Both the position numbers and the translations under genes were made by a program. 64,000 nt of DNA from positions 499,580 through 563,579 of the forward strand of contig CP011216.1 of assembly GCA_001029795.1 (NCBI GenBank). The letters run 5' to 3'. Positions within the stretch are counted from its first letter, which is position 1, and each line of letters begins with the position of its first letter. This document shows, piece after piece, positions 1 through 64,000 of this stretch. Below the pieces are notes generated by a model. It saw nothing but the letters and a program-made list of their open reading frames with translations. It made no database searches and was not told the origin of the DNA. Source of the stretch: a candidate division Kazan bacterium GW2011_GWA1_50_15 (lineage in GTDB: Bacteria > Patescibacteriota > Kazan-3B-28).

Positions 1-821
1 GCGACTTTGCGGGTGTTGTAGGGCGAGTTAATATTGAGATCGGCTTGGGAGATAGGCCCCACCCAATTGTCGGTAAGGTAGCGGACCGTAGCGTCCACAT
101 CCAGCCGCATACCCTTGTCTAACCGATTGACCAGCACCCCGGCAACTAACTTTCTATTCACATCCGTCCGGGCTTCTTTCTCCACAAGTGAGGCCAAAGT
201 CAAAATTTGGTGCAGGGTGTATTGAGATGACTTAACTTGGGCATCCACCGTGCCGATACGCCGTTTGAAGTTATCCAACATCTGCAACAACAGATCGCGC
301 ACTGGCGTGCCCTGATCCATGTTGTAGGTATCAGGGAAGAGATACCCTTCCAGCGAATTATCTGGTCGGCCGGTTAAAAAGTCGAAGTCTGGCGGGAAAT
401 TGGCAGCGGCTTTGACAAAGTCGTTAGCCGTAATAATATCTTTCTTTTCGAGGAGCATGGCGATCTGGGCTGTTGTATACCCCTCAGGAATCGTTACTTT
501 GGCAGTGGCTGTTTGGCTGTGGGCAATAATGTAAGCGATCTGCCAGGCATCCATTCGCGGGGAGACATTGTAGGCCCCCGACTGCACAGCGCCAGTACGA
601 TTCAACTTAAAAGCTATCCGGGTACCAAAGGTTGACCGAATAAAGTCTGCATCTTTGAGATTGACCACGATATCAGCGATCGTGTCGCCCTGCTCCACAT
701 TAAAGAGGGTTTTACCCTCGGCTTTAAAATCACTGGGGGCGAACCACGCCAAGTAGGCGCTGAGTAGTATTAGCACCAGCGCCCCCAGGACGATAATAAT
801 TAACCGATGTGTCTTACCCAA
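1..821 (-). CDS. mltG: Endolytic murein transglycosylase MltG/YceG family (partial, C-terminus beyond window edge)
   Basis: Minus-strand translation gives an N-terminal TM helix, then EGYLFPDTY, LASLVEKEA and NSPYNTR motifs typical of MltG. There is no stop before position 1. The start was tentatively placed at TTG 819-821; it is uncertain. Confidence 0.8.
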   Translation of the reverse strand, partial: MGKTHRLIIIVLGALVLILLSAYLAWFAPSDFKAEGKTLFNVEQGDTIADIVVNLKDADFIRSTFGTRIAFKLNRTGAVQSGAYNVSPRMDAWQIAYIIAHSQTATAKVTIPEGYTTAQIAMLLEKKDIITANDFVKAAANFPPDFDFLTGRPDNSLEGYLFPDTYNMDQGTPVRDLLLQMLDNFKRRIGTVDAQVKSSQYTLHQILTLASLVEKEARTDVNRKLVAGVLVNRLDKGMRLDVDATVRYLTDNWVGPISQADLNINSPYNTRKV

Positions 822-828
822 AGCCGAT

Positions 829-1014
829 TTAGCGGTTTTGCATGATCTCCTTGAAGGCGATCAAGATCAGTAGTACTGGCCAGTAAGCCAACCAGACTCG
901 ATCCAACAGCCCCAGGTTGATCAGCAGGACAATAATCCCAACGACCAACAGGATCAGTTGGTCGAACATATCCATCTCGCCGAACAGGAAATGATTGTGC
1001 GGACCCTTTGCCAT
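829..1014 (-). CDS. Small hydrophobic membrane protein (61 aa), unknown function
   Basis: Strong SD AAAGGAG sits 5 nt upstream of the ATG on the minus strand. Two predicted TM helices. Overlaps the putative mltG start. Confidence 0.6.
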   Translation of the reverse strand: MAKGPHNHFLFGEMDMFDQLILLVVGIIVLLINLGLLDRVWLAYWPVLLILIAFKEIMQNR

Positions 1015-1044
1015 GATGACTCCTTTTTATATAACTACTTAATA

Positions 1045-1608
1045 TTATTTCCCCAATAGTTTGAGCGCATATTTGATCCGATCTTCTGTAGCGGCTAATT
1101 CGCGCGGGATGTCCGGCAGAACGCGTTTCACCTCATACGCATTATACCCCAGCGAGACGAGGGCCGTGAGTAGATCGTGCGCTTGATCGCCTAATTTGGA
1201 GTTGCTTATCTCGACTTTGTTCTTTAACTCGACAATGATCCGCTCGGCAGTTTTTTTACCAATCCCACTGATAGTAGTAAAGATGGCGACATCGCCGCCG
1301 CCAATGGCTGACTGGAGCTCGCTGACTTTTCCGGCGTTCAACACGCCCAAGGCGCTGCGGGGGCCAACCCCGGATACCCCGACTAGCTGGGTAAAGAAAG
1401 TCTGCTCAGCTTCGCTCATAAAGCCATACAGACTCAGTTGATCCTCGCGCACCACTAAGTAGGTTAGCAGTTCAATCGTTGAACCAACCGGGTAACTGGC
1501 GATGACCGCGTGGGTGGTGGAGATTTTATACCCCACTCCGCCTTCGGTCTGGACCAAAAGCCAATCAATGCCGGCTGATTTCACTGTGCCCTGGATGCTA
1601 CCGATCAT
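1045..1608 (-). CDS. ruvA: Holliday junction DNA helicase RuvA
   Basis: Full-length RuvA-like sequence (MIGSIQG..., HhH motifs GVSGVGPRSAL and ISGIGKKTAERI). Overlaps ruvC by 4 nt. Confidence 0.95.
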   Translation of the reverse strand: MIGSIQGTVKSAGIDWLLVQTEGGVGYKISTTHAVIASYPVGSTIELLTYLVVREDQLSLYGFMSEAEQTFFTQLVGVSGVGPRSALGVLNAGKVSELQSAIGGGDVAIFTTISGIGKKTAERIIVELKNKVEISNSKLGDQAHDLLTALVSLGYNAYEVKRVLPDIPRELAATEDRIKYALKLLGK

Positions 1609-2102
1609 TTAAGATGTCGTTCAAGAGTAGATGCATGCGCTGCGGTTACCGCCACGGCCAACGCATCGGCCGCATCATCCGGTTTGGGGATCTCCTTTAA
1701 CCCTAATATCATTTTAATCATTTTTTGCATTTGCTGCTTGTCGGCCCGGCCGTAACCGGTGATGGCTTGTTTGACCTGCAGAGGAGTATATGACCGGATC
1801 TGTGTATGCGCTTCAGCTGCGACCTGCAGCAGCACCCCGCGGGCTTGGGAGACATTCATGGCAGTAGTAACGTTGCGGGCAAAGAATAACTCCTCCACCG
1901 CAACCAGGTCGGGTTGATATTTTTTGATCAGCGCCCGCAATGCTTTGGCGATGTCGTGCAGCCGAGTAGCGGTTAGATCGGTTTTAGGGGTGGTGATACA
2001 ACCATGCGTAAGGTAGTGCGCCTTCACCCCGTCGTGGGCGACTACGCCGTAGCCGGTGGTGGCAGTGCCCGGGTCTAAACCTAAAATGATCGTGGCCTTC
2101 AA
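1605..2102 (-). CDS. ruvC: Crossover junction endodeoxyribonuclease RuvC
   Basis: N-terminus ILGLDPGTATTGYGVV and overall RuvC fold signature. Confidence 0.95.
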   Translation of the reverse strand: MKATIILGLDPGTATTGYGVVAHDGVKAHYLTHGCITTPKTDLTATRLHDIAKALRALIKKYQPDLVAVEELFFARNVTTAMNVSQARGVLLQVAAEAHTQIRSYTPLQVKQAITGYGRADKQQMQKMIKMILGLKEIPKPDDAADALAVAVTAAHASTLERHLK

Positions 2103-2103
2103 G

Positions 2104-2838
2104 CTATTCTCCTAGTAAATTGTCGGCTATATCGAAATTGGTGAAAACTTCACTGACGTCGGGGTTGTCATCAAGCGCCTCCATTAAGCCCAGAACTTTT
2201 TTAGCCGTAGTCGGATCGGTGACCTCGACCGTAGTAGTGGGCATTAAGGTAAGTTTGTCCTCTTGGACTTGTATCCCGTCGCTCACTAGACGTTGTCTGA
2301 CCTGGGCCAGATCCTTGGGCGGGGTGTAGACCTCCCAAGCATCCCCGGCATCTTGAAAATCTTCCGCCCCAGCATCGATAAACTTCATCTCCATATCTGA
2401 GCTACTCTTAGGGATAACCAACAGACCGCGTTCTTTGAACTGCCAGGCCACCGCGCCGCTGCTGCCCAAGCTTCCGCCGGCCTTGGCAAATAGATTACGC
2501 AGTTCAGATACCGTTCGGTTGCGGTTGTCCGTTAACGCCCGGATTACGACCGCCACGTTGCCTGGCGCTAAACCCTCGTAGGTTGCTTCTTCGATCTGGC
2601 TCTTGTCGGCATCTAACCCGGCTCCCTTACGGACCGACTTTTCAATATTGGCCATGGGCATGTTCGAACCACGAGCCTTTTGTACCGCTAGCTTAAGCCG
2701 CGGGTTCATCTCTGGGTCAGCCCCAAATCGAGCTGCCACCTCAATGACCCGAGCAATTCTAGTGAATTCAGCGCTGCGCTTAGCGTCGGTTGCCCCCTTC
2801 TTCCGCTTAATAGTTGACCACTTAGAATGTCCTGACAT
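2104..2838 (-). CDS. yebC: YebC/PmpR family DNA-binding transcriptional regulator
   Basis: MSGHSKWSTIKRKK...NMPMANIEKSVRKG conserved YebC N-terminus. Confidence 0.95.
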   Translation of the reverse strand: MSGHSKWSTIKRKKGATDAKRSAEFTRIARVIEVAARFGADPEMNPRLKLAVQKARGSNMPMANIEKSVRKGAGLDADKSQIEEATYEGLAPGNVAVVIRALTDNRNRTVSELRNLFAKAGGSLGSSGAVAWQFKERGLLVIPKSSSDMEMKFIDAGAEDFQDAGDAWEVYTPPKDLAQVRQRLVSDGIQVQEDKLTLMPTTTVEVTDPTTAKKVLGLMEALDDNPDVSEVFTNFDIADNLLGE

Positions 2839-2935
2839 TCGTCCAAATCCTCCTACATTAGCAAAAGCTGCGAGTATCCTGTCGGCTTCTATTATATAAC
2901 AAATCCGCCTCAGGACAGAATAATCGACGACCGAG

Positions 2936-2972
2936 GGGGACAGGACTGCCGTCCTCTATATAATAGGAAAGT
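2936..2972 (+). promoter_or_regulatory. Putative sigma70 promoter for pcrA giving a leaderless or near-leaderless mRNA (GGGACA-16-TATAAT, -10 at 2959-2964, ATG at 2973)
   Basis: TATAAT lies 8 nt upstream of the ATG. No usable SD spacing. Confidence 0.45.
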
Positions 2973-5063
2973 ATGTCAGACCCAATCGCATCGCTGAACC
3001 CTGAACAGATCAAGGCCGTCCATCGCGTCAAAGGTCCGGTTTTGGTATTGGCAGGAGCCGGCAGCGGCAAAACCAAAGCGCTAACCCATCGGGTGGCGTA
3101 TTTGATCCAAACCAAACAGATATCACCCGCCAATATCCTAGCCATTACCTTCACCAACAAGGCGGCCGGGGAGATGCGCGAACGCATCCAGCGACTCATT
3201 AGGTCGCGTAGCGACAAACCTTTTAATGTCAGTACATTCCACTCCTTTTGCGCCAAGGTGCTGCGCCGTGAGGCACACCATCTGGGCTACGCGGCTAACT
3301 TCACGATCTTAGACGCTGACGATCAGCTCACCGCCGTCAAACAAGCAATGGAGATGCTGCAATTGGATATCAAAAGGACTGCGCCAGAGGCGGTCAGAGC
3401 GCATATCTCCTCGGCTAAGAACGAACTGATGGATGAGGATGCATATACCTCGGTAGCGAGCGGAACGTTCCAGCAAATCGTAGCTAAAGTCTACCGGGCT
3501 TACCAGGATATCTTGCGCCGGAACCAGGCGATGGACTTTGACGACTTACTGATGAACCTGGTCATCATCTTCCAGGGACAGCCGAAAGTCTTAGCCCGTT
3601 ATCAGGAACAGTTCAAATATATCTTGGTTGATGAATACCAAGACACCAATACCGCACAGTACCGGCTGACCTCGCTACTGGCCGCTAAGCATCGCAACCT
3701 GTTTGTAGTCGGAGATGATTGGCAGAGTATCTATTCTTGGCGGGGAGCGAACTTCCGCAACATCTTAAACTTTCACAATGACTACCCAGACGCCTATATT
3801 GTGAAACTGGAGCAGAACTATCGTTCGACCCAGAACATTCTCGATGCCGCCCACGCAGTGATCGCCCACAATAAAAACCGAAGTGATAAAAAATTGTGGA
3901 CCAACCAGGCCAGCGGTGAACTAATCACGGTCTACGAAGCGTCCAATGGAAAGGATGAGGGTGATTTTATCGTGCGGGAGATACTGGCCTGGCGGGGGAG
4001 AACTAGGGCTCAGCTAAACAATTTTGTCGTGCTGTATCGGACTAACGCCCAGTCCCGCGCCCTAGAGGAAACTATGCTCCGAGCTGGTCTGCCTTATCGC
4101 GTGATCGGCGGAGTCCGCTTCTATGAGCGACGGGAGATCAAGGATATGTTGGCTTTCTTAAAGTTGCTGGCCAATCCCGATGATAACCTAGCCCTTCAGC
4201 GGATCATCAATCTGCCTGCCCGAGGCATCGGCAAAAAGACATTGCAGGCATTGGAACAGGAGGCTTATTCCGCGGATAAGGGGATGTACGACTATATAAC
4301 GCATTTGAACAATCCGACTCCAGCCGTGCAGGAGTTTGTGGGGGTGATGCGACAGATCGAGCGCAAGAGCCCACGGCTTAATCTCAGTCGTTTGCTCGAC
4401 TTGGTGCTAACCGCGTCTGGTTACCAAACCATGCTCAAGGCTGAGGGGATCGAGGGTGAGACCCGGCTCGAAAACATTGCCGAACTTAAATCAGTGATGG
4501 AAAAGTACGACCACCTAGCCCCCGCAGAAGCGTTGTCTATCTTCTTGGAAGAGGTCGCGCTGATCTCTGATACTGACAATCTCACGCTGGCTGATGATGC
4601 GATAACGCTCATGACCCTCCACACCGCCAAGGGATTGGAGTTTGATTATGTCTTTATGGTGGGCGCCGAGGAAAACTTATTCCCACATAGCCGCAGTTTA
4701 ATGGACGCTGAGGAGCTGGAGGAGGAACGTCGACTATGTTATGTCGGGATCACCCGCGCCCGCCAAAAAGTTTATTTTACCCACGCTGAAGAGCGGCTGA
4801 TCTATGGTAACCTGCAGGCTAACCCCCGCTCACGATTCATCGACGACCTTCCCGAAGAACTTACCGAATTCGTTAGACGTTCGGGCCCAGTCCGCCAAAC
4901 GAGTGGACAAGAACGCCGGCTCCAACCCGGGGATAAGGTTATCCACCGGCAGTTCGGGCCAGGCGTGATCATTAGTCAAACCGGAGATATCGTGACTGTC
5001 GCTTTTGTAAAGTACGGCATAAAGGATCTGGCCGCCGACCTGGCCGATATCAAACCCAAATGA
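2973..5063 (+). CDS. pcrA: ATP-dependent DNA helicase PcrA/UvrD family
   Basis: Walker A AGAGSGKT, UvrD helicase motifs (TFTNKAA, VDEYQDTN, YRSTQNIL) and a UvrD C-terminal domain. Confidence 0.93.
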   Translation: MSDPIASLNPEQIKAVHRVKGPVLVLAGAGSGKTKALTHRVAYLIQTKQISPANILAITFTNKAAGEMRERIQRLIRSRSDKPFNVSTFHSFCAKVLRREAHHLGYAANFTILDADDQLTAVKQAMEMLQLDIKRTAPEAVRAHISSAKNELMDEDAYTSVASGTFQQIVAKVYRAYQDILRRNQAMDFDDLLMNLVIIFQGQPKVLARYQEQFKYILVDEYQDTNTAQYRLTSLLAAKHRNLFVVGDDWQSIYSWRGANFRNILNFHNDYPDAYIVKLEQNYRSTQNILDAAHAVIAHNKNRSDKKLWTNQASGELITVYEASNGKDEGDFIVREILAWRGRTRAQLNNFVVLYRTNAQSRALEETMLRAGLPYRVIGGVRFYERREIKDMLAFLKLLANPDDNLALQRIINLPARGIGKKTLQALEQEAYSADKGMYDYITHLNNPTPAVQEFVGVMRQIERKSPRLNLSRLLDLVLTASGYQTMLKAEGIEGETRLENIAELKSVMEKYDHLAPAEALSIFLEEVALISDTDNLTLADDAITLMTLHTAKGLEFDYVFMVGAEENLFPHSRSLMDAEELEEERRLCYVGITRARQKVYFTHAEERLIYGNLQANPRSRFIDDLPEELTEFVRRSGPVRQTSGQERRLQPGDKVIHRQFGPGVIISQTGDIVTVAFVKYGIKDLAADLADIKPK

Positions 5064-5665
5064 TGACTGGTTACCGGGGGGCAGTTCTGTCGCTCTTAAG
5101 TCTAGCCGTGCTGACTGGGGGATTAAGTTGGCAGCGCCCACCCATCAACCAACCTAAAGTTATCAAATTGCAGTTTAACGGATTAGGATGGCAGACCGAC
5201 ACCCGGGCTAGCGATATAGCCGAGCTGTTGCTCCAAGACTTTGGCAGTTACGAGGGGTGGATGATTGAACCGCCACCCGAAACCGCCTTAACCGACCAAA
5301 TGACCGTTACCATCCAAGACCCATCGGCTAGCGTGTTGGAACCGCTGGTGGCTGCCAACCTTAAAGCTGAGCTTAAAAAACAGGAAGAGGCTAAGCGTCA
5401 GACAGAACGTAAGTCTCCGATCTATGCCGGGCTGGCCACTTGGTACGATTTTGGGAGTGAACTGACCGCCGCTAGCCGTCAGTTCCCCAAAGGCACTCAT
5501 CTCCGAGTAGTCGCAGTCAATTCCGGCAAAACTATTGATGTAATGATTAATGATTATGGCCCCCAGGCCTATACTGGCATCCAGCTCGACCTCAACCGTC
5601 CAGCATTTTTAAAGCTTGCTCCTCTAGGAGCGGGTAAGATTGGAATCAAATACTTTAGAATATAG
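5060..5665 (+). CDS. RlpA-like double-psi beta-barrel (DPBB) domain lipoprotein/membrane protein
   Basis: N-terminal TM. C-terminus ATWYDFG...THLRVVAVNSGKTIDVMINDYGP matches the RlpA DPBB domain. ATGA start overlaps the pcrA stop. Confidence 0.75.
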   Translation: MMTGYRGAVLSLLSLAVLTGGLSWQRPPINQPKVIKLQFNGLGWQTDTRASDIAELLLQDFGSYEGWMIEPPPETALTDQMTVTIQDPSASVLEPLVAANLKAELKKQEEAKRQTERKSPIYAGLATWYDFGSELTAASRQFPKGTHLRVVAVNSGKTIDVMINDYGPQAYTGIQLDLNRPAFLKLAPLGAGKIGIKYFRI

Positions 5666-5667
5666 GG

Positions 5668-6540
5668 GTGGACCTGACTGACATACAAACCGTTAAGAGC
5701 TTGTTGACTCATTACAACTTAACCGCTCAAAAAAGCTTGGGCCAGCATTTTTTAATTGATGCCGGGGCTCTGCGCACCATGCTTGAGGCGGCCGATCTAA
5801 GTAAGAATGATTTTGTAGTCGAGGTCGGCCCTGGGTTTGGCGTGCTCACTCTGCCCGTGGCCGAGCGGGCTGGTCGAGTCCTAGCGGTGGAGACTGATAA
5901 AAAGCTGATCAGTATTTTAAAAGCTCTAAGTAGCGGCACACCTAACATCGATCTCTTGCCGGCCAATGTGTTGAAGCTTGAGAGCCGGCAGCTGCATGAC
6001 CGGTACCGCCAGTGGAGTCGGGTCAAATCTGGACGGACTCGGTACAAGCTGGTATCAAATCTGCCCTACTATATTACCTCGCCGATATTGAAGCAGTTTT
6101 TAGAGACCAGCTACCGTCCAGACTTGATCGTAGTGATGGTCCAGCGAGAGGTAGCTGAGCGGATCGCCGCCAAGCCCGGCGAGATGAGTTTACTGTCGGT
6201 CTCGGTTCAGTTCTTTGGCCAACCAGAGATAGTCCGCACGGTGACCAAACAGTCGTTCTGGCCCAAGCCAGAGGTGGACTCAGCCATTTTGAAGATCACT
6301 CCTCACCCCAAGCTTCCTTGGGATGTAGACGATGTCAGATTTTTCTTCCGCATGGTCAAAGCCGGGTTCGGTGAGCGCCGCAAACAACTGCACAACTCGC
6401 TTAGTGGGGGGCTGCACATCGACGATAAGCTGGCGCGCAACTTGCTAGCCGGCGCCGGGATAGATCCTAAGACGCGGGCCCAAGATCTTTCAGTCGAAAG
6501 GTGGGTCAAGTTATATCGCCAATTAAAATCTACGCTCTAA
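5668..6540 (+). CDS. rsmA: 16S rRNA (adenine1518-N6/adenine1519-N6)-dimethyltransferase RsmA/KsgA
   Basis: LGQHFL motif, VVEVGPGFGVLT SAM-binding motif and KsgA C-terminal domain. Confidence 0.95.
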   Translation: MDLTDIQTVKSLLTHYNLTAQKSLGQHFLIDAGALRTMLEAADLSKNDFVVEVGPGFGVLTLPVAERAGRVLAVETDKKLISILKALSSGTPNIDLLPANVLKLESRQLHDRYRQWSRVKSGRTRYKLVSNLPYYITSPILKQFLETSYRPDLIVVMVQREVAERIAAKPGEMSLLSVSVQFFGQPEIVRTVTKQSFWPKPEVDSAILKITPHPKLPWDVDDVRFFFRMVKAGFGERRKQLHNSLSGGLHIDDKLARNLLAGAGIDPKTRAQDLSVERWVKLYRQLKSTL

Positions 6541-7193
6541 TGTTATTCGTAGTCGCTACCCCGATCGGCAACCTACAAGATATCTCCCTGCGCGCGCTGG
6601 AGACTCTGCGAGATGTTGACGTGATCGCCGCCGAAGATACGCGTCAGACCAAAAAACTACTCGACCGGCACAATATCAAAACCTCGCTCATCAGCTTCCA
6701 CCAACATACGCGTTCGCCCAAAACCGAACAGCTGGTCGCTCAACTAGTCGCTGGCAAACGCATTGCCTTAGTTACCGATGCGGGGACACCAGGTATCGCC
6801 GACCCGGGGAGCGTATTGGTCCAGGCCGCGCGTCAGGCAGGAGTAAAGGTCGTCCCAATCCCGGGCGCCAGCGCAGTAACCACGCTTTTAAGCGCGGCCG
6901 GCATCTCGGCGGATAGTTTTCTATTCTTAGGGTTTCTGCCCAAGAAAAAGGGGCGCGCCAGTCTCTGGCAAGAGATGAAGACAGTGGCTGTGCCTATCGT
7001 CTTATTTGAATCGCCTAACCGGGTTGTGAAAACTTTGAATGAGATCCGTGCGGCATTGGGTGAGCGGGAGGTAATTATCGGCCGCGAACTAACCAAACTT
7101 CATGAAGAGATCCTGCGTCTGCCCGTATCGATCGCTATTGAACAATTCAGCCAGCAGAACCCCAAGGGTGAGTTTGTCATTGTGATTAGTTAA
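6540..7193 (+). CDS. rsmI: 16S rRNA (cytidine1402-2'-O)-methyltransferase RsmI
   Basis: MLFVVATPIGNLQDIS...AAEDTR conserved RsmI N-terminus. Start was chosen at ATG 6540 overlapping the rsmA stop; the ORF track extends upstream to 6501. Confidence 0.92.
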   Translation: MLFVVATPIGNLQDISLRALETLRDVDVIAAEDTRQTKKLLDRHNIKTSLISFHQHTRSPKTEQLVAQLVAGKRIALVTDAGTPGIADPGSVLVQAARQAGVKVVPIPGASAVTTLLSAAGISADSFLFLGFLPKKKGRASLWQEMKTVAVPIVLFESPNRVVKTLNEIRAALGEREVIIGRELTKLHEEILRLPVSIAIEQFSQQNPKGEFVIVIS

Positions 7194-7203
7194 ATCTATA
7201 ATG
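7175..7203 (+). promoter_or_regulatory. sigma70-like promoter TTGTCA-17-TATAAT overlapping the rsmI 3' end
   Basis: -35 TTGTCA at 7175-7180, exact 17-nt spacer, -10 TATAAT at 7198-7203. Confidence 0.55.
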
Positions 7204-7212
7204 CAAGTAAGA

Positions 7213-7297
7213 TCTGTCCCGTTAGAAATCACCGATCGGGACAGCTGAAAAGACATGGAAAGTAAGTTATTTATACGCTAGGTTGATTTCTAACGGG
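7213..7297 (+). promoter_or_regulatory. Structured 5' leader with two mutually exclusive stems (8-bp hairpin 7214-7221/7237-7244, and a perfect 13-nt inverted repeat 7218-7230/7285-7297 ending at the AUG of the small ORF)
   Basis: cccgttagaaatc and gatttctaacggg are perfect reverse complements. The second copy abuts ATG 7298. Confidence 0.5.
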
Positions 7298-7519
7298 ATG
7301 GCTGCCAAGAAAAAACTAAGTGCGAAGGTTCGCCAAGCGGTAGCTAAGGCGAAGCCAAAGAAAACATTTTTTATCATCCAAATGCCTGAGGACCAGGACG
7401 AAGCACCTCATTGGTTATTTTGGATGTTGTTAATCGTTTTTGTGGCGCTGCTGGTTAGTATTGTGTGGCAGGGGTTGGCTCTGTCTTCGAGCGTGCAGGC
7501 GTACCTGCCCTACCTCTAA
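7298..7519 (+). CDS. Small basic membrane protein (73 aa), unknown function
   Basis: MAAKKKLSAKVRQAVAKAKPKK followed by one TM helix. Downstream of the predicted promoter and leader. No SD. Confidence 0.45.
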   Translation: MAAKKKLSAKVRQAVAKAKPKKTFFIIQMPEDQDEAPHWLFWMLLIVFVALLVSIVWQGLALSSSVQAYLPYL

Positions 7520-7535
7520 CCGCGTAACAGGATAT

Positions 7536-7575
7536 GAAAAAGTCCCATTTGGCATAGGGCCAAAGGGGACTTTTA
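7536..7575. terminator. Bidirectional rho-independent terminator between convergent genes
   Basis: 12/13-bp stem agtcccatttggc/gccaaaggggact, flanked by GAAAAA upstream and TTTT downstream. Confidence 0.7.
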
Positions 7576-7978
7576 GGTTGCGCCGACCGCTTCGGCGAAG
7601 ATCTCCAGCTGGGAGACGACATTGGGCTTGGGCTTGAGAAATGGGATGCGCAGCCCAGTCAGGGTACGCTCTACCTCTATCTCTTGCCATCCAGCCCGGA
7701 TACGCGGGGGATAACCCCGGTCAAGGGCGAGAGCATCTTTCCAGACGCGCTCGGCCTCCCGCCGGTCACTCGCGCAGACGAGCGTCCGCCGCCCGCAGGA
7801 CTCGCAGGCCAAGAACAAACGCCCACCTGAGCCGAGCATCCGCACCCAGTAATTGCAGTACTCTGATAGATCGTAGACCCACTCGTGTACCGCCTGAGGA
7901 AGATCGACCCCTAGCAGCCCAGAACAAGGAAGCCCCGGTATAGCGAACCGGAACTCCATCAGATCCACCCGTTCCATA
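7573..7978 (-). CDS. Cys-rich hypothetical protein (135 aa)
   Basis: AGGAGG SD 5 nt upstream of ATG (MERVDLMEF...). 5 Cys including CESCGRRTLVC. No recognised family. Confidence 0.6.
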
Positions 7979-8045
7979 CTAGCCTCCTTAAGGGACAAGT
8001 TACCCCCACTTTAGCACACCTCTCTCCTATAGTCAAGGAAAAATC

Positions 8046-8074
8046 TTGACTGGGAGCGAGTTTTTTGCTATAAT
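8046..8074 (+). promoter_or_regulatory. sigma70 promoter TTGACT-17-TATAAT for the L,D-transpeptidase gene
   Basis: Consensus hexamers with exact 17-nt spacing. ATG 8098 lies about 16 nt downstream of the predicted TSS. No SD. Confidence 0.65.
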
Positions 8075-8097
8075 TAAGGGATACCTGCCAACCATTC

Positions 8098-9117
8098 ATG
8101 GAAGATAAAAATCAAAATCACAAGCAGGCGCTAGCTGCTGTTATCAGCTTCGCCCTGCTAGGAGGTAGCTGGCAGCTCTATGGAGCTGAGGCGGCTGCCC
8201 CGATTAGGTTAAAGACCTTGGCTGCGCAAGTGGCATCAATGACCACTCGGGTGGTGTCTTCTGATATAGACGCCGATTACGTGGTAGCAACCCTGCCAGC
8301 TGGGCTGACGTTCGAGCCGGGGGCGACCCAGACTGCCGTGGTAACTATCCAAAACACTAGCAACGAGACATGGGACGGTAATCAGCTTCGGCTAGGGACA
8401 GTTTTTCGCACTGGCGACAAAGACAGATGGAGCGATTGGCAGACCGAGACCTGGCTCTCACCGACCCGGATCGCGCCGGTAGGGTTAGTTGACAAACTAA
8501 TTCGCCCTCGCCAGATGGCTAGCTTTAACGTTGCCCTTCATGCCCCAGAACGAACCGGGCAGTATCGAGAGTACTTCCAGCCAGTGATGGACGGGGGGGC
8601 CGGGTGGCTGGACGGACAGATTGTCGCACTGAACCTGCAAGTCGGGGAGACTGCCAACGTTGCGGAGGCGCCTCAACCCAAGGCGATAGTGATCGACCGC
8701 GGACATCAGCGCGGTTATTGGCTCGAGAACGGAGTTGTGGTTGCTAGCTTACCAGTATCGACGGGTAAGTTAGGTTATACTACTCCGGCCGGAGAATACA
8801 AAATCATGAACCATATTGAGAACGCCTACTCCAGCGAGTACGAACTGTGGATGCCGAACTGGATGGCCCTGACCAGCGCCAAATATGGCTTTCAGGGCTA
8901 CGGCATACACGGGTTGCCGTACTGGCGAGTGAAACCGGCTAAGTTCGAGGAGGGCAAAATCTATCCGGGCGGCCGCCTCTACACTAACGGCCGGCTGTAT
9001 GAAGGATTTTCACACTTAGGTATGGCGATGTCACACGGATGTATTCGATTCGGGGTAGCGGAGTCTGGTATCTTATTCGCTTGGGCCGAGGATGGCACAC
9101 CGGTGACCATTATCTAA
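8098..9117 (+). CDS. L,D-transpeptidase (YkuD domain) family protein
   Basis: C-terminal YkuD catalytic motif SHGCIRF. N-terminal signal/TM. Confidence 0.85.
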   Translation: MEDKNQNHKQALAAVISFALLGGSWQLYGAEAAAPIRLKTLAAQVASMTTRVVSSDIDADYVVATLPAGLTFEPGATQTAVVTIQNTSNETWDGNQLRLGTVFRTGDKDRWSDWQTETWLSPTRIAPVGLVDKLIRPRQMASFNVALHAPERTGQYREYFQPVMDGGAGWLDGQIVALNLQVGETANVAEAPQPKAIVIDRGHQRGYWLENGVVVASLPVSTGKLGYTTPAGEYKIMNHIENAYSSEYELWMPNWMALTSAKYGFQGYGIHGLPYWRVKPAKFEEGKIYPGGRLYTNGRLYEGFSHLGMAMSHGCIRFGVAESGILFAWAEDGTPVTII

Positions 9118-9137
9118 ACCTGACGGAACTTAAGATA

Positions 9138-9175
9138 AGAAAAAGGGCGTCGCCGTTATGGCTCCGCCCTTTTAA
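9138..9175. terminator. Bidirectional rho-independent terminator
   Basis: aagggcg-N15-cgccctt stem, flanked by A-run and T-run. Confidence 0.65.
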
Positions 9176-9196
9176 AACAAGTGGGATTTGGATGGT

Positions 9197-9481
9197 TTAT
9201 CCCTCATTGACTAGTACCTCCCCGGTAAGTTGACAGCGTACGAATGCTTGCGCAAACTCCTTGAGCGTTATCTTCTCGGCCTTCAGACCTTCGTAATGAG
9301 GGTCGGTCGGCTGGATATAGACAACTGTTTTCAGAGAAAAGCTCTGCAATCGTTCCGACGATGCTGACTCCGGACCAGACATCGATTCAATCGTGTAGTC
9401 CGGGTTAATCCGCACCTCCACCAACTGACGGGAATTGTTCCCGTTGAGAGGGAACACCAACCGCAGAATATCAGTAACCAC
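9197..9481 (-). CDS. Hypothetical protein (94 aa)
   Basis: GGAGGTG SD 6 nt upstream of a GTG start. No family recognised. Confidence 0.5.
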   Translation of the reverse strand: MVTDILRLVFPLNGNNSRQLVEVRINPDYTIESMSGPESASSERLQSFSLKTVVYIQPTDPHYEGLKAEKITLKEFAQAFVRCQLTGEVLVNEG

Positions 9482-9634
9482 CTTGCATCACCTCCTTTTG
9501 GCTGAAGATGGTACAACAAAACCCCACTTCAAGGTGCCACGTACAATTAAAAGCGGTATTACTCTTTGTTTGGCTATTACCCTAAAACTTGGGTACCCGC
9601 AATATACCCCGGAACCTGCCTATTGTAAATAGAC

Positions 9635-10639
9635 TCACACGGGCCCGTGGGCCTTGCGGATAGCACGTTCCAGCTCGGCGGCCGTTTTGGGGTTATCCTT
9701 CAGATACTGCTTGGCCGCATCCCGGCCCTGGGCGATCTTCCCGCCGCCGTATTCGTACCAAGCACCTGATTTGCTTATCAGACCAGCTTGAACCGCTAAA
9801 TCAATAATTTCGCCAGTATGAGCGATGCCTTGGTTGAACATAATATCGAACTCGGCTTGGCGGAACGGGGGAGCGACTTTGTTCTTGACCACCTTAACCC
9901 GCACCCGATTGCCGATGGAGTTGTCGCCCTCCTTCAGGGTCTCGATCCGGCGGATGTCTAAGCGGACTGACGAATAAAACTTTAAGGCGTTGCCGCCGGT
10001 GGTGGTTTCGGGGTTGCCGAACATTACCCCGATCTTCATCCGGATCTGATTAATAAAGATGACTGTGGTCTTGGAGCGCGACACCGCCGCGGTGATCTTG
10101 CGTAGGGCTTGGCTCATCAGCCGCGCCTGCAGACCCATATGCGAATCACCCATATCGCCTTCGATCTCGGCTTTGGGGGTTAAGGCCGCTACCGAGTCGA
10201 TGACAATAATGCCCACCGCGTTCGAACGAATGAGTGCCTCGACGATATCTAACGCTTGTTCGCCAGTGTCGGGTTGGGATATTAGTAGATCCTTAGTGTT
10301 TACCCCGATACGCTTGGCATATTCCGGATCGAGCGCGTGCTCAGCATCCACAAATGCAGCTGTTTCACCTTTTTTCTGAGCCTGCGCTACCATGTGTAGA
10401 GCTAGAGTGGTTTTGCCCGATGATTCCGGACCAAAGATCTCAATGACCCGGCCTTTTGGCACCCCACCCACACCTAGCGCGATATCCAAAGTCAGCGAGC
10501 CGGTCGGGACGACCTCGACATCCAGCTGCTTGGTATCACCTAGCCGCATAATCGCCCCCTCGCCATAGTCCTTTTGGATGGCAGAGAGCGTAGCGGCTAA
10601 CGAGTCGATCGGGATCTCAGTTTTTGGCATAACATTCAT
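9635..10639 (-). CDS. recA: Recombinase RecA
   Basis: Walker [10 protein letters not shown] and full RecA core including the L2 loop region. Start may be ATG 10627 (MPKTE...). Confidence 0.97.
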
Positions 10640-10717
10640 AATTTAACAGGTATCGCTAGTTCTGTCTTGCATCGCCTGAGGTGGAGTGGAGAGTAGGTGG
10701 CCGCGAATCTTCATAGG

Positions 10718-10930
10718 GAGGGAGAGCAACGAACCTGGCCTGCTCTGTTCTTATGGTGGAGAGAGGAGCAGGGCCACTAGCCCTTCCTGTCTTTCAGGGG
10801 TGGAGGTGGGAGTAGGGCAGGTTGGCTGAACGCAGTGAAGCTTGGGTTCCCCCAACTGTCCGTTGAGGGAGGAACACACCCCCATTCCTCACTCAAGATT
10901 CGACACACCTCGTGTTCCCCTCATGGTTAG
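10718..10930. repeat. Copy A of a diverged repeated intergenic element (homologous to 45640-45805), between yajQ and recA
   Basis: Shared segments ggtggagag(a/g)ggagcag(g/a)gccactagcccttc and gagg(g)a(g)aacacacc...cccctcat abutting the upstream gene's stop. The terminator hairpin that is intact in copy B is degenerate here. Confidence 0.55.
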
Positions 10931-11425
10931 TTAGCGGTAGTTCTCGGCCTGGACCGGGAAATCGACTGTCGGGGAGGACTGGACCAACTGCATCACTGCT
11001 TGGAGTTCATCGATGCTCTTACTGACTACTCGTATCGTTTCGCCCTGGATTTGGGTTTTGACTTTAGGGAAGACGTCACGAATAAGTTTATTTACCACCT
11101 TGGCTTTATCGGCCGAGATGCCGGCGATCAGGGGAATGGTAGACCGGATCTGCCCACCGCTAGCCGGCTCATTCTTAGCTTCGCCCAAGATCTTCAGATT
11201 GAGGTTCCGCCGTAAGAGTTTAGTCTCTAAAATATCCCGCACCGCTTTCAGTTTGAATTCGTCAGCAGTAGTAATAACTAGTTGAGTCGGCTCTTGTTTG
11301 ATCTCGGTGGGAACGCCGCGAAAATCATACCGAACCGCCAGTTCTTTGCGAGTTTGGTCGAGCGCGTTAGTAAGCTCCTGCATATCGATCTTGGATACTA
11401 GATCAAAAGAATGCTCGTCTGCCAT
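10931..11425 (-). CDS. yajQ: YajQ family (UPF0234) nucleotide/c-di-GMP-binding protein
   Basis: MADEHSFDLVSKIDMQELTNALDQTRKELAVRYDFRG matches the YajQ N-terminal consensus. Confidence 0.85.
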   Translation of the reverse strand: MADEHSFDLVSKIDMQELTNALDQTRKELAVRYDFRGVPTEIKQEPTQLVITTADEFKLKAVRDILETKLLRRNLNLKILGEAKNEPASGGQIRSTIPLIAGISADKAKVVNKLIRDVFPKVKTQIQGETIRVVSKSIDELQAVMQLVQSSPTVDFPVQAENYR

Positions 11426-11461
11426 TAGACAATATCAAATAAAAAATATAAAATCAGCAAA

Positions 11462-11821
11462 TTATTTGACCGCTTGCCGCTGTGAATTGATTTTAATCTG
11501 TGCCAAAATTCGTGCGATTTCGTCACCCTCGCTCACGATCGCTTGCCACCGATCCAATGCAATATAGTTGGAATCTTTTAAAAGCGTTAGCCAGTAAATT
11601 GTCTCCCGGGCCTCCTTCAGGGAAATTGTAATTTTATTAATAAAATCTTTTCGGCTAATCCCGGCATCCGCTTCCTGTAGGTTAGCAGAGACGGAAGTCC
11701 CTGACCTAATCATTTGAGAAACTAGCGAACGATTTATTGTGTCAACCCGAATTGATTTGGCAAGCTCTACAACCGACAATGTAAATTTGTAGCTCCTCAA
11801 ATGAATTGGATGCCGAGACAT
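11462..11821 (-). CDS. Four-helix-bundle protein (23S rRNA intervening-sequence protein / Avd-like family)
   Basis: Family-typical sequence (HPIHLRSYKF...IYWLTLLKD). Local GC is about 40% against about 56% background. AT-rich flanks. Confidence 0.75.
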   Translation of the reverse strand: MSRHPIHLRSYKFTLSVVELAKSIRVDTINRSLVSQMIRSGTSVSANLQEADAGISRKDFINKITISLKEARETIYWLTLLKDSNYIALDRWQAIVSEGDEIARILAQIKINSQRQAVK

Positions 11822-11868
11822 TTGCAGATTTTTTATTTGCCTATTTTGCATTGATTATTGAGCTACGC

Positions 11869-14094
11869 TCAATAATCTTCGCCTTCTTTGAATTCTTCTT
11901 TGGTGCCCTCATCAACATCCACACCGCCGCCGGCGATGGCACCAACTAGATCCTCTTTTTTCATTAACACATCGCGGGGCTTGGCACCTTCACCTGGTCC
12001 GATCACCCCGCGCTCTTCTAAAATATCCAGCAGTCGCGCGGCGCGGGCGTAGCCGATCCGGAATCGCCGTTGTAGGTAAGAGGCTGAAGCCTTGCCGGTT
12101 TTAACCACTAGTTCCATTGCTTCCTCGGCCAGATCATCGTCGCCCCCTTCTTCACCGCCGAACATCCCACCACCCCGCTTGGCATCCTTGATCACTTCTT
12201 CTACATACTGTGGCGCGTCGAGTTCTTTGAGAGCATTGGTAACCGACTTAACTTCCTTGTCGCCCACAAAGGAAGCCTGGATACGTTTGGGTTTGGCGGC
12301 GTCAGATGGCATAAACAACATATCTCCGTTACCAAGCAGTTTATCGGCTCCAACTGTATCTAAAATCGTCCGCGAATCCGTGCCGGAGGTAACGGCAAAC
12401 GCGATTCGGGAGGGGAAGTTAGCTTTGATCAAACCGGTGATAACATCTACGCTCGGCCGTTGGGTGGCCAGCACCAAATGGATACCGACCGCCCGAGACA
12501 TCTGCGCCAAACGGCAGATGTAGGCCTCCACCTCACGGGCCGACACCGCCATCAAGTCGGCCAACTCGTCGATAATCAGCGCGATATAAGGCATCGGGCT
12601 GTCTTTTTCCTGGCGATTGTACTGACTGATCTCGCGCACCTTGGCTTCGGCCATAACTTTGTACCGCCGCTCCATCTCCATCACTAACCACTTTAAGGCG
12701 TTGATGGTTTTATGCGGATCAACGATGACGGGCGAAAGCAAATGGGGGATATCGTTGTAAGCGGTGAACTCGACCCGCTTGGGGTCAACTAGAATGAGAC
12801 GCAGGTCAGCCGGGGAGTTCTGGTATAAAAGGGATACCAAAAGATCGTTTAGAAAAACGCTCTTACCCGCGCCCGTCGCCCCAGCGATTAAGAGGTGCGG
12901 CATCCGAAGTAGGTCGGTCGCTACCGGCACACCAGCTACGTCCCGGCCTAGCGGGATGCGCAGAGGCGATTTAACTACATGGAACTCCTCCGACTCCATC
13001 ACCTCGCGCAAACGAACCAGCGCGGTCTTTTTATTGGGCACCTCGATCCCGACTAGCGACCGGCCGGGGATGGGCGCCTCGATCCGGATGGGATGGGCGG
13101 CTAGAGCTAAGGCCAGGTCATTACTTAAGGCCGAGATGCGTGAAAGCTTTACCCCGGCGGCCGGCTTTAAAGTGTACTGGGTAACGGTCGGACCGACGTT
13201 CACCTCATTCATCTCGACAGCGATACCGAAATCGTCCAACGTCTCCTGGATGATACCCACATTCCCCGAGATGTTCCCGCTATCAACTTTGGTCACCACA
13301 TCACTCAACAGTTCCAGCGAAGGTGGGGTCCAGTCGCCAGTTGGTTTGAACTGCGGAACGAAGTCGGTGTCTTTTTTGACCGGAGCCCGGCGAACCAACG
13401 GACCGCGAGGCTTAGCCCCAGCCTCTTCAGCCTCGTCGCCCTCCTCTTCGCCCGCTTCCTGTCCATTAGCAAAATCGTTGTTGATGCGGATGTCCGGCAG
13501 AGTTGGCAAGGCCGGGAGAGATAGTTTGGTCCGCAAATACAATTCGCGCAGGGGCTGGCCGAAGGCGAACAAGAGCGAGACCGCAAAGGCGACTGAGAGA
13601 ATCAGGAAGGCCGCCCAGAAGTCGACTATATTAATCAGAAATCGGCTGACAAAAAATCCCAGGTATCCGCCGCCGTCGCCCAGCTGAGCCAGTTCCAGAC
13701 TGATATCCGAGCCGGTAAACACATGCATTAATCCGGACAGTGAAACAACAAATAGGGCCAGGCCGATGGCGTTGGCTAATTTAAATTTGTAGCGCACGGG
13801 GAAAAACATCGCCACGCCTGCACCGGCCAAGAGCAGGGGAATAAAGAAACTGACCCAGCCGAAACCCAGCCGCAAGGTGGTATAGAATATGCGGCCCATA
13901 TCTCCAGCCCCACCCAGAATCGCTAGCAGAGTGAACAGCCCGACTCCCACTAGGAGGATGGCGGCCATTTCGCGGACTACGGCCGGATCGAGCTCTAGAT
14001 CAAAATTCAACCCCTCCGCCCATTTGGAGGTCTGGTAAGAGCGGTAGCGATACCGCCGGCCATTGCTAGTTTTCCTTCTTCTGCGCCGTGCCAT
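11869..14094 (-). CDS. ftsK: DNA translocase FtsK/SpoIIIE
   Basis: N-terminal TM helices, Walker A GATGAGKS, FtsK gamma winged-helix C-terminus. ATG 14094 (MARRRRRK) is preferred over TTG 14112. Confidence 0.93.
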   Translation of the reverse strand: MARRRRRKTSNGRRYRYRSYQTSKWAEGLNFDLELDPAVVREMAAILLVGVGLFTLLAILGGAGDMGRIFYTTLRLGFGWVSFFIPLLLAGAGVAMFFPVRYKFKLANAIGLALFVVSLSGLMHVFTGSDISLELAQLGDGGGYLGFFVSRFLINIVDFWAAFLILSVAFAVSLLFAFGQPLRELYLRTKLSLPALPTLPDIRINNDFANGQEAGEEEGDEAEEAGAKPRGPLVRRAPVKKDTDFVPQFKPTGDWTPPSLELLSDVVTKVDSGNISGNVGIIQETLDDFGIAVEMNEVNVGPTVTQYTLKPAAGVKLSRISALSNDLALALAAHPIRIEAPIPGRSLVGIEVPNKKTALVRLREVMESEEFHVVKSPLRIPLGRDVAGVPVATDLLRMPHLLIAGATGAGKSVFLNDLLVSLLYQNSPADLRLILVDPKRVEFTAYNDIPHLLSPVIVDPHKTINALKWLVMEMERRYKVMAEAKVREISQYNRQEKDSPMPYIALIIDELADLMAVSAREVEAYICRLAQMSRAVGIHLVLATQRPSVDVITGLIKANFPSRIAFAVTSGTDSRTILDTVGADKLLGNGDMLFMPSDAAKPKRIQASFVGDKEVKSVTNALKELDAPQYVEEVIKDAKRGGGMFGGEEGGDDDLAEEAMELVVKTGKASASYLQRRFRIGYARAARLLDILEERGVIGPGEGAKPRDVLMKKEDLVGAIAGGGVDVDEGTKEEFKEGEDY

Positions 14095-14176
14095 AATAGG
14101 TGTACAGAGCAATTATATCATAGGTGATTTATACCTATTGAGGGACGGAAAACATGCTCTGGAAGCCACAAATCCC

Positions 14177-14205
14177 TTGACTTCCTGACCCTGTTGTGCT
14201 AGATT
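14177..14205 (+). promoter_or_regulatory. Putative sigma70 promoter TTGACT-17-TAGATT, with an about 130-nt 5' UTR, for the secreted-protein operon
   Basis: Hexamers with 17-nt spacer. Downstream UTR contains the gggcc/ggccc hairpin and AAGGAGG SD at 14324-14330. Confidence 0.45.
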
Positions 14206-14339
14206 GGAGGTGCTTTGGGGGGACCTTGAAATATAGGACTCTCCAAACTTACTGTGGATCTTAACCCAAGCAGTGACGCCGCTTGGGGGATGGTCAGATA
14301 CCGGGGCCCCACAAGGCCCTAGCCAAAGGAGGATTTGCA

Positions 14340-15455
14340 ATGCGTCAAAAAAGTCCGCTATACGGCTGGGGCCTGGCCCTGGTCGCATTTGCTGTATTTG
14401 CGCTGTTCGCTCTGTTCACGGGGGAAGCGTACGGCGCTACTGTCCGCGAGGTTTCGGCCTCGGTATCCACGTCGGGTGTCCAAGCATTATGGACTACCGA
14501 CGAGAACTACGATGCCCCTGAAGGGGCAGTCGTAGTTAAGATTACCGGTTCAGTCGAGCCGCACTCGAGCTGGCCAGAAGGAACTTCTAGTGCCGGCACC
14601 GTTCAAGACGGCGGCGTTGTTTTTCCGGAGTGGAAACTCCAGGGGGCGACAACCATCACTGTCCAAGGAGGTTGGCTCCAACGATTCAAGACATACCGGA
14701 AGAAAGAATTCCAGTGGTATGACTTGAAAGGGGTAATCGCCCTGGTAGATTTCGCTACTGACGGCCTGCCAGGGAGCAAGCACCATACCTCCTCGGAAGA
14801 TAAACAAACTTCCTTGGAGTTAATGGGCCGAGAACGCGGGATTGTTGTCCTCACTCAAGACCATTGGGTACTCCCTTTCAATGTGGATGCCTACGGGCCT
14901 CCACTGCAGGAGGGGACCTTCTACCTAGTGGTCGCGCCGGCTACTCCCGAGGAGCCAACGCCCCCTTTCGAGGGAGATGGCCTTGGTACCCCACCCCTTG
15001 TTGGATGGACACCTCCAGACCCATTCGGGGACGGGCGGCCCGTCGTGGCCGCCTACCTGACCGGGAGAATTCAGGGTGGTAAGTTGTTTAGCGCCGACCA
15101 AGAAGTCTACCTTAAGCCGCTGAGGCAAGAGATAAGTTCGTTCTGGGTCAGCGAGGGGATCTGCAACCGGTCAGTAAATGGTGACTGGGACGTAAACCCC
15201 GCCTCGATGACGACGAATAAGGCACTGCGAATAACTGCTGGACGGTATCAACTCGGGTACCAACCTCTGTCTGGCGAGGAATCTTTGCCGATAGCTATCG
15301 GCATTGGTATCTCAACTCGTCATGCATTAGTTGTGGACCCGGGCGATCAAGCCCCTCTGATTTATTTGAATCAGGAGGCCGACGATGCAGACATAACTGA
15401 GTGGTTCGTCGTCACTTGGCGCAACGGTCACTGGACATGGCGGGAGGTGCGATGA
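14340..15455 (+). CDS. Secreted/exported hypothetical protein (371 aa) with N-terminal signal peptide
   Basis: AAGGAGG SD 7 nt upstream of the ATG. Signal peptide ...FTGEAYG|A. No family recognised. Confidence 0.7.
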   Translation: MRQKSPLYGWGLALVAFAVFALFALFTGEAYGATVREVSASVSTSGVQALWTTDENYDAPEGAVVVKITGSVEPHSSWPEGTSSAGTVQDGGVVFPEWKLQGATTITVQGGWLQRFKTYRKKEFQWYDLKGVIALVDFATDGLPGSKHHTSSEDKQTSLELMGRERGIVVLTQDHWVLPFNVDAYGPPLQEGTFYLVVAPATPEEPTPPFEGDGLGTPPLVGWTPPDPFGDGRPVVAAYLTGRIQGGKLFSADQEVYLKPLRQEISSFWVSEGICNRSVNGDWDVNPASMTTNKALRITAGRYQLGYQPLSGEESLPIAIGIGISTRHALVVDPGDQAPLIYLNQEADDADITEWFVVTWRNGHWTWREVR

Positions 15456-16270
15456 TGGCCGATGTTGACAACACAACACCAGCAGGATTAACACCGGCCA
15501 CCGACATGCCAGCGGCGGAAGAGGCTCGCACCACAGTGCCTGAGCTAGCAACCGATGTCGATAACGAACAGCGCCCGGCGGGCGATGAAATCGTCAGGAG
15601 ACTGCAACTGCATCTGCGACGGCGCGGTCCACGGGTACTGATGTTCATCGGATCGGTTCTATTCTGGCTCGTCGTGACTAGCGCACTACCCCTTTGGGGA
15701 TGGATTCCCGTCTGGTTGTGGTGCATAGCTTCTGCTGCCATAATGAGCATCGGATTTTTCGCTCTGGTCTATGACTACCCGCGTGTCTCTTGGATTATTG
15801 TCAGCCGTATCACTTTGGGGATACTGGCACTCGGTTTGATCAATCTTGCGATCGGACAGATACACACCCGAGAGGTCACCGCCAGCGGTGTATATGTAGC
15901 CCAAGACGGTCGGCTCCAGGTAGTCGTGCCCTCTGGGCAGGTGGTCACGGTACCGCTTTCGCGCGTTTACGCGAGAGCGGATGCCCAGCCACTGGGCTAC
16001 CCGCTCGAACAGAATCCAGCGGAAATCAGAACCCGCTGGGACGGTATCCAAAGGAAAGTGGCTGTGGTGATCTTTTACCACGCTACCGAAGAAAAGGCAG
16101 ACGTCCGGGCCCAGTGGGCCCGGCCGTGGGTCAGAGAGAAACCCATCTCCGATCTGTTCCATGACGACTTGGAGCAAATCGTCGCGAGCTACCGCGACGA
16201 TGCCGACGCCTTCGTGGTCCGAGTTAAAGAGGAGTTGGGAGTAACGGTTCACCCCCCAGCCGACAAGTAA
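15451..16270 (+). CDS. Hypothetical membrane protein (about 273 aa; acidic cytoplasmic N-tail, 3 TM helices, extracytoplasmic C-domain)
   Basis: ATGA overlap with the upstream stop indicates translational coupling. Start taken at MMADVDN. Confidence 0.65.
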
Positions 16271-16294
16271 AGCACTTGCACCTTGTAGTAGTCT

Positions 16295-16336
16295 CAACCG
16301 GCCTTGTGGTCCTATCCCACAAGCGCCGGTTTTTTA
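16295..16336 (+). terminator. Rho-independent terminator
   Basis: ccggccttgtgg/ccacaagcgccgg stem followed by TTTTTTATT. Confidence 0.75.
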
Positions 16337-16368
16337 TTACTCCTAAAATTGAGAAGTTGGCTCTGATA

Positions 16369-16397
16369 TTGACTAATTTATCTATTTGTGGTATAAT
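16369..16397 (+). promoter_or_regulatory. Strong sigma70 promoter TTGACT-17-TGgTATAAT. The -10 ends 6 nt before ATG 16404, implying a leaderless mRNA
   Basis: Consensus -35, extended -10 and 17-nt spacer. ATG at 16404. Confidence 0.7.
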
Positions 16398-16403
16398 AAA
16401 CTG

Positions 16404-17657
16404 ATGCGTAATTCGTTTGAAAGACCACCAGGAGAGCAGCCAAATGACCCCTCGGGCAAGGAGGGCGAGTCTTCACCTCGTCTGAACTGGGGCAGTAATA
16501 GCGAAGATACCGCCAAGCATCTGGCTAAAAGCGTGGCTGGGTGGGCCCAACGTCAATTAGAAAATCTTCGGGCTGAGGAGCAGCGCCACGAGCAGGAACA
16601 CCAAAATCGATCTGAAGTTAAGAAGCAGGTTCGCGAGACCGAACAAGCCGGACAAGAGAGGCAGTCCAAGATCCGAACAGCCAAGCAGGAGTACCAGAAA
16701 CGGCTCAAAGAGGAGTCGGCCAAATTCCATGAGACCCCCCAGGAGTACCGGGCACAAGAACAAGAGATCAAGGGCATGTCTCAAGCAGAGCTTGATGCCC
16801 ACACTGAAAAATACAATCGGAATCGGGAGGCCTTAAATGACATCTATGACCAATACTACCGCCCCAAAGAGGTTAAGAATGCCGATAAATCAAAACAGCT
16901 GGTAACTGACATCATCCCTAAATACCAGCGGATCCTTGACAAGGCTTTTGCGGGGGACTTCCATCGGGTGATGAACGATGAAAACTATGCCAAAGAGCTC
17001 GCCCAACGCTTGCAGGTGCGGGAGTTTCTATATGCCGAGCAGGTGGGGAAGGTCCGTGAAGCGGAGTTGGGCAAGTCCCAGGTGAAAGTAGTCATTCAAG
17101 AAGGAGAGAAGCCCGACTGGAAGCTCGAGACCGAGGAGGCTAAGATCAAACATTTCCAAAAGCGCCGCGAGGAGACGATTAAGGCTTTAGCCAGTGCTCC
17201 AAAAGGAGAGTTCGCCAACCGGCTCAACGAGACTATGGCCGACTTGAACCGATTATTCGATGACAAAGGAGAACCAAAGGTGATCGACAGCCCAGATAAG
17301 CTGCAAGACCTGGCCCGTAAAGTCAACGAATTGATTGGGATTAACAATCTACTGGAGGAGCATCTGAATGCATCTCTAGAGCAAACCATAGGGGCTATTC
17401 AGAAAATAGGCGGCGAGTGGGCCGGGCCAGAAAACAGAGGGGTATTACGAGATCTGCTGACTGAATTTGTTGAAGACAAGACATCAGCCGAGCGTCTGAT
17501 CGGGACAATTGCCACTTTGGGCGGATTAACAGACGAAGTGTCACAGAATCGCCTAAAAAGTGTTTTATCGGCACACCTAATGACAGTCGCCGATCTGACG
17601 AATGAACTAAGAAAACGACCAGGGACCGGGCCGGCGGCCAATCAGGCAGCGGCTTAA
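16404..17657 (+). CDS. Highly charged (E/K/Q/R-rich) predicted coiled-coil protein, no TM, unknown function
   Basis: 417 aa from ATG 16404. The ORF track's ATG 16386 lies inside the promoter. Stop overlaps the rnj stop (TTAA). Confidence 0.7.
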   Translation: MRNSFERPPGEQPNDPSGKEGESSPRLNWGSNSEDTAKHLAKSVAGWAQRQLENLRAEEQRHEQEHQNRSEVKKQVRETEQAGQERQSKIRTAKQEYQKRLKEESAKFHETPQEYRAQEQEIKGMSQAELDAHTEKYNRNREALNDIYDQYYRPKEVKNADKSKQLVTDIIPKYQRILDKAFAGDFHRVMNDENYAKELAQRLQVREFLYAEQVGKVREAELGKSQVKVVIQEGEKPDWKLETEEAKIKHFQKRREETIKALASAPKGEFANRLNETMADLNRLFDDKGEPKVIDSPDKLQDLARKVNELIGINNLLEEHLNASLEQTIGAIQKIGGEWAGPENRGVLRDLLTEFVEDKTSAERLIGTIATLGGLTDEVSQNRLKSVLSAHLMTVADLTNELRKRPGTGPAANQAAA

Positions 17658-19441
17658 ACCTCGATGATGACCGGCAGGACCAAGGGGCGCCGTTCGATCT
17701 CGCGGAAGATGAACTCCCCGATATGCTCGCGAAGTTTGGTCTTAATATTGGTCCAGTCATCAGGAACGGACTGAACGTGTTGGGCGAAGATATCTTTGAC
17801 CTTTTGGCGAGTCTTGTTGATCAGATCTCCCTTCTCACGCATATAGACGAACCCGCGCGAGATGATGTCGGGGCTGCCGATAATCTTGCCTTTTTTATCC
17901 ACCAAGGCGATCAGAACGATCATCCCTTCTTTGGCCATAGCCTGACGGTCGCGCAGAACGACCTCTTTGACATCGCCCACACCCAAACCATCGACCATAA
18001 TGCCGCCAACGGGGACCTTTTGATTGCTCTTGCGCCCTTGGCCCTGACGGAACTCGATCACATCACCATCCTCCATAATAATGATGTTAGCTGGTTTGAT
18101 CCCGGTCTCTTCAGCCAACTCTTTGTGCGAGACTAACATGTGATATTCACCATGAACAGGGATGAACCAGCGGGGCTTGACCATAGTCAGCATCTGTTTC
18201 ATCTCTTCTCGGTAGGCGTGACCGGTCACATGGATCTGCATCTTTTTATCAAAGATAACGTTGGCGCCTTGGCGGTAGAGGTTGTTGATAACCGAGTTAA
18301 TGGAGCGCTCGTTGCCGGGGATAGCTGAGGAGGAGATGACGACGGTGTCGCCGCTGTGGATTTTCACCTGTTTATGTTCGCCGAATGCCATCCGCTGCAG
18401 AGCTGAGCCCTCCTGACCTTGGCTGCCGGTACTCAAAATAACTAGTTGACTGTCTTTGTATTTTTTAATACTGCGCAGATCAACGATCAAGCCCTTTGGG
18501 GTTTTGATATAGCCGGCCTTGCTAGCTACATCAAAATACTTCAACATACTTCTTCCGGCGATAGCGACCTTGCGCCGGTATTTAACGGCGGCGGCGATCA
18601 CATGCTGCATCCGGTCGATGCGGGAGGCGAACGAGGCCACGATCAGCCGGCCGGAGGTTTTGGCAAAGATCTCCATAAAGGCATCGGCGATGACCTGCTC
18701 GGACGGTGTTCGGCCTGGGGTGTGAACGTTAGTGCTCTCTGACATCAACAGCAGCACACCCTCTCTCCCAAGTTGTTCGAATTTGGCGTAGTCAGCCTTA
18801 ATCCCGTCCGGCGGTGTGGGGTCGAACTTGAAGTCGCCCGTGTAGATCACTTTGCCTTCGGGTGTGTCCACTACGATCGAGAAGGTGTCGGGGATGCTGT
18901 GGTTGACGCGAACGAACGACACTGTGAACACCCCAAGGCGGATTCGGTCACCGGCTTGGTAGGTATTGACCCGCACGTTCTGGGCATCGGAGAACTCTTC
19001 CAAGTTAACCTTGATCAGCTCGGCAGCCAAACGCGGGGCGTAGACCGGCACGCCCAACCGAGGAACTAAGTGTTGGATAGCCCCAATGTGATCCTCGTGG
19101 CCGTGAGTGACAATAATACCGCGGAGTTTCTTTTGATTACGTTCCAGATAGGTCGGATCGGGGATGACGTAGTCGATACCCAACATTGATTCGTCCGGCA
19201 TCATCATGCCGCAGTCGAGGATGACGATATCGTCGCCATATTCAACAACGATCATATTTTTACCCATCCCGCCAACTCCGCCCAAAGGGATGACTTTAAG
19301 CAGCGAGCTGGTAGACCGGCCGGCCGGCCGGCCGGAAGCCGGGCGATGGACGGGGCGTGGCTGGCGAGAGGCAGCTGGTCTGGGGCGAGTACCCCGACGG
19401 GGGTGCTGACGAGTTGTGGAAGAGTAATGAGTACGAATCAT
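17654..19441 (-). CDS. rnj: Ribonuclease J (metallo-beta-lactamase/beta-CASP)
   Basis: HGHEDHIG motif, beta-CASP and RNase J C-terminal domain. Arg/Pro-rich N-terminal extension of about 55 aa. Confidence 0.93.
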   Translation of the reverse strand: MIRTHYSSTTRQHPRRGTRPRPAASRQPRPVHRPASGRPAGRSTSSLLKVIPLGGVGGMGKNMIVVEYGDDIVILDCGMMMPDESMLGIDYVIPDPTYLERNQKKLRGIIVTHGHEDHIGAIQHLVPRLGVPVYAPRLAAELIKVNLEEFSDAQNVRVNTYQAGDRIRLGVFTVSFVRVNHSIPDTFSIVVDTPEGKVIYTGDFKFDPTPPDGIKADYAKFEQLGREGVLLLMSESTNVHTPGRTPSEQVIADAFMEIFAKTSGRLIVASFASRIDRMQHVIAAAVKYRRKVAIAGRSMLKYFDVASKAGYIKTPKGLIVDLRSIKKYKDSQLVILSTGSQGQEGSALQRMAFGEHKQVKIHSGDTVVISSSAIPGNERSINSVINNLYRQGANVIFDKKMQIHVTGHAYREEMKQMLTMVKPRWFIPVHGEYHMLVSHKELAEETGIKPANIIIMEDGDVIEFRQGQGRKSNQKVPVGGIMVDGLGVGDVKEVVLRDRQAMAKEGMIVLIALVDKKGKIIGSPDIISRGFVYMREKGDLINKTRQKVKDIFAQHVQSVPDDWTNIKTKLREHIGEFIFREIERRPLVLPVIIEV

Positions 19442-19456
19442 AAAAATAATAACTAG

Positions 19457-20068
19457 TTAAAAAATAGAAGGTTGGCTAGGTAGCGGGGGCGATACCGGGC
19501 TAGATAATTGGTCGAGGGTAACAAGCAGGGTCGGGATCTTTTTAAAGTCTGACATTAAGGTGGTTTTTAATTTGGGGTCGTAGAGTGCGGCGGCTGGGTG
19601 GTAGGTAATAAAGAAAACTTGTTCGCCGCGGCGTTTGGCTGTCCCGCGGATCTGGGAGATCTTTTCAGCAGGCAAGAACCAATGCAGAGCGTGTCGGCCC
19701 AGCAACACTATAAGTTTAGGTTTGATCAGAGCCAGCTCTCGTTCTAAAAAGGGTTTATGTTCCTCCACCTCAGCTGGCAGGGGATCGCGATTTTCGGGCG
19801 GGCGGCACTTCACTACGTTAGTGATGTAAACATCAGATCGGCTCCAACCGATGCCAGAGAGAGCTTCCTCCAAGAGTTTCCCGGCCGGGCCAACGAACGG
19901 GCGCCCTAATTCATCTTCGACTTTGCCGGGCCCTTCGCCGATAAACACAACCGGGCTATCGATGTTACCGTCCCCAGGAACGGCCTGTAGACACCCGGCC
20001 CTAAGAGAGCAGTGGTGGGCTTTGATCTCACCCACGAGTTGAACGAATTCTTGCTGTTTATCTGCCAT
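19457..20068 (-). CDS. Uracil-DNA glycosylase, family 4
   Basis: GEGPG and VGPAGKLL motifs and ITNVVKCRPP. Confidence 0.88.
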   Translation of the reverse strand: MADKQQEFVQLVGEIKAHHCSLRAGCLQAVPGDGNIDSPVVFIGEGPGKVEDELGRPFVGPAGKLLEEALSGIGWSRSDVYITNVVKCRPPENRDPLPAEVEEHKPFLERELALIKPKLIVLLGRHALHWFLPAEKISQIRGTAKRRGEQVFFITYHPAAALYDPKLKTTLMSDFKKIPTLLVTLDQLSSPVSPPLPSQPSIF

Positions 20069-20312
20069 AGAGCCAGATCAGTACCGCTACCGTTAGCAGT
20101 AACCCGACTAGAACCCAGCCCGCCCCAGACGCCGAGGACCGGTCTGGCCGCTTGATCGAACGGGGCGAGATAATATGATCTTCCTGCGGCGGCAGAAAGA
20201 TCTGCCGCGCTTTGGCCAGTTTGGTTTGCGTCGCACCTAACTCCGTAGCGCATCGAGTACAGAAAGTGATGCCCGGGGAGTTGGGATGACCGCAGTGATG
20301 ACAACGTGCCAT
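20058..20312 (-). CDS. Zinc-ribbon domain membrane protein
   Basis: CHHCG...CTRC zinc ribbon plus C-terminal TM helix. Tightly packed between pnp and the UDG gene. Confidence 0.6.
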   Translation of the reverse strand: MARCHHCGHPNSPGITFCTRCATELGATQTKLAKARQIFLPPQEDHIISPRSIKRPDRSSASGAGWVLVGLLLTVAVLIWLYGR

Positions 20313-20319
20313 GAATCGA

Positions 20320-22443
<2,124 letters not shown>

Positions 22444-22476
22444 GAGCCGTGGGTAGACTGGTCGGCCAGTGATGCA

Positions 22477-22524
22477 AAGTCAGGAGTAAAGATAAATCTC
22501 GAGATTTACACTTACTTCTGACTT
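22477..22524 (-). promoter_or_regulatory. Long imperfect hairpin (about 20-24 bp) in the rpsO-pnp intergenic leader
   Basis: aagtcaggagtaaagataaatctc / gagatttacacttacttctgactt, with a perfect central palindrome taaatctcgagattta. Confidence 0.6.
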
Positions 22525-22539
22525 CACGGGCCTGCGGGC

Positions 22540-22809
22540 TTACTTCCGGATCTTCAGCTTTTTAATTAAACTATTATATGCTTTAGGGTTGTGGAGCTCT
22601 AGATAGGTAAGCAACCGTCTGCGGTTGCCAACCATCTTGAATAGACCATGTCGAGAGTGGAAGTCCTTGGCATGGGTTTTCAGATGCTTGGTCAACTCGT
22701 TGATCTTGACCGTCAGGAGCGCGATCTGCACCTCGGCCGAACCAGTGTCCTTGCCGTGTGACTGGTGTTCACTAATGATCTTTTGCTTTTTATCAGCTTT
22801 AATCGCCAT
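22540..22809 (-). CDS. rpsO: 30S ribosomal protein S15
   Basis: Full-length S15 (89 aa) with conserved LTYLELHNPKAY-like C-terminus. Confidence 0.97.
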   Translation of the reverse strand: MAIKADKKQKIISEHQSHGKDTGSAEVQIALLTVKINELTKHLKTHAKDFHSRHGLFKMVGNRRRLLTYLELHNPKAYNSLIKKLKIRK

Positions 22810-22884
22810 GAGTTCATTCCAAAAAACTTACCCACCAATGATATCACTTCAACGGGGATAAGGCAAGGGTTAAATAGAATAATT

Positions 22885-24066
22885 TTATGCCCCTAGAGCC
22901 TGTTTCTCAGTCTCGGGGGTAGCTTCAAGGCCCAGACGCCGTTTCTGATATTCACGGATCTTTTCAAGAATTTTGGGCTCGGCTTCACCCAGAGTCATAT
23001 CGAGAAGTTTAAACCCAGCTGCGCCGGGATGCCCGCCGCCGCCAAACAGCCCAGCGATCTCAGTGGCATCTACTCCTTTGGCCGTTCTGAGACTCCCAGA
23101 GACTACACGCGGCTCGCGTTCAGACAGGAGCAAGACCACGTCCGCCCCTGGGATACTAGTCATCAACTCGTCTATCAGACCACCGAACTCTTCCTTGGTA
23201 GCACCACTACCGGTCAGGTCATCCAGCCCAGCTGTCGACCAGGCGAATTTTGTCCCAAAGTCAAACTGGATCCGGGCTAAGACCTGACCCCATAGTTTAA
23301 GCTGAGCTAGTGACTTGGTTTTGAATAGGTGCCGGATGATCTCCTGCTGTTGGGCCCCAAATCCTACCAGCTGGGCGGCCACGGTCAGTGATTTAGGTGT
23401 CGTGTTAGCGTTCTGGAACGAGCCAGTATCGGCGATAATACCAGTCAAAAGACAGGTGGCCACCCCTGGGTCAATCAGATTCACCCCCAAAGCTTCAATC
23501 AGACCGATCAAAATCTCGGCCGTTGATGTAGCAGTTAGATCAACCAAGTTCACGCTCCCGAAGTAGGCGTTACTGGCGTGATGATCGATATTGATGATTG
23601 GTATCTCCTGGAACAGAGTCGGATAGCGATCGTAGGCTAGACCTAGCTGATGCAGATCAGCCGCGTCCAAGACGATTACCGTGTCGTACTTAAACTGACC
23701 TTGGGTAAATACCACGTCCTCCGGCCGATAGCGGCCAGACTTGGGAGTGATAATAATATTTAATTTACCTTCATCGAAGTTGTAGGATAGCCGGTCCGCG
23801 GAGGCATTGGGGCTATCTAACGTGATCACAAAGTCGCGCATCCCATTGATGTCGGTGGCAATATCTTCGACTTTGGGCAAAAACCGATAAGTCTGACTGA
23901 CCGGGTCTAGTACCCCCAGTGTGACCGTCTTCCCTAGTTTAGTTAGAACCTGTAGGAGGGCTAATGAGGACCCAATCGAATCACCGTCGGGCCGGCTAGG
24001 CACGATAAGAATTTGATTCGATCGGTTGATCAGCTCGACCGCTTGTTGCTTGGGAGCAGTTTCCAT
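22885..24066 (-). CDS. nrnA: DHH/DHHA1 family phosphoesterase (NrnA-like oligoribonuclease/pAp phosphatase)
   Basis: DHH motif NIDHHASN and DHHA1 GGGH motif. Confidence 0.85.
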   Translation of the reverse strand: METAPKQQAVELINRSNQILIVPSRPDGDSIGSSLALLQVLTKLGKTVTLGVLDPVSQTYRFLPKVEDIATDINGMRDFVITLDSPNASADRLSYNFDEGKLNIIITPKSGRYRPEDVVFTQGQFKYDTVIVLDAADLHQLGLAYDRYPTLFQEIPIINIDHHASNAYFGSVNLVDLTATSTAEILIGLIEALGVNLIDPGVATCLLTGIIADTGSFQNANTTPKSLTVAAQLVGFGAQQQEIIRHLFKTKSLAQLKLWGQVLARIQFDFGTKFAWSTAGLDDLTGSGATKEEFGGLIDELMTSIPGADVVLLLSEREPRVVSGSLRTAKGVDATEIAGLFGGGGHPGAAGFKLLDMTLGEAEPKILEKIREYQKRRLGLEATPETEKQALGA

Positions 24067-24175
24067 TGTTGACAGCCAAACGTACTAGATAGAGCCCCTC
24101 TCTGTCAACCCGAGAAGAGGAAAGCCTTTACACCCCCCACAGAAAAGATTAATCTAGGGCTTGTAAAAAGCCATT

Positions 24176-24409
24176 ATGCCAATTATTAAATCTGCCAAAA
24201 AGCGGGTGCGGAGCTCGGCGCGGAAACGTCAACTGAACTCTGCCCGGCGCCGGTCGGTCAAGGAGGCTGTTAAACAGACTCGAGTAGCGCCCAGCGCCGA
24301 AAGTTTGAAGACGGCGTTCAAAGCTCTCGACAAAGCTGCTAAGCGGGGAGTGGTTCATAAGAACCGTGTGGCGCGGCTGAAGTCACGCTTGGCCAAGCTG
24401 GTTAAGTAA
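24176..24409 (+). CDS. rpsT: 30S ribosomal protein S20
   Basis: MPIIKSAKKRVRSSARKR... canonical S20. Confidence 0.95.
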   Translation: MPIIKSAKKRVRSSARKRQLNSARRRSVKEAVKQTRVAPSAESLKTAFKALDKAAKRGVVHKNRVARLKSRLAKLVK

Positions 24410-25349
24410 CTGCAAGCTTGAGGGTAAACAACTCTAAAGCATCCTCTGGGTCCCAGACCCCGGTTTTGATGTTCCAATCACATTGGAGCAAATGGTCATA
24501 GGCCTGGCTAAGCTGCTTAAGATCAAATCTGGCCGCTGACTGCCAATTGGCTCTCACCACGAACGGCGGCAGGCCCAGGACCCGTGCGGCTTCTTCCATC
24601 GGTACCCCGCTGGTCCGGAGTTCGTGGATGCGAACTAAGTGGCGCAACTGGTAGGCGATAGCGCCCATCAGTTTGATCTCATCTTCGCCCGTAGTTAGAC
24701 TACGTATCAGAATGTGCTGGGCCTGAGTTAGGTCGCGAGCCAGGGCCGCTACCACTAATTGGAACAAGTTGGTAGCACCACTACCCCCTAGTAATAATCT
24801 AATATCGTCTTGCGTTACTGGCCGGCCGTACGCGTAGGCCGATAGTTTTCGCAGTTCATTGTCCAGCCACCACAAGTCGCTACCAGTACTGGCCAAGATC
24901 ATCTCCAATAGTGCGTCACTGACCATAACTTGGTAGGTAGCAGCCATCTGCTTTGCACATCGTCGTAGGGCTGGCCCCACGAGAGGAGTAAACTCCTCGG
25001 CCTGCTTGGGTTGATTTAGTGTTTTGAACAGAACCAGCCGCCGGTCGCACTTGTGAGTTTCATAGATAATCACCGTGGTTTCGTCTGACCAACCTGTCTC
25101 CACAAGGTGCGCCAGAACCGCCCGCACCGCGTCGGCAGCATAGAGTAGGAGATCTTCGAACACGACCAGTCTAGCCCCGCCCAGCAAAGTTTGGCCCAAA
25201 ATCGCTTGCCGCAATCGGTCGGGAGTAATTTTGTCGCCGGCGATAGTCTCGATATTATCGGCGGGGTGCCGAGCAATAAATTTCTGTTTGATCGCCAGCA
25301 GTTTCTGCCGCGAACTAAAACTGTCTTCGCCGTGTAAAAACAAGATCAT
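24402..25349 (-). CDS. holA: DNA polymerase III subunit delta
   Basis: MILFLHGEDSF N-terminus and delta-subunit architecture. Converges on and overlaps rpsT by 8 nt. Confidence 0.85.
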   Translation of the reverse strand: MILFLHGEDSFSSRQKLLAIKQKFIARHPADNIETIAGDKITPDRLRQAILGQTLLGGARLVVFEDLLLYAADAVRAVLAHLVETGWSDETTVIIYETHKCDRRLVLFKTLNQPKQAEEFTPLVGPALRRCAKQMAATYQVMVSDALLEMILASTGSDLWWLDNELRKLSAYAYGRPVTQDDIRLLLGGSGATNLFQLVVAALARDLTQAQHILIRSLTTGEDEIKLMGAIAYQLRHLVRIHELRTSGVPMEEAARVLGLPPFVVRANWQSAARFDLKQLSQAYDHLLQCDWNIKTGVWDPEDALELFTLKLAVT

Positions 25350-26827
25350 GTGAGTGGGGGTTGGATGATGGTCGCATCGCCGTTCTCGTTGGCAGTATCG
25401 CCAGGCAGAACATTATTGATGTCGGCTTCGACCTTAGCGGCGTCTTCGGCGCCGCGCAGATACTTAGCCGGCCAGGGGATGTAGTGGCTTTTAAAGGTGT
25501 CGTTACGAATTAGTTTTTTGTTTTGATACACGCGGCGGTACAGAACCGCGTCGGCTCCGCGATGAGCGATCTCGACTTGCTTGGTCTCACCTACAGAGAG
25601 AGTGGCGGTATCGATATAGATAGGTTCAGGGTAGTCGGTGACGTTGCTAACGTACGGTCCATCCAGCTGCACCTCCCGCTTGGTGTCGGTGCCATAAAAA
25701 TCAAAATAAAGTTTGCTCCCTTCGATATAAGTATCCATCAAGATGCTGCCCGGAGTATCGTTGGTGAACTTCAGGTCAGGGTAGGGTTGATAGATGGTCG
25801 CATCGGTGCCGGGTGGTTCATAGTAGGCCACCCGATAAGAGTGGTTGCGGCGCTCTACCACCGGCAACCCACCGTTTAAGATAGCCCTAAAGGCGGTGGT
25901 CGAAACCTGGCACAAGCCCCCGCCAAACTCTGGAGTGGTCTCATCGCCCTTGATCACTAGTTCGGGCCGATAACCGGTACTGCTGTCGACCGTGCCCAGC
26001 ACGCGCAAAAATGAAAGTGTATCACCCGGGGCTATGATCACTCCGTCAAATTTTCCGGCCCCCACCCCGATATTGTGCCGGCGATTTTTTGGGCTCCCGC
26101 TGAAGTCCGAGACTCCCCGGGCGATCAGAGTGTTGATCCCCAATATATTTGTGTCGGCCAGTGTAACACTAGGCTTAGTTACAGTAACCGGTAATGATAT
26201 TGCGCTAGCGCTTAATATGTTTTGGGCAATGAGAACGACTGTCGCATCGACATCGAGTGCCAACCCGTCCTGACTGGTCACCAGTTCTGTCGCGCGACTA
26301 TTCTTGATGATCAGATGCGCGTTGCGTTGAGGTTGGTCGATAGCTGTTGCGATCTCTTGGAGATAGGTAATTAACTTAGCCTGGTCAAATGTGTGAACTA
26401 AGTCGGTTGCACGAATGATCGGTTGGCGTGCACTCAAAATAGCGTATCCGCGCTCTTCCAATTGCTGCCACACCCCGCCCCGCCGACCAACTCGCATGGC
26501 CTCATTAGCCAACTTGACCGCATCCAACTCAAACCCGAACTGATTAGGGTCGAGCTCCCAAAGTTGACCGGAGTATTCCAGCTTGATCACTCCGAACTGA
26601 GTCTGCCCCACCCTATCACTAATCAAGATTTGGGATTGTTCGGTGGTCTGGCCGCCTAAATTGATCTCGAGAAACTGTACCCCGGGTAGTACCCGACCAG
26701 CGTAGACCACATCTAAACCTACCAGGACAAGGATGCTTAGTACAACTAACCCTCCCGCTCCCAGTCCCAACAATCTAAATAGACGGTCGTACTGAATAAC
26801 AGATTTTGTGAGTGGGTCATCTGCCAT
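25346..26827 (-). CDS. VanW family protein (N-terminal TM)
   Basis: VanW domain GGGLCQVSTTAFRAILNGGLPVVERRNHSY. Confidence 0.85.
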   Translation of the reverse strand: MADDPLTKSVIQYDRLFRLLGLGAGGLVVLSILVLVGLDVVYAGRVLPGVQFLEINLGGQTTEQSQILISDRVGQTQFGVIKLEYSGQLWELDPNQFGFELDAVKLANEAMRVGRRGGVWQQLEERGYAILSARQPIIRATDLVHTFDQAKLITYLQEIATAIDQPQRNAHLIIKNSRATELVTSQDGLALDVDATVVLIAQNILSASAISLPVTVTKPSVTLADTNILGINTLIARGVSDFSGSPKNRRHNIGVGAGKFDGVIIAPGDTLSFLRVLGTVDSSTGYRPELVIKGDETTPEFGGGLCQVSTTAFRAILNGGLPVVERRNHSYRVAYYEPPGTDATIYQPYPDLKFTNDTPGSILMDTYIEGSKLYFDFYGTDTKREVQLDGPYVSNVTDYPEPIYIDTATLSVGETKQVEIAHRGADAVLYRRVYQNKKLIRNDTFKSHYIPWPAKYLRGAEDAAKVEADINNVLPGDTANENGDATIIQPPLT

Positions 26828-27032
26828 TGAGGATCTCTTGAAGTAGCTGTTTGGCCAAAGCTTGCTGATCAGTTTGATAGGTGGCCTTGTTCGTTACCTC
26901 AACGATTATATCCGTCCCGGCCGGTTGGGGTAATTGAACCTCGAGGGGCCAGATGACCCCGTTAGCCAGTACCAAGCTATCCGCTTGGTCGCCCTTTTTC
27001 AGGGCTGCCGATAAAACCAATTTTTCCCCCAT
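26817..27032 (-). CDS. Small hypothetical protein (71 aa, possibly DUF3006-like)
   Basis: Overlaps the VanW start. Weak family resemblance only. Confidence 0.45.
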   Translation of the reverse strand: MGEKLVLSAALKKGDQADSLVLANGVIWPLEVQLPQPAGTDIIVEVTNKATYQTDQQALAKQLLQEILNGR

Positions 27033-27077
27033 AGTTATTTAATCACCGATAATCAATAACTAAATTACAAAAGAGAG

Positions 27078-29087
27078 TTAACCTAGAAACAGCCCGACTG
27101 CAAGAAGAGCGACTATATTAATGATCTTGATCATGGGGTTGATGGCTGGACCAGCCGTGTCTTTGTATGGGTCACCGACAGTGTCGCCGGTTACCGCTGC
27201 CGCGTGGGCTAGCGACCCCTTGCCGCCCAGGTGCCCGTCCTCGATATATTTCTTGGCGTTATCCCAAGCCGCACCGCCGGTGGTCATTGAGATAGCCACA
27301 AAGATACCGGTCACAATACTACCGACGAGTAGCCCGCCCAGGGCGCGGGGGCCCAACAGCCATCCAACCAGCAGCGGCGCCGCGACCGGGAGAAGCGCCG
27401 GAACGATCATTTCACGGATAGCCGCCCGGGTAACGATATCCACTGCCCTGGCATAGTTGGGTCGAGCAGTCCCGTCCATAATTCCCGCAATGGTTTTAAA
27501 TTGATGGCGCACTTCTTTCACAACCGCAGCGGCAGTCTTGCCGACCGTCTCCATGGACAGAGCGGCAAACAAGTAAGGGAGGAGACCGCCCAAGAATAGA
27601 CCGATCAAAACTTGTGGGTCATTCAGCGTGAACTGGATCGCTCCGCCCTGCAAGTTGCCAAGTTCTTGAGTGTAAGCCGAAAATAAAACGATAGCGGCCA
27701 GACCTGCCGAACCGATCGCGTAACCTTTAGTTACCGCTTTAGTTGTGTTGCCAACCGCATCGAGAGGGTCGGTTACTCGGCGGACACTGTCCGGCAGATT
27801 AGCCATCTCGGCGATCCCGCCAGCGTTATCCGTGATCGGCCCGTAAGCATCAACTGCCACAATGATCCCGACCATGGAAAGCATCGAGACGGCGGCGATA
27901 GCCACCCCAAACAGACCGCTAAAGTAGTAAGCGGCAAAGATAGCCGCAGCGATGGCCAGGACCGGCAGGGCGGTGGCTTTCATCCCCACAGCCAAGCCCG
28001 CGATCACATTAGTGCCATGCCCAGTTTCGGAGGCGTGAGCGATCTGTTTAACCGGATTAAACCGGGAAGCGGTGTAGTATTCAGTGATCCAGATGATCAG
28101 CCCAGTTACAACTAAGCCGACAAGCGCGCAATAGAATAAACTGAGATAATTTACCCCAGCTAGGCCTCCCAAGAGATACCGAGTAACAACATAGAATCCG
28201 CCGAGCGCTAATACCCCAGCCACAGCCAGACCCTGATACAGCGCGCCCATAATATCGCGGTTTTTAGGCAGCCGGACAAACCAAGTCCCGACGATCGAAG
28301 CCAAGATCGACACACCTCCCAAAACTAGGGGATAAGCGATCATCAGAGGATTACCGGCGAATAGCAGGGCCGACAGAACCATGGCGGCCACGATCGTAAC
28401 CGCATAAGTTTCAAATAGGTCAGCAGCCATCCCAGCGCAGTCGCCAACATTATCACCAACATTGTCGGCGATGACCGCAGGGTTTCTGGGATCGTCTTCG
28501 GGGATACCAGCCTCAACCTTCCCAACCAGATCAGCTCCCACATCCGCTCCTTTGGTAAATATTCCGCCACCTAAACGAGCGAACACCGAGATCAAACTAC
28601 CGCCAAAGCCTAGACCGATTAATGCGTTAACATCATGGAATATGGCGTAGAACCCGGCAACACCAAGCATCCCTAACCCCACCACGAATAGACCTGTCAC
28701 CGCTCCACCTCGGAAGGCTAGCCCTAAGGCCGCAGCCAAACCTTTCTCTGCCGCGGTCGCGGTGCGTACATTGGCCCGTACCGATATGTGCATACCAATA
28801 AAACCGGCGATGGCGGAAAGGACTGCTCCTATCAAAAAGCCTAGAGCGGTCAACCAGCCTAAAAACCAATAGAGGATAGCGGCCAGAACTATCGCCACGA
28901 TAGCGATGGTTAAGTACTGTCTTTTCAGGTAGGCCGAGGCGCCTTCTTGGATCGCGCGCGCTATCTGCATCATCTTATCGGTACCGGTCGGTTGAGCTAG
29001 CACCCAGGCGGTTAAACCTAGGGCGTAGACTACGCTAACGGCGCCAGCTGCCAGCGCAAAGGTTAGACTGAGGTTGGTTGGACTCAT
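27078..29087 (-). CDS. hppA: Membrane-bound H+/Na+-translocating pyrophosphatase
   Basis: GGG(I/L)[25 protein letters not shown] and other V-PPase signature motifs. About 15 TM helices. Confidence 0.95.
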
Positions 29088-29139
29088 AATGCAAACAAAA
29101 AATTAATGGTAACCGGTTATTATATCACCCCTCATTCTA

Positions 29140-30291
29140 TTATGTTTTTGGGAGAGGGGTTAAGGCTTTCTGATAAACCGCTAGGGTTTCTTTGGCCATG
29201 CGGGCAAAAGAATATTTTTTGGCCTGCGCCAGACCCTTGTCGCGCAGTTCTTTGCGCAGCCGGAAGGTAGTGGCCAACTTGTACATCGCCTGGGCGATAT
29301 CTTCGATGTTGGTTGGGTCAAAGTAAAGTGCGGCCGAACCCAGCACCTCTGGCATGACCGACGCATTAGACGACAGCACTGGGGTACCTGAAGCCATTGC
29401 TTCCAGGGGCGGGATGCCAAACCCCTCATAGAGGGAGGGAAAGATGAAGGCCTCGGCCTCGGAATAGAAGTAGGGCAGGTCGGCGTCTGCCACGTAGCCG
29501 GTGGTGACCACGCTGTCCTGAAGATTCATCTGCTTGATCGTCGCTGGAACCTCGGGGGCTAGGGGATCGCTTTTGCCGACCAGAACCAGTTGATAATCAA
29601 TGTTATAACGATGTTTAAGAAGAGCAAAGGCTCTGACTAACCGCACTAAGTTTTTGTGGTGCCGCCACTGACCCACATATAAGAAGAACGGCCGTGAGAT
29701 GTTGTATTTAGTTTTGATCATCTCGGTCTTTTTCGGATCGTCGATGTGACGATACCGTTTGGGCGCGGCCCCGTAGACCACGTCGATCTTGCCGGCGTCT
29801 ACCCCTAAATGTTCAACGATGTCGCGCTTCGTCCCTTGCGAGATGGCAATAATCCGCGTGGCATTCAGACATGACTGCCGGATCACATACCGATATACCC
29901 AGCGGCGGAACCAGCTGGTCTGGCGCCGGCCAGGGAAGAACCACAGAGTTAGATCGTGAATGGTCACAACGCTTTTAATGCTTTTAAAAAGGATCGGTGA
30001 ATTGAAATTGGTGTAGTGGATCAGATCGAGTTTAGCCCGCCGGAGTACACTGGGGTACCCGAACTGCTCACCGTACGTATAGTGGGCGTAGGTAACCGCT
30101 TTTTTATCCAGATTTGGCGCGTACAATGGAAAGAACTCCGCTACCTCCGGCAGCACAAAAGCCGTGTACCGGTTAATAGTGTCGAGCTTGATCAAATGAG
30201 CCACTAGCTCCTCAGCGTAAGTGCCAACCCCGGTCGCTTGGGCCGTCCCGAACAGTCTGGCATCGATACCGATGTGATACGGTTTACTCAT
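29140..30291 (-). CDS. Glycosyltransferase family 4 (GT4)
   Basis: EGFGIPPLEAMASGTPV GT-B C-terminal motif. Confidence 0.88.
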   Translation of the reverse strand: MSKPYHIGIDARLFGTAQATGVGTYAEELVAHLIKLDTINRYTAFVLPEVAEFFPLYAPNLDKKAVTYAHYTYGEQFGYPSVLRRAKLDLIHYTNFNSPILFKSIKSVVTIHDLTLWFFPGRRQTSWFRRWVYRYVIRQSCLNATRIIAISQGTKRDIVEHLGVDAGKIDVVYGAAPKRYRHIDDPKKTEMIKTKYNISRPFFLYVGQWRHHKNLVRLVRAFALLKHRYNIDYQLVLVGKSDPLAPEVPATIKQMNLQDSVVTTGYVADADLPYFYSEAEAFIFPSLYEGFGIPPLEAMASGTPVLSSNASVMPEVLGSAALYFDPTNIEDIAQAMYKLATTFRLRKELRDKGLAQAKKYSFARMAKETLAVYQKALTPLPKT

Positions 30292-30294
30292 AGT

Positions 30295-31530
30295 TTAGTC
30301 TGCCGCCGGCCTTGTTTTGGTAGCCACTACCATCATGGCAAAGACTAGCCAAAACAGAGCGGCTAAATCGTTCTTCCAGTATGTAGTATCGATTAAGCCG
30401 TGTCCCAAGATCGCCACCATCGCTGCCACTAGTCCAGTCGTAGTTGGAGTAACCCGGCCGATCGCTCGCCGAAAGAACTTTATCACCAACCAAAGCCAGC
30501 CCACCAACCCAGCTAACCCCGCATTAATCCAAAATTGGAGATAGACGTTGTGAGCGTGAAGGATAGCCATCTCCCATGGAGAGGCGAACAACCGAGTGGC
30601 ATAACTTAGGTACTGATCACGAAACTCGCCCAGCCCGATCCCGGTCAGGGGGTGTTCTTTTATCATTAGGCCGGCGGTCTGCCACACTTGCAGCCGGACA
30701 CTGGCCGACGACCGATCAGTCAGATCGATCATCTGCTGCCACCGCTCAGACCGCCATTGGGTGGCCACCGCAATGATGGGCAGCGCCAAACCCCAAATCC
30801 ATTCCCGCCACCGACGGCGCCAACGGATGACTGCCCAAACCAGCATGGCCATAACTAATGCCAACCAACCGCCGAATGAGAAAGAGAAATAGAGGGCTAG
30901 CCCTCCGAGCCACCAAGCCAAGTAGACCAGCCGGCGCTGCCAGGCCACCCCAGTTTGGACTAAAATAATTCCCAATATCAAAATTGGCACTAAGTACATT
31001 GATAAATAGTTGGCCGAAACAAACCAACCAGAAGCCCGACCATCGACAGTGACAAATCGTTGAGCGGCTGTCTGCGATAGAGCTACCAGCGAAAGGGGAA
31101 TGGTCGATAAAATCAGCGCCAGAATATAGTGGCCCAGATCGCTAGCTCTCAACCAATGTAGGTTCAGCCAGAAAAAGACCAGTGGAACAATAAACCAGCC
31201 TTTGGCGACCCCAAAACTTAGCCTCAAATCCGGCGAGACAGCGACGCCAATAGCCAGCCCAGCCAACAGCAGCCCCCCAGCCCAGCCGAGGGAACGCCAA
31301 ACCTCAGTGAGCGAGCCGCGGGCTCGGCGCCAGTCTAACGCTAATGTCACTATCGCCAGCCCCGCTACTGCCAACTCCCAAAAGTTACTTGGTAGCGGCC
31401 CAAGATCGATCTGCCATAGATAAGCAGGGATGAACAGCCACGCTAACCACAACCCCATTTTGGGCGATTGACGGCTGACCCAGCCAAAGACCAGCACTGC
31501 GATAATAGACAACCAATTAGTCATGCTCAT
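30295..31530 (-). CDS. O-antigen ligase/Wzy_C family membrane protein
   Basis: Polytopic protein with Wzy_C-like loop (HAHNVYLQFWINAGLAGL). Confidence 0.75.
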   Translation of the reverse strand: MSMTNWLSIIAVLVFGWVSRQSPKMGLWLAWLFIPAYLWQIDLGPLPSNFWELAVAGLAIVTLALDWRRARGSLTEVWRSLGWAGGLLLAGLAIGVAVSPDLRLSFGVAKGWFIVPLVFFWLNLHWLRASDLGHYILALILSTIPLSLVALSQTAAQRFVTVDGRASGWFVSANYLSMYLVPILILGIILVQTGVAWQRRLVYLAWWLGGLALYFSFSFGGWLALVMAMLVWAVIRWRRRWREWIWGLALPIIAVATQWRSERWQQMIDLTDRSSASVRLQVWQTAGLMIKEHPLTGIGLGEFRDQYLSYATRLFASPWEMAILHAHNVYLQFWINAGLAGLVGWLWLVIKFFRRAIGRVTPTTTGLVAAMVAILGHGLIDTTYWKNDLAALFWLVFAMMVVATKTRPAAD

Positions 31531-32710
31531 TTAAGCATAACCCAATCATCAACCACCAGGTGGCTAACATGGGCGCGGCTAACCAAGCGTTCACGAACCA
31601 GCTGGCCCCCAGCAGCGCCAGAGTGACACTGGCCAGCGCCGAACCAAAAACCATTTGGTGGTGTGACCAACCTCGCCAAGCGAGCCTTAATACGGCCGCC
31701 ACCCACCATAGCCAAGCCAGTAGCCCCGCCCCTCCAGCCGCAACGGCTATAGTTAGTAAGCTACTGTCAAATCCGCTGCTGGCGCGGTCGGACAACACTT
31801 CAACCCCGGGCGACGCAGCGGCGTATCTGGCCACAGGGATAGCGTTATAGCCCACGCCCAGCCACGGATGAGCCGTAAATAGCTGCCAACCTTCAGACCA
31901 CGACTCCAGACGATATCGGACAGTGGTATCAAGCTGCCAGGCCCCGGTCAATCGGTCTCGGAGACCCGGAATAGCCACCCCCGCCAAAATGATCAGCCCT
32001 AGACCCAACCACAAGACCCGCCTATAACGATACCAGCCTATAACTGCCAAAATGATCAATAGGGCTATGAACGCGCTGCGGGACAGTGTCGCCAAGACCG
32101 AAACTATCAAAAACCCAACTACTAACCAAGTCACAACTCGGTCTCGACGAGTGGCTGCTAGAGGCACGGCTAACAGTGCCAGCCCCACCCCACTGGATAA
32201 AAATATCCCTACCAAATTGGGGTCCAGCCAAGTTGAAACTAGCCGGCCTTGGTGAGGATCCCAACCCAGGTATTCATATATCCTTAGGTCTGGGGTGAGA
32301 CCCAGCTGCAGCCATCCTCCAGCGGCAACCGCCACAAACATCGTTAGCCAGAGCCGGAGGTAGAGAGGTGAACGACCAGATGATAGGTGCGGGTACAAAG
32401 CTATCAGGAGCGTGCCATAAACGACGAACCGGATCAAAAACAATAGAGCTGGCCAGCTAGCCGAGCCGAGAGACGGAGCAGCTACCAGCCAAGACAGGGC
32501 GAATATGCTCATCAGGATTCCCCAAGCCAACATCAACCCCTTGGGTGGCCAGCGAAAGGTTTTTTGGTAGAGAGCGGCCGCCAACGCCACAACTACGGTT
32601 ACTCCCACGATCACATCTAATAGCAGCAGATTCTGGCCAGCGACGTTAAACCGCGCCAGCGGCCCGAGCCCGATCCCAACCAACAGTCCGATCAGTAGCC
32701 ATTTATCCAT
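31517..32710 (-). CDS. O-antigen ligase/Wzy_C family membrane protein (second tandem paralog)
   Basis: Polytopic protein. AHPWLGVGYNAIP-type Wzy_C region. Confidence 0.7.
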   Translation of the reverse strand: MDKWLLIGLLVGIGLGPLARFNVAGQNLLLLDVIVGVTVVVALAAALYQKTFRWPPKGLMLAWGILMSIFALSWLVAAPSLGSASWPALLFLIRFVVYGTLLIALYPHLSSGRSPLYLRLWLTMFVAVAAGGWLQLGLTPDLRIYEYLGWDPHQGRLVSTWLDPNLVGIFLSSGVGLALLAVPLAATRRDRVVTWLVVGFLIVSVLATLSRSAFIALLIILAVIGWYRYRRVLWLGLGLIILAGVAIPGLRDRLTGAWQLDTTVRYRLESWSEGWQLFTAHPWLGVGYNAIPVARYAAASPGVEVLSDRASSGFDSSLLTIAVAAGGAGLLAWLWWVAAVLRLAWRGWSHHQMVFGSALASVTLALLGASWFVNAWLAAPMLATWWLMIGLCLNEHD

Positions 32711-33785
32711 ATCGTTTAACCGCCTCCCAAGTCAGCCTAGCCGTTTGCTGCCAGCTGAATTCGCGCGCTCGGCGTATCCCGGCCTGTTTCAATGTTTCGC
32801 GCATGCCACTAGAACTCAATAGCTGGCTCATGGCGTCAGCCAATGCCGTTATATCCTCGGCTGGGACTAACGCCGCCGCACCATCCACTACTTCCGGCAA
32901 TGACGCTCGGTCACTCACGATCGTGGGGATACCACAGGCCATCGCTTCCAGCGGCGGGATGCCAAACCCTTCATATAAAGATGGGAACACAAATACTGTA
33001 GCCAGATTATAGACTGCCGGTCGATCCCGATCGAGGATGTAGCCTGGGAAGATAACTTTATCATCAGCTCGAGCCAAGACTGGCTCGGACTGCCAGCCCA
33101 CCCCTCCCGCTAGTACCAATTTAACGTCGGGGAATTGTTGGCTAACCACCCCGAAAGCATCGATCAGCCGAGATAGGTTCTTGCGCGGTTCGATGGTCCC
33201 AAGATACAAAATAAATTTTTCAGGTAAGTGGTACTTGGCTCTAGCCGCCGGGTCAGGCAGTAAGGGTTTGAACTGTTCTCCCGCCGCCATCGGCGTAACA
33301 GTGATCTTACCCGGCGCGACCCCAAATAATTCAACGGTTTCCCGTTTGGTAAACTCCGAGATAGCCAACAAGTGTGCTGAGCGGCGGATGGCCCGGCGGG
33401 CCAACAGTTTCTCTAGTCTGACCGCTTTGGATAGATGGGTTTTGGGATAACGCCAAGCAGTGAAGTCAAATAGGGTGGTAACAACTGGTACCGCCCGGCT
33501 GATAGCTGGGATAACAAAACTTTGCGTAGAGAGGTAGACGTCGACGGGCCGATGCCGGAGCCACATCGCCACTTGCCAGTGCCAGAATGGACCAGATGAT
33601 GCAACCATCTTTTGTCGCCAGCGCCCGGGTGGTAACGTAACGGTCTGGCCGGCTTGGGTCAGTAAGGTCATTTCAGAGTCGAACCCTTCAGCCAACCAGG
33701 CTTTGGCCAACTGATAGACATATTCTCCCTTGCCCGCCCGGGTCGATTTGGTCGCTTCTCGGAAATCGATGGCCACGGTTATCAT
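32703..33785 (-). CDS. Glycosyltransferase family 4 (GT4)
   Basis: EGFGIPPLEAMACGIPTIVSD motif. Confidence 0.88.
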   Translation of the reverse strand: MITVAIDFREATKSTRAGKGEYVYQLAKAWLAEGFDSEMTLLTQAGQTVTLPPGRWRQKMVASSGPFWHWQVAMWLRHRPVDVYLSTQSFVIPAISRAVPVVTTLFDFTAWRYPKTHLSKAVRLEKLLARRAIRRSAHLLAISEFTKRETVELFGVAPGKITVTPMAAGEQFKPLLPDPAARAKYHLPEKFILYLGTIEPRKNLSRLIDAFGVVSQQFPDVKLVLAGGVGWQSEPVLARADDKVIFPGYILDRDRPAVYNLATVFVFPSLYEGFGIPPLEAMACGIPTIVSDRASLPEVVDGAAALVPAEDITALADAMSQLLSSSGMRETLKQAGIRRAREFSWQQTARLTWEAVKRYG

Positions 33786-35197
33786 CGGCCGAATAGTTCT
33801 TTAAAGACTTCTTTAGGAACAGCTCGCGTCGTCACCAACACCAACCCGTAGCTCACCACCCCCGCGCCTAAGTTAATCAGAATATTAGCCGATCCCAACC
33901 ACCAAAGCAGACCACCCATCACAACCGCGCCCAGTATGGCTTTCAAGAATACGTCCCACTGAGGAGTAAATCGCAACTCTTTGTAGACCACCACAGCCAC
34001 ATAAATAACCACCAGTAGTTCCGTGGCCACCGTGGTGGCCGCCGCCCCCATATATGAATAGCGGGGGATAAATATCCAGTTGGTGACAATATTGAATATG
34101 GTTGCCAGCAGATATGGCCAAACCAAAATGCTCTGCCGGCCTGCCGCGATCACACTGTAGTTCAATGTCGCGCCCACGAACGACAGGGCGGCGGCCCAGA
34201 TCAGCAATTTAAGCGGGGCTCCTGACACGGCGAAGTCGGCCCCAGCGATCGCTGTCATCAGCGGGGTCGCTACCATCATAGTGCCGATCGCTAGCGGCCA
34301 GGCTACCAAACTCATGGCGTCAAAGGCTTTGCGGAAAACTCGCATAGCTCGCTCTCGGCTCTCGGTAAGCGCCTGAGTGATAACTGGAAAGACCGAGCTC
34401 ATAAAGATAGTGGGGATAGTGAGCAGCACCTCGATAACCTTGTACGGCGCTCCATAGATCCCAACAGCATAGCTGTCTTTCATCATCGACAGCATAACTG
34501 TATCGACTTTGAAGTAAATCATCGCCACCACAGTTACCACCCCTAACGGCCAGGCTTCCCGCAGGAATTTAAACCAGTAAATGAAGTCCCAGCGCGGGGT
34601 CAGCGAGGCTAATGGCATGGCCCAAGCCCACTGCCCGACTAGGGCTAGAATGTTCGCGGCGGCTGTCACCCACAGAACTCCGATCAAACCAAGATCGTTT
34701 TTCACCGCCCACAAGATCAGTCCCAAATACACCGTGCGAGTTATTATGTTGGCGATGGCGACCTTTCGCATTTGCAGCCGTGCTTGGAACAGACTGATCG
34801 GCACTTGTAAGAGAGCCAGCGCGGTTTGGGATAGCACACCAATTAAGACGCCTTGCTGGACCGTGGTATCTGAGTAGATGGCTGTGGCTAGAATGTACCC
34901 CACGCCAAAGACCACCAGGCTCAAGGCGATCTTTAGCCCCATAACATTGCCAAGGACATAACTTTCTCTGCCGGGGTGCCGGGTAACCTCTCTCACTTGA
35001 AGTAAGAAAAATCCAAAATCAACAGCCACGCCCAGAAGCGCTAGGTAGGCAAAAATCAGAGTGTATTGACCGTAGCCGCTTACTCCCAAATATCGGGTAA
35101 GGTAGGCGATGGCCACCAGGGATATGGCCGTTATGATAACTCGCGAAATAACTTGGACTACCGTATTGTAGGCGACCTTCTTGGTAGCGCTAGACAT
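33782..35197 (-). CDS. Oligosaccharide flippase (Wzx/MOP superfamily polysaccharide biosynthesis protein)
   Basis: About 12-14 TM helices. N-terminal Wzx-like region (VAYNTVVQVISRVI...). Confidence 0.8.
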   Translation of the reverse strand: MSSATKKVAYNTVVQVISRVIITAISLVAIAYLTRYLGVSGYGQYTLIFAYLALLGVAVDFGFFLLQVREVTRHPGRESYVLGNVMGLKIALSLVVFGVGYILATAIYSDTTVQQGVLIGVLSQTALALLQVPISLFQARLQMRKVAIANIITRTVYLGLILWAVKNDLGLIGVLWVTAAANILALVGQWAWAMPLASLTPRWDFIYWFKFLREAWPLGVVTVVAMIYFKVDTVMLSMMKDSYAVGIYGAPYKVIEVLLTIPTIFMSSVFPVITQALTESRERAMRVFRKAFDAMSLVAWPLAIGTMMVATPLMTAIAGADFAVSGAPLKLLIWAAALSFVGATLNYSVIAAGRQSILVWPYLLATIFNIVTNWIFIPRYSYMGAAATTVATELLVVIYVAVVVYKELRFTPQWDVFLKAILGAVVMGGLLWWLGSANILINLGAGVVSYGLVLVTTRAVPKEVFKELFGR

Positions 35198-35783
35198 GCT
35201 TAGTTTCGATTACTGCCATGTATTGGATCGTAGTTCTCGGCAGGTACCACTTCGGAAAAAGTTTTTGCGAGTAATACCCGCTAGTGACTATCCGGTATGG
35301 GCTGAGGACCCGCCCCCACTGGGCTGCGGTCATCAATCTTTCGTTGCCGAAGTCTCGGCGAGGATAGCGGTAGTTCGGCACCGAGAACACTACCCGGTCG
35401 GCTACTCGCAACTGTTCATCGAGAATTTCGTGGATCTCTTTATCAGAAAAGTGCTCCAATAATCCTTGGTGGAACACAAGATCGAACGATTTGTCAGGGT
35501 AGGGCAAATGCCGGGTATCGGCCACGGCGAATTTAACTCGGCCATTAAATCGGGCCGATTCCGTCTCGGCTTTGGCTACTACCTTAGGGTCGACATCAAT
35601 GCCGGTTACATCTAAACCCAACCACGAGAAAAACGTGCTCATCGCCCCACTCCCGACGCCCGCCTCCAAGAGCCGGTGCGCGCCCGATCCGACTATCGCA
35701 TCCAAAAACTCCTTCTGCCCGTACAGATTACTCACTAGTCCCGTAAGGGTTAGGGGGGCTTGATAATATTTGTCCCAGTTCAT
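35190..35783 (-). CDS. Class I SAM-dependent methyltransferase
   Basis: LEAGVGSG SAM-binding motif and MTase fold. Confidence 0.8.
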   Translation of the reverse strand: MNWDKYYQAPLTLTGLVSNLYGQKEFLDAIVGSGAHRLLEAGVGSGAMSTFFSWLGLDVTGIDVDPKVVAKAETESARFNGRVKFAVADTRHLPYPDKSFDLVFHQGLLEHFSDKEIHEILDEQLRVADRVVFSVPNYRYPRRDFGNERLMTAAQWGRVLSPYRIVTSGYYSQKLFPKWYLPRTTIQYMAVIETKHV

Positions 35784-35785
35784 GC

Positions 35786-36250
35786 TCAGGCCGGTTTCAC
35801 CACTACGCGGCGCCCGGGGCCGACCCCGGTACTTTCACTAGTTACTTTCGGATTATCAACTAGTGCCAGGTGGATCAACCGCCGTTCAAACGAAGACATG
35901 GGCGGTAGATATACCGCTGTGCCAGTGGCCTCGGTCTGGGCCGCCGCATCGCGTGCGACCTTCAACAGACGCTCACGCTGGAGTTCGTGGAATCCACCGA
36001 TGTTCAGCGATAGGTTAATGGTTTGGTCGGGGAAATCATTTCTCACCATCAACCGCAAGAGGTGCTGCAGAGCCAACAGCGGATCCGGCGAGTGGGAGAT
36101 AAATAGTTCGTCCTGGCCGGTTTTAACGTCAACTATCAGCGTGTCGTCCTCTGTCGCCATAGTGATTTGGGGCTGCAGCCCGAATGGCTGCAGCAACTCC
36201 ACTAGCCGTGCGCTGATCTTATCCTTAATTGCTGTCGGAGACGTTGCCAT
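35786..36250 (-). CDS. khpB: RNA-binding protein Jag/KhpB (KH + R3H domains)
   Basis: R3H motif SFERRLIHLAL. Conserved position downstream of yidC. Confidence 0.85.
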   Translation of the reverse strand: MATSPTAIKDKISARLVELLQPFGLQPQITMATEDDTLIVDVKTGQDELFISHSPDPLLALQHLLRLMVRNDFPDQTINLSLNIGGFHELQRERLLKVARDAAAQTEATGTAVYLPPMSSFERRLIHLALVDNPKVTSESTGVGPGRRVVVKPA

Positions 36251-37034
36251 GATGGGTGGTTTGGATAACGGCTCGTTCCTCGCGGGCGAACGACCGATAG
36301 ATTATTATTTGTTGGACAGCCATCGCAATAGTTGTGGTAGCCCAGTACAGCCCGAGAGCCGAAGGCAGGGTCAAGGCGATCCCAAAGGTCATGACTGGGA
36401 AAAGATAGAGCATCGCTTGATTGGTCATTTTTTGTGGACCAGCTACCTGCGACTTGGCGGTATATCTGAGGGTTAACCAGCTTTGGCCCAGTTGGGCCAA
36501 CCCAGCCAGTACCGCTAAGTATATATTACGCGATGTCAAATCGACCATCAGGGGGGTCACCCCGGTGAACTGCAAGAATATAGTATGAAGCTCGACCGGG
36601 GGATGAGGGAACCAGCCATAAAGATGGATTAGGCTTTCGGTATTGAGTCCTGCCCAGAACACTCGGTAGAGCGCTAGCAGAATAGGTAGCTGGATGATCA
36701 GCGGTAAACAACTGCCGAATAAGTTGATCTTATGCTCTTTATAGATCTTCATGATCTCCTCGGACTGGCGCTTCTGATCATCTTTATATTCGATCTTGAT
36801 TTTGTCGATGTATGGCTGAACTTTTTGAATATCATGCTGGGACTTCAGACTGTTCCGGTAGGACGGCTGGAGAATAAGCCGGATCAAAATGGTTAGCGCG
36901 ATAATGGCCAACCCCAAGTCGTTACCGGGGATGTACACATACAACAACACCAAAATGTTAAGAAGCGGCACGTATAAGAGCTTGCCGATCCATCCACCCC
37001 ACATCGCATCGGTGATCTGTAACTTATTGTTCAT
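36225..37034 (-). CDS. yidC: Membrane protein insertase YidC/Oxa1 family
   Basis: Short Gram-positive-type YidC with conserved TM core. Confidence 0.9.
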   Translation of the reverse strand: MNNKLQITDAMWGGWIGKLLYVPLLNILVLLYVYIPGNDLGLAIIALTILIRLILQPSYRNSLKSQHDIQKVQPYIDKIKIEYKDDQKRQSEEIMKIYKEHKINLFGSCLPLIIQLPILLALYRVFWAGLNTESLIHLYGWFPHPPVELHTIFLQFTGVTPLMVDLTSRNIYLAVLAGLAQLGQSWLTLRYTAKSQVAGPQKMTNQAMLYLFPVMTFGIALTLPSALGLYWATTTIAMAVQQIIIYRSFAREERAVIQTTHHGNVSDSN

Positions 37035-37283
37035 TTAGTTCACCTCAGGGTTTAATACAGGATCGATGCCAGGAACCGCCCAGGGGTGGCACCGTGACAC
37101 GCGAGCCACACCCAAGAACAGTCCTTTCACTACACCATGCTGTCGGATCGATTCTTTGATATATGCGCTACAGGTGGGGTGGTACCGGCAGTAGCCATAC
37201 GGATATCGAAATTTGAACCATCCGTGGTCGGGGGATAGAGTTCTTTGATAAAGCGTGATGAGTAAAACTATTAGTCGCGTCAT
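37035..37283 (-). CDS. yidD: Membrane protein insertion efficiency factor YidD
   Basis: YHPTCSAY...CHPW motif. Confidence 0.9.
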   Translation of the reverse strand: MTRLIVLLITLYQRTLSPDHGWFKFRYPYGYCRYHPTCSAYIKESIRQHGVVKGLFLGVARVSRCHPWAVPGIDPVLNPEVN

Positions 37284-37585
37284 TTGATCTGTTGTAGTAT
37301 CCTGCCCAAATCGGCTTTAAGCTGCTGGAAGGTCAGTTCTAAAATTGGCTTACGTCCGACCACTACTAGCCCGACACCGCGGAGGTGAGCTTGCGACAGA
37401 ACGCTCCGGATCCGACGTCTGATCAGATTGCGGACGGTAGCGCGCTTATCGACTTTTTGCCCCACCACGATCCGCGGGGCTAAGGGGACAGTTAAGGGCA
37501 GCCAGTACACCGAAAATCCGGGCCGATGCACACGCCGCCCCCGGCGCATCACACTATCCAATGGGTCGACAACGGGTTTGGCCAT
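37280..37585 (-). CDS. rnpA: Ribonuclease P protein component
   Basis: RnpA-like basic protein downstream of rpmH. Confidence 0.88.
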   Translation of the reverse strand: MAKPVVDPLDSVMRRGRRVHRPGFSVYWLPLTVPLAPRIVVGQKVDKRATVRNLIRRRIRSVLSQAHLRGVGLVVVGRKPILELTFQQLKADLGRILQQIK

Positions 37586-37593
37586 ACGACCAC

Positions 37594-37728
37594 CTAGGCG
37601 CTTAAACGTTTACGCCCCTTGAGCCGACGACGCTTTAAAACTGCCCGACCATCTTTGGTCGACATCCTTTGGCGGAATCCGTGAACCTTCTGGCGTTTGC
37701 GCTTTTTGGGCTGGTAAGTCCTTTTCAT
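37594..37728 (-). CDS. rpmH: 50S ribosomal protein L34 (44 aa; absent from the ORF track because shorter than 60 aa)
   Basis: Manual minus-strand translation: [44 protein letters not shown]. Confidence 0.93.
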
Positions 37729-37858
37729 AGGAGATTTTTACCTATCCAGTATAGCGATTGCCGCTACCCGTGGCAATGGAGGAGTCAGACGAGTACACAA
37801 ATGGGGATAACTCTGGTAAATTGAAGTGTGCGTACCGGGGGAGTAATCAAGTTCGGCT
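37729..37858. other. oriC-proximal region (rpmH-dnaA intergenic) with a DnaA-box-like tGGGGATAA at 37802-37810
   Basis: Conserved rpmH/dnaA synteny. Strand switch of gene orientation at this point. Confidence 0.6.
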
Positions 37859-39226
37859 ATGGACGACAAAGAGCGGTTATGGCGGTCGGTGCTGGGGGAG
37901 ATCGAAGTCGGCATGAGCCCGGCTAATTTCCAGACTTGGTTCAAAAATACTTCTCTAGACGACATCCAGGAAGATAAGGGAGTGGTGATCATCCGTGTCC
38001 CCAACGACTTCACCAAGGGCTGGCTGCAGCAAAAATATCAAAAAGAGATCCACCGCTGCCTCAACAAACACCTAGGGCGAGTGGTGGCGGTGCAGTATGT
38101 AGTGGGAACCAAAAAGCTGGCCGCGGTGGCCGGCAGCTCATCTGCGACCCAATTACCCCCCACGATTAAACCCCTCGCCGAGGAGACAACTGAGTTGCCG
38201 GCCGAAGGGCTGAACCCTCGGTTTACCTTTAATAGTTTTGTGGTGGGCGAGAATAGCAAGCTGTGTTACGCCGCAGCTGAATCGGTGGCCAAACAGCCCG
38301 GGGTCAACTACAACCCCCTCTTTATCTACGGGGGGGTGGGGCTAGGCAAAACCCATCTCCTGCAGGCAATTGGCAACGAGATCCTAAAAAACAACCCCAA
38401 AGCCAAGATTTGCTACATCACTTCAGAGCGGTTCACTAACGAGATGGTCGACGCCATCCGCCAGAAAGAGACTAAGGGGTTTAAGGACAAGTACCGCCGG
38501 CTGGACTGCCTGCTGATCGACGATATCCAGTTCGTCTCCGGTAAAGAACAGACTCAAGAAGAGTTCTTCCACACCTTTAATACCCTATACAATGCCGGCA
38601 AGCAGATAGTTTTGACCTCAGACCGGCCGCCTAAAGCCATCCCCGCCCTGGAGGAGCGGCTGCGGTCCAGGTTCGAGTGGGGAATGACGGCAGACATCTC
38701 GGTACCATCGTACGAGACCCGGTTAGCCATTCTGCAGTCTAAACTAGAAGCCCATAAAAAAGAGGTGCTACCGGAGATATTGGAGTACATCGCCAAATCG
38801 GTTAAAAACAATGTCCGGGAGCTAGAGGGCGCTCTCACCCGTACCCTGGCTTTCGCCGATCTGAACAACACCCAACCCAGTCTGGAAGATGCCAAAAATC
38901 TCTTGGGTGGGATTTTGAACGGACCTGGGCGAAAGGTGGTCCGGCCATCCGAGATCATCCGGGTGGTGGCTAATCACTTCAACCTCAAGCGAGATGAGCT
39001 ATGCGGCAGAAAACGGACCAAAGAAATCGTAGTCCCGCGGCAGATCCTAACCTATCTGTTACGAGAGGAATTGGCCATGCCCTATACCCAGATCGGTCAC
39101 GAGATCAGCCGGGATCACACCACTGTTATCCATGACTACAACAAGATTAAGGACGTAATCCTTCACAACGAGTCTCTCGACCAAGAAATTGTCCAAATTA
39201 AAAACAAACTTTACGCTGTGGACTAG
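37859..39226 (+). CDS. dnaA: Chromosomal replication initiator DnaA
   Basis: AAA+ Walker A GGVGLGKTHL and C-terminal DNA-binding domain. Confidence 0.97.
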   Translation: MDDKERLWRSVLGEIEVGMSPANFQTWFKNTSLDDIQEDKGVVIIRVPNDFTKGWLQQKYQKEIHRCLNKHLGRVVAVQYVVGTKKLAAVAGSSSATQLPPTIKPLAEETTELPAEGLNPRFTFNSFVVGENSKLCYAAAESVAKQPGVNYNPLFIYGGVGLGKTHLLQAIGNEILKNNPKAKICYITSERFTNEMVDAIRQKETKGFKDKYRRLDCLLIDDIQFVSGKEQTQEEFFHTFNTLYNAGKQIVLTSDRPPKAIPALEERLRSRFEWGMTADISVPSYETRLAILQSKLEAHKKEVLPEILEYIAKSVKNNVRELEGALTRTLAFADLNNTQPSLEDAKNLLGGILNGPGRKVVRPSEIIRVVANHFNLKRDELCGRKRTKEIVVPRQILTYLLREELAMPYTQIGHEISRDHTTVIHDYNKIKDVILHNESLDQEIVQIKNKLYAVD

Positions 39227-39386
39227 TGGGGATTACCCCTGGGAGGGGAGAAGTTATCCACAGCTTATCCCCAACTTAGCCCCAATCCACCCACAAAGCG
39301 GTTTTTAAAAAACCACCTCCACAAACTATAATTTAAGTAGTCCCCAAAACCAACAACTCTATAATCACTACTAATTCTCTACTCTT
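39227..39386. other. Putative oriC core (dnaA-dnaN intergenic): clustered DnaA boxes plus AT-rich unwinding element
   Basis: Perfect TTATCCACA at 39254-39262, TTATCCCCA at 39266-39274, ATCCACCCA and an inverted TGGGGATTA nearby. AT-rich 39300-39386. Confidence 0.7.
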
Positions 39387-40514
39387 ATGAATGAAGAAAT
39401 TTCTATAAAAGAGGGTGTGGATATCTCAGTTTCTGTGGTGCTGGATAAAATCAAAGGAGCTCTACAGGGAGTAGAACGAGTGGTGAGTAGCCGGAGTACT
39501 TTACCCATTTTGAATAATGTATTGATCAGGACATCAAAGAATGGGGTTGAGGTTATGGCAACGGATTTGGAAATTGGACTCAGGTTTTTCTTGGGTGGGA
39601 AAGTAGAGCGAGAGGGGGTGATCACGGTTCCAGGGAGGACGCTGGTTAGTTTGGTGAATAGTCTACACGGCGACACGTTATCTTTAGAGAGTAAGGGAAA
39701 TATTTTACAGGTGTCCTGCGGGGAAACTAGAGCGAGTATTAATGGAATGCCCGCCGATGATTTCCCGGTCATTCCCGAGGTAGAGGGTGGGAAGGTGGTT
39801 AAGGTTAAATCCGAACAATTTAAAAACCTTCTGTCTCAAGTTGATTTTGCGGCTTCTGGTGAAGATTCTCGGCCAGTGTTGACCGGGGTATACCTTATTT
39901 ATGACGGGGGTACGTTGACGGCGGTAGCTACTGATAGTTATCGGTTGTCGGAGGCGATGGCCAAAGATAAGCTCGGTGAAGACTTCAATGTTATTATCCC
40001 AGCTAGGACTTTGCAGGAGGTGCGCCGGCTAGTTGGAGAAGCGGCCGAGTTTGAGTTGCGGATCGGTGAAAACCAGATCATGGTAATAACTGACAGCGCT
40101 ACCTTGGTTTCTAGGATCATTGAGGGTGAGTATCCTAACTACAAACAGATCATCCCGCCAACTAGCGAGACCACGATCGAGATGGATGTGCAGGAGTTTA
40201 GCGATGCCATCAAAACTGCGGCTATTTTTTCCATGGAGGGTTCGAACACGGTGCGGCTGAATGTAGCGGCGAGTGGACTGGTTGAGGTGGTATCGGAGTC
40301 GTCTCAAGTTGGGAACTTTACTTCCAAGCTCAAAGCTGAGGTGAAAGGCCCGGGCGGCGAAATATCCTTCAACGCCAAGTATCTGCTGGATGGGATGAAT
40401 AGTTTTGACACTCCTAGATTCACGCTTGGTATGACTGGTAAAACCGCAGCTGGGGTATTCCGCCCGAGTGGGGTAGAGGATCGGCTTTACTTAGTGATGC
40501 CCTTGAGGAGCTAG
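39387..40514 (+). CDS. dnaN: DNA polymerase III beta sliding clamp
   Basis: Three-domain DnaN. Position after dnaA. Confidence 0.93.
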   Translation: MNEEISIKEGVDISVSVVLDKIKGALQGVERVVSSRSTLPILNNVLIRTSKNGVEVMATDLEIGLRFFLGGKVEREGVITVPGRTLVSLVNSLHGDTLSLESKGNILQVSCGETRASINGMPADDFPVIPEVEGGKVVKVKSEQFKNLLSQVDFAASGEDSRPVLTGVYLIYDGGTLTAVATDSYRLSEAMAKDKLGEDFNVIIPARTLQEVRRLVGEAAEFELRIGENQIMVITDSATLVSRIIEGEYPNYKQIIPPTSETTIEMDVQEFSDAIKTAAIFSMEGSNTVRLNVAASGLVEVVSESSQVGNFTSKLKAEVKGPGGEISFNAKYLLDGMNSFDTPRFTLGMTGKTAAGVFRPSGVEDRLYLVMPLRS

Positions 40515-40518
40515 TCTA

Positions 40519-41643
40519 GTGCGTGTTGTCGCCCTCCGGCTTAATCACTTTCGGAACCTAAGTGGGCTTGACCTGTCCAGTTTGGGGCGGGCGAATGTTT
40601 TGGTGGGCAAGAATGCGCAAGGGAAGACCAATATTCTGGAGGCCATCTTTATCGCTGCCTCGGGCGAGTCGTTCCGGATGACGCAGGATAGATATTTAGT
40701 CCAAAAAGGTGAGGTGGACGCACAGGTGTTTATGGAGACGGTGACGGATGATGAGCGCGAGAAGTTCGTCCAGTTGTTTTGGGTGGTGGACGGCGAGACG
40801 GTGTCGAAATCTGTGAAACTCAATGCGCTGGTGGTGCCGCGGGCCGACTTGGTTAAAACTATCCCGGTGGTTATTTTTTCGCCGGAAGACATCGACTTGG
40901 TGCGGTTGAGCCCCAGTCATCGGCGGAAGTTTTTGAATCTGGCTATTGCTCGGCATGACGCCGAGTATCGTCAGGACCTGATGGAGTATACCCGCATCTG
41001 GCGCCAACGCAACCAACTACTCCTGCTCATCAAACAGGGGCGGGAGGCGGAGGAGGAGCTGGATGTGTGGGACAACCAGCTAGCCGAAGCCGGCGCTCGG
41101 ATAGTTCGCAAGCGGGCGGACTTTGTCTCGGATATCGCCAGGGAAGTGGGGGAGCACTATAAAACATTTGTCCCTAACGGCAATGGGGCCGAACTGCGCT
41201 TGAAGTATCAGCCCAGCATCGGCCTGCCGAACAAAAACGAATATTTAGAGTACCTGCGCCGGGTGCGGCGGTTAGACATCGCGCGGGTGACCACTACGCA
41301 TGGTATCCACCGAGACGATCTGATGTTTATTTTGAACGACAGTGATGTCCGTTATACCGCCTCGCGCGGGGAGTTCCGCAGCGCGGTGCTGGCGCTGAAG
41401 CTGGCCGAGGGGAAATATCTGCATGACAAACTCGGCGATCGGCCGGTATTTTTGCTGGATGACGCCTTTTCTGAATTAGATGACGATCGCAAGGTGGCGT
41501 TGGCGGAGGAGATCAAACGCTACCAAGTATTTGTCACCACCAACGATGCCAACATCGCCACCCTGTTCGAGCGGCCAAGGACTTATGAGGTGATAAAAGG
41601 CGCCGTAGTTGGGTCGGTGGAGGAGACGGTTAAAGGGGACTAA
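40519..41643 (+). CDS. recF: DNA replication/repair protein RecF
   Basis: Walker A GKNAQGKTN and SMC-like signature. Position after dnaN. Confidence 0.93.
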   Translation: MRVVALRLNHFRNLSGLDLSSLGRANVLVGKNAQGKTNILEAIFIAASGESFRMTQDRYLVQKGEVDAQVFMETVTDDEREKFVQLFWVVDGETVSKSVKLNALVVPRADLVKTIPVVIFSPEDIDLVRLSPSHRRKFLNLAIARHDAEYRQDLMEYTRIWRQRNQLLLLIKQGREAEEELDVWDNQLAEAGARIVRKRADFVSDIAREVGEHYKTFVPNGNGAELRLKYQPSIGLPNKNEYLEYLRRVRRLDIARVTTTHGIHRDDLMFILNDSDVRYTASRGEFRSAVLALKLAEGKYLHDKLGDRPVFLLDDAFSELDDDRKVALAEEIKRYQVFVTTNDANIATLFERPRTYEVIKGAVVGSVEETVKGD

Positions 41644-42617
41644 ATCTGGCAAACCGGACAGTAACGAGCAGAGCGGCCGCCGAGTTTGATGCGCTTGACC
41701 GTACCCTTACAGCCGAATTTACACGGCTCGCCCTCGCGCTCGTAGACGGCGAGGTGGTTTTGCATCTTTCCGGTCGCGCCCTCGGGCGTGCGGTGGTGGG
41801 AGATGCTGGTACCGGAGTATTTGATACCGAGCTTCAGCACTTTTAGGATGGCGGAGCGGAGCTTGCTGGCATCGGTCTTACTGATATCTTTGCCTTTGCG
41901 GGTTGGTTTGATGTGGGCGTAGAACAGGGCTTCGTCGGAATAAATGTTGCCGACGCCCGAAACCATTTTTTGGTCTAAGATGATGGATTTGATGTTGCTC
42001 TTGGGCCGGCGCTGGCAGATGTCCCAGAGATATTTGGCGGTGAAGGACTTATCGAACGGCTCTGGGCCAAGACCGGCAAAGAATTTGTCTGCAAAAATAT
42101 CTTTGGTGGGGGTGAGCTTGACCCAGCCGAACTTACGCTGGTCGTTAAAATAGAGCGTGCCATGAGTCAGTTCAAAAATCACGCGGGTGTGCGAACTGGG
42201 CATGCTCTCAAGAAAATTGGCGTCAGGATGACCGAGGTTGAGGCGTCCCTTCTCCGGTTTGTCATCCTGAACTCGTTTCAGGATCTTGCTTCTGGATGCC
42301 GAAACAAGTTCGGCATGGCGAGAGTGGGGGATGTAAATCAGCTGCCCCGTCATTTTCAGGTGAATCAAAATCGAATATCCTTTATCAAGGTCAATGATAA
42401 TACCCTTGCCACGACGAGAGGTTGTTTTGATGGTTCGCCCTAGGATTTCTTTGGGCACAGGGAAGACGGTTTTGCCGCCTACTTTCTTGGGCCTGGTGAT
42501 TTTTGGATTCCACAAAAAACTTCTAGCCGACAGAATTTCGACACTCTTAATTTTCTGCCCGACGATGTATCGGGAGAGTTCTCTTACTACCGTCTCTACT
42601 TCGGGTAACTCTGGCAT
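41640..42617 (-). CDS. mutM: Formamidopyrimidine-DNA glycosylase (Fpg/MutM), with an internal insertion of about 35 aa
   Basis: N-terminal MPELPEVE, H2TH and C-terminal zinc finger CPVCQ. Converges on and overlaps recF by 4 nt. Confidence 0.9.
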   Translation of the reverse strand: MPELPEVETVVRELSRYIVGQKIKSVEILSARSFLWNPKITRPKKVGGKTVFPVPKEILGRTIKTTSRRGKGIIIDLDKGYSILIHLKMTGQLIYIPHSRHAELVSASRSKILKRVQDDKPEKGRLNLGHPDANFLESMPSSHTRVIFELTHGTLYFNDQRKFGWVKLTPTKDIFADKFFAGLGPEPFDKSFTAKYLWDICQRRPKSNIKSIILDQKMVSGVGNIYSDEALFYAHIKPTRKGKDISKTDASKLRSAILKVLKLGIKYSGTSISHHRTPEGATGKMQNHLAVYEREGEPCKFGCKGTVKRIKLGGRSARYCPVCQI

Positions 42618-42695
42618 AGTGTGGCCCCCTTGGTTATTATTCCGATCCGCTAGTGGGCGGACGTCCGGGGATTCTTCCCTCCAGCTTCGGGGAGT

Positions 42696-43172
42696 TCAGG
42701 CATTTTCTTTCTTATTAAAGTCGTACCGCAGGAGGATGGTGGGCTGGCGCTGACCGTCGAAGGTCCACTCGTGCTGTTGAGGAGAGCGAAGCTTATCGTT
42801 GTTGCTGATGGCTTGGCCATCGCCGATATAAAAGCCGGTGTGTTTGTGGGGGCCGTCGGTGTATTGGACTTCGTCCCAGACGACGACATCGCCGGCTTCG
42901 GGGCTGTTTAAGTCGGCCTCGGACCAGCCAACCTCCCTCATATGCTTAACGGTATTATCTACGGTGGCGTGGCCCTCGCCTATCAGGCCGTACATCGCCA
43001 AGATGCCGGAGACGAAGGCGGCGCAGGAGAGGTCACCGTTTTTCAGCGCGTCGAACTCCTTGCCGTCCTGCTCGACATAGAGGTTGCGGAAGAGGGGAAC
43101 GCCAATAGCATTTCTTATAGTTTGGAGAAGAGACTTCTTGAGCAGGAGGCGGGGTTTGGGTTGGTCGGTCAT
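42696..43172 (-). CDS. NlpC/P60-CHAP-like papain-fold hydrolase (putative)
   Basis: Cys (DLSCAAF) then His (HTGFYIGDG) in the canonical order. Confidence 0.5.
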   Translation of the reverse strand: MTDQPKPRLLLKKSLLQTIRNAIGVPLFRNLYVEQDGKEFDALKNGDLSCAAFVSGILAMYGLIGEGHATVDNTVKHMREVGWSEADLNSPEAGDVVVWDEVQYTDGPHKHTGFYIGDGQAISNNDKLRSPQQHEWTFDGQRQPTILLRYDFNKKENA

Positions 43173-45346
43173 ACTTTTTTAGTGCCGCCCCAGTTGATAC
43201 CCGCCTCGACTTTGGCTTCGATGGGGGCGGCGAGTTTGGTGGCGGACTCCATTTGGGTCTTCACTAGTTTAGCGACTTTTTTGACATCCTTGGTCGGCAC
43301 TTCCAGCACTACTTCGTCGTGGACCTGCAGGAGCAGCTTGCTGTCTTTGCTGATTTTGGGGAGTTCTTTGGCGATATTCACCATCGCGATTTTCATAATA
43401 TCGGCGGCGGTGCCTTGGATGGGCATGTTGATAGCGGCGCGGATGGAAGCGTTGCGGACAGCTAAGATGCGGGACTTCACTTCGGGGAGGTGACGGCGGC
43501 GGCCGAACAAGGTCTCGACATAGCCGGTGGTGATGACGAAAGCGGTGACGCTATCCATATATTCTTTGATCTTGGGGTAGAGCTCGAAATACTTGGCGAT
43601 ATACCGGCGGGCTTGGAAGACGGACATATCCGTGCGGGCGGCCAGGCCGAAAGCGGAGACACCGTAGATGATGCCGAAGTTGATGACTTTGGCGTTGCGG
43701 CGCATGGCCGGGGTAACATCTTTGGGTTTGACGCCATTCACCTCGGCGGCGGTCATGGTGTGGATGTCTTTGCCCTTCTTGAAGATGCCCAGCATCGTTT
43801 TGTCATGGGCCAACGATGCAACCACCCGCAGCTCGATTTGGGAGTAGTCGGCGGAAATTAACCGAAAGCCCTTGGGGGCGATGAAGGCCTTGCGGATTTC
43901 CGCACCTAAGTCACTTCGAATGGGGATGTTTTGGAGGTTGGGGTCTTTGGAAGACAGTCGGCCGGTGGAGGTATCTTGGGCGTAGGTGGTGTGGACACGG
44001 TCCTGCTTATCTACTAGTTTAGGCAAAGTTTCGAGGTAGGTGTTGCGCAGTTTCTCCAACTGACGGTACTCCAAAATGTGTTTGATGACGGGATGCTCGC
44101 TGTAGATCTTTTCCAGTTCCGAGACGGCGGTGGAGTATCCCGATTTCCCCTTGGTTAGGCCTTGGGCGGGGAGTTTTAATGTCTTAAACAAGAACTCGGC
44201 CAGTTGTTGGGGCGAGGAGATGTTGAACTCCTTTTTGCTGTATTTAAAGATGTTGGAGCGAAGGCGCTTGAGGCGGGCGGAGATCTGCTCATTGAGGGCG
44301 TGAAGACGCTTCAAGTCCACCATAATGCCGGCGCGCTCCATCTTGCGCAAGACCGGCTCGACCTTGGCATCGAGCTTTTGGATGAAGTCCTTTTGCCCAG
44401 CGCCCTTTACTTCGCGGGGCTGGGCCGACTTAAAAAATGATGCTTGGTGTCCGCCCACTGGCGGAGTGGTCAGCGTGCCTTTGGGGACTTTGTCTATCAA
44501 CGAACGGAAGTCGAGCTCGTAGAACAAGTCGCGAACTTTGTTGGCGTCAAACTCCACGGCTTCGGCTTTTTTGAGATCCAGCTTGATGGGGACATCGGCG
44601 CGGATGGTGGCGAGACCTTTGCTCTGCAGGGCCTGCTGTTTATGCTCGCGCAGGAGGTCGCCGGTGCGGCCGGTGATTTTGTCGATGTGTTTATAAATGC
44701 CCTCCATCGAGCCGTATTCGATGAGCAGTTTGCGGGCGCTGACTTCGCCGATGCCGGGCACGCCGGGGATGTTGTCCGAGGGGTCGCCGCGCAGACCCTT
44801 GAAGTCCACCCATTGGGAGGGTTTCAGACCCTTGGTCTTTAAGACCTCGGCGGGGTCATAGACGACAATGTCGGCAAAACCCTTGCGGGGGGCATAGACA
44901 AAAGTGTCGTTGTCCACTAATTGCAGGGCGTCCATATCGCCGGTGGCGATGTAGGTTTCGATGCTAGAGGGGGTCTGTTTGGAGAGGGTGCCAATGATGT
45001 CGTCCGCCTCAAAGCCGTCTTTCAAGAACATCGGGATGTTGAAGGTCTCGACCAATTTTTGGATGGCAGGGATTTGGTCGTAGAGTTCCTGTGGGGCCTT
45101 GATGCGGGTGGCCTTATATTCTTTATATTCCTCGTGGCGGAAGGTCGGGGCCTGGGTATCGAAAGCCACAGCAATGTAATCCGGCTTCAGCTTGGTGAAG
45201 ATATTTAGAAGCATCGAAGCGAAGCCGTAGATGGCCCCGCTGGGTTTGCCCTGGGGGGTGGTCAAGTTGGCCTGGGCGAAGGCGTGAAAGGCCCGGTGGA
45301 CGAGGGCATTGCCATCGATGAGAACGAGTTTTTTCTTGGCTGTCAT
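43169..45346 (-). CDS. polA: DNA polymerase I (5' nuclease + polymerase domains; short form)
   Basis: 5'-3' exonuclease N-terminus (KLVLIDGNALVHRAFHA) and Pol A motifs. Start at MTAKKK (ATG 45346) rather than the track's 45412. Confidence 0.93.
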   Translation of the reverse strand: MTAKKKLVLIDGNALVHRAFHAFAQANLTTPQGKPSGAIYGFASMLLNIFTKLKPDYIAVAFDTQAPTFRHEEYKEYKATRIKAPQELYDQIPAIQKLVETFNIPMFLKDGFEADDIIGTLSKQTPSSIETYIATGDMDALQLVDNDTFVYAPRKGFADIVVYDPAEVLKTKGLKPSQWVDFKGLRGDPSDNIPGVPGIGEVSARKLLIEYGSMEGIYKHIDKITGRTGDLLREHKQQALQSKGLATIRADVPIKLDLKKAEAVEFDANKVRDLFYELDFRSLIDKVPKGTLTTPPVGGHQASFFKSAQPREVKGAGQKDFIQKLDAKVEPVLRKMERAGIMVDLKRLHALNEQISARLKRLRSNIFKYSKKEFNISSPQQLAEFLFKTLKLPAQGLTKGKSGYSTAVSELEKIYSEHPVIKHILEYRQLEKLRNTYLETLPKLVDKQDRVHTTYAQDTSTGRLSSKDPNLQNIPIRSDLGAEIRKAFIAPKGFRLISADYSQIELRVVASLAHDKTMLGIFKKGKDIHTMTAAEVNGVKPKDVTPAMRRNAKVINFGIIYGVSAFGLAARTDMSVFQARRYIAKYFELYPKIKEYMDSVTAFVITTGYVETLFGRRRHLPEVKSRILAVRNASIRAAINMPIQGTAADIMKIAMVNIAKELPKISKDSKLLLQVHDEVVLEVPTKDVKKVAKLVKTQMESATKLAAPIEAKVEAGINWGGTKKV

Positions 45347-45359
45347 ATGTTTATTATAC
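45347..45359 (-). promoter_or_regulatory. TATAAT -10 element (plus 45353-45358) 6 nt upstream of the polA ATG, implying a leaderless mRNA; -35 is poor
   Basis: Minus strand reads ...gggggg TATAAT aaacat ATG. Confidence 0.4.
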
Positions 45360-45377
45360 CCCCCGCCTGGGGGTAGA

Positions 45378-45575
45378 CGGCGAGCGCTAAACGGCGCTCG
45401 ATCCGTTGCCACTTTGTCTTGCCAAAGTGGCGCAAAGCGTGGCCCTGGCGGCTCCGGCTCTATTCATTGGCTAAATCGCTGGGCGCTCCCGCCGAACTCG
45501 GTCGCCACGGCGACCTCAGACATGCGGCTCCGCCCCAAACGATTTAGCTCAATTCAGGACGAGCCTACGCCGATG
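45378..45575. repeat. Copy 1 of a roughly 200-nt structured intergenic element (paralog at 52510-52727)
   Basis: Conserved hairpins gagcgc-NAAACG-gcgctc and gccacttt-GTCTTGCC-aaagtggc. Strong primary similarity across the first about 90 nt and patchy similarity across the remainder. Confidence 0.6.
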
Positions 45576-45639
45576 GGCCAAGTTGGGAGAGATGCAGTTT
45601 GCTCGATGGGTCCCAATAAGACCAAAGCGGCTATCCGTC

Positions 45640-45805
45640 GAAGGGCCGGTAAAGAAAGGGAGAGGGAGGGCAAGAAAAAGGCCTCCGGAGGGGAGGCCTT
45701 TTGTTCTGTGGGGTGGAGAGGGGAGCAGAGCCACTAGCCCTTCAGGGTCGGCTTTTGCCGATGGCTCGATGAGGGGAGAACACACCCTCGTTCGCCCCTC
45801 ATAGC
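45640..45805. repeat. Copy B of the repeated element homologous to 10718-10930, immediately 3' of the SIMPL gene; contains an intact terminator hairpin
   Basis: Shared ggtggagagGggagcagAgccactagcccttc and gaggggagaacacaccctcgttcgcccctcat segments. Confidence 0.55.
45674..45705. terminator. Bidirectional rho-independent terminator (aggcctcc-ggagg-ggaggcct) inside repeat copy B
   Basis: 8-bp GC-rich stem flanked by GAAAAA and TTTTGTT. Confidence 0.7.
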
Positions 45806-46656
45806 TAACTCACGGCATAAGTCAATGTGACATTGACCGTGGTCTGCAAGCTGCCGGGTTGGACGCTAGGGGCGATATCACCGCCGCCCTTGCCGCCCAG
45901 ACCGTAGTACTGGTCGGGACTTTGGGAGTACTCGGTGATGCTGACTAACCGTCCCAAACTGACACCGGCATCCGAGGCCATCTGCTTGGCTTTCTCCTTG
46001 GCTTTTTTGATGGCGTCACTGCGGGCATCGGCTAGGGTCTTGTCCATATCCTCGACGGTGAACGAAACATCATTGATCTCGTTAACTCCGGCATTGGTAA
46101 TGGCGACTAAAATGTCGTCAACTTGGTTTAAGCCGCGAACGGTCAGGGTGAGGGTGTGCCGGCCCGTGTATGAGAGCGTGCGTGGCGAAACCCCGGAGCG
46201 AAAGTCCTGGTTCGGGTAGAGGGTAAAGTCAGTGGTCTGGAAATCCTTGTCTTTGATGTTGAACGGGTCAAGGGCTGTTTTGACATTCGTGATGGCAGAG
46301 TTGAGTTGGTCCTCGACCACTGCGACTGTGGCGGCGGTCTTACTTACGCCAAAAGTTAATTTGGCCACATCGGGAGTGATGTAAGCGGTGCTGTCAGCGT
46401 TGGCTACGATGCCCTCGGGCTGGTTAGTAGCAGAGCCGCTGTTGCGCAGTTGATTTAAGCCGACAAAAGCGATCATCACCACAGCTACGATGGCGACCAA
46501 ACCGAATAGTGCGCCGCTGCCTTTGTTGGGGCGGAGTTGCTGTGGGGCGAAGTTAGACATTGGCGGCGGAGGCGGGGGAGTTGGCCGCGGCGGCACGAAC
46601 GAGGTTGGCGGCTGATTGCTGTCGATGGGATTTAGATTGGCGTCGAATTCTACCAT
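45805..46656 (-). CDS. SIMPL domain-containing protein (DUF541/BP26-like), Pro-rich N-terminus and one TM helix
   Basis: C-terminal SIMPL-like region. N-terminal PPPPPP followed by a TM helix. Confidence 0.7.
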   Translation of the reverse strand: MVEFDANLNPIDSNQPPTSFVPPRPTPPPPPPMSNFAPQQLRPNKGSGALFGLVAIVAVVMIAFVGLNQLRNSGSATNQPEGIVANADSTAYITPDVAKLTFGVSKTAATVAVVEDQLNSAITNVKTALDPFNIKDKDFQTTDFTLYPNQDFRSGVSPRTLSYTGRHTLTLTVRGLNQVDDILVAITNAGVNEINDVSFTVEDMDKTLADARSDAIKKAKEKAKQMASDAGVSLGRLVSITEYSQSPDQYYGLGGKGGGDIAPSVQPGSLQTTVNVTLTYAVS

Positions 46657-46688
46657 AGGGCTCCTTTCTGGGGATAGTTATATAAACA

Positions 46689-46718
46689 ATTACAAGTTAA
46701 AAGTTACAAATTACAAAT
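46689..46718. repeat. Heptanucleotide-type tandem repeat (attacaa-gttaaaa-gttacaa-attacaa) in an AT-rich promoter region
   Basis: Direct reading. A related (aaattac)x3 occurs inside tsaD at 49862-49882. Confidence 0.6.
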
Positions 46719-46782
46719 CGGGTCGGTTTTTAATTTTTAATTTGTACTTTTTAATTCGTCTGGCCGAGAATGGTCTGACGGT

Positions 46783-48105
46783 TTATTGTAGCAAAGATTT
46801 GATGAAGGCGCGTTCGTCGTAGGGCACCATCCCTTGTTTGGTAGCCATTTTGGTCTGGGCGCCGAGGGCCAAAAACAGGACGGTGTCGCCGGGTTGGGCT
46901 AATCCCAGGGCGTAGCGGACTGCCTCTTTGCGGGAAACAACGATGTGGAGGTTGTCACCCTTATGGAACTTATCTGCGATGCCGGGCCGGATCTGGTTGA
47001 TGATATTGGTCGGGTCTTCACTGCCCGGGTCCTCTTCGGTCAGGATGATAATGTCGGCGAAATCGCTGGCGATTTTCCCCAAAGTTGGGCGCTTGGTCTT
47101 ATCCCGGTCGCCAGTGGCGCCGAAGACGGCGATTAAGCGTTTGGGCGAGAAGGTGCGCACGGCTGAAAAAACTTTCTCGAAACCATCAGGGGTATGAGCA
47201 TAGTCGCAGATGACGGTGAAGGGTTGACCGACATCGATCCGCTCCATCCGGCCGGGAACATTGGTGATCGATTCCAGACCTTGTTTAATAACGTGGAGCG
47301 GGATGCCAAGAGCAAAGGCGGCACTGGCGGCTGCTAGCGCATTTTGGACATTAAAGACACCGGGGAGGTGTAGGCGAACGGTCGTTGCCCCGGCGGGCGT
47401 GCGCATTTCGAACGAACTGCCGGTCGGATCGAGTTGTAGGGTGGTGGCAGTTAGAGAACTTTCGCGCGTTTCAGCCGGCAATTCTTTTTCAACGGTGTAG
47501 TAGAAGGTATTGTCGGTTGGGTATTGAGCAAAGTAGGTCGAGACGGGGTCATCGAAGTTCAGCACCATCACTTTGGGAACGCCGGGCTGGCGAGGGGAGG
47601 CGTAGAGTTCGCGGAAGAGTTTAGCTTTGGCGTCGCGGTACTCTTCAAAACTGCGGTGATAGTCAAAGTGGTCTTGGGTCAGATTGGTGAAGACAGCGAC
47701 ATCGTAAAAGATGCCCCAAGTGCGATGTTGGGCCAGCGCATGTGAGGAGGTTTCAATGACGGCATACTTGCATTTGGCGTCCGCCATGCGACGGAGTAAT
47801 CCCTGCAGAGCAAAGGGGCTTTGGGTGGTCATTTTGCTTTCATTCACCCAGCGCTTGTCGCCAATCCAAAAGTTGACGGTGGTAGCCAGGCCGACTTTGG
47901 CCCCACTGACGGCCAAGATGTGGGCTAGCAGGTTGCAAGTGGTGGTTTTGCCGTTAGTGCCGGTAACACCAATGACAGTCATCTGTTGGGACGGGAAGCC
48001 CTTGAGAGTCGAAGCCAAAATACCTCGACTTTTGTGGTAGACATTATAGAGAAAGGTATCAGGGGCGAAGGCCCGACCAAGAATTTTTTTGAGTAGTTTC
48101 TTCAT
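46783..48105 (-). CDS. murE: Mur ligase: UDP-MurNAc-L-Ala-D-Glu--diamino acid ligase MurE-like. The DNPR motif is replaced (EEDPGSEDP), which suggests a non-mDAP substrate, likely L-Lys
   Basis: GVTGTNGKTTT P-loop and Mur ligase middle/C-terminal domains. Aligns to the E. coli DNPRTEEP region without Arg. Confidence 0.75.
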   Translation of the reverse strand: MKKLLKKILGRAFAPDTFLYNVYHKSRGILASTLKGFPSQQMTVIGVTGTNGKTTTCNLLAHILAVSGAKVGLATTVNFWIGDKRWVNESKMTTQSPFALQGLLRRMADAKCKYAVIETSSHALAQHRTWGIFYDVAVFTNLTQDHFDYHRSFEEYRDAKAKLFRELYASPRQPGVPKVMVLNFDDPVSTYFAQYPTDNTFYYTVEKELPAETRESSLTATTLQLDPTGSSFEMRTPAGATTVRLHLPGVFNVQNALAAASAAFALGIPLHVIKQGLESITNVPGRMERIDVGQPFTVICDYAHTPDGFEKVFSAVRTFSPKRLIAVFGATGDRDKTKRPTLGKIASDFADIIILTEEDPGSEDPTNIINQIRPGIADKFHKGDNLHIVVSRKEAVRYALGLAQPGDTVLFLALGAQTKMATKQGMVPYDERAFIKSLLQ

Positions 48106-48116
48106 ATGTAATTTCC

Positions 48117-48168
48117 CGTCATTCTGAACTTGTTTCAGAATCTGGATCCTGAAATGAATTCAGGATGA
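48117..48168. repeat. Two tandem perfect hairpins (attctgaa-cttgt-ttcagaat; atcctgaa-atga-attcaggat) enclosed by gtcat/atgac, between femX-like and murE
   Basis: Direct reading. No T-run follows on either strand. Confidence 0.65.
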
Positions 48169-48177
48169 CAAACGGGG

Positions 48178-49227
48178 TTAATGCCAGCGGCTGATGATGC
48201 TATATAACCGGTAGAGCGAGGGGTTCAATGGCAACTCGAGCGTACCTATATATTCTACCGCTTGTCCACCAAAGCCTTGTTTGAATCGAGTGATGCCGGC
48301 CCATGAGTGATTGGGGTTGGGGTGAATTCCACCAAGGTCATAAAACCGCATCCCCCGACGCTTGGCCATGATCATCCCGAACCAATGCAGCAAGTAGGGG
48401 GCCATTAGATTTTTATAAGTGTCACTGGAGGCCCCATGGACATAAGTGGTGGTGTCGCCGAAGGTTACCAGAAAGATACCGCCAAGCTGTACGTCGTTAA
48501 CAGTTTTCTCGTCGACATCAAAAAGCTTTTCGGCAAATAGGAGATCTCCCATCCCGGCTTGATGGAGGGTGTGGATCTGGGTGGTGTAGTAGTTCGCCGA
48601 GTGGGGAGTAAAGCCCTGGCGTTGCCCGGTTTGGGTGGCTAGCCGGGCGAATTCTTTAATGTCTCCTTCGCCGGTATCGGATCTAATTAAAACTTCGTGC
48701 TTAGTCGCTACGCTGATGTTGTAGCGAGTTTTGGGCTTCATCTGTTGGCGCAAGACCTCGTCGCTGGTGTCTAAGTTCACCAGCTGAATGTGGCGGGGCT
48801 GGATATCTTTATTTGGGTTGAGAATAAATTTGTGGGAGCGGTAAAAAGATAGGGTTAGCGCGTCGTGGGCAAAGGCGTTGGGGTCGATACGGAAGAGGAG
48901 AGTTTTGGTGCTGGCGCCGATGCGCGCGATTTCTTGCACTAGCAATCTAGCGCTGTCTTGTTGGAGTTGAGCGGAGAGGCGTTTATTGACGATACTACCG
49001 CGAGGGGAGTAGAGGATACCCCAACCGAAGCCGAGAGCTAGTCGCAAGACGAGAAGTTGGTTAATGATCTCGCCATCGTGTTCGACGGCTAGCCGCCAGA
49101 TCGGGTTGCCAAGCTTTTGTTGGAACTCGCCCCAAGCCCAACTCTGCAAAAAATGCCGATCGGGTCGGGCAAGTAAAGCGGCGTCCCATATCTCCTGGGT
49201 GAGGGCTGCTGGGGGGAGGAGGTTCAT
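48178..49227 (-). CDS. FemAB family peptidoglycan interpeptide-bridge aminoacyltransferase (FemX-like)
   Basis: FLQSWAWGEF N-terminal and YDLGGI...FKQGFGG C-terminal FemAB motifs. Confidence 0.8.
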   Translation of the reverse strand: MNLLPPAALTQEIWDAALLARPDRHFLQSWAWGEFQQKLGNPIWRLAVEHDGEIINQLLVLRLALGFGWGILYSPRGSIVNKRLSAQLQQDSARLLVQEIARIGASTKTLLFRIDPNAFAHDALTLSFYRSHKFILNPNKDIQPRHIQLVNLDTSDEVLRQQMKPKTRYNISVATKHEVLIRSDTGEGDIKEFARLATQTGQRQGFTPHSANYYTTQIHTLHQAGMGDLLFAEKLFDVDEKTVNDVQLGGIFLVTFGDTTTYVHGASSDTYKNLMAPYLLHWFGMIMAKRRGMRFYDLGGIHPNPNHSWAGITRFKQGFGGQAVEYIGTLELPLNPSLYRLYSIISRWH

Positions 49228-49288
49228 ACCCGTATTATAGCAGAAAAGTGGCTTCTGGACTGTTCTTTCTATGCTATAATTTGCTCAC

Positions 49289-50374
49289 ATGACTAAAATA
49301 CTAGCCATCGAGACATCTTGCGACGATACCAGCGTGGCTATTGTGGAGAACGGCCACAAAGTTTTGGTGAATCTGGTGGCGTCCCAAGAGAAATTGCACG
49401 CTACCTTTGGTGGGGTGGTCCCCGAGGTGGCTTCCAGAGAACATCTGAAGGCCATTTATCCCTTGATCGAGTTGGCTCTAAAGAGGGCCAAGCTGACACC
49501 CAAACAAATTGACGCCATCGCCGTGACGGTGGGTCCGGGGCTGCTTGGCTCGCTATTAGTAGGCGTCAATGCGGCTAAAACCTTGGGATATTTGTGGGGT
49601 AAGAGGGTGTTACCCGTGAATCATTTAATGGGGCATATCTATGCGGGGTTCATCGATCATCCCAAGTTAGAACTACCGCTGCTGGCGCTGGTAGTTAGTG
49701 GCGGACACAGCGAGCTGGTGCTGGTGGGGAGGCACGGTGAGTATAAATATTTGGGCGGGACGCGCGATGACGCGGCCGGCGAGGCCTTTGATAAAGTCGC
49801 GCGGTTGTTGCAATTAGGTTATCCCGGCGGACCCGCAGTAGCCGCGGAGGCGGCAAAAGCCAAATTACAAATTACAAATTACAAAAAGGGGAAAGGGATT
49901 AAATTGCCGAGGCCGATGCTGGATGAGGGCGATCTGGACTTTAGTTTTTCTGGCTTAAAGACAGCCGTCTCACGAGTGAAGGGAAGACCGGCCGATATCG
50001 CGCACGAGTTCCAGGATGCGGTCGTGGATGTGCTGACCGACAAGTTGGCGCGGGCGGCGAGTCGGCACCAAGCCAAAACTATCGTGCTGGGCGGCGGGGT
50101 AGCAGCCAACCAAGCTTTACGCGGCCGAGTGAGCGAGTTGGCTAAGGCGCGCGGCTGGCAGCTGGTCATCCCGGATTTTAAATATTGTACTGACAATGCG
50201 GCGATGATCGGCTCCGCTGGACACTTTCTTACTATGGGAGGAGGGAGAGCAGACCGCTTGGCTGAACAAAGTGAAGCTCGGCTTCGCCGACGGGCGTCGA
50301 GAGGGAAACTGGGTGTCCTCTCGAGACGAAGCAAAAAATACAAATGGTACAATACCAATGTAATGACTAGCTAG
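49289..50374 (+). CDS. tsaD: tRNA N6-adenosine threonylcarbamoyltransferase TsaD; contains an in-frame (aaattac)x3 insertion (KLQITNYKK) and a basic C-terminal tail
   Basis: MTKILAIETSCDDTSVAIV N-terminus and Kae1/TsaD motifs. Confidence 0.92.
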   Translation: MTKILAIETSCDDTSVAIVENGHKVLVNLVASQEKLHATFGGVVPEVASREHLKAIYPLIELALKRAKLTPKQIDAIAVTVGPGLLGSLLVGVNAAKTLGYLWGKRVLPVNHLMGHIYAGFIDHPKLELPLLALVVSGGHSELVLVGRHGEYKYLGGTRDDAAGEAFDKVARLLQLGYPGGPAVAAEAAKAKLQITNYKKGKGIKLPRPMLDEGDLDFSFSGLKTAVSRVKGRPADIAHEFQDAVVDVLTDKLARAASRHQAKTIVLGGGVAANQALRGRVSELAKARGWQLVIPDFKYCTDNAAMIGSAGHFLTMGGGRADRLAEQSEARLRRRASRGKLGVLSRRSKKYKWYNTNVMTS

Positions 50375-52513
50375 ATGGACAAGACATTTGACTTCAAAAA
50401 TCTAGAACCGAAACTCTATGACTTGTGGGAAAAGTCGGGGGGTTTTACGCCCAAGATGGTGGTCGGCCAGAAGCCGTACACCATCATCATGCCACCGCCT
50501 AATGCCAATGCCAGCCTGCACATTGGGCACGCACTCTTTGTGACGGTTGAGGATATTATGGTGCGGTATCATCGGATGAAGGGAGAGCCAACGCTGTGGC
50601 TACCCGGGGCGGACCATGCCGGTATCGCTACGCAGGTGTCATTTGAAAAAGAACTGACCAAGAGGGGTTTGACCCGCTTTGATTTGGGGCGGGAGGAGTT
50701 CGTGAAACAGACCTGCGCCTTCACGATGAAAAATCGGGCGACGATGGAAGACCAGCTGCGTCGGCTGGGGGCGAGCTGTGACTGGACCCGCAAAAAGTTC
50801 ACTCTCGACCCGGATGTAAGCGAGGCGGTCTTCACCACTTTTAAGAAAATGTATGACGAGGGGCTGATCTACCGCGGGGAGCGGATCATTAACTGGTGCC
50901 CGCGGTGTGCTACCTCACTCTCCGACCTGGAGGTGGAACACAAAGAAACTGAGGGGACGCTGACCTACATCAAATACCCATTGGTGGGCGGTCGCCGACC
51001 CAGAGGGTCATCTGACCCGGAGGGCAAGTTTATCGTGGTTGCCACTACCCGCCCGGAGACAATGTTGGGCGACACGGCGGTGGCGGTGAACCCGGCCGAT
51101 AAACGTTATGTCAAGTTGGTGGGTAAGAAAGTCGCATTACCGCTGACTGACCGCGAAATACCTGTCATCGTGGACGAGGCGGTGGATATGAGATTTGGCA
51201 CTGGCGCGGTGAAGGTGACCCCGGCTCACGACCCGACCGACTTTGAAATTGGCCAGCGACACAAACTGCCGAGCATCGTGGTGATCGGGCAGGATTTGAA
51301 GATGACGGAGGCCGCTGGCAAGTACACTGGGTTGAAGGTGAAGGCGGCGCGGGAGCAGGTGCTAGCCGATCTGCAGACGGCGGGGCTCATTGAAAAGACG
51401 GCCGCGCACTCGCATAATGTGGGTCACTGCCAGCGGTGCGACACGGCGGTAGAGCCGATGCTCTCCAAACAGTGGTTCGTGAAGATGGCGCCCTTGGCGG
51501 GACCCGCCAAGGCGGCGGTGAAGAGTGGCCAGATCAAGTTCATCCCCGAGCACTTCGAGAAGCTTTACTTTAACTGGATGGAGAATATCCGCGACTGGAA
51601 CATCAGCCGGCAGCTGTGGTGGGGACATCAGGTACCGGTCTATTACGCCAAAGACTACCCTGACAAGATGGCGGTAGCCGCGACTAAGGGCGAGGCCGAA
51701 AAAGCGCTGGGCGGCGAAGTGGCGCAGGACCCGGATACTCTGGATACTTGGTTCTCGTCCGGGCTATGGCCATTCACGACGCTGGGCTGGCCAAAGGTTA
51801 CAGATGACTTTAAATATTTTTACCCCACAACCATGATGGAAACGGGCTGGGACATTATCTTTTTCTGGGTAGCTCGGATGATCATGCTGGGACTATATTG
51901 TACCGGCCAAGCGCCGTTCGAGTTGGTCTATATGAACGGGCTGGTGCGCGATAAGGAAGGCAACAAGATATCCAAATCCAAGGGCAATGTCATCGACCCG
52001 ATGGTAATGGTGGACAAGTACGGCGCCGATGCTCTGCGGATGGGGCTGGTAGCGGGCACAGCGGCCGGGAACGATACGGCGATGTCGGAGGATAAGGTGC
52101 GGGCCTACCGCAACTTTGCCAACAAGATATGGAATGCGGCCCGGTTCATTAATTTGGAGGTGAGCGCGCCCAAGGATATCGGCGCGGTGGAGCTAACGAG
52201 CGAGGACAAGGCCTGGCTGAAGGAGTTTGATGCGGTGAGTGCGGAGGTGACTAAGTTGATGGATAAGTACCAGCTGGGTCAGGCGGCCGAGAAGCTCTAC
52301 GACTACTTCTGGCACACCTTCTGTGACAAATGTATTGAAGTAGCCAAACCGCGGTTGCAGGACATGGCCCAAAAAGACATCGCCGCGGCGGTCTTAAACT
52401 ACATTCTGAAAAACTGCCTCATTATGCTTCATCCCTTTGTGCCGTTTGTGACGGAAGCCGTCTGGAAAAATCTCTACGAGGGTGATTTGATTTCGACCAA
52501 GCGGTCGTCGTAG
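50375..52513 (+). CDS. valS: Valine--tRNA ligase, C-terminally short (712 aa; ends about 22 aa after the HPFVPF motif)
   Basis: HIGH (PNANASLHIGHAL) and KMSKS (KISKSKGN) motifs plus the ValS editing domain. Stop codon abuts repeat copy 2. Confidence 0.9.
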   Translation: MDKTFDFKNLEPKLYDLWEKSGGFTPKMVVGQKPYTIIMPPPNANASLHIGHALFVTVEDIMVRYHRMKGEPTLWLPGADHAGIATQVSFEKELTKRGLTRFDLGREEFVKQTCAFTMKNRATMEDQLRRLGASCDWTRKKFTLDPDVSEAVFTTFKKMYDEGLIYRGERIINWCPRCATSLSDLEVEHKETEGTLTYIKYPLVGGRRPRGSSDPEGKFIVVATTRPETMLGDTAVAVNPADKRYVKLVGKKVALPLTDREIPVIVDEAVDMRFGTGAVKVTPAHDPTDFEIGQRHKLPSIVVIGQDLKMTEAAGKYTGLKVKAAREQVLADLQTAGLIEKTAAHSHNVGHCQRCDTAVEPMLSKQWFVKMAPLAGPAKAAVKSGQIKFIPEHFEKLYFNWMENIRDWNISRQLWWGHQVPVYYAKDYPDKMAVAATKGEAEKALGGEVAQDPDTLDTWFSSGLWPFTTLGWPKVTDDFKYFYPTTMMETGWDIIFFWVARMIMLGLYCTGQAPFELVYMNGLVRDKEGNKISKSKGNVIDPMVMVDKYGADALRMGLVAGTAAGNDTAMSEDKVRAYRNFANKIWNAARFINLEVSAPKDIGAVELTSEDKAWLKEFDAVSAEVTKLMDKYQLGQAAEKLYDYFWHTFCDKCIEVAKPRLQDMAQKDIAAAVLNYILKNCLIMLHPFVPFVTEAVWKNLYEGDLISTKRSS

Positions 52514-52727
52514 CCGAGCGCGAAACGGCGCTCGACCCGTTGCCACTTTTGTCTTGCCAAAAGTGGCCAAAAGCGTGGCCCGGTAGCTCCGGGCTTATTC
52601 GTTGGTAAAATTATCTTTCCGCTTACAGCCAAACTCCCCCTCGGCTACGCTCGGGGTCAAACAGTGGCTCCGCGGCGATAATTTTACTCAACTCAGAACA
52701 ACCCTCCGCTAATGGGCCGGTGAAGGC
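52510..52727. repeat. Copy 2 of the roughly 200-nt structured intergenic element (paralog of 45378-45575); fills the whole spacer between convergent valS and the downstream minus-strand gene
   Basis: Same hairpin series as copy 1, including a compensatory 1-bp extension of hairpin 2 (gccactttt/aaaagtggc). A third hairpin gcccgg-tagct-ccgggc followed by TTATTCGTT is terminator-like on the plus strand. Confidence 0.6.
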
Positions 52728-53459
52728 CTATCCACCATACCCAGGGAGAATGGAGGGCAAATTGTAAGTTGTGCCGGCCGGGTTGCCGCCAGTTGCTTGG
52801 CTGACGTACTGGGGGCGGGCGACTTTGACGACTCCGCCGGACGGGAACTCCATTAAAACCCAAGTTTTGGTCTCGGCGACTATTTCGGCGTTGTAGTTGG
52901 TTTGGTAGTTGACGATGGCACCGGCGTCTTGAACGGGGGCATAGGCCAGCCGGTCCTGGAGCCAGGCCGTTTCATCGCCGGTTTTGGTATTGAAACTGCG
53001 GATAGTATCACCGGGGAAAATCACTAAGACATTGGCGCCTTTTTGATACCAAGCTCGGCCGCCGTCTTGGTAGGCGTAAGCGAGGTCGCTGCCCTCGGGC
53101 GGCAACACCCCCGCCAAAGCGGATGGCTGGTAGGTGCTTGTCCCAGGCTGGTCGCTTAAAAAGTAGTTGCCAGAGTTGGCGGTCGGGGATGCGGCTGGAC
53201 GATAAACCAGACCAATGATACCTTGGGTATCCTGGCTAATTTCGGCTGGGTTGCTCGGCAGGTTAATACCCACAAAGCCGGGAGTTGGGTTGGGACCACC
53301 GAGCGCGTCCGCGGGCATACTCTGCAGGATTGAGCTGAGCCAGCTATTCGATTCTGACCGCGCCGGTTCTGGCTGGGAGCTTTTAACCATCGGTAAAACT
53401 TCGGCAAAGACTAGGCCGAGCAGAATAAAGAGAGCGAAAAGGTTACGAAGTTTAGTCAT
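52728..53459 (-). CDS. Secreted hypothetical protein (243 aa), signal peptide, Pro/Gly/Ser-rich
   Basis: N-terminal MTKLRNLFALFILLGLVFA signal. Lies distal to the T4SS-like operon. Confidence 0.6.
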   Translation of the reverse strand: MTKLRNLFALFILLGLVFAEVLPMVKSSQPEPARSESNSWLSSILQSMPADALGGPNPTPGFVGINLPSNPAEISQDTQGIIGLVYRPAASPTANSGNYFLSDQPGTSTYQPSALAGVLPPEGSDLAYAYQDGGRAWYQKGANVLVIFPGDTIRSFNTKTGDETAWLQDRLAYAPVQDAGAIVNYQTNYNAEIVAETKTWVLMEFPSGGVVKVARPQYVSQATGGNPAGTTYNLPSILPGYGG

Positions 53460-53515
53460 AAAACAAGCGGATGGGACCGCTTCCTTTTCACCTGTTCTTA
53501 TTATACCGCACTAGG

Positions 53516-55156
53516 TCATTCGGCGATAACCCGCCAAAGCTCTTCTAGGGTGGTAATGCCGGCTAGGACCTTGGCAACTCCGTCTTGGGCGAGGGTGGTC
53601 ATCCCTTGGCTTTGGGCAAGAGCCTGAATTTCGTGCGCGGGGGCACTGCTCATGATCTTGACCTTAATCTCAGGGGTGATCTCAAGTAGTTCAAATATGC
53701 CGACGCGGCCCTGATAACCAGTACCGTTGCATTTATCACAAGCCTTGGCGATTGGGAGGGTAGCGGGGATCTGAGCATCGGGCAAGATAGACTTGATCTT
53801 GGCTTGAGCCGCCTCGTCCGGCGCGGCCGAAGCCTTGCAGTTAGGACAGACCTTGCGGACCAATCGTTGAGCGATGATAAGTCTCAACGCATCGGAAAAC
53901 AACTGGGGCTTGGCCCCTAGGTCAATAAGCCGAGGTACGGCGCCAGCTGCATCGTTGGTGTGCAGGGTGGATAACACTAGGTGCCCCGTAAGGGAAGCAT
54001 TCACAGCGATATCGGCGGTCTCGCTGTCACGAATCTCTCCGACTAGGATGACGTCCGGATCTTGGCGGACGATCGCTCGCAGGGCGTTGGCAAAATCGTA
54101 GTGTTCTTCTGGGTTGACCTGAGTTTGAGTCACTCCTTGTAGACGGTACTCGATCGGGTCTTCGACGGTGATGATCTTGGTGGTAGGCGAGTTGATAGTG
54201 TTCAAGACGGCGTAGAGAGTAGTGGTCTTACCAGAGCCAGTGGGGCCGGTGTTGAGAATAAGCCCATTTGGTTCGTGGATCGATCGATCGATCACTTGAC
54301 GGTCGTGAGAACTCAGCCCTAACTCATCTAGACTTACGAATTTGCCTTCCTGGGGGAGCAGGCGCATGACGATCGACTCGCCGTATTGGGTGGGCAGGAT
54401 CGAAACTCGGATATCATACCGGCTCGCGCCAGCAGTAATCGAAAACCGACCGTCCTGCGAACTCTCGGTGATGTTGAGTTTCAGCGCCGCCATCAGCTTG
54501 ATGCGGTCCACTACTGCTCCTTGAGCTGAGGTGGGCAAAGTAGCAATATCCTGCAGCACTCCATCTAACCGATAACGAAGCCGTAAGTCGGTTTGGGTGG
54601 GCTCAATGTGGATGTCGGAAGCCTTCAAACCAGTGGCCCCGGCCAAAATAGTGGTGAGTAGCTCGCTAGTGGAGGTGCTAGTGAGTTTAGCTTGAAATTC
54701 TGTCAGATCATTAAGCTTGGGGATGGTCTGCGGTCCAGAAGTGTCGATAGTGATCTCGTGGGAGTGATCGGCTGCTGGGGCGAAGGTGTCGTATACTCCC
54801 AAGAGATAGCGCATAGATGACTCGGATACCAAAACGGGGTGGAACTGATACTCATCCATAGCCGCCAGGTGCTTTAAAGCAGTGACGGTTGCGGGGTTAT
54901 TGGGATCACTCAGGGCTAGTAAGATCTTGGTCCCAGCTTTCTCAAAAGCGAAGACATGACCAGACTGAACCATATCTCTAGGGACGAGGGCGACTGCGGC
55001 TGGATCGGGTTGGAAGCCAGCTAGATTACGATATTCAAGACCCAATTTATCAGCCTGAATTTTGGTCAGTTCTTCTTCTTTGGCGCGGTGGAGATTTTTA
55101 ACCGCCTGTTCCAACGGGGCTTTGTCGCCATCTGGTTTTGGGGTTGAGTTAACCAT
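53516..55156 (-). CDS. pilB: GspE/PilB family secretion ATPase with N-terminal T2SE_N domain and tetracysteine zinc motif
   Basis: Walker A GPTGSGKTTT, Asp/His boxes, CPNC...CDKC. An N-domain is present, so a VirB11-type ATPase is unlikely. Confidence 0.9.
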   Translation of the reverse strand: MVNSTPKPDGDKAPLEQAVKNLHRAKEEELTKIQADKLGLEYRNLAGFQPDPAAVALVPRDMVQSGHVFAFEKAGTKILLALSDPNNPATVTALKHLAAMDEYQFHPVLVSESSMRYLLGVYDTFAPAADHSHEITIDTSGPQTIPKLNDLTEFQAKLTSTSTSELLTTILAGATGLKASDIHIEPTQTDLRLRYRLDGVLQDIATLPTSAQGAVVDRIKLMAALKLNITESSQDGRFSITAGASRYDIRVSILPTQYGESIVMRLLPQEGKFVSLDELGLSSHDRQVIDRSIHEPNGLILNTGPTGSGKTTTLYAVLNTINSPTTKIITVEDPIEYRLQGVTQTQVNPEEHYDFANALRAIVRQDPDVILVGEIRDSETADIAVNASLTGHLVLSTLHTNDAAGAVPRLIDLGAKPQLFSDALRLIIAQRLVRKVCPNCKASAAPDEAAQAKIKSILPDAQIPATLPIAKACDKCNGTGYQGRVGIFELLEITPEIKVKIMSSAPAHEIQALAQSQGMTTLAQDGVAKVLAGITTLEELWRVIAE

Positions 55157-55158
55157 AT

Positions 55159-56082
55159 TTATTGAGTAACCAGCGGATGGGCCACTACTATCGCTTTATC
55201 GGTGGTGCCTTCGAGAGGGAAGTGTTCTAGCCTGACGCGAGCAATGTTTTCCCATAAGCCCACCTCTTCCACTGTAGCAGAAACCCCAAAGGTCAGAGTG
55301 ACAACCGGGTTACTAGAGTAGACGTCAATTCGGTAATCGCCCATCCAGCCAGCGATCCTCTGGGGCTGGCCGCTTTGCCCATAGATGATATAGTAGCTGC
55401 CCTGAACGGGTTTCAGCCCGTTCGGGAAGAGATCATCCACGATAAATGTAGCCAGTTTGGCTGGCAGAGAACCAAAGTCAGCGCCAGGCGGGAGGATGAC
55501 CCCTACACTAACATCGACCTTGAAGTCGACTTGCGTCTGGTGGTCGGCGTAGGCTTCGACCGAATGGACATAACTGCCGTCTGGAGCCAATCTAACCTGT
55601 TTGGTGAGGCCATAAACGTATTTGAGGCCCTCGGGTTTTTCTTCGGTCGGGATGGCAGGGGTGAGGATACCGCCGCTATTGGGGTCGGTCGGATCAGTGC
55701 CGAGAATCACCTCTATACCGTCAGCTACCCCGTCGCCGTCAGTGTCTGGGTTAGTGGGGTCGGTGCCGGTATCCTCCGGGTTAGTGGGGTCGAATACACC
55801 GGTACCCGTCTCGGTGCTGTTGGGAAGCCCGTCGTTGTCATGGTCACCTGGGCCAGTAACTTTAGGGCTAATAAAGTCAGTCGTCTCGCCTGGGATATCG
55901 GGGATATCGTGGGCGGGGTTGTTAAGTTCGGCGTCCCGCTCCGCCAAGGTGCGAGTACCCCAACGCTCTTCGATACCGGAGGTCTCTCTAATAAAAGTAG
56001 CCCCGGCCGAGGCAATGATAAGAATGCCGACAGCGGCGGCACCCACAGTAATGGCCAAACCAGTCCCGGCCCCAATACGCAT
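55159..56082 (-). CDS. Membrane-anchored protein with thrombospondin type-3-like calcium-binding repeats (DxDxDG) and an unknown C-terminal domain
   Basis: N-terminal TM. DHDNDGLPN / DTDGDGVADGIE repeats. Confidence 0.6.
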   Translation of the reverse strand: MRIGAGTGLAITVGAAAVGILIIASAGATFIRETSGIEERWGTRTLAERDAELNNPAHDIPDIPGETTDFISPKVTGPGDHDNDGLPNSTETGTGVFDPTNPEDTGTDPTNPDTDGDGVADGIEVILGTDPTDPNSGGILTPAIPTEEKPEGLKYVYGLTKQVRLAPDGSYVHSVEAYADHQTQVDFKVDVSVGVILPPGADFGSLPAKLATFIVDDLFPNGLKPVQGSYYIIYGQSGQPQRIAGWMGDYRIDVYSSNPVVTLTFGVSATVEEVGLWENIARVRLEHFPLEGTTDKAIVVAHPLVTQ

Positions 56083-56085
56083 GAC

Positions 56086-57876
56086 TTAGCCTCCTGTTAG
56101 ATTACGCAGTTCAGCGAGCTGGGCTGGGTCAGAGGTCACGATCTTGTCTTCCACGTAGCTAGCAACTACCTTGATAGCGGCATGGCTGGTGCCGGCAAAA
56201 AATAGACCCTCCCCAACCTCGGCTTCTAGGAGCAGGAACTTCTCGCCTTGGGTCAGGTTGAAGGTTTCAGTGACCACATCAATGGAGGCTGGTGACTGGC
56301 GGAAGAGAAGCTGTAGGGAAGAGTTGGCCACCACAGCTTTACCGTACTTGGAACCGAGAAAGTCCTCGACATCCTGGGTGATGGTGGTGAGACCCAGGTA
56401 ATACTTACGGGCCCGCTTGGCGATCGAGTACAGAAATTTGGCGGAGTCCTCGTACTGCATCAAGATCCAGGCCTCGTCGATTACAAGGATCCGCTTCTTT
56501 ACATCGAAACGGATCTTGTTCCAAATGTAGTTGAGAACGATGTACATAGCGATGGGGCGCAGAACGTCTTCCAGGTCGCGGATGTTAAAGACCATAAGGC
56601 CAGTGTCTAATTCAAAGTTGGTGGGCTGGTTGAAAATACCGGCGAAGGTCCCCCGGGTGTATTTGCTAAGCCGCTGTGATAGGCTCTCGGCGCCCTGCAT
56701 ATTGTCCAAGACATTTTGCAGATCCTCCATGGTCGGCATGGGGTTGGCGTGGGTTTTAACGTCATCGGTGATATCTTTGAGAGCGTAAGTTTCGCGGATG
56801 GCTTTATCCATCAATGCGTCCTCTTCGGGAGTCAAAGTCCCCACGAGCAGGTTCATCAGCCCCAAGAGTGTAACAATGGCTGAGCGCAAAACCTTTTCGC
56901 CCTCGGCGTTGGGTCCCAATTTCGGTAGATCAAATGGGTTAATCCGCTTGTCGCTATTAAGGGAGATAGAGATGTAGCTGCCGCCGGCGGCCTTGGCCAG
57001 CGCTTCATACTCGTTTTCCGGGTCGATGACGATGGCGTCAACTCCGAACATGGCGCTGCGCAGGATCTCTAGTTTGACGGCGTAGGATTTACCACCTCCA
57101 GACTTGGAGAAGACGGCCATATTGGCGTTTTCTAGGTCAAAGCGGTCAAATAGGATGAGCGAGTTGTTGTGACGGTTGATGCCGTACAAGACACCCTTGC
57201 CGGTGGTGAGGTCCACCGAGGTGAAGGGGAAGGTGGTAGCTAAGCTTGAGGTGGTCATGTTGCGGACGATGTCCAGTTCGTCCAGCCCCAGCGGCAGCGC
57301 CGAATTGAAGCCCTGCTCCATCTGTAGGAGCGCATGTTTAGTGTAGACCAACTGCCCACCGAGCGTGGTTTCGATGTGCTGGGTGATGGACTCCAGCTCC
57401 TGCTCAGTCTTAGCGTAGATAGTAAAATAGAGAGCGTAGTGAAAGAACTTTTCGATACCGCGCTGCAGGCGGTCGCGGAGCTCCTCAGCATCTTGGTAAG
57501 ATATCTCCAGCTCAGGGTCGCGGATGGCTCCTTTTTCTTGATTGATACGCAAACTTGCCTCCATCTCGGTTACCTTGCGGCGCAAAGTTTTCATAATGGC
57601 GGAGCTGTCTACAGGCATGATATGCATGGAGATGTCTAAATTGACATCGTAGTTGATGACTGGAGACAGCCAGTTGGTCTCGATGTATTGCGGGTAGGTC
57701 AGGACGAACAGCGACCGAACAAAACGGCCGTTGAGCATAAGATGATCGTTGCTGATCTCCAAAGCGGCGGGGGCGACTAGGTCGCGGACGGAGACTAGGC
57801 CGGCCTCGAACTGTTCCACGGCTTTGCGAGCCGAGGCTTCATCAGAGTTAACTGATTTTCTTTTAAACCAGGCCAT
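56086..57876 (-). CDS. virB4: VirB4/TraC/PrgJ family type IV secretion ATPase (C-terminal about 600 aa portion)
   Basis: Walker A SKSGGGKSY, Walker B ILVIDEAW and VirB4 N-domain-like region. Confidence 0.88.
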   Translation of the reverse strand: MAWFKRKSVNSDEASARKAVEQFEAGLVSVRDLVAPAALEISNDHLMLNGRFVRSLFVLTYPQYIETNWLSPVINYDVNLDISMHIMPVDSSAIMKTLRRKVTEMEASLRINQEKGAIRDPELEISYQDAEELRDRLQRGIEKFFHYALYFTIYAKTEQELESITQHIETTLGGQLVYTKHALLQMEQGFNSALPLGLDELDIVRNMTTSSLATTFPFTSVDLTTGKGVLYGINRHNNSLILFDRFDLENANMAVFSKSGGGKSYAVKLEILRSAMFGVDAIVIDPENEYEALAKAAGGSYISISLNSDKRINPFDLPKLGPNAEGEKVLRSAIVTLLGLMNLLVGTLTPEEDALMDKAIRETYALKDITDDVKTHANPMPTMEDLQNVLDNMQGAESLSQRLSKYTRGTFAGIFNQPTNFELDTGLMVFNIRDLEDVLRPIAMYIVLNYIWNKIRFDVKKRILVIDEAWILMQYEDSAKFLYSIAKRARKYYLGLTTITQDVEDFLGSKYGKAVVANSSLQLLFRQSPASIDVVTETFNLTQGEKFLLLEAEVGEGLFFAGTSHAAIKVVASYVEDKIVTSDPAQLAELRNLTGG

Positions 57877-57878
57877 AA

Positions 57879-58565
57879 TTATTGCCCCTGTTGGGCTTCT
57901 TTAATATTCTGGATAACTGATGCGTCTACGTTGCTGACCGAAAAAAGTTTCTGCCGGCGAGCAGTGTCGGGGTTGTAGGTTGAATAGAACAATTCGATCA
58001 GTTCCTGGGTGTTGAGCTGAACATTATGCAAGCCCAACCCGGCTAGGCCGGATGAAACTAAACTGGTCCGCTCTAGTAACTTGGTTTTGATCTCCGCGAA
58101 TCGGCCCCCAGTGGTGATCGGGCCGGACTTCTTGCCGAACAGTTTGCCCAAGAACCCGCCGGAGGGAGCCTCGAACCCAGTGTCATAAGGGATCACGATA
58201 TAAAAAGTTTTGCTCATAATGTTGGCCACGCCGATCAGCTCGCGGACAAAGCCGGTGTATTCGGCGGTCTGAGTGCGCAAGAGTTCATTGGTCTGTTCCC
58301 TGGCCAAGGTATCAAGCTGGGCCAGATATTTATCTAGATCGAGGGTGCGGGACTGTACGACGATCTGGATGGGGAATCCCAAACCGTTCAGGAATTCCTG
58401 GTACTGCCCCAAAAGTGCTTCCTGTTCATCGCGAGATTTAAGATTAAAGTTAATTGCGTTGGCCATCAGGACGGTGCGAAAACCGCCGGTCTTTAAGACA
58501 ACGATCCCATCACGGACTTCTTTGATGGGTAGGAACTTTTGTGTACTGTTGGACTTTTTGGCCAT
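57879..58565 (-). CDS. Hypothetical soluble protein (228 aa) resembling the extreme N-terminal segment of VirB4/TraC proteins; possible split-off VirB4 N-domain
   Basis: DGIVVLKTGGFRTVLMANAINFNLKSRDEQEALLGQYQEFLNGLGFPIQIVVQSR pattern. Stop TAA then TT then ATG of virB4. Confidence 0.45.
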   Translation of the reverse strand: MAKKSNSTQKFLPIKEVRDGIVVLKTGGFRTVLMANAINFNLKSRDEQEALLGQYQEFLNGLGFPIQIVVQSRTLDLDKYLAQLDTLAREQTNELLRTQTAEYTGFVRELIGVANIMSKTFYIVIPYDTGFEAPSGGFLGKLFGKKSGPITTGGRFAEIKTKLLERTSLVSSGLAGLGLHNVQLNTQELIELFYSTYNPDTARRQKLFSVSNVDASVIQNIKEAQQGQ

Positions 58566-58567
58566 GG

Positions 58568-59116
58568 TTAGTCGGTGTCAGTTAGAATATCTTCAACATC
58601 CAAACCGGCCTCGCTAACCGAGGAGCGGTTGGGGTTGAGGTTGTTGATCTGCGTAGTAACGGCATCCTGATCTTCTGCTCTCATTGTACCACCCGTATCT
58701 AAGAGGTGAGACAGTTTTTCAAGCTGAGTTTTAAGTTCGCCACCGCTTTGACGTTCGCGGACTTCGCTTTTAGTATCTTTGATGTCGCTGGCTTGGACTT
58801 TGATCGCCTGAACTAGTTGACGCGGCTCTTTGTGCCAGACAGCCTGCTTAGGCGACGTCCAAAAATGCCATAACTGCAATGCGAACAGGCCGAACGGACG
58901 ACCATTGATCTGAATAAAGGCTAATGACACGCTTAAGGCCACCGCTACTAAACTGATCAGTACGAACTCGGTGAAATAGAGGTACTTCCGAGTGTAGTAT
59001 TGATAGGCGATAAAGACGAGTGCGGCTCCGCCGAGAACGTAGAGGAACTGTTTCAGGGTCAGCGGACCGATCAAACGGTCTTCGCGGGTAACATCTTGTG
59101 GAATTTTGGCGGCCAT
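58568..59116 (-). CDS. PrgI family protein (VirB3-like small T4SS membrane protein)
   Basis: MAAKIPQDVTREDRLIGPLTLKQFLYVLGGAALVF N-terminal signature plus 2 TM helices. Confidence 0.75.
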   Translation of the reverse strand: MAAKIPQDVTREDRLIGPLTLKQFLYVLGGAALVFIAYQYYTRKYLYFTEFVLISLVAVALSVSLAFIQINGRPFGLFALQLWHFWTSPKQAVWHKEPRQLVQAIKVQASDIKDTKSEVRERQSGGELKTQLEKLSHLLDTGGTMRAEDQDAVTTQINNLNPNRSSVSEAGLDVEDILTDTD

Positions 59117-59118
59117 AA

Positions 59119-62052
59119 TTACGGTTTAATATTGTTGGTAGCAGAAGCACCCCGAGCCAAGTGGTCCAGGGCGTCAGCTAGGCTTAACTCGCCAGCTTGG
59201 GTTGGGTCTTGCAAGTCTTTCTTGCCAACTCCAAAGTTGGTCAAGTTAGTCCGCTTAGCCCAGTCAGCGACTTTGTTACCTAGACCCAGGGACTCAACTT
59301 TGATCTTAGTTTCGTCGCCCCCGGCGGCTGTCCCTGCCCGGCGCAGTTCGTTCATCAGGCCAAGTGATTCAGTCCGAACCTCCTGCTGGGCGGCTGTCCC
59401 GGTAACTGTAGCGCCAGCGGTAGTAACAAATCCCGATTTAACCACCTCGGTTAACGTGTTCTCATAAGACGGGTGCCCTGAAGCTGACTGGAGAATATCA
59501 ACAGTTAACGTATCGATGGTGCGCTGTTGGGTGGCTTGCTGTTGGGCGAGAGCAGCCGCTTGGCGTTTAGCCGCATCGGCACCAATAGTCTTGGTAGCAT
59601 ATTCTGATAGTTGTGCGGCTAGAGCTGGGTTAGCCATCCCCTCGGCGATCGGTGCGCCTTGGGTGCGGATAGTAGCTAGCGGAATACCGTTCCTGTGGAC
59701 TAGAAGCTTAGCAGCGGCATCAGCTGAACCTTGGAAGTTAGCAAAGCTTAACAGGCCCTCGATATCATGTACTTTTTGGGCCTCATCTAGATTGGGGTTG
59801 GCGGCGATACGCTCGATCTGTCCATAGACATTTTTATTTGTTCCCGAGAAAGCGCTCAGAGCGGCTATCCCACTGCTTCCCAGGTTGGTGACAGAGTCAC
59901 GGAAGTCGGCGTCGTTGGCGATAGCATCGAGTACTTTGGGGTCAGCTGAACGGATAGCTAGGGCGGCTTGCTGCCCGGCGCCGCCTAATCGGTTAAGACT
60001 GTTAGCTAGGTTACCTAACTCTGCACTCAGCGAAGCGATATTGGTTTGACTGGCGGCTAACCGGGCGTTGGTTTGAGCAATCTCGGTTTCAGCTGCAGTT
60101 AATTGGCGCTGGGAGTGTAGGGTAGTCCGCTTGGCTTCGAGGTCGGCGGCTCTCTTTTCATCTTTGGCTGAAATGGCAAACGGTTTTTTGGGCATGTATT
60201 GATAACCGGCACCGGTAGTTAGGTTGCTAACCAGGTCGTAGAAGTCGGAGTCTTCTAAAAGGGGATTCAGCATTTTGCGCCAGTTATACTTGTCCACCCC
60301 AGTCCCTGCTTGTTTGAGGGCCCGCGTCACTTTACGGCTAAGCTCTCGGGCAGTATCAGTAGAGACACGGCCAGTGGCAACCCGTTCAGCCTCAGCTCGT
60401 TTGCGCACATCAGCGATGGATGCCTCCATGGCTTCGGGCCCGAGGGCAATACTGTCTTCTAGCTCAGAGTCATCCTTGGCGATACTGTTTTTGATAGCGT
60501 TAGCCCAGTTGCGGCTGGATGCCAAACCAGGGTTTTGTTTATCGAATTGTAGTTCTAGGGCAGACTTTTGAGCAACATCTAAGTCGTCAATTGATGTTAC
60601 GCCGTACCGCTTGTAGCCTTCAATGGCCATGAATTCATCTAGCTTTCGTTGGCGGTTAGATAAGATGACGTTGGCCTGCGGGAGAAGCTGCTCATTGACG
60701 GCTCTACCCGTAGCAACCTTATTGGCTTTCTTGGCTGCTTCCAGCTGCGCATCTAATTTAGCGCCGGCAATCTCGGCTTGGCGCAATGGCCCACCCAACT
60801 TTGAACCCTTGAGCTTTTCAACGCCAAGCTGCCAGTATTTACCGATAGTGCTAGACGCGCTTTTGCCGGCCAGTTGGAACGGTTTGTCGATCATGTCGCC
60901 CATCCATTTAGTAGCGGCGCTTAACGGCACGTCCAGCATCTTGGGCGTGTTGGCAGCAGCGATCATCACGGCTACCATCACAATGATGTACATAATCATC
61001 CCGGCATCCAGTCCAGCCGCGGCGCTGTTGTCACCAAATTTAAACAGAGCGACTAGTTGCTCGGAGACTGAACTGCCAGGAGCATTGGGGCGGAGTAGAT
61101 TAGCTACTCCGAGCAGCAGAAAGGAGATCGGGAGAACTAAGATCCATTTGATTAAGTTGGTCCACCACCGGCTAGCATAGCTGGATAGGTCCTTGTGCGG
61201 CAGTAAGCCGAGTGCGAAGTAGAAGGGAGCGAAGATAGTCAGCAGGATGATCTGGATGGCCCGTTCGGTCATGACGGCCACGATCCGGAAGAGGGCATAG
61301 GTGGTCACTATAGCGATAATAAGGATGACTAGCGATAGACCAATGTAGCCGTAGATGCTCATTTTTGGGTCGAAGATGACCCCACCAGAAAAGAGGGTGA
61401 GCAAGTCTTGGTAGAGGATGTCGATCTGGGATGGTTGGAAGCCAAACACTGTGCTAGCTGAGTTTTTCAGGGCGTCACCCGCTTCAATAAATACCCAAAC
61501 TAACTGGTAACTTAAATTAGCCAACACTACTGCGGTGACCAGGCCGGTGATAGCCTTCTTGAAGTTGTACCCGCCCGAGCGGGTGATGATCATAATAGCG
61601 AAGATCGCTAAGGCCAAGAAGAAGAGTACATTGGCGGCGGAGCGCATCGCCCCCCACGCCTGCAGAACGGCAGGGGAACCCAGTACACCATTCTGGCCCT
61701 TAAGAATAACCTCGTTCAGGATCCAAAGCAGAAGAGCGTTGATCATCCCCAAAAGCGCCTCGAGACCGTAAACCAGAGCACCAACGATGGCTTTAAGGGT
61801 GGACTCGGCTAGCCAACTTACAGCCTGTAGACCGCCAGAGGGGTCCAACAGACGTTTTAACCAATCCGGGATGAATAGGGCAGAGCTACTGGTGTATTGG
61901 CCCGGGATAAGCTGAGCGTGGGCGATCAAAGGTACACCAACTAGTACAGCGATGGCTAACAGGGAGACAATCAACATCAACCGCCCGCGCGGTTTATCTA
62001 GAAATCGTTTAATTAGCTGGGACCAATTTTTCATTTTTATTTTGGTGGCCAA
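59119..62052 (-). CDS. Large VirB6/TrbL-like polytopic T4SS membrane protein (977 aa) with a roughly 550-aa Ala/Gln-rich predicted coiled-coil C-terminal domain
   Basis: Signal peptide plus about 8 TM helices in the first 420 aa. Long low-complexity C-terminal domain. First gene of the operon. Confidence 0.6.
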   Translation of the reverse strand: MATKIKMKNWSQLIKRFLDKPRGRLMLIVSLLAIAVLVGVPLIAHAQLIPGQYTSSSALFIPDWLKRLLDPSGGLQAVSWLAESTLKAIVGALVYGLEALLGMINALLLWILNEVILKGQNGVLGSPAVLQAWGAMRSAANVLFFLALAIFAIMIITRSGGYNFKKAITGLVTAVVLANLSYQLVWVFIEAGDALKNSASTVFGFQPSQIDILYQDLLTLFSGGVIFDPKMSIYGYIGLSLVILIIAIVTTYALFRIVAVMTERAIQIILLTIFAPFYFALGLLPHKDLSSYASRWWTNLIKWILVLPISFLLLGVANLLRPNAPGSSVSEQLVALFKFGDNSAAAGLDAGMIMYIIVMVAVMIAAANTPKMLDVPLSAATKWMGDMIDKPFQLAGKSASSTIGKYWQLGVEKLKGSKLGGPLRQAEIAGAKLDAQLEAAKKANKVATGRAVNEQLLPQANVILSNRQRKLDEFMAIEGYKRYGVTSIDDLDVAQKSALELQFDKQNPGLASSRNWANAIKNSIAKDDSELEDSIALGPEAMEASIADVRKRAEAERVATGRVSTDTARELSRKVTRALKQAGTGVDKYNWRKMLNPLLEDSDFYDLVSNLTTGAGYQYMPKKPFAISAKDEKRAADLEAKRTTLHSQRQLTAAETEIAQTNARLAASQTNIASLSAELGNLANSLNRLGGAGQQAALAIRSADPKVLDAIANDADFRDSVTNLGSSGIAALSAFSGTNKNVYGQIERIAANPNLDEAQKVHDIEGLLSFANFQGSADAAAKLLVHRNGIPLATIRTQGAPIAEGMANPALAAQLSEYATKTIGADAAKRQAAALAQQQATQQRTIDTLTVDILQSASGHPSYENTLTEVVKSGFVTTAGATVTGTAAQQEVRTESLGLMNELRRAGTAAGGDETKIKVESLGLGNKVADWAKRTNLTNFGVGKKDLQDPTQAGELSLADALDHLARGASATNNIKP

Positions 62053-62184
62053 TCAGATATCGGGGTGCCGCAAGTAATTATTTAATTATAGCAAAAAACA
62101 GCGGATTAGTCAAGAGGGGATTAGAGCCGTCTGGGCAACGCCAGAAAGGCATACAGTAAGCCAGCTCCCCAGATGTAGCTTTAG

Positions 62185-62213
62185 TCAAAGGTCATAAAAT
62201 CGGGCATAATGAG
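62185..62213 (+). promoter_or_regulatory. Putative promoter TAGTCA-17-CATAAT in the divergent intergenic region
   Basis: Hexamers with 17-nt spacer upstream of gene 62254. Confidence 0.35.
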
Positions 62214-62253
62214 AGTGGTTTACAAAACGATCAAAAAATGATGTAATCCGTCA

Positions 62254-63696
62254 ATGGTAGACGAGCCGAAAAATCAGTCCCAGAGCAGTAAATCGCCACA
62301 AGAGGAGTTGGATGAACTACTGCGGCAGAGCCAAGTAACCCGGCCAACTTCTGGGATTAAATTGCCCGAAACTAGCCCGAACCGGGCCGCTAACTGGCTG
62401 GTGATAGGAATAGTTGGCCTAGCGGGTTTATTAGTAGTGGGGACTGGCTATGTGTTATTAAGCGGAGTCAAGTTCAACACTGCTCAGCTGGTGCTGGAGC
62501 TTAATACTGACCAGGTACAATTAACGGTGGACGATCATAGTGCCGGGACAGTTAACTCGGGGGATGTTTTGCGGGTGCGGGCTGGGCAGCATACATTGGT
62601 GGCGACCAAAGACGGTTTTTTGGATCTGCATGAACGAGTGGAACTGGCGCGCAATCAGCAGTTAACCGTTAATTTAGCATTATTACCCATCCCCGAGATA
62701 GAAACTGTGGTAGACCACCCCGTGGATTTTGCCAGGCTGAATCTAGATGGTTCGGAGATAGCCTATTTTGATGACGGAACAAAAACCTTTCAGGCGGTGA
62801 AGCTGGAAGATGGGTCTGTGGCCACCCTTTTTCGCGGTAGTTTTAGCGGGGTGCAGGATGTGGTCTGGTCTCCGGTGGGCCAGGCGGCGCTGGTCAAATT
62901 AGTCGGGCGGCCTACGCTGCCAAATACGTTAGACAACCGCAGTGTAAAGGGTCGCTATATCCCGCTGGGGACCCCGGGTGGCCGGCCAGACCAGGCCCCG
63001 GCTAAGTTTGGCGGGGTAAGCACTTGGCTATTTGACGATGACCGTAAACCCGCTGCTGGCTGGCAGCCGATCTTGCTGAACGATAGTATCTGCCAGGCAG
63101 CTTTCAATGCTGATGGTGGTTCCATTATCTATTTATATGACACGGCTAACGGCGAGTACTCGTTGGTGCAGGCTTGGCCAGATGGTTTGGAGTGGGAGCG
63201 GCTGATCGTCGAGATGCCGCGGTTTACCGATCCGCGGTTTAGCTGGGGGGCTGACGACAGGTACGTTCTGGTGCAGGATAACAACAAACTCAGTTTGTTG
63301 GATATGGTGGACAAGACTTTGTCAGAACCATTTCCTGACTATGTGGCGGGGAGCCAGCTCGCCGTCTCAACTGCGGGGGACAAGGTGGCCTATCTGGCTG
63401 ATGCGGATGGGGCGATTAAGCTGAAAATATATGACTTAGTGACTAGCACGGCCAAAGTTTTGGATACCCCGGCAGTCAGCGGCAAAACCAGTATGGTCTG
63501 GACGGGGACTGATAGTGTGATAGTGGCTTTGGATAATCAAACGTTCGAACTGATCGAGACTGACCAAGACGTTCATACCACCATCCCGTTCGTGGGTGCC
63601 AGCATTGATCTGCAAGTGCAGCGGATGGAATATAGCCTAGCCGCGAAAGTATTAATGTTAGTGACTGATCGGGGGGTGGCGATGATGAAGGTGTGA
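62254..63696 (+). CDS. Membrane-anchored protein with PEGA domain and TolB-like beta-propeller region
   Basis: N-terminal TM. PEGA-like LELNTDQVQLTVDDHSAGTVNSGDVLRVRAGQHTLVATKDGF. Repeated D-G-S/A blade-like motifs. Confidence 0.6.
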   Translation: MVDEPKNQSQSSKSPQEELDELLRQSQVTRPTSGIKLPETSPNRAANWLVIGIVGLAGLLVVGTGYVLLSGVKFNTAQLVLELNTDQVQLTVDDHSAGTVNSGDVLRVRAGQHTLVATKDGFLDLHERVELARNQQLTVNLALLPIPEIETVVDHPVDFARLNLDGSEIAYFDDGTKTFQAVKLEDGSVATLFRGSFSGVQDVVWSPVGQAALVKLVGRPTLPNTLDNRSVKGRYIPLGTPGGRPDQAPAKFGGVSTWLFDDDRKPAAGWQPILLNDSICQAAFNADGGSIIYLYDTANGEYSLVQAWPDGLEWERLIVEMPRFTDPRFSWGADDRYVLVQDNNKLSLLDMVDKTLSEPFPDYVAGSQLAVSTAGDKVAYLADADGAIKLKIYDLVTSTAKVLDTPAVSGKTSMVWTGTDSVIVALDNQTFELIETDQDVHTTIPFVGASIDLQVQRMEYSLAAKVLMLVTDRGVAMMKV

Positions 63697-63699
63697 GGC

Positions 63700-64000
63700 T
63701 ATGGCGAACAGAGAAGAAGTCAAGCGACAACGACGGATCAAGGTTAAACGGATACGCGAAAGGATCGAGCGTCTGTTTCGGCGCGAGCGGATCAGTTTAG
63801 ATTTTTACGCGAGTGTGGCGGCGCAGTTAGACCGGGCCGCTAAGCAGATCGATGAAGGTCAGCGCTCTGATGAATTTAATCAAGAAGATCTAGCCGAGCA
63901 GCGCGTCGTCAATCAAGCTGGGGAAGAAAACAGAGACCAAGCTGACGAGGAGGGGGAATCCGCTGGAGAACCAAGACCCGAAGAACAACCTTCGGAGGAG
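63700..64000 (+). CDS. Charged hypothetical protein (partial, continues beyond window)
   Basis: GAGG SD 4 nt upstream of ATG 63700. Open frame to the window end. Confidence 0.5.

Follow-up and report, generated by a model that had tools for sequence, protein, structure and literature searches.

The genome of the candidate division Kazan bacterium GW2011_GWA1_50_15 (CPR/Patescibacteria) carries, between the ftsK and rnj genes, three open reading frames coding for hypothetical proteins, and the locus raises the question of whether these genes form a functional module and what they might do for the cell. CPR genomes are tiny (~600 kb here), about one in two of the genes they carry is without a functional assignment, and they commonly contain orphan islands like this one. 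Our analysis of the surrounding 64,000-nucleotide stretch (referred to as the window) and of related genomes, designated by L numbers, suggests at roughly even odds (a probability of about 0.5) that the locus is a clade-specific, replacement-type variable island of one Kazan subclade, with a proposed role at the interface with the host or with phages.

The three genes, which we call A (371 aa), B (272 aa) and C (417 aa), all lie on the plus strand, and the flanking ftsK and rnj (RNase J) genes are both encoded on the minus strand (Table 1). An initial annotation of this DNA had described A, B and C as a single module. Nearly all of its sequence-level claims were borne out, including those on the promoters, the SD sequence, the ORFs, the ATGA overlap, the terminator and the composition of C, but the module was found not to be obligate: the locus is divided into two independent transcription units, P1-leader-A-B-terminator and P2-C, and the genes co-occur only loosely across relatives. 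The ftsK gene is divergent from A and has its own −10 element (TGaTATAAT) within a conserved promoter region. The stop codon of C overlaps that of the convergent rnj gene by 3 nt, with both stops jointly spanning TTAA; the annotation of the RNase J gene next to C appears to be too short. The pnp gene is also found in this neighbourhood.

Table 1. Features of the ftsK-rnj interval, in positions of the window
Feature	Position	Strand	Basis or remarks
ftsK	11869..14112	−	Pfam FtsK_SpoIIIE and related domains; probable start ATG at 14094
GCTCTGGAAGC box, 5' of the P1 −35	14156..14166	+	conserved in relatives
Promoter P1, TTGACT(14177)-17-TAGATT(14205)	14177..14205	+	9/12 consensus match; TG before the −10
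Predicted 5' leader of A, ~128 nt	14212..14339	+	between P1 and the start of A
SD AAGGAGG	14326-14332	+	7 nt 5' of the A ATG at 14340
Gene A, predicted Sec-secreted acidic protein, 371 aa	14340..15455	+	ORF and signal peptide
Gene B, membrane protein, 272 aa (or 271 aa)	15452..16270	+	ORF; three hydrophobic spans, ~aa 62-135
Rho-independent terminator of the A-B unit	16296..16337	+	hairpin 16296-16331 plus T-run; dG −28.1 kcal/mol, z −5.98
Shorter GCTCTG copy, 5' of P2	16360-16365	+	copy of the GCTCTGGAAGC box
Promoter P2, TTGACT(16369)-17-TGgTATAAT(16397)	16369..16397	+	11/12 consensus match
Gene C, 417 aa, 34% charged (K/R/D/E), predicted all-alpha	16404..17657	+	ORF, composition, AlphaFold model
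Terminal Ala-Ala of C	17649-17654	+	shared by C-type proteins
rnj (RNase J)	17654..19441	−	Pfam RNase_J domains; convergent with C; synteny anchor

The expression signals of the A-B unit were largely as described initially. Promoter P1 is present upstream of A, and its hexamers as well as its position are conserved in L001, L002 and L082. Upstream of its −35 element lies the GCTCTGGAAGC box, in which GCTCTGG is invariant in the window, L001 and L002; boxes of the GCTCTGG type also precede A-type or C-type promoters in L004, L006, L082 and L087. The leader of A has about the proposed length of 130 nt, but the claim that it is structured did not hold, with folding not significantly more stable than that of shuffled sequences (z −1.45) and with no compensatory changes or covariation across relatives in the 14-nt box GGGGGACCTTGAAA (14218-14231), which is the only invariant part of the leader. 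The leader gave no match in an Rfam search, and it carries a ~45-nt insertion that is specific to the window. The SD sequence before A, at the 7-nt spacing given in Table 1, and the terminator after B were both confirmed; a simple scanner had missed the terminator because its hairpin contains a bulge, and a homologous hairpin is found 3' of A in L001. Relatives retain P1 with its SD, the terminator and P2 despite strong divergence of the coding sequences, and since the two promoters have been preserved beside coding sequence that has not, both are probably real and strong.

Gene C is transcribed from a promoter of its own, P2, the near-consensus element that had been noted just upstream of its ATG. 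Sites of the form TTGACN-17-TAnAAT occur only three times in the 64 kb, P2 being one of them, which speaks against a chance match. The P2 sequence is nearly identical in L001, L002 and L082 and has a TTGACA/TAGAAT variant in L003, the consensus for C-type promoters being TTGAC(T/A)-17-TATAAT. The ATG of C follows the end of the −10 element by 6 nt without an SD, and because it sits at the expected transcription start, the C mRNA is predicted to be leaderless. Leaderless mRNAs are common in Actinobacteria and Deinococcus, and C is like these in that its predicted transcript begins at the A of the start codon, lacks an SD, and keeps a spacing of exactly 6 nt between −10 and ATG in five sequences (the window, L001, L002, L003 and L082); it differs in that its start is a predicted one and in that the arrangement is not special here, with leaderless-type starts in 6/50 genes of the window. 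An SD-like motif was seen in 17 of these 50 genes. Leaderless and SD-less initiation therefore appears to be routine in this genome, which bears on gene calling.

The protein encoded by A carries a signal peptide, as initially reported, which consists of the n-region MRQK and a hydrophobic core spanning residues 5-33, followed by a likely cleavage site between AYG and AT; L001, L002 and L082 keep both these n-h-c regions and the AYG-A site. The remainder of the protein is laid out as an N-terminal domain (~aa 33-200), a Pro-rich linker (~200-232) and a C-terminal domain, with a Trp-rich C-terminal strand pair. The AlphaFold models of A (beta-rich, pLDDT 40) and of C (all-helical, pLDDT 52.8) are of low confidence, and the domain assignments in both proteins are therefore soft. 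No Pfam or NCBIfam domain was detected in A, including SLH or other wall-anchoring domains, and its sequence contains no LPXTG motif.

The reading frame of B overlaps that of A through an ATGA at 15452-15455, with GGAGG located 4 nt upstream of the B ATG at 15452 and 7 nt upstream of the next ATG at 15455. This agrees with the initial annotation, and B is, judging from this arrangement, translationally coupled to A. The sequence RRLQLHLRRRGPR precedes TM1, and the positive-inside rule thus predicts a cytoplasmic location for the acidic N-terminal tail, as had been stated for the acidic tail of B; the 135-aa C-terminal domain, according to the same rule, would face outward, which corrects the earlier topology.

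The description of C as a highly charged 417-aa protein was confirmed, with no hydrophobic span and no signal peptide. Its AlphaFold model shows disorder at aa 1-32 and one long helix at 33-108, for which the pLDDT is 72-83, with low values elsewhere. The idea that C is a coiled coil was not borne out: residues 55-105 contain 12% large hydrophobic and 47% charged residues (12-14% large hydrophobic for the long helix), so that it resembles a charged single helix more closely than it does a heptad coiled coil. Such a composition, within one long predicted helix, is shared with ER/K-type single alpha-helices, but opposite-charge pairs occupy only 7/47 of the i/i+4 positions of the segment, and none of the relatives shares this charged segment with the window's C. 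The protein has weak coiled-coil-type matches to SMC and to V-ATPase subunit E; identity as an SMC or canonical coiled-coil protein was rejected, TIGR02169 scoring 22.7 bits where its cut-off is 729 and the long helix being so poor in large hydrophobic residues.

Proteins of the C type range from 417 to ~800 aa, with whole regions swapped between them. Their conserved core corresponds to ~aa 130-417 of C and includes the motif L..IYD.YYRP...LDKAF..DF at aa 142-190 (nt 16827-16973), and their acidic, Glu/Pro-rich N-terminus keeps the pattern M(M)..E(N)P across otherwise unalignable proteins. Their other end is also kept: in six genomes these proteins terminate in QAAA, KQAA, VQAA, LRAA, RGAA and FSAA, with differing synonymous codons, and in the window an Ala-Ala end occurs in only 1/61 long ORFs, namely C. 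SsrA-tag degrons, which are recognised by ClpXP, FtsH and Tsp, end in ...LAA-COOH. The C-type proteins share the Ala-Ala-COOH of such degrons but not the Leu before it (Q, K, V, L, R, G and S are found in the preceding positions), and by this analogy the end suggests that the level of C may be set by proteolysis.

The longer C-type proteins (those of L002, L082, L006 and possibly the 650-aa protein of L004) have in addition an N-terminal Q-x5-C ... H ... D pattern, as in papain-like peptidases of the Peptidase_C39_2 family (PF13529), and the L082 protein aligns to nearly the whole of that model (profile positions 6-141 of 143, E 0.006). Membership of the family was nevertheless rejected, since this best relative scores 17.6 bits against the Pfam cut-off of 24 and PDB profile searches gave no support for a peptidase fold. 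The window's C lacks this region and does not match Peptidase_C39_2.

No known family was found for A, B or C in Pfam, NCBIfam, PADLOC, PHROGs or PDB sequences, in line with the initial failure to recognise any. Within a search of 5.8 billion proteins A had a single relative cluster, C retrieved only itself, and B, at E≤1e-3, likewise retrieved only itself; scanning 1.84 billion representatives with a HMMER profile yielded nothing further. The ten island proteins compared with PADLOC defence models had no match at E≤0.1. There was no PHROG match below E 0.04, and no viral relatives were found in IMG/VR. Neither flanking repeats nor an integrase was found at the island. The absence of an integrase, of flanking repeats and of viral homologues rules against a prophage or other mobile element.

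Comparison with other Kazan-like genomes revealed the nature of the locus. In the more distant of these, rnj and ftsK are separated by ~60-250 bp (L007-L009, L086, L088 and L089) or by ~700 bp (L092), but in the window, L001, L002/L111, L082, L003, L087, L004 and L006 they are split by an insert of 1.8-6.4 kb on the opposite strand, and L005 has at least a partial C-type ORF adjoining rnj. The site is always between rnj and ftsK in the nine distinct island-bearing genomes, which are monophyletic in an RNase J tree and represent one Kazan subclade. L084 is nested in this clade, with 92% RNase J identity to L003, and has no island; judging from its placement, it has lost it.

Co-occurrence across relatives, which had been proposed as a check on the locus, gave a mixed picture. 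The constant component of the island is the C-type gene, which in L087 is its sole gene. An A-type gene is present in four distinct genomes and is missing from the island in L087, L004, L006 and L003. B is found only in this species, being absent even from L001, although its C-terminal domain shares 28% identity over 79 aa with a TM-anchored 153-aa protein of L003. The genes are thus carried by relatives, and the possibility, raised initially, that no related genome conserves them does not apply. The C-type gene is, on these comparisons, the ancestral core of the island, and the A- and B-type envelope genes are cassettes that were added, swapped or lost.

The flanking genes are 75-92% identical between island genomes (84-90% for FtsK and 85-89% for RNase J). 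Within the island, A is 60% identical in L001 and 35% in L002, the relatives in L002 and L082 aligning over the N-terminal half only (35-42%), and close relatives differ by a swap of its C-terminal half. C-type proteins share at most 28% identity over 83-222 aa, or cannot be aligned. Between L003 and L005, whose RNase J sequences are 91% identical, no more than 32 aa of the C-position proteins can be aligned, and profile comparison of the L003 protein with the C family showed no similarity. Within the species A, B and C are nearly invariant (0-1 substitutions). Judging by these alignments, all genes of the island either evolve much more rapidly than the flanking genes or have been replaced altogether.

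These results lead us to favor a variable island whose functions may be under diversifying selection at the interface with the host or with phages. On the cell surface would be A and the domain of B that faces outward, and C would be a constitutively expressed, abundant cytoplasmic protein. Since C has no export signal, only A and B speak for a role at the surface interface, and these two are dispensable in L087 and L004. Relaxed constraint, acting on a helical protein of low complexity, could by itself also account for the fast divergence, in place of diversifying selection.

Several other explanations can be weighed against this one. We regard as doubtful a hotspot for anti-phage defence or superinfection exclusion, in which C would be a single-gene cytoplasmic defence (papain-like in some genomes) and A and B would block adsorption or injection. 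Replacement of content among close relatives at a fixed core-gene site, the strong constitutive promoter, and the Q-x5-C...H...D pattern with the sub-threshold, near-full-length Peptidase_C39_2 match in L082 all fit such a hotspot, but the PADLOC search was empty, neither the window's C nor the PDB searches offer a peptidase, and the promoter, N-terminus, core motif and C-terminus shared by the C-type proteins point to one diverging lineage rather than to unrelated hotspot cargo. Also unlikely is that A is a major S-layer-like surface protein with B as its membrane anchor and C as an unrelated neighbour. Being Sec-exported, acidic (net charge −15), nearly Cys-free and rich in G/V/L/A/T/P, with a swapped C-terminal half, and being encoded by a gene with a long leader, a conserved 5' box, a strong SD (a minority feature in this genome) and a strong terminator, A has traits typical of genes for S-layer or abundant surface proteins; against this, it has no SLH or wall-anchoring Pfam domain, it is absent from four of the islands, P1 matches the consensus at only 9/12 positions, and its structure model cannot be used.

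CPR bacteria are generally regarded as episymbionts, and the C-type proteins might be effectors secreted into a host cell, for example through a VirB4-type apparatus or type IV pili encoded elsewhere in the genome, with the acidic Glu/Pro N-terminus as the signal. This corresponds to the cargo idea of the initial annotation, which, like its cytoskeletal idea, stays speculative. The T4SS-like set noted initially is indeed present at 53.5-62 kb of the window (a VirB4/TraC-like ATPase, a polytopic 977-aa protein and a PilB-like ATPase), and its first gene has a promoter, GGCTCT...TTGACTAAT-17-TATAAT, resembling P2. The extreme sequence turnover, the N-terminal pattern kept across unalignable proteins and the protease-like domain of relatives also agree with this explanation, which we nevertheless consider quite improbable: the T4SS-like genes are at least 36 kb from C, nothing links them to C beyond the similar consensus promoter, none accompany the C-type islands of any relative, and no signal peptide or recognised secretion signal was found in C. 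Moreover, an A-rich unstructured 5' coding region suited to leaderless, SD-less initiation could by itself explain E/N/K/Q/P-rich N-termini, and the Ala-Ala end points to cytoplasmic proteolysis and not to export. Similarly improbable is a cytoplasmic scaffold, associated with division or the nucleoid (through ftsK) or of the degradosome type (through rnj and pnp), whose drift would follow from tolerant charged helices and disorder. The all-helical model with its long charged helix and disordered N-terminus, the identity of the neighbours, and the weak SMC and V-ATPase subunit E matches are typical of or consistent with such proteins, but most Kazan-like lineages do not have the gene, L084 lost it with nothing taking its place between rnj and ftsK, its length varies from 417 to ~800 aa with whole regions swapped, it is convergent to rnj and divergent from ftsK and hence not co-transcribed with them, and its SMC score is 22.7 bits where 729 are required. 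A more speculative proposal, to which we give little probability, is that C-type proteins are an unrecognised, fast-diversifying family of effectors or defence proteins confined to one CPR lineage, built as a leaderless cassette with an N-terminal Glu/Pro recognition motif, a swappable interior that in some cases includes a papain-like protease, and an Ala-Ala degron, targeting hosts or phages with A and B as surface partners.

In the variable-island reading, what had been three hypothetical proteins becomes a defined rnj/ftsK island with a core C-type family, conserved expression signals and a conserved C-terminal Ala-Ala. The functional pay-off of the island is speculative, but a locus that is kept, has a promoter among the strongest of the region and differs so much even among close relatives is a good place to seek symbiont-host or phage-host genes in an uncultured lineage. 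Its closest parallels are the replacement-type flexible islands of streamlined bacteria such as Pelagibacter and Prochlorococcus, which it resembles in its fixed site between core genes, its divergent or non-homologous content, its lack of mobility genes and its envelope proteins. Compared with these, the Kazan island is tiny (1.8-6.4 kb, 1-4 genes), and its constant gene encodes a cytoplasmic-looking charged helical protein instead of the glycosyltransferases and surface-biosynthesis genes of flexible islands. Also unlike them, it conserves a promoter and the protein termini while the interior turns over.

An exact sequence match assigns the window to candidate division Kazan bacterium GW2011_GWA1_50_15 (CPR/Patescibacteria). 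Three consecutive genes, A, B and C, which encode a secreted, a membrane and a charged protein, lie between ftsK and rnj (RNase J), in a wider neighbourhood that contains recA, DUF520, UDG, pnp, a DHH protein gene and holA. Taking RNase J as the synteny anchor across GTDB genomes and JGI metagenomes, and then searching the loci with the window's proteins, we found that rnj and ftsK share orientation in the surveyed loci (numbered with the prefix L), and that an opposite-strand island of 1.8-6.4 kb parts them where RNase J is at least 70% identical to that of the window. The gap between the two genes is about 60-250 bp in the more distant Kazan-like L007, L008, L009, L086, L088 and L089, and about 700 bp in L092. 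The island-bearing genomes form one clade in the RNase J tree. L084 (180-bp gap, RNase J 92% identical to that of L003) has no island yet is nested inside this clade, and is therefore a case of secondary loss. Two transcription units make up this variable island, which is specific to the clade.

The content of the island varies between genomes. In addition to A, B and C in the window, we found an A and a 642-aa C-type protein in L001; a 349-aa A-type and an approximately 800-aa C-type protein in L002/L111; an A-type, a 767-aa C-type, a 112-aa and a 630-aa protein in L082; a 576-aa C-type protein alone in L087; a 291-aa multi-TM and an approximately 700-aa C-type protein in L006; a 153-aa TM-anchored and a 751-aa charged protein in L003; proteins of 650, 783 and 114 aa in L004; and at least one charged ORF adjoining rnj in L005, where the contig ends. 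The 153-aa protein of L003 has a domain resembling the C-terminal domain of B (28% over 79 aa). This distribution marks the large charged helical gene adjoining rnj as the island core, and the A-type and B-type envelope genes as accessory cassettes. L082 and L004 share a second module, in which a small protein (about 112 aa) accompanies a large acidic one of 630 or 783 aa that has a Gly-rich hydrophobic hairpin; Pfam gave no match for either.

Between the window and L001 or L002, FtsK is 84-90% and RNase J 85-89% identical. A is 60% identical to its L001 counterpart and 35% identical, in the N-terminal half only, to that of L002, in which the C-terminal domain is replaced except for a Trp-rich terminal strand pair. 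C reaches at most 28% identity to its relatives, over 83-222 aa, and the C-position proteins of L003 and L005, whose RNases J are 91% identical, align across 32 residues only. Within the species, an almost clonal population, A, B and C are virtually invariant across many assemblies, indicating that these are intact, maintained genes. The RNase J ORF of the window spans 595 aa; its N-terminal extension (about 45 aa) is basic and abounds in Pro, Arg and Ser, and similar extensions occur in L002, L003, L082 and L087; the GenBank protein AKM84977 (537 aa) is probably called too short, as its start falls inside a conserved LKVIPLGGVGGMGKNM motif.

The sequence features reported in the initial annotation were largely borne out, with four points corrected. 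The promoter of the A-B unit (P1), the Shine-Dalgarno (SD) sequence of A, the ATGA overlap coupling A to B, the rho-independent terminator and the near-consensus promoter of C (P2) are all present (see table), as are the 371-aa A with a classical Sec signal peptide and the 272-aa B with three hydrophobic spans. Just three P2-type sites, P2 among them, occur in the whole 64 kb. The leader of A, which had been called structured, folds as a whole no better than shuffled sequence (z −1.45), and Rfam gave no match over 13900-17900, this leader included. The leader contains a GC-rich insertion (about 45 nt), missing from L001 and L002, that can fold as two small hairpins; having no copies elsewhere in the window, this insertion is not a dispersed repeat. 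The acidic tail of B is probably cytoplasmic as proposed, but it is the N-terminal tail: since a basic stretch precedes TM1, the positive-inside rule places the 135-aa C-terminal domain outside.

Features of the island and of its surroundings (window coordinates unless a related locus is named)
Feature	Position	Strand	Remark
gene A		+	AKM84974; GenBank "hypothetical"; between ftsK and rnj
gene B		+	AKM84975; GenBank "hypothetical"; between ftsK and rnj
gene C		+	AKM84976; GenBank "hypothetical"; between ftsK and rnj
PF05635 "23S rRNA intervening sequence protein" gene	11462-11851	-	four-helix bundle; directly downstream of ftsK
ftsK	11869..14112	-	housekeeping flank; TGaTATAAT 17 nt 5' of ATG, no SD
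GCTCTGG(A/G)A box at P1	14156-14166		just upstream of -35
P1 TTGACT-17-TAGATT	14177-14205	+	promoter scan
insertion in leader of A	14268-14313		
SD AAGGAGG	14326-14332	+	7 nt 5' of ATG of A at 14340
A/B overlap ATGA	15452-15455	+	GGAGG within 3' end of A
terminator hairpin and T-run	16296-16337	+	dG −28.1, z −6
GCTCTGG(A/G)A box at P2	16360-16365		just upstream of -35
P2 TTGACT-17-TGgTATAAT	16369-16397	+	11/12 match
ATG of C	16404	+	6 nt past -10 of P2
terminal Ala-Ala and stop overlap of C	17649-17657	+	
rnj (RNase J)	17654..19441	-	housekeeping flank
third full-consensus promoter TTGACT-17-TGcTATAAT	8046-8074	+	23 nt upstream of L,D-transpeptidase (YkuD) gene
leaderless-type starts	2973, 5668, 16404, internal ATG of polA, 49227(-), 49289		-10 spacing
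T4SS-like and pilus cluster	53516-62052	-	Gram-positive-type
PilB-like T2SSE ATPase	53516-55156	-	in T4SS-like cluster
VirB4/TraC-like ATPase	56086-57876	-	in T4SS-like cluster
promoter of 977-aa gene	62113	-	GGCTCT...TTGACTAAT, similar to GCTCTGG(A/G)A box
second island module, L082	3127-5360	-	
second island module, L004	1808-4507	-	
tandem heptamer (CACTATT) x5, L002	about 14060-14100	-	just upstream of C-type promoter

Across the relatives, the expression signals of the island are conserved more strongly than the proteins they drive. The P2 region is near-identical in the window, L001, L002 and L082 (TTGACTAATTT...TATTTGTGGTATAAT), with TTGACA-17-TAGAAT as its counterpart in L003, and each of the five has an ATG exactly 6 nt past the -10; the relatives carry ATGATG at the C-type start, the second ATG occupying this position. 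The same promoter type is found in L004 and L006, with leaders of 22-35 nt lacking an SD. P1 and the AAGGAGGA SD of A are conserved in the window, L001, L002 and L082, where a GGGGGACCTTGAAA box just past the predicted start of the A mRNA is invariant; the consensus fold of a possible hairpin in this box showed no compensatory changes. The GCTCTGG(A/G)A box preceding both P1 and P2 also occurs in L001, L002, L004, L006, L082 and L087; a regulator might bind it, or it might act as an UP-like element. The A-B terminator is homologous to the one 3' of A in L001, which places the gain or loss of B between this terminator and the A stop codon.

A leaderless-type start, defined as a -10 hexamer (at least 5/6 match) 5-8 nt 5' of the start codon, was found in 6 of the window's 50 genes, and an SD-like motif in only 17. 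Leaderless and SD-less initiation thus appears, from these motifs, to be routine across these genes, and the arrangement of C is normal for the organism; what is unusual about C is its full-consensus promoter. The core gene has a conserved strong cassette whose leaderless start is predicted, and the envelope-protein cassettes are swappable.

A common C core was detected in the window, L001, L087, L002/L111, L082 and L006, with a motif (L..IYD.(Y/F)YRP ... LDKAF..DF.RAV) at aa 142-190 of the window's C. From about aa 130 to aa 417, this protein aligns with its L087 and L001 counterparts, and a unique charged helix replaces their N-terminal region of about 300 aa. The longer C-type members carry a papain-like Q-x5-C ... 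H ... D pattern in the N-terminal region, which is absent from the window's C; one has a nearly full-length, sub-threshold match to Peptidase_C39_2 (E 0.006), and PDB profile searches gave no confirmation of the papain-like reading. The C-position proteins of L003 and L004 were rejected as demonstrable family members (hhalign probabilities of 0.07% and 11%), and homology was not demonstrable for that of L005. The genes for these three still share the flanking signatures, with a consensus promoter immediately upstream, and their products have in common with C-type proteins an N-terminus that is acidic and has Glu and Pro among residues 5-9. In six genomes (window, L001, L003, L005, L006 and L087) the protein ends in Ala-Ala, with codons that differ synonymously between them; among 61 long ORFs of the window, C alone ends in this way. 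Judging by its sequence, this tail could be an SsrA-like degron. Where the genes abut, the C-type stop overlaps that of rnj by 3 nt, in a shared TTAA (CTAG in L003).

As previously proposed, A, B and C belong to no recognised family. Pfam, NCBIfam, PADLOC and PHROGs returned no significant family for A, B, C or 15 island proteins of relatives, the matches of A, B and C being at most chance-level coiled-coil noise. PDB sequences, searched by phmmer or profile with A, B, C, the A family, the B domain pair, the C family and the protease-like domain, yielded chance-level matches only. A word-indexed search of 5.8 billion clusters retrieved one relative of A (P0018, 60% identity) and only self-matches for B and C, and an A-profile HMMER scan of 1.84 billion representatives added to the same relative cluster just a 70-aa fragment. 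A reading of the island as a mobile element or phage was rejected: neither an integrase nor flanking repeats were found, nor any tRNA or tmRNA gene in the window or 18 related loci, any PHROGs family or any IMG/VR relative of the island proteins. The literature searched held no mention of the island's accession or locus tags. The only paper found on "hypervariation" in CPR (PMC6851277) describes a repeat-driven hypervariable gene, a phenomenon distinct from that of the island.

Instead of the reading favoured below, the locus might be a defence hotspot. C could alternatively be a secreted effector, and T4SS-like genes are indeed encoded in the window; in addition to the two ATPases, the cluster encodes a TSP3-repeat protein carrying an N-terminal TM, two proteins of 228 aa and 182 aa (the latter with 2 TM) and a polytopic membrane protein of 977 aa, and a consensus TTGACT-17-TGcTATAAT promoter lies at its head. 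This cluster lies at least 36 kb from C, and linkage gives no support to the suggested connection. Another candidate role is that of a structural scaffold. The 417-aa C is, as described, highly charged (34%) and free of hydrophobic spans, and AlphaFold2 predicts an all-helical protein with a disordered N-terminus and a single long helix at 33-108; in this model the helix has too few hydrophobic residues for a classical coiled coil. A, in turn, might be an S-layer-like protein. The AlphaFold2 models (a 2-sequence alignment for A, a single sequence for C) have pLDDT values of 40 for A and 52.8 for C, at which fold matches would be meaningless. We consider it improbable that the C-type proteins make up a novel effector or defence family, which would, if true, be considerably more interesting. 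The initial observation is confirmed and its interpretation partly supported, the orphan status of the genes being upheld and the suggested T4SS link finding no support in linkage.

The island is a genuine, conserved yet fast-evolving orphan island whose protein families have no known relatives. Elsewhere in streamlined bacteria, replacement-type flexible islands encode phage- or partner-exposed features. The island resembles these in its fixed locus, its replaced or rapidly diverging content and its envelope proteins, and this match in pattern favours a function where the cell meets its host or its phages, which we offer by analogy as a low-confidence best guess. C would, in that case, be an abundant protein of the cytoplasm, with an SsrA-like Ala-Ala tail that suggests control by proteolysis. 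As a genomic feature, the island is a new case of a familiar type.

Follow-up and report, generated by a model that had tools for sequence, protein, structure and literature searches.

An undescribed, low-copy, structured noncoding element occurs twice in the window (the whole 64,000-nt stretch of DNA that was analysed), and its fold is under purifying selection at two loci that are both old. We interpret it as an element of the candidate division Kazan (CPR/Patescibacteria) lineage that most likely acts as an RNA, a reading to which we give a probability of about 0.5. Judging by the covariance and folding models, it is probably a new structured RNA family. Slightly more tentative is the narrower proposal of a Kazan-specific regulatory RNA family with two paralogues, by polA and by valS near the replication origin, whose core and subapical loop would bind a candidate partner.

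The two copies had been placed at 45378-45575 and 52510-52727 by an earlier note, made from the letters of the window. The pair holds up, with limits refined to 45381-45579 (copy 1) and 52515-52718 (copy 2), and the ordered series of shared motifs described there is complete in both copies by sequence reading and by alignment. The series consists of a first hairpin, HP1 (CGAGCGC-NAAACG-GCGCTCG), the linker CCGTT, a second hairpin, HP2 (GCCACTTT(T)G-TCTTGC-C(A)AAAGTGGC), the motif AAAGCGTGGCCC after HP2, and the tail ATGGGCC. Blastn aligned the first 98 nt of the two copies at 87% identity (E 4e-25); past this point the similarity was weak, with a weak 37-nt match at the 3' end. Over the 5' ~70 nt the copies are ~94% identical and differ by four substitutions and a paired one-base indel in HP2, so that the lengthening of this stem on both arms, from 9 bp in copy 1 to 10 bp in copy 2, is as first noticed. 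The rod formed by the third hairpin, HP3, is ~60% identical. Against the rest of the window, blastn matched each copy to nothing but its sister, and motif searches with mismatches found each motif at the two copies only, where shuffles predict about none. The window region was found in more than 20 assemblies, including those of groundwater Kazan bacteria GCA_001004375.1 (LCQY01000001.1, 601,557 bp) and GCA_003484385.1, and both copies are 100% identical in all assemblies fetched.

Table 1. Coordinates of the element copies, their substructures and adjoining features in the window.
Feature	Coordinates	Strand	Description
Copy 1 HP1	45381-45400	+	CGAGCGC-TAAACG-GCGCTCG, 7-bp stem, 6-nt loop
Copy 1 HP2	45408-45431	+	GCCACTTTG-TCTTGC-CAAAGTGGC, 9-bp stem
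Copy 1 HP3	45441-45579	+	rod of ~139 nt, GGCCC/GGGCC closing, 8-9 short helices, small internal loops
Copy 1 conserved internal loop	45493-45499 opposite 45516-45523	+	CGAACTC opposite TCAGACAT
Copy 1 apical hairpin	45500-45515	+	
Copy 1 3' extension	45583-45672	+	GGGAGAGA ... CTATCCGTCGAAGGGCCGG ...; collinear with L034 flank (local alignment); element membership uncertain
GC-rich hairpin	45675-45705	both	GGCCTCC-GGAG-GGGAGGCC; T runs on both strands, from sequence
Copy 2 HP1	52515-52534	+	CGAGCGC-GAAACG-GCGCTCG
Copy 2 HP2	52542-52567	+	GCCACTTTTG-TCTTGC-CAAAAGTGGC, 10-bp stem
Copy 2 HP3	52577-52718	+	rod-like hairpin of ~142 nt
Copy 2 conserved internal loop	~52632-52638 opposite 52658-52665	+	AAACTCC opposite TCAAACAG

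Each copy folds into HP1 (7 bp, loop NAAACG), HP2 (loop TCTTGC) and an HP3 rod of ~138-142 nt. The third hairpin of the earlier description is thus present, but it is a rod of ~138 nt in which GGCCC (in gtggccc) pairs with GGGCC (in atgggcc), and this closing stem accounts for the 'caaagcgtggccc' and 'atgggcc' motifs that had been listed separately. Both strands of both copies out-fold dinucleotide shuffles by a wide margin (z -5.3 to -6.3), and independent minimum-free-energy folds of copy 1, copy 2 and a third copy found in a relative (L034, below) share the HP1-HP2-rod architecture, with z-scores of -5.3 to -8.0. The small internal loops and a one-base bulge lie at the same positions in both window copies. 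Near the apex, the rod contains a 7x8-nt internal loop (CGAACUC / UCAGACAU in copy 1 and AAACUCC / UCAAACAG in copy 2), the flanking helices of which are entirely different between the window copies; the AAACUC / UCARACA loop is constant in all three copies, and every helix flanking it differs. In both copies HP1 is preceded, at a distance of 7 nt, by a 5-bp hairpin ('HP0') that looked like a fourth covarying stem. It was excluded from the element, because at the valS site it is made of the codons GCC-NNN-TGG-CCG (Ala-x-Trp-Pro) and the version at the polA site is present in element-less relatives. A small peptide was rejected on account of reading frames that are unlike between the copies, and six-frame translations of both copies, compared with a protein database for spurious ORFs over other copies, found none.

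Covariation was assessed on the two window copies with RNAalifold, which on either strand gave 52 pairs, 11 of them changed on both sides and none broken. The lower rod, which is well aligned, accounts for about eight of the 11 double changes, among them C-G to U-A, G-C to A-U, A-U to G-C and U-A to A-U. The paired insertion in HP2 had been taken as a sign of selection on structure rather than on sequence, and these paired changes extend that argument well beyond HP2. When the L034 copy was included, 94.3% of the cells paired and 19 of the 48 model pairs carried double changes, in an alignment of three sequences from two lineages that was fitted to the model. None of 500 shuffles reached any of the five three-copy measures, and sliding the partners by 1-3 columns lowered the pairing to 33-48%. 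Despite their heavy divergence, the window copies keep 47-48 of the 48 model pairs intact. The alignment-free fold of the L034 copy agrees with the covariance model, and the two double changes in HP1 are also seen in a sequence-only MAFFT alignment. The earlier note had held that a lack of both further copies and covariation would count against its claim; what was found is a third copy in a relative and the 19 double-changed pairs.

Paired changes in long DNA palindromes can come from template switching between the arms, without selection on an RNA, and template-switch mutation can produce such changes in hairpin-forming DNA. A long palindrome of no function, in which intrastrand template switching or gene conversion maintains the complementarity of the arms, could therefore display the paired changes, and its neutrality would agree with the dispensability of the element in several lineages. 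Homogenisation of the arms would, however, erase mismatches, whereas the internal loops, the bulge and the 7x8 loop persist in all three copies, and the best conserved parts of the element are the non-palindromic linkers and the hairpin loops of the 5' core. We regard this explanation as very improbable. The sequence conservation of the core and loops, the free covariation of the helices and the long maintenance of perfect pairing in both paralogues are in keeping with a functional structured nucleic acid, and these features fit a homogeneous mobile repeat or a neutral palindrome poorly.

We searched relatives with a covariance model (R1) built from the two window copies. The relatives comprised seven syntenic valS loci (denoted by L numbers) with 72-82% ValRS identity, amounting to ~140 kb. 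The R1 model gave one full-length match in these loci, at L034 12166-12377 on the + strand (25.2 bits, E 2.6e-5), and blastn found no copy in them; a two-copy covariance model can thus retrieve a distant orthologue that is missed by sequence search. The L034 copy, which is much more diverged than the window copies, is located at the 3' end of valS, in the orthologous position, in a genome with 72-75% ValRS identity. Folded by itself (12166 to ~12380, z -8.0), it adopts the same architecture: HP1 (TGAACGC-TAGCTG-GCGTTCA) with the two double changes relative to copy 1, HP2 (CCCAC-CTTTTTG ... CAAAAAG-ATGGG), and then the long rod with the internal loop CAAACUC / UCAAACAG. A second covariance model that included the L034 copy detected no additional copy in 226 kb. 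The ~140 kb of the relatives held no copy outside the orthologous valS site, and 10 kb of extra sequence on each side of the window added none, leaving two copies in 84 kb. In wider scans, the exact pattern AAACGGCGCTCGANCCGTTGCC had three chance matches among genome_contigs, in unrelated GC-rich genomes, and CCGTTGCCACTTTN{0,1}GTCTTGCC had one chance match among metagenome_contigs, in a coding region, the source organism not being among the returns of either scan; two viral_contigs scans gave chance matches only. The literature search yielded nothing relevant to the element.

The valS locus was compared among the relatives, which fall by ValRS identity into three groups: the window, L014 and L017/L033 (81-85% within the group), L016 and L034 (90%), and L032 and L035. 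Both the window and L034 have an intact element at one and the same site, 7-8 nt past the Trp-Pro codons of valS; in L034 the HP1 loop contains the valS stop codon. A C-terminus of the form ...x-x-W-P(-K) is shared by nearly all of 120 ValRS homologues. L014, L016 and L034 keep it, and in the window it has diverged without changing in length (STKRSS). Some of the homologues run on past WP (for example ...WPTSRSS, ...WPTSRPN and ...WPATRG), and a stop codon shifted into HP1 may be the sign of additional copies there. The ValRS of L017/L033 is without the WP end (AVARENVG), and there valS overlaps the convergent gene by 33 nt (L017 2262-2294, L033 2619-2651), so that ValRS ends in the antisense of the last codons of that gene. 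Four relatives with the 33-nt valS overlap had first been read as empty sites, with a 6-bp target duplication in the window, as if the element had recently been inserted. This reading was dropped for L017/L033 because these two have lost the near-universal WP(K) end of ValRS; their overlap is therefore a secondary deletion, which plausibly occurred between the similar hexamers TTGATY and TTAATT.

The L016 valS site retains the HP1 5' arm only and shares its downstream flank with L034; by this comparison, it is an internal deletion of ~198 nt. The polA site of L016 and L034 carries GGCGAGCGCCAAATCGCG, identical to copy 1 at 16 of 18 positions, and is divergent thereafter. Since both loci of the other lineage still carry pieces of the 5' end, both copies predate the lineage split, and on the evidence of the aligned sites the element has been lost or truncated several times since. 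Its loss or truncation in L014, L016 and L017/L033 shows that it is dispensable. The shared ancient loci argue against recent transposition and explain the strong divergence of the window copies.

The main rival to an RNA is a structured dispersed repeat of the ERIC, BOX or Rickettsia-palindromic kind, non-autonomous and either selfish or domesticated, which would have spread long ago to at least two sites and whose fold would be kept either because propagation requires it or because of effects on adjacent genes at the RNA level. Such a repeat is suggested by the two direct-orientation copies 7 kb apart, by the inter-locus duplication that carried the 3' flank too, by other short palindromic repeats in the same genome, and by the differing presence and absence among relatives at both loci, the spacers of which are variable hot spots. 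Like these repeat families, the Kazan element is a noncoding, imperfect palindrome in the 100-200 nt class that forms a stable rod and keeps its pairing despite substitutions, and it is found at gene ends or in convergent spacers of a genome that has other small palindromic repeats. Unlike them, it has two copies in 84 kb, which are ancient, diverged and not homogeneous, and an asymmetric, non-palindromic two-hairpin 5' core; sequence or Rfam similarity to these families is absent. Also against a dispersed repeat are the lack of terminal inverted repeats, of a clear target duplication and of any mobilising enzyme in the 84 kb, the finding of just two copies there and of none off the orthologous site in ~140 kb of relatives, the age and divergence of copies that are far from near-identical, and the interpretation of the 'empty sites' as secondary deletions, the ValRS of L017/L033 having lost ...WP. 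We consider a dispersed repeat unlikely, although it is the strongest of the competing explanations.

A miniature mobile element was among the three candidate functions put forward earlier, with a structured 3'-UTR or terminator module and a small RNA. The 5' end of the element (CGAGCGCTAAACGG) is unrelated to the reverse complement of its 3' end (GGCCCATCGGCGTAGG), and its inverted repeats are those of the internal hairpins only. A resemblance of TTGATT and CTATCC at the valS site, which had looked like a target duplication, is explained by codons native to the two genes, Leu-Ile in valS and Asn-stop in the convergent gene; the polA site shows nothing comparable. The copy number is two in 84 kb of a 0.6-Mb genome, at 87% identity over 98 nt and much less beyond, and no transposase, integrase, reverse transcriptase or Cas-like gene was found in the window and its 20 kb of flanks. 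A classical miniature transposon is weakened by the absence of terminal inverted repeats, by the ancient shared loci and by the diverged copies. A simple intrinsic terminator is excluded: the element has no U tract, with no T run after HP3 on the + strand or after HP1 on the - strand, and a terminator scanner called internal sub-hairpins only, within chance expectation. These findings narrow the three candidates rather than single one out.

We compared the element with known families. As the earlier note had suspected, it matches no known ncRNA class: Rfam 15 gave no match in the window at the gathering score and no relevant match at E<=10 around the copies. A ~200-nt rod with an internal loop of conserved sequence, and two paralogues, recall the 6S RNA of some bacteria, but the loop of the element is small and lies beside a short apical hairpin instead of mid-rod, and two extra hairpins precede the rod; 6S RNA was rejected on the subapical 7x8-nt loop and the lack of an RF00013 match at E<=10. 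Palindrome-associated IS200/IS605 elements and TnpB/IscB scaffolds are likewise without terminal inverted repeats or evident target duplication and have hairpins near their ends and a highly structured noncoding body. The Kazan element differs from them in the absence of a TnpA, TnpB or IscB gene, in left- and right-end hairpins that differ from each other, in the lack of an Rfam HEARO-type match and in loci that are stable over long evolutionary time; an IS200/IS605-derived element or a TnpB/IscB guide RNA was rejected because tnpA, tnpB and iscB are missing from the 84 kb and the end structures are unlike each other. Retron msr-msd and DGR repeats were rejected for want of a reverse transcriptase in the window or its flanks and because the differences between the copies are not adenine-specific. 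An integron attC site was rejected as well, the base of HP3 being GGCCC/GGGCC and a GTTGGGA downstream of copy 1 having no counterpart in copy 2, and so was parS, since no parS-like site overlaps the element. A further parallel is with 3'UTR-derived small RNAs and REP-type 3' stabilisers: the element directly follows the valS stop in two lineages, and its long hairpin is predicted to be stable enough to block 3'-to-5' decay. In contrast to these, copy 1 follows no + strand gene, a U tract is absent, and the element is much longer and more elaborate.

The two copies lie in different gene neighbourhoods, and no function can be tied to the genes beside them. Copy 1 is located between polA and a gene of the SIMPL family, which is on the - strand and has its stop at 45805. 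The first base of copy 2 is 2 nt past the valS stop codon (52511-52513), and the copy ends 9 nt short of the stop (52728) of a convergent gene (243 aa), the last of a type IV secretion-like cluster. Each copy had been said to fill a whole intergenic spacer; this is true of copy 2, which fills a 214-nt spacer, but copy 1 takes up only ~200 nt of a 458-nt spacer, the rest of which contains a 95-nt stretch, the terminator-like hairpin at 45675-45705 and another short repeat. This hairpin gave terminator-type partial Rfam matches on both strands and no call from a consensus terminator scanner; from its sequence, it appears terminator-like both for the SIMPL gene (-) and for any + strand transcript through copy 1. 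The copies are direct repeats 7,134 nt apart on either side of a block of housekeeping genes, as described, but the bracketing is incidental, because element-less relatives have the same block and gene order. No tRNA or tmRNA genes were found in the window.

The neighbourhood is one of housekeeping genes, with dnaA, dnaN and recF at 37.9-41.6 kb. The GC skew changes sign at ~34-38 kb, beside rnpA, yidC, dnaA, dnaN and recF, and this region is the probable replication origin. Most genes on either side of it are on the - strand, and those on the right side are therefore not co-oriented with replication. The two copies are 6-15 kb away from dnaA, on its side of rising cumulative GC skew, and the + strand is therefore the lagging-strand template, in the same orientation in both copies. 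Together with the nearly all-Watson-Crick helices, a fold that would be equally possible in DNA, this position is compatible with a single-stranded-DNA signal, for example a site for priming, primosome assembly or recombination that would fold in the lagging-strand template close to the origin. Plasmid single-strand origins are likewise long imperfect hairpins with conserved unpaired motifs. The shared orientation carries little weight, however, as it follows from the conserved gene order and concerns two copies, both of which are without a CS-6-like or attC-like core motif or a parS-like overlap, and a 200-nt unit of three hairpins is not known to be required by any chromosomal system of this kind. 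Such a signal is improbable and, like a neutral palindrome and the decayed leader considered next, less likely than a dispersed repeat.

The inter-locus duplication carried at least 300 nt and took in 3' flank: the sequence behind copy 1 is collinear with the flank of the L034 valS site. The copy 1 3' extension had no Rfam match. In L034, small + strand ORFs with a terminator form a cassette behind the copy, and the sequence after the copy matches the glycine riboswitch RF00504 at 23.2 bits, against a gathering score of 32. This sub-threshold, glycine-riboswitch-like aptamer (L034 12365-12448 and L016 ~12180-12250) has the signatures GGAGAG, CGCCGAAGG and UCAGG-CAA and lies upstream of small + strand ORFs, one of which encodes a CxxC...CxxC zinc-ribbon protein. 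Within it, 24 of the 27 positions of L034 12385-12411 agree with 45556-45582, the 3' arm of HP3 in copy 1. A block similar to this arm, CTATCCGTCGAAGGGCCGG, recurs 50 nt downstream of copy 1, and a vestige of it, CGGTGAAGGCC, follows copy 2. These recurring 3' blocks suggest that the ancestral unit was probably longer than 200 nt, with the HP3 3' arm sequence repeated. Element, aptamer and small ORFs might once have formed a single unit, a + strand cassette with its leader, of which the window copies would be decaying relics. The L034 unit, still present with its sub-threshold glycine aptamer, small + ORFs and terminator, and the collinearity of the copy 1 3' flank with it, including the match of L034 12385-12411 to the HP3 3' arm, would then be accounted for. 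Unlike neutral relics, though, the window copies have 47-48 of 48 pairs intact; L016 has the cassette without the element, so the two are separable; and RF00504 had no match on the element or elsewhere in the window. We think it improbable that the window copies are such relics.

For a functional RNA, we favour the + strand, because the element adjoins the valS stop in two lineages, the hairpin after copy 1 has a T run on the + strand, and a + strand cassette follows the L034 copy. Counts of G-U against A-C pairs were tried as a guide to the strand, and the core helices proved almost purely Watson-Crick. The - strand has lower absolute folding energies and z-scores that are not consistently better. 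On that strand the conserved loop reads YUGUYUGA-[helix]-GAGUU, and tandem G-A and G-U pairs, a motif common in RNA, could close it. A search for promoter-like sites found none on either strand.

The architecture combines a 5' core of conserved sequence, made of two hairpins and A-rich linkers, with a ~140-nt rod whose helices may change freely as long as they stay paired and which carries the conserved internal loop under the apical hairpin. Read from the + strand, the RNA would be made at the valS locus by read-through from valS, as the position of the element 2 nt past the stop in the window and of the stop inside the HP1 loop in the relative suggests, and at the polA locus it may be a separate unit ending at the 45675-45705 hairpin. 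The core and the internal loop would be putative binding sites for a protein or RNA partner, and the long rod may both stabilise the 3' end and keep convergent or divergent transcription units apart. To our knowledge, CPR bacteria, with their tiny genomes, are almost uncharted for noncoding RNA, and very few such RNAs are known in them beyond the universal ones. At two loci, beside polA and valS, the ~200-nt element occupies intergenic space that is scarce and remains intact after dozens of paired substitutions, which implies a function worth its cost. If it is an RNA, it would be a lineage-specific regulator or scaffold in organisms thought to be minimally regulated; if it is a repeat, structured selfish elements would persist even in streamlined genomes.

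Several other features of these spacers were observed. The start of polA is at 45346 on the - strand, with TATAAT 6 nt before the ATG. The same box lies 6-8 nt upstream of the polA ATG in the window (45344-45358), L014 (4290-4307), L016 (4923-4938) and L034 (2496-2511), with a small GC hairpin of variable sequence immediately upstream of it; the arrangement suggests a leaderless or near-leaderless polA mRNA. At the position upstream of polA, L014 has another structured element of ~95 nt (4305-4400), with a GTCGT/ACGAC outer stem around three hairpins, which both covariance models missed. The accessory content of the polA-SIMPL and valS 3' spacers varies among L014, L016, L034 and L035, with examples such as a GIY-YIG gene, small ORFs, an epimerase gene and hypothetical genes of 100-420 aa; this difference from relative to relative marks both junctions as turnover hot spots in Kazan genomes.

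Outside these junctions, a 23S_rRNA_IVP family gene (four-helix bundle) adjoins yajQ and ftsK at ~11460-11820; DGR accessory proteins belong to this family, and no reverse transcriptase was found near the gene. A second intergenic repeat, GGTGGAGAGRGGAGCAGRGCCACTAGCCCTTC, is present at 10755-10786 and 45712-45743 (94% identical over 32 nt), with a further shared block, GAGGGAGGAACACACCC, at ~10862-10890 and ~45765-45795. The GGTGGAGAGRGGAGCAGRGCCACTAGCCCTTC repeats lie just downstream of the - strand genes yajQ and SIMPL, one of them between the copy 1-side terminator and the SIMPL stop. Double hairpins of the form (T)GTCATYCTGAA-N5-TTCAGRATC were observed in the window at 42254-42310, in the Mur ligase-FemAB spacer, and at 48118-48172, inside the fpg ORF. 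Repeats of the GTCATYCTGAA type also flank a small GIY-YIG gene in L014 (12190-12560) and occur upstream of polA in L035 (~4150-4250). The match to the Fpg N-terminal domain spans 165 residues against a 117-position profile, and the ORF as read suggests that fpg carries an in-frame repeat insertion.

Follow-up and report, generated by a model that had tools for sequence, protein, structure and literature searches.

A Patescibacteria-type type IV secretion locus with a pilB gene near the replication origin of a Kazan bacterium

Type IV secretion systems (T4SSs) of a Patescibacteria type have been described in two publications (Wang, 2023, PMC10633639; Quinonero-Coronel, 2025, PMC12102498). The published systems are derived from the MPF_FATA class, comprise TrsD, PrgI, VirB6 and VirB4, and lie near dnaA with no relaxase or coupling protein nearby (PMC12102498, PMC10633639). 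They are viewed as machines for host interaction, with an effector-type role rather than one in conjugation (PMC10633639, PMC12102498). Patescibacterial VirB4 proteins form one vertically inherited clade according to published work, and Kazan-3B-28 genomes were scored VirB4-positive in the published description of the system. In Southlakia epibionticum, Tn-seq showed that epibiotic growth requires the T4SS genes; a comEC deletion was viable there, and comFC was scored non-essential (PMC10633639). Besides the Patescibacteria T4SS, few machines have been shown to be essential to the epibiotic lifestyle of ultra-small bacteria. The S. epibionticum locus holds genes for a PEGA protein, lysozyme, VirB4, a protein in the TrsD position, PrgI, VirB6-like proteins, six pilins, Hsp20 and comFC, and SEML1_0005, the PEGA protein that flanks the T4SS genes, was scored essential (PMC10633639). 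In the publications consulted, we found no report of a cultivated Kazan member.

We analysed a 64,000-nt stretch (the window) of the chromosome of candidate division Kazan bacterium GW2011_GWA1_50_15 (contig CP011216.1, positions 499,580 to 563,579). The ORF map of the window contains seven minus-strand genes at 52728-62052 with junctions of 2, 2, 2, 3, 2 and 56 nt, exactly the layout given in the first-pass annotation, and the chromosomal T4SS-like operon in a reduced-genome organism that it had proposed is supported, the organism being a Patescibacterium. The best promoter-like site between 52400 and 62400 lies ahead of the first gene on the minus strand (62085..62113; TTGACT, a 17-nt spacer and TG-TATAAT, with 11 of 12 consensus positions and an extended -10), and is a candidate sigma-70-like promoter for the seven-gene cluster. 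A GC-rich hairpin (52577..52595; 7-pair stem, 6 pairs G-C) sits between the convergent genes for a 243-aa protein and an aminoacyl-tRNA synthetase, and may terminate the operon; it is a pattern match only, and the total of terminator-like matches was not above the shuffled expectation. We infer that the seven genes are co-transcribed as a single operon. The cluster is very probably the Kazan-lineage form of the Patescibacteria-type T4SS, MPF_FATA-derived, monoderm in style and chromosomally fixed near oriC, with the PilB that it encodes most likely serving as an ordinary type IV pilus (T4P) motor.

The product of the second gene is a small membrane protein of 182 aa with two TM segments (58568-59116, minus strand) that belongs, as had been suggested, to the VirB3-like PrgI family (PF12666, E 2.6e-10, above the cutoff). 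The next gene (57879-58565, minus strand) encodes a TrsD/TraC-like protein of 228 aa which VirB4 and TrsD profiles identify as a detached VirB4 N-terminal domain. It matched the N-terminal part of VirB4 in NF045975 (positions 99-233, E 2.4e-9) and NF045971 (positions 3-119), as well as TrsD (NF041427, E 6e-4) and the TraC-like PF26593. Its ORF ends 2 nt upstream of virB4 (56086-57876, minus strand), which encodes a 596-aa ATPase of the MPF_FATA-like CD1110 family without the N-domain. The translation carries Walker A (GGGKS) and Walker B (VIDEAW) motifs and matched NF045971 over model positions 176-730 with 392 bits, against a cutoff of 325, and P-loop_TraG with an E-value of 4.8e-23; the closest solved structures were 4ag5 (E 5.9e-46) and TrwK (E 1e-9). 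Judged by these matches, the protein is a VirB4 of the MPF_FATA-related type found in the Patescibacteria T4SS.

Relatives of this VirB4 in GTDB genomes numbered 594, and the best 80 were almost all labelled Patescibacteria/CPR. Among these best 80, a separate TrsD-like gene adjoins virB4 at 27 loci and a PrgI gene lies upstream of TrsD-VirB4 at 26, and the loci with a separate TrsD-like gene span Kazan-like, Berkelbacteria, Saccharibacteria and Paceibacteria-labelled genomes. The split VirB4 is the ancestral, conserved TrsD+VirB4 arrangement of the Patescibacteria-type T4SS. The earlier remark on an apparently split VirB4 was thus right in that the N-domain and the ATPase are encoded by two genes, but the split is no oddity. 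Since the TrsD+VirB4 arrangement is conserved across classes, we rejected both a frameshift or pseudogene and a remnant of an integrated conjugative element as its origin.

The first gene of the cluster (59119-62052, minus strand) encodes a 977-aa protein from a TTG start; gene callers favour the ATG at 62034, which gives 971 aa. A signal/TM helix is followed by ∼6-7 more TM helices up to residue ∼373, and then by a hydrophilic, alanine-rich and all-helical C-terminal region of ∼600 aa. The direct Pfam comparison gave only TrbL_4 at a non-significant E-value of 0.075, and a word-indexed homologue search with the N-terminal 438 aa returned no matches. An exhaustive HMMER search did yield relatives, and PF04610 (TrbL/VirB6) was matched by 9 of the 39 that were sampled, with a best E-value of 2e-9. 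This supports the identification of the protein, by way of its relatives, as a polytopic VirB6 homologue near virB4 and an extended member of the VirB6/TrbL channel family, in keeping with the initial reading of the gene. Its long tail had also been described as a coiled coil. As the C-terminal region, though helical, is heptad-like in one stretch only, a coiled-coil tail was not confirmed.

Several genes that accompany the system elsewhere lie around the cluster. A gene divergent from the operon encodes a TM-anchored PEGA-domain protein (62254..63696, plus strand; PEGA E 0.0013, just below the cutoff; TM 44-72), and its position is conserved in Kazan-like loci. In a Berkelbacteria locus (L009), a PEGA protein gene directly follows virB4, and the order of genes there is PrgI-TrsD-VirB4-PEGA-SBP-5 pilins-PilB-ComFC. 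We consider the PEGA protein a probable accessory component of the T4SS. Between 5 and 9 kb past the end of the window, the same genome encodes two VirB2-like pilins, an SBP-family lipoprotein, Hsp20, a SpoIID-domain protein and ComFC; the pilin genes are tandem PF18895 genes of 109 and 113 aa, ∼5 kb beyond the window end (15041-15747 in L081). The apparatus had been called minimal, an impression that arose partly because the window ends at 64000, before the pilin, SBP and comFC genes. A PEGA protein, an SBP-family lipoprotein, VirB2-like pilins and ComFC make up an accessory set that recurs around virB4 in several classes.

The Kazan locus resembles the T4SS of S. epibionticum (SEML1_0005/0006-0019) in its VirB4 with a separate TrsD-like protein, its PrgI/VirB3 and its extended VirB6 of ∼1000 aa, helical in the C-terminal region, in the PEGA protein, the VirB2-like pilins and the Hsp20 and comFC genes at the locus edge, and in adjoining dnaA-dnaN-recF with no relaxase or coupling protein nearby. 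Unlike that system, the Kazan operon contains pilB and a gene confined to Kazan-like genomes, and a gene for a TSP3 surface protein takes the place of the lysozyme-like SEML1_0006 and SEML1_0007. The pilin genes are two, set ∼5 kb apart from the core, where S. epibionticum has six, and only one VirB6-like gene was seen. The NF045971 VirB4, the TrsD+VirB4 split and PrgI are shared with the MPF_FATA systems of Firmicutes (TrsC-TrsD-TrsE of pGO1/pSK41, PrgH/PrgI/PrgJ of pCF10 and the CD1110-type VirB4 of CTn2), as is the monoderm architecture without VirB7/9/10 or VirB11. In contrast to these conjugative systems, the Kazan cluster has no relaxase, coupling protein, VirB8-like protein, VirB1-like hydrolase or PrgB-type adhesin, whereas the genome has VirB2-like pilins and the cluster is chromosomal and vertically inherited.

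The affinity of VirB4 to conjugative MPF_FATA ATPases, together with the lack of relaxase and VirD4 genes nearby, could also be explained by the decay of an integrated conjugative element, in the course of which the relaxase and coupling protein were lost. The genomic setting makes such an origin extremely improbable. The cluster lies 14-24 kb from dnaA/oriC (dnaA-dnaN-recF at 37859-41643; sign change of the GC skew near 36 kb), all other family-assigned genes of the window are housekeeping genes, and the GC and GC3 of the cluster genes fall within the housekeeping range. All ORFs are intact and the ATPase motifs are present, and the window contains no match to integrase families and no tRNA or other hit in tRNA and Rfam scans. 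The same housekeeping flanks were found in every Kazan-like genome examined, with VirB4 identities of 75-83% in L001-L005, and the published single clade of vertically inherited patescibacterial VirB4 also argues against decay.

The first-pass annotation had reported no relaxase, VirD4 or VirB8-like protein in the window, and none, including any recognisable VirB8, was found among its ORFs of at least 110 aa. Relaxase (MOB) and VirD4/TcpA coupling protein families gave no match in the window or in the 10 kb on either side; 4TM, alpha and gamma domains mark the protein encoded at 11869-14112 as a genuine FtsK. With no relaxase, coupling protein, integrase or tRNA gene, a native composition and conserved flanking synteny, the cluster probably does not sit inside a conventional conjugative element. 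The cluster itself yielded no recognisable VirB8-like or VirB1-like component. The window was also said to lack a lytic transglycosylase; it does encode an RlpA-like DPBB_1 protein (5060-5665) and a weakly matching CHAP/NlpC-P60 protein (42696-43172), but both lie far from the cluster.

The sixth gene (53516-55156, minus strand) encodes a 546-aa assembly ATPase of the PilB type (T4aP/T2SS; T2SSE E 1e-120) with an MshEN N-domain (E 1.3e-10). Its translation shows Walker A and B motifs, Asp and His boxes and a tetracysteine motif. The GspE model scored 492 bits and the PilB model 483 bits, both below the equivalog cutoffs, and residues 25-544 align to PilB/PilF of Geobacter, Myxococcus and Thermus with E-values of ∼1e-112. 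On the evidence of these alignments and motifs the protein is a full-length T4aP-type PilB. It shares its full length, MshEN domain, core motifs and tetracysteine with the PilB/PilF of Geobacter metallireducens (5TSG/5ZFR/6OLJ), Myxococcus (3JC8) and Thermus (6F8L), but unlike theirs, the Kazan gene has no pilC, pilM or pilT neighbours and lies in an operon with T4SS genes. We rejected an identity as VirB11. The VirB11 model TIGR02788 scored 51 bits, short of its cutoff of 250, and matched the core P-loop region only; VirB11 belongs to the same secretion-ATPase superfamily and the Kazan protein is likewise the sole non-VirB4 cytoplasmic hexameric ATPase encoded with the T4SS genes, but at 546 aa it is ∼200 aa longer than the ∼330-aa, two-domain VirB11 and has an MshEN domain and a zinc motif. 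The earlier call of a GspE/PilB-type ATPase in place of VirB11 was accordingly correct as to PilB, but there is no VirB11 in MPF_FATA-type systems that could be replaced.

The location of pilB inside the operon is the only undescribed feature of the locus. PilB/T2SSE, PEGA or SBP near virB4 were not mentioned in the accessible part of the supplements of the 2025 survey (PMC12102498), and "Kazan" is absent from the supplements of the two-pili paper. This location raises the question of whether PilB operates within the T4SS of Kazan (and Berkelbacteria), either alongside VirB4 in the role that VirB11 plays in diderm systems or by driving extension of the VirB2-like pilus. If so, the result would be a hybrid T4SS/T4P machine in a genome of ∼0.6 Mb, possibly one without a separate type IV pilus. 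The gene begins 2 nt past the preceding gene of the T4SS cluster, the promoter scan found no strong promoter-like site ahead of it inside the operon, and all 7 Kazan-like loci examined, where PilB identity falls as low as 52%, have it at the same operon position. However, Kazan-like genomes share one gene order across the entire 30 kb, which takes in the genes for the synthetase, TsaD, FemAB, a Mur ligase, SIMPL and PolA, and the conserved adjacency of pilB therefore carries little functional weight.

Outside the Kazan lineage, 28 virB4 loci had 9 kb or more of sequence on each side, and a PilB homologue was present at only 1 of them. In the Berkelbacteria locus, PilB is encoded right beside the VirB2-like pilins, within 5 kb of virB4 and with the genes in another order, which hints that the association may go beyond drift. 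On the other side, a Moranbacteria PilB homologue of 45% identity, also without pilC, lies beside Fpg and PolA, and suggests that the ori-proximal position of pilB is old and unrelated to the T4SS. No ATPase of this kind is encoded at the essential T4SS locus of S. epibionticum. The retention of MshEN and tetracysteine and the end-to-end alignment to T4aP PilB also count against a role in the T4SS, whereas common superfamily membership with VirB11 would be in keeping with one.

PilC, PilM/N/O, PilT, PilD and prepilin genes were not found in the ∼84 kb formed by the window and two 10-kb flanks (∼14% of the 601,557-bp genome record LCQY01000001.1; Pfam and prepilin motif scan), and a scan of the window and L081 for the class III (prepilin) signal motif gave one chance match only, inside a short ORF. 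This result would suit a PilB recruited by the T4SS. As no other pilus genes were found in the ∼84 kb inspected, the reading of PilB as an ordinary motor assumes a separate type IV pilus, and T4P machinery genes have been reported to be conserved across most Patescibacteria classes. Taken together, we regard a PilB working within the T4SS as unlikely. The mixed T4SS/T4P ATPase set in one machine, put forward at first, is not supported, given a full-length T4aP PilB whose adjacency is Kazan-confined and falls within a collinear region. Should Kazan genomes prove to be without PilC and prepilins, the locus would be a strong lead for a hybrid secretion/pilus motor; should they have both, it would represent routine co-expression of attachment and secretion genes.

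Linkage of T4SS genes to a PilB-family ATPase is also seen with the IncI R64 thin pilus, PAPI-1 and the Sulfolobales Ced and Ups pili, where the pilus is thought to give cell contact and the T4SS to transfer the substrate. Those systems transfer or import DNA and have full sets of pilus genes, whereas the Kazan locus has the ATPase gene only and no DNA-processing genes. An apparatus used mainly for DNA uptake, ComB- or Ced-like, in which PilB pili, ComFC and ComEC import host DNA as a nucleotide source, would make sense of several neighbours. Only a few kb separate comFC from pilin genes in Kazan, Berkelbacteria, five Saccharibacteria loci and S. epibionticum, comEC is found just left of the window (with no pilus genes there), comF, recG and radA occur near virB4 in class ABY1 (PMC12102498), and archaeal Ced DNA import needs T4P, as cited in the 2025 survey (PMC12102498). 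We nevertheless consider it very unlikely. In S. epibionticum comEC is dispensable while the T4SS is essential, and the essential role is therefore not ComEC-dependent competence; the non-essential score of comFC points the same way, and profile searches found no DNA-binding or DNA-processing protein encoded in the operon.

By analogy with the Saccharibacteria system, VirB4/TrsD docked to PrgI and VirB6 would assemble a VirB2-like pilus or conduit, which may serve contact-dependent exchange of protein or another substrate with a host bacterium, and not relaxase-driven conjugation. This function and substrate, inferred from that analogy, agree with the cell-contact or effector-delivery role that had been favoured over plasmid conjugation, and with the published view. 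PilB would have the usual task of extending a type IV pilus, with the other pilus parts encoded elsewhere, and its presence on the same transcript could lead to co-expression of attachment and secretion functions. Co-transcription of pilB with the T4SS core would be the one lineage-specific twist. The locus adds nothing categorically new, but offers a compact, well-delimited version of the T4SS from the little-studied class Kazan.

The last gene of the operon (VE98_C0001G0554; 52728-53459, minus strand) encodes a predicted exported or membrane-anchored protein of 243 aa with an N-terminal helix, a disordered linker and a ∼95-aa alpha/beta C-terminal domain, and has no Pfam or NCBIfam match. 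A search of 5.8 billion proteins returned 28 homologues, and all lineage-named ones were Kazan; by this search the protein was found only in Kazan-like genomes. The C-terminal domain is conserved and was modelled with AF2 pLDDT >90 at residues 120-215. Comparison of this model with the PDB gave no convincing fold match (best VOC/FosB-like, TM ∼0.2), so that the domain is of unassigned fold and no resemblance that would point to a hidden VirB8/NTF2-like part was detected.

The fifth gene (55159-56082, minus strand) encodes a membrane-anchored surface protein of 307 aa (TM 3-32), and the calcium-binding TSP3 repeats noted at the outset were borne out (TSP3_bac E 4e-7). The N-terminal TM helix is followed by a conserved RETSGIEERW motif, the Ca-binding TSP3 repeats (NPDTDGDG), a Pro-rich linker and a C-terminal domain that varies. 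Each of the 7 Kazan-like loci encodes a positional homologue, 280-460 aa in length; these proteins are conserved at the N-terminus but vary in the C-terminal part, of which two of the loci (L002 and L003) carry a duplication.

The seven genes of the cluster lie on the minus strand and encode, in order of transcription, a VirB6-like protein of 977 aa (59119-62052), PrgI (182 aa, 58568-59116), a TrsD-like protein (228 aa, 57879-58565), VirB4 (596 aa, 56086-57876), a TSP3 protein (307 aa, 55159-56082), PilB (546 aa, 53516-55156) and a protein of 243 aa (52728-53459), separated by 2, 2, 2, 3, 2 and 56 nt. Our ORF list reproduced exactly the seven ORFs and spacings of the first-pass annotation; it opens the 977-aa gene with TTG, whereas gene-calling programs favour an ATG start at 62034. 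Directly ahead of this gene lies the top-scoring promoter-like site of a 10-kb region (TTGACT-17 nt-TATAAT with an upstream TG, 62113-62085), and a GC-rich hairpin separates the 243-aa gene from the convergent synthetase gene. Judged from this layout, the seven genes fit a single operon. The adjoining class I aminoacyl-tRNA synthetase (50375-52513) has just 712 aa (706-709 aa in relatives), which seems short for a Val/Leu/Ile-type enzyme.

Families were assigned by Pfam and NCBIfam profile searches, together with precomputed Pfam labels, and these matches bore out the proposed PrgI, VirB4 and TSP3 identities. The 182-aa protein matched PrgI (VirB3-like; E 2.6e-10), and the 596-aa protein matched CD1110/MPF_FATA-type VirB4 (392 bits, cutoff 325) over model positions 176-730. 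The N-terminal part absent from this VirB4 is filled by the 228-aa protein (NF045975 positions 99-233, NF045971 positions 3-119), which also matched TrsD and the TraC-like PF26593. For the 977-aa protein, the direct match to TrbL_4 (E 0.075) was counted as no evidence. However, an exhaustive HMMER search with its N-terminal membrane domain gave 2211 relatives, mostly of 600-1200 aa, and PF04610 (TrbL/VirB6) was matched by 9 of 39 sampled (best E 2e-9), in line with the proposed VirB6/TrbL-like identity. An AF2 model on the HMMER alignment reached a pLDDT of 85-97 over the TM domain. Its C-terminal region of ~600 aa is entirely helical and rich in alanine, but just one stretch (655-689) resembles a heptad pattern, which does not establish the long coiled-coil tail proposed earlier.

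The 307-aa protein carries an N-terminal TM helix followed by bacterial TSP3 calcium-binding repeats. Proteins at this position in related loci (280-460 aa) have in common the TM helix, an RETSGIEERW motif next to the membrane, the TSP3 repeats and a linker rich in proline, and end in a variable C-terminal domain that is duplicated in two of the loci (L002 and L003). This is the pattern that a surface or host-contact protein would be expected to show. The 243-aa protein is identical to VE98_C0001G0554 (LCQY01000001.1, 601,557 bp) and has only 28 homologues, all of those with a lineage name being Kazan. Its C-terminal ~95-aa alpha/beta domain was modelled confidently; no VirB8-like resemblance was detected, since a structural-neighbour search with this domain gave no convincing match.

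The GC skew changes sign near 36 kb, by yidC/jag-like genes and dnaA-dnaN-recF (37859-41643), marking the replication origin (~36000-41643) at 14-24 kb from the operon. All other window genes with a family assignment are housekeeping genes, and the cluster genes fall inside the housekeeping range in both GC and GC3. The 64-kb window yielded neither a tRNA gene nor an integrase, a relaxase or VirD4; the earlier statement on the last two held in profile searches, and the FtsK at 11869-14112 is genuine, since it has 4TM, alpha and gamma domains. Three consecutive plus-strand ORFs at 14283-17657 lack Pfam matches (390 aa with a signal/TM segment, 289 aa membrane-embedded, and 423 aa highly charged and helical-looking). 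YceG and comEC are encoded to the left of the window, comEC as a pair of neighbouring ORFs (482 aa with DUF4131+Competence, 271 aa with Lactamase_B; L088, the locus left of the window, 11774-14057, ~1.2-3.5 kb before position 1), so that a competence channel is present in the genome, though split.

We retrieved 10 kb past position 64000 through the exact PEGA protein. Beyond the divergent PEGA gene (62254-63696) come, in turn, genes for two proteins of 661 and 160 aa, a dCMP deaminase, a tandem pair of VirB2-like T4SS pilins (PF18895, 109 and 113 aa), an SBP_bac_1 lipoprotein, a nucleotidyl transferase, Hsp20, a SpoIID-domain protein and a ComFC-like protein. The apparent absence of pilins is thus a window-edge effect. 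The 661-aa and 160-aa membrane proteins (11448-14056 of L081, the locus past the window end) have no Pfam match, keep their position in the Kazan-like loci L002, L003, L005, L085 and L086, and may be further T4SS parts.

Searching one genome per GTDB species with VirB4 turned up 594 relatives; nearly all of the 80 best were labelled CPR. The five closest loci, all Kazan-like and with VirB4 75-83% identical, preserve the complete gene order and are packed about as tightly: PEGA; VirB6-like, PrgI, TrsD, VirB4, a TM-anchored variable protein, PilB and a 240-aa protein; then the synthetase and TsaD. Two further Kazan-like contigs, reached through PilB orthologues (52-53% identity), are collinear through the whole 20 kb, including FemAB, a Mur ligase, SIMPL and PolA. 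By tblastn, PrgI-TrsD-VirB4 was found in Saccharibacteria, Paceibacteria and Berkelbacteria, and VirB4 alone in Peregrinibacteria/Gracilibacteria.

Systems of this kind are already known. Wang et al. (2023; PMC10633639) described the Saccharibacteria T4SS as unusual, closest to Gram-positive conjugative systems, equipped with pilins, devoid of relaxase and coupling proteins, and indispensable for growth as an epibiont. In S. epibionticum the order is recF, SEML1_0004, PEGA (0005), lysozyme-like (0006), 0007, VirB4 (0008), 0009, PrgI (0010), two ~1000-aa VirB6-like proteins, six pilins, Hsp20 and comFC, and most genes of the locus scored essential (PMC10633639, with supplementary tables). In a survey of 3,035 genomes, VirB4 occurred in 18 of 20 classes, Kazan-3B-28 being tabled positive, and formed a monophyletic Patescibacteria clade nested in MPF_FATA; its commonest partner was TrsD, then PrgI, VirB6 and VirB2-like pilin arrays, in clusters with hardly any relaxase and often close to dnaA/dnaN (Quinonero-Coronel et al., 2025; PMC12102498). 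VirB11 comes up a single time in the main text of this survey, in connection with an unrelated MPF_T system, whereas T2SSE, PilB and GspE do not; its accessible supplements mention neither T2SSE, GspE, PEGA nor SBP. The core of the earlier interpretation thus agrees with the literature; the earlier observation was confirmed, and the interpretation was supported in part. What is lineage-specific is the operon composition: unlike the S. epibionticum locus, which lacks a PilB-type ATPase, the Kazan operon has pilB.

The 546-aa product was proposed to be a GspE/PilB-type ATPase rather than VirB11, and its matches agree (T2SSE, E 1e-120, plus an MshEN N-domain). It is a bona fide T4aP-type PilB, because residues 25-544 align with the solved structures of Geobacter and Myxococcus PilB and Thermus PilF (E ~1e-112), GspE structures match only from residue 162, VirB11 is absent from the solved-structure matches at E 1e-20, and the protein reaches 51 bits with the VirB11 model, whose cutoff is 250.

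PilB could be a working part of the T4SS, making the machine a T4SS/T4P hybrid. The gene is joined to the preceding one by 2 nt with no strong promoter-like site ahead of it, its position is kept in 7 of 7 Kazan-like loci examined, and no PilC, PilM or prepilin gene occurs in the ~84 kb of this genome inspected. A locus from Berkelbacteria (L009) also speaks for a link, since it has PilB in a different order: 988-aa protein, PrgI, TrsD, VirB4, PEGA, SBP, five VirB2-like pilins, PilB (convergent) and ComFC. However, the entire region is frozen in Kazan-like genomes, and adjacency there therefore says little. L009 is the only one with a PilB homologue among the 28 non-Kazan loci flanked by 9 kb or more on either side; the other 27 show no such linkage, nor does the Saccharibacteria locus that has been studied by experiment. 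A Moranbacteria PilB homologue (45% identity) stands alone beside Fpg and PolA, genes also found within ~12 kb of pilB in the window, which suggests an old ori-proximal pilB position unrelated to the T4SS. Moreover, the protein shows every feature of a T4aP extension ATPase, and T4P machinery genes are reported to be conserved across most Patescibacteria classes. We consider the hybrid improbable. That this is the Kazan copy of the Patescibacteria-type T4SS, with pilB merely co-expressed as the motor of an ordinary type IV pilus, is, taken as one claim, probable. The locus would become far more notable only if the remaining parts of a type IV pilus turned out to be missing from Kazan genomes.

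The SBP_bac_1/8-family lipoprotein gene adjoins the VirB2-like pilin genes in both Kazan (L081 15744-17096, ~5.5-6.8 kb past the window end) and Berkelbacteria (L009 13347-14825; orthologous, 26% identity, E 2e-52), and homologues lie <10 kb from virB4 in three Gracilibacteria loci (L039, L054, L063); the main text of PMC12102498 does not discuss SBP as a recurrent T4SS neighbour. The Kazan and Berkelbacteria loci also carry, within a few kb of the pilins, a ComFC-like gene with Pribosyltran and zinc-ribbon domains (L081 20821-21441, L009 18958-19584; 35% identical), as do five Saccharibacteria loci (L062, L070, L072, L079, L080), the S. epibionticum equivalent being SEML1_0021. Hsp20 likewise recurs at the locus edge. 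In the Moranbacteria locus examined (L087 10001-12551), pilB lacks pilC and is close to Fpg, PolA and RuvB. Moranbacteria PilB homologues (P0002-P0004, P0065 and similar) have 850-940 aa and two T2SSE matches each; an intein or an internal duplication could explain this.

Follow-up and report, generated by a model that had tools for sequence, protein, structure and literature searches.

Among the closest known relatives of the locus analyzed here are the T4SS of other Patescibacteria, in which TrsD is the most abundant T4SS component, with 2,272 homologues, 1,664 of which adjoin virB4 (PMC12102498). In that study, Quinonero-Coronel et al. (2025) identified TrsD as a remote homologue of the VirB4 N terminus and assigned it no function. 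A TrsD homologue is essential, along with other T4SS genes, in "Ca. Southlakia epibionticum" (PMC12102498, which cites Wang et al. [2023] for the essential T4SS of this organism). A relaxase is missing from most Patescibacteria clusters, and VirB3-VirB4 fusion proteins, which exist in some conjugative systems, were not found in Patescibacteria (PMC12102498). The main text of Guglielmini et al. (2014; PMC4027160), a study cited by PMC12102498, contains no explicit statement on TrsD and VirB4. The arrangement of TrsD and VirB4 as two genes in Patescibacteria is, at any rate, already known.

A comparable arrangement occurs on plasmids of Firmicutes. Staphylococcus aureus plasmid pGO1 (MPF-FATA, pGO1 subclass) carries trsC, trsD, and trsE in this order, with TrsD being 227 aa and TrsE 672 aa long. 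TraD and TraE of pSK41 are equivalent to TrsD and TrsE. We found the same pair on plasmids of Pontibacillus, Geobacillus, and C. botulinum, and the gene upstream of the pair on the Geobacillus plasmid is annotated PrgI.

Our window is the whole 64,000-nucleotide stretch of the chromosome of candidate division Kazan bacterium GW2011_GWA1_50_15. Two neighboring ORFs on its minus strand, both with ATG starts, encode a TrsD-like protein of 228 aa (57879..58565) and a VirB4-like T4SS ATPase of 596 aa (56086..57876). The initial annotation had described a VirB4 split into two adjacent minus-strand ORFs that sum to 824 aa and meet at CAA TAA TT ATG, and each of these particulars was recovered when we reread the sequence. 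The junction (57874..57889, minus strand) consists of a Shine-Dalgarno (SD)-like AGGGG (57889..57885) located 8 nt upstream of the virB4 start codon, the TAA that ends the TrsD-like gene (57881..57879), two spacer nucleotides, TT (57878..57877), and the virB4 ATG (57876..57874). The larger ORF has its own ATG with an SD-like element ahead of it, as for independent initiation. The annotation left a choice between two genes with coupled reinitiation, a frameshift, and an assembly error, and it regarded a naturally split VirB4 as unusual. We conclude with high confidence that the locus is a real, functional, and separately translated gene pair of a chromosomal T4SS of a Kazan-related Patescibacteria (CPR) bacterium, composed of a TrsD-like protein and an N-terminally short VirB4 ATPase.

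The similarity of the 228-aa protein to the N-terminal domain of VirB4, which had been proposed from motifs, is significant against two NCBIfam models: NF045975 (the VirB4_plasma/Mbov_0397 family) was matched with an E value of 2.4e-9 over model positions 99-233 of 894, and NF045971 (the CD1110 family) with an E value of 4.5e-5 over positions 3-119 of 752. The motifs themselves (RDGIVVLK, AINFNLKS, DEQ, and FLNGLGFPIQIVVQS) are present in the protein and correspond to invariant columns of the family alignment. A protein homologue search returned 1412 homologues with E values of 1e-3 or lower; the best 120 of these are all stand-alone proteins, with identity down to 48%, and 119 of them are 200-235 aa long, the other being 341 aa. 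Judged by these scores, the resemblance of the protein to its homologues and to the VirB4 N terminus lies far above chance. The exact 228-aa protein and all 120 homologues are listed under PF26593 ("TraC-like") in precomputed annotation, while a local Pfam hmmscan gave no family at E≤1, the PF26593 model presumably being missing from the local copy.

The match to TrsD is more distant. The protein falls below the cutoff of the curated NCBIfam TrsD model NF041427 (19.7 versus 200 bits), with residues 5-61 alone being matched, and hhalign aligned the profile of the 228-aa family to pGO1 TrsD over 173 columns (residues 6-198 versus 32-216) with an E value of 9.1e-6 and a probability of 83%. We call the protein TrsD-like rather than TrsD because of the low NF041427 score and this level of probability. 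A search of PDB sequences with the family profile gave no relative, the single hit being a chance TetR match (E = 0.15). When the AF2 model of the 228-aa protein (pLDDT 73, with residues ~130-150 and 205-218 of low confidence) was compared with the PDB by Foldseek, the top 14 hits were all TrwK/VirB4 chains, with a probability of 1.00 and 172-200 aligned columns. Kinship to solved VirB4 structures is therefore visible at the fold level only. The 228-aa protein corresponds, as a free-standing polypeptide, to the first N-terminal subdomain of VirB4.

The 596-aa protein matches NF045971 over positions 176-730 of 752 with 391.9 bits, above the cutoff of 325, and VirB4_plasma (NF045975) over positions 285-892 of 894; it also matches PF19044 (E = 4.8e-23), PF12846, and TIGR00929. 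Its residues 222-579 (56140..57213, minus strand) form a RecA-like ATPase domain homologous to the VirB4 C-terminal domain, as indicated by a phmmer match to PDB entry 4AG5 (VirB4 C-terminal domain; E = 5.9e-46), with TrwK entries 7O41 and 7O43 at E values of ~1e-9. The Walker boxes that had been ascribed to this ORF are both there: Walker A (SKSGGGKS) at residues 257-264 (57085..57108, minus strand) and Walker B (ILVIDEAW) at residues 463-470 (56467..56490, minus strand). The P-loop motor is thus present on this polypeptide by every measure that we used (4AG5, PF19044, NF045971, and the motifs). A complete VirB4 N-terminal domain is absent from it: coverage begins at position 176 of 752 in CD1110, 285 of 894 in VirB4_plasma, 238 of 792 in TIGR00929, and 244 of 800 in TraC-F. 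Only 221 residues (57214..57876, minus strand) precede the region that matches 4AG5, which in TrwK begins near residue 445. These residues represent the latter half of the N-terminal domain of VirB4, with weak Pfam matches at residues 50-197 to PF03135 (CagE_TrbE_VirB; sub-threshold, model positions 63-196 of 204) and to PF11130 (TraC_F_IV; model positions 265-374 of 375). Aligned with these models, the ATPase lacks the first ~175-240 positions of a full-length VirB4.

In terms of model coverage, the segment absent from the 596-aa protein is exactly the segment supplied by the 228-aa protein upstream. The initial annotation had suggested an HMM alignment of the concatenated products as a check, and in this alignment they proved to be colinear with full-length VirB4 models. 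The concatenate aligns continuously with TIGR00929, residues 3-777 corresponding to model positions 3-724 of 792, and joining both products raises the score from 391.9 to 408.7 bits for CD1110 and from 269.4 to 306.9 bits for VirB4_plasma. At the level of these alignments, the two products cover VirB4 end to end, complementary and colinear, with no overlap.

The genomic context of the pair is that of a T4SS. Directly upstream of the 228-aa gene is a gene for a 182-aa PrgI family protein (58568..59116, minus strand; PF12666, E = 2.6e-10), a VirB3-like membrane partner of VirB4; in pGO1, this slot is occupied by trsC, and the Geobacillus plasmid has PrgI there. Further upstream lies a gene for a large polytopic membrane protein (59119..62052, minus strand), 977 aa long in the ORF listing and 971 or 952 aa in other gene calls. 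Its sole family match is a weak one to PF19597 (TrbL_4; E = 0.075), and the position of its gene is conserved across related contigs and loci; we tentatively regard it as a candidate VirB6/TrbL-like channel subunit. The ATPase is accordingly encoded with T4SS inner-membrane partners, PrgI lying two genes upstream of it. Downstream, the same tightly packed unit continues through 53516..56082 (minus strand) with spacers of 2-3 nt and includes genes for a TSP3-repeat protein (55159-56082, minus strand; PF18884) and a PilB/T2SSE-type ATPase (53516-55156, minus strand; PF05157 MshEN and PF00437 T2SSE in precomputed annotation). Genes for T4SS_pilin proteins (VirB2-like) are found nearby on a longer contig (L001) that carries the identical pair. 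The scanned cluster genes gave no match to a relaxase family or to a T4CP (VirD4-type coupling ATPase).

A crucial question is whether the two ORFs are genuine genes or the debris of one. Neighboring ORFs in different frames are a classic signature of an indel, and a sequencing or assembly error, or a recent pseudogenizing frameshift in a once-single virB4, would leave such a pattern. The identical 228- plus 596-aa pair is, however, present on at least 24 contigs that were assembled independently (ENA, JGI, and Logan) from different samples, and this refutes the assembly-error reading. Both ORFs are kept full-length across Patescibacteria classes, with identities of 42-83% for the 228-aa protein and 51-89% for the 596-aa protein, and the break point is shared with TrsD/TrsE of pGO1; we consider an indel or a pseudogene close to impossible. 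The other possibility is that a programmed +1/-2 ribosomal frameshift, or a stop-codon bypass, joins the ORFs into a single 824-aa VirB4. The ORFs are indeed only 2 nt apart and their joint length is that of a normal VirB4, but all neighboring genes of the operon are spaced by 2-3 nt, the junction (CAGGGGCAATAATTATG) shows no obvious slippery heptamer, and the ATG with its upstream AGGGG is available for independent initiation.

The initial annotation had also recommended a comparison with orthologous loci. In other Patescibacteria genomes, the ATPase gene is the next gene downstream of the 228-aa homologue in 79 of 79 cases, always separate and never fused. The spacing of the paired genes varies between an overlap of 14 nt (-14) and a gap of 523 nt (+523), the relative frames 0, 1, and 2 occur in 22, 34, and 23 genomes, and an ORF of 119-137 aa is inserted between the paired genes at three loci. 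With such variable spacing and frames and with intervening genes, no recoding site could be conserved across the junctions, and neither a conserved overlap or slippery site nor a fixed frame relation, the hallmarks of recoding, was found across the orthologues of these 79 genomes. This refutes the frameshift alternative, to which we assign hardly any probability. Taken together, the independent contigs, the separate pairs, the variable junctions, and the intervening ORFs rule out the frameshift, assembly-error, and pseudogene readings, and the two-gene alternative is strongly supported. A small stand-alone ORF between the VirB3-like and virB4-like genes is present in the window, at all 79 related loci, in pGO1, and on the Firmicutes plasmids. 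The view of a naturally split VirB4 as something unusual is consequently not supported: in Patescibacteria, the two-gene form is the rule, pGO1-type plasmids of Firmicutes have it as well, and it is already in the literature. Since it is the described norm in Patescibacteria, it is neither an error nor a rarity.

A subtler alternative casts the 228-aa protein as an accessory factor with a role of its own (for instance, in regulation or as an assembly chaperone), which arose as a duplicated fragment and merely resembles the VirB4 N terminus, the 596-aa protein being a self-sufficient minimal VirB4. Consistent with this, the 228-aa family diverges more rapidly than the ATPase (mean p-distance, 0.54 versus 0.41), and its members sometimes have long tails of low complexity or, on plasmids of Firmicutes, a hydrophobic segment at the N terminus. 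Against it stand the complementary, nonoverlapping coverage of fused VirB4 models, in which the 596-aa protein misses exactly the 228-aa segment, the unbroken adjacency of the two genes, and their strong coevolution: the correlation between their protein distance matrices has an r of 0.845, a value reached in 0 of 999 permutations. The TrsD homologue of Ca. S. epibionticum is, moreover, reported to be essential together with other T4SS genes (PMC12102498). We regard an accessory factor as quite improbable.

Returning to a divided VirB4, we conclude that the first gene encodes a TrsD-like protein equivalent to the first N-terminal subdomain of full-length VirB4, and that the second encodes a VirB4 ATPase starting in the middle of the N-terminal domain and containing the rest of this domain and the RecA-like motor. 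By the logic of fusion in relatives (Rosetta stone), the two polypeptides may associate noncovalently and rebuild a complete VirB4 N-terminal domain, which could hold the hexameric ATPase at the membrane by docking it to PrgI/VirB3. Coupled reinitiation, part of the original proposal, fares differently in the source genome and in the family. In the source genome, translation of the ATPase by termination-reinitiation coupling is plausible from the layout of the junction (TAA, 2 nt, ATG, with AGGGG 8 nt upstream); for the family as a whole, coupling is no requirement, since the spacer exceeds 8 nt in 39 of the 79 relatives. The alignment of the 596-aa protein with pGO1 TrsE (BLASTP, E = 1e-41) starts at residue 1, so the break point is the same, and because it is the same, the split is probably ancient and inherited with a monoderm (MPF-FATA-type) T4SS. 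The Patescibacteria system would then derive from a monoderm T4SS of this type that brought the split with it. It is conceivable, and in our estimation unlikely, that a free TrsD-like subunit goes beyond a detached part of VirB4 and serves as an exchangeable adaptor, dosed separately and gating how the VirB4 motor docks onto PrgI/VirB3, the split being functional, perhaps an ancestral prefusion state of the N-terminal domain of VirB4, and having helped to repurpose the T4SS for the epibiotic life of Patescibacteria.

For annotation, the two genes should be kept apart, neither merged into one nor labeled as a virB4 that is broken or frameshifted. TrsD-like protein and VirB4 form the standard module of the T4SS in Patescibacteria, and Saccharibacteria are reported to require this system for epibiotic growth. 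Our alignments suggest a hypothesis for the function of TrsD, namely, that it supplies the missing N-terminal subdomain of VirB4.

The locus can be set against four kinds of known systems. Fused VirB4 proteins (NF045971 CD1110, NF045975 Mbov_0397, TIGR00929 VirB4/CagE, and TrwK of R388 [PDB 7O41/8RTD]) resemble it in that their whole models are aligned colinearly by both products; TrwK of R388 in particular shares the fold of the 228-aa part, and the ATPase domain matches TrwK and 4AG5. In fused VirB4, however, the N-terminal domain is one polypeptide, whereas here it is divided about halfway, into 228 and 221 aa, upstream of the motor domain. The VirB3-VirB4 fusions of some conjugative systems likewise show that VirB3, the N-terminal domain of VirB4, and its motor can be distributed over genes in different ways, but they are rearranged in the opposite direction, by fusion instead of splitting, and PrgI is a separate gene here. 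Plasmid pGO1 has the same order (VirB3-like protein, ~227-aa TrsD, and ATPase) and the same break point. It differs in sequence, identity being only ~23-25% and the curated TrsD cutoff being missed by the 228-aa protein, and in being conjugative, with both a relaxase and a coupling protein; our locus is chromosomal and has neither among its scanned cluster genes. The Patescibacteria T4SS of PMC12102498 belong to the same lineage and share the components VirB4, TrsD, PrgI/VirB3, VirB6-like proteins, and nearby VirB2-like pilins; TrsD adjoins virB4 in them, and our locus is a member of this group, with no substantive difference. That study does not state that the partner VirB4 misses its N-terminal portion, and the complementary coverage described here makes the point explicit. 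This is a small addition to the known picture: each of the two products corresponds to the part of a canonical VirB4 that the other lacks, with the break lying inside the N-terminal domain, as in TrsD/TrsE of pGO1.

The window carries, on its minus strand, two adjacent genes whose products are complementary parts of a single VirB4. The first encodes a 228-aa TrsD-like protein (58565..57879) and the second a 596-aa VirB4-like T4SS ATPase (57876..56086), and both ORFs and their junction, CAA TAA TT ATG, are exactly as reported in the initial annotation. The N-terminal motifs that it quoted are present in the smaller ORF and form invariant columns in an alignment of 20 homologues (invariant residues include I38, N39, F40, L42, K43, E47, F58, N60, P65, Q67, I68, and S72), while the Walker boxes that it assigned to the larger ORF lie at aa 257-264 (Walker A, SKSGGGKS) and aa 463-470 (Walker B, ILVIDEAW).

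Among the full-length VirB4 models of NCBIfam, the 228-aa protein aligns with N-terminal ends only (positions 99-233 of 894 in NF045975, E 2.4e-9; positions 3-119 of 752 in NF045971, the CD1110 family, E 4.5e-5), and it matches the TrsD/TraD model weakly. The 596-aa protein aligns with positions 176-730 of CD1110 at 391.9 bits, exceeding the cutoff of 325, and with positions 285-892 of VirB4_plasma (NF045975), 238-724 of TIGR00929, and 244-720 of TraC-F. When the two products were artificially concatenated, a check proposed at the outset, residues 3-777 gave one unbroken alignment to positions 3-724 of TIGR00929, and scores rose to 408.7 bits for CD1110 and 306.9 bits for VirB4_plasma; the two products thus cover VirB4 co-linearly, each supplying the part missing from the other, with no duplication.

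Residues 222-579 of the ATPase match the crystallized VirB4 C-terminal domain (4AG5; E 5.9e-46) in sequence, and residues 251-548 align with TrwK, the VirB4 of R388, from residue 445 onward. Ahead of the motor domain there are only 221 residues, roughly half the length of a canonical VirB4 N-terminal domain, so the break falls inside that domain and not at a domain boundary. As modeled by AlphaFold2 (mean pLDDT 73.4), the small protein has a VirB4-like fold: its best 14 Foldseek matches in the PDB are all R388 TrwK/VirB4 chains (probability 1.00, 172-200 aligned columns, E 6e-4 to 1e-2), and the matches that follow have probabilities of ≤0.25.

The split had been ascribed to a real two-gene arrangement, a frameshift, or an assembly error, and comparison with orthologous loci, as had been suggested, decides among these. 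Contigs in 34 blocks of the public collection carry a 228-aa protein of identical sequence. The 24 contigs that we examined derive from independent assemblies (ENA, JGI, and Logan), and the four loci inspected over their full extent all have the 228+596 pair in the same context, which rules out an assembly artifact. The best 120 of its 1412 homologues, from Collierbacteria, Kazan, and other Patescibacteria, all stand alone at identities down to 48% (119 of 200-235 aa, one of 341 aa). We surveyed 80 loci, one genome per species, spanning Kazan, Saccharibacteria, Berkelbacteria, Paceibacteria, Moranbacteria, Magasanikbacteria, Komeilibacteria, Falkowbacteria, Zambryskibacteria, and Niyogibacteria. 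The ATPase gene lies directly downstream in 79/79 loci having downstream sequence, a stop in the N-terminal frame precedes the ATPase homology in every one, and none of the 79 holds a fused gene. Between the stop and the next start, the loci show anything from 14 nt of overlap to a gap of 523 nt (distances of -14 to +8 in 40 loci, 9-100 in 22, and >100 in 17), the relative reading frames are distributed 22/34/23, and in three loci an ORF of 119-137 aa intervenes (L027:5050-5502; L037:4612-5136; L078:4648-5106). Such variation is compatible with no conserved recoding mechanism, and the frameshift reading is refuted in favor of two real genes. By their N-termini, the intervening ORFs may belong with the small "four-helix-bundle / 23S rRNA IVS" and GxxExxY-type proteins, which are often scattered through such genomes. 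Across 78 genomes, the pairwise distance matrices of the two proteins correlate at r = 0.845, a value reached by 0/999 permutations, so the two genes are inherited together.

Several TrsD-like proteins (homologue P0115 and those of loci L026, L027, L033, L048, L053, L055, and L062) reach 314-359 aa through a C-terminal tail of low complexity, rich in Pro, Gln, and Glu, which the window protein lacks. Records titled "uncultured Gammaproteobacteria bacterium" (L031, L032, L040, L054, L058, L059, L064, L066, L069, L073, L075, and L082) bear Patescibacteria-type pairs with 43-47% identity to the window protein; these are probably mislabeled MAGs and not horizontal transfers.

In the window, the pair belongs to a six-gene unit (62052 to 53516, minus strand) encoding a 977-aa membrane protein, PrgI, the TrsD-like protein, VirB4, a TSP3-repeat protein, and a PilB/T2SSE-type ATPase with an MshEN domain. 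Every junction has a 2-3-nt spacer, so that of virB4 is nothing special; four of the six genes start with ATGGCC, and an AGGGG precedes the virB4 ATG by 8 nt. Given this tight packing, the T4SS genes and that of the type IV pilus-type ATPase seem to share a transcript. The large membrane protein (59119-62052, minus strand; TTG start) is 971 or 952 aa long in other assemblies; a single weak match (E 0.075) makes it a tentative VirB6/TrbL candidate, and its C-terminal half has weak coiled-coil-type matches only (Tropomyosin, DUF2730). Two antisense ORFs over the TSP3-repeat gene (55375-56100, 241 aa, and 55622-56089, 155 aa, both plus strand) are most likely non-coding by-products of its composition.

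Complementary homology, a VirB4-like fold of the small protein, a conserved two-gene state, co-inheritance, and an operon position directly behind the VirB3-like PrgI are thus established. In R388 structures, VirB4 touches VirB3 at the membrane through its N-terminal domain. From this background and the fused state in relatives, we propose that the TrsD-like protein would bind residues 1-221 of the ATPase, completing an N-terminal domain through which the hexameric motor would be anchored to PrgI. Translational coupling probably links termination at the TrsD-like gene to ATPase synthesis in this genome, although it is no family-wide requirement. The main rival to docking is that the small protein may have an independent accessory role: its sequence diverges faster than that of the ATPase (p-distance 0.54 versus 0.41), its relatives carry lineage-specific tails or hydrophobic N-termini, and in Gracilibacteria TrsD is reported to be unlinked from virB4 (PMC12102498).

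The TrsD-like and VirB4 proteins form an ordinary part of the T4SS of Patescibacteria, and the pair has been described before. Quinonero-Coronel et al. 2025 (PMC12102498) find that this T4SS branched off, as a monophyletic group, from the monoderm MPF-FATA class. In that study TrsD is the commonest T4SS component in Patescibacteria, with 2,272 homologues, 1,664 of them associated with virB4, and the virB4-adjoining homologue of Ca. Southlakia epibionticum ML1 is given as an essential gene. The system is also treated in a FEMS review of 2025 (PMC12857230). The pair is therefore already known, and the expectation that a naturally split VirB4 would be unusual fails for Patescibacteria. What our analysis adds concerns annotation practice and a concrete hypothesis for TrsD function.

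The arrangement extends to Firmicutes plasmids. A tblastn search of plasmids with the 228-aa protein returned 96 records, for the most part Bacillota; in Pontibacillus, Geobacillus, and Clostridium botulinum, a hypothetical protein of 274-334 aa (L085:4884-5708; L086:4881-5837; L087:4806-5810) is encoded immediately ahead of a 621-660-aa VirB4/DUF87 ATPase; the gene directly before that of the hypothetical protein encodes an annotated PrgI in Geobacillus and another small hypothetical protein in Pontibacillus and C. botulinum. These TrsD-like plasmid proteins of 274-334 aa start with a hydrophobic, transmembrane-like segment, whereas the 228-aa Patescibacteria form does not, which suggests that its membrane anchoring is arranged differently, perhaps via PrgI alone. 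The prototype plasmid pGO1 of Staphylococcus aureus carries trsC, trsD (227 aa), and trsE (672 aa) in that order. Our 228-aa family profile matches pGO1 TrsD over 173 columns (hhalign; E 9.1e-6, probability 83%), and the alignment of TrsE with the 596-aa protein (E 1e-41) starts right at the N-terminus, pairing MAFLKKKK with MAWFKRKS. The break point is thus a homologous one, and the split arose before these systems diverged.
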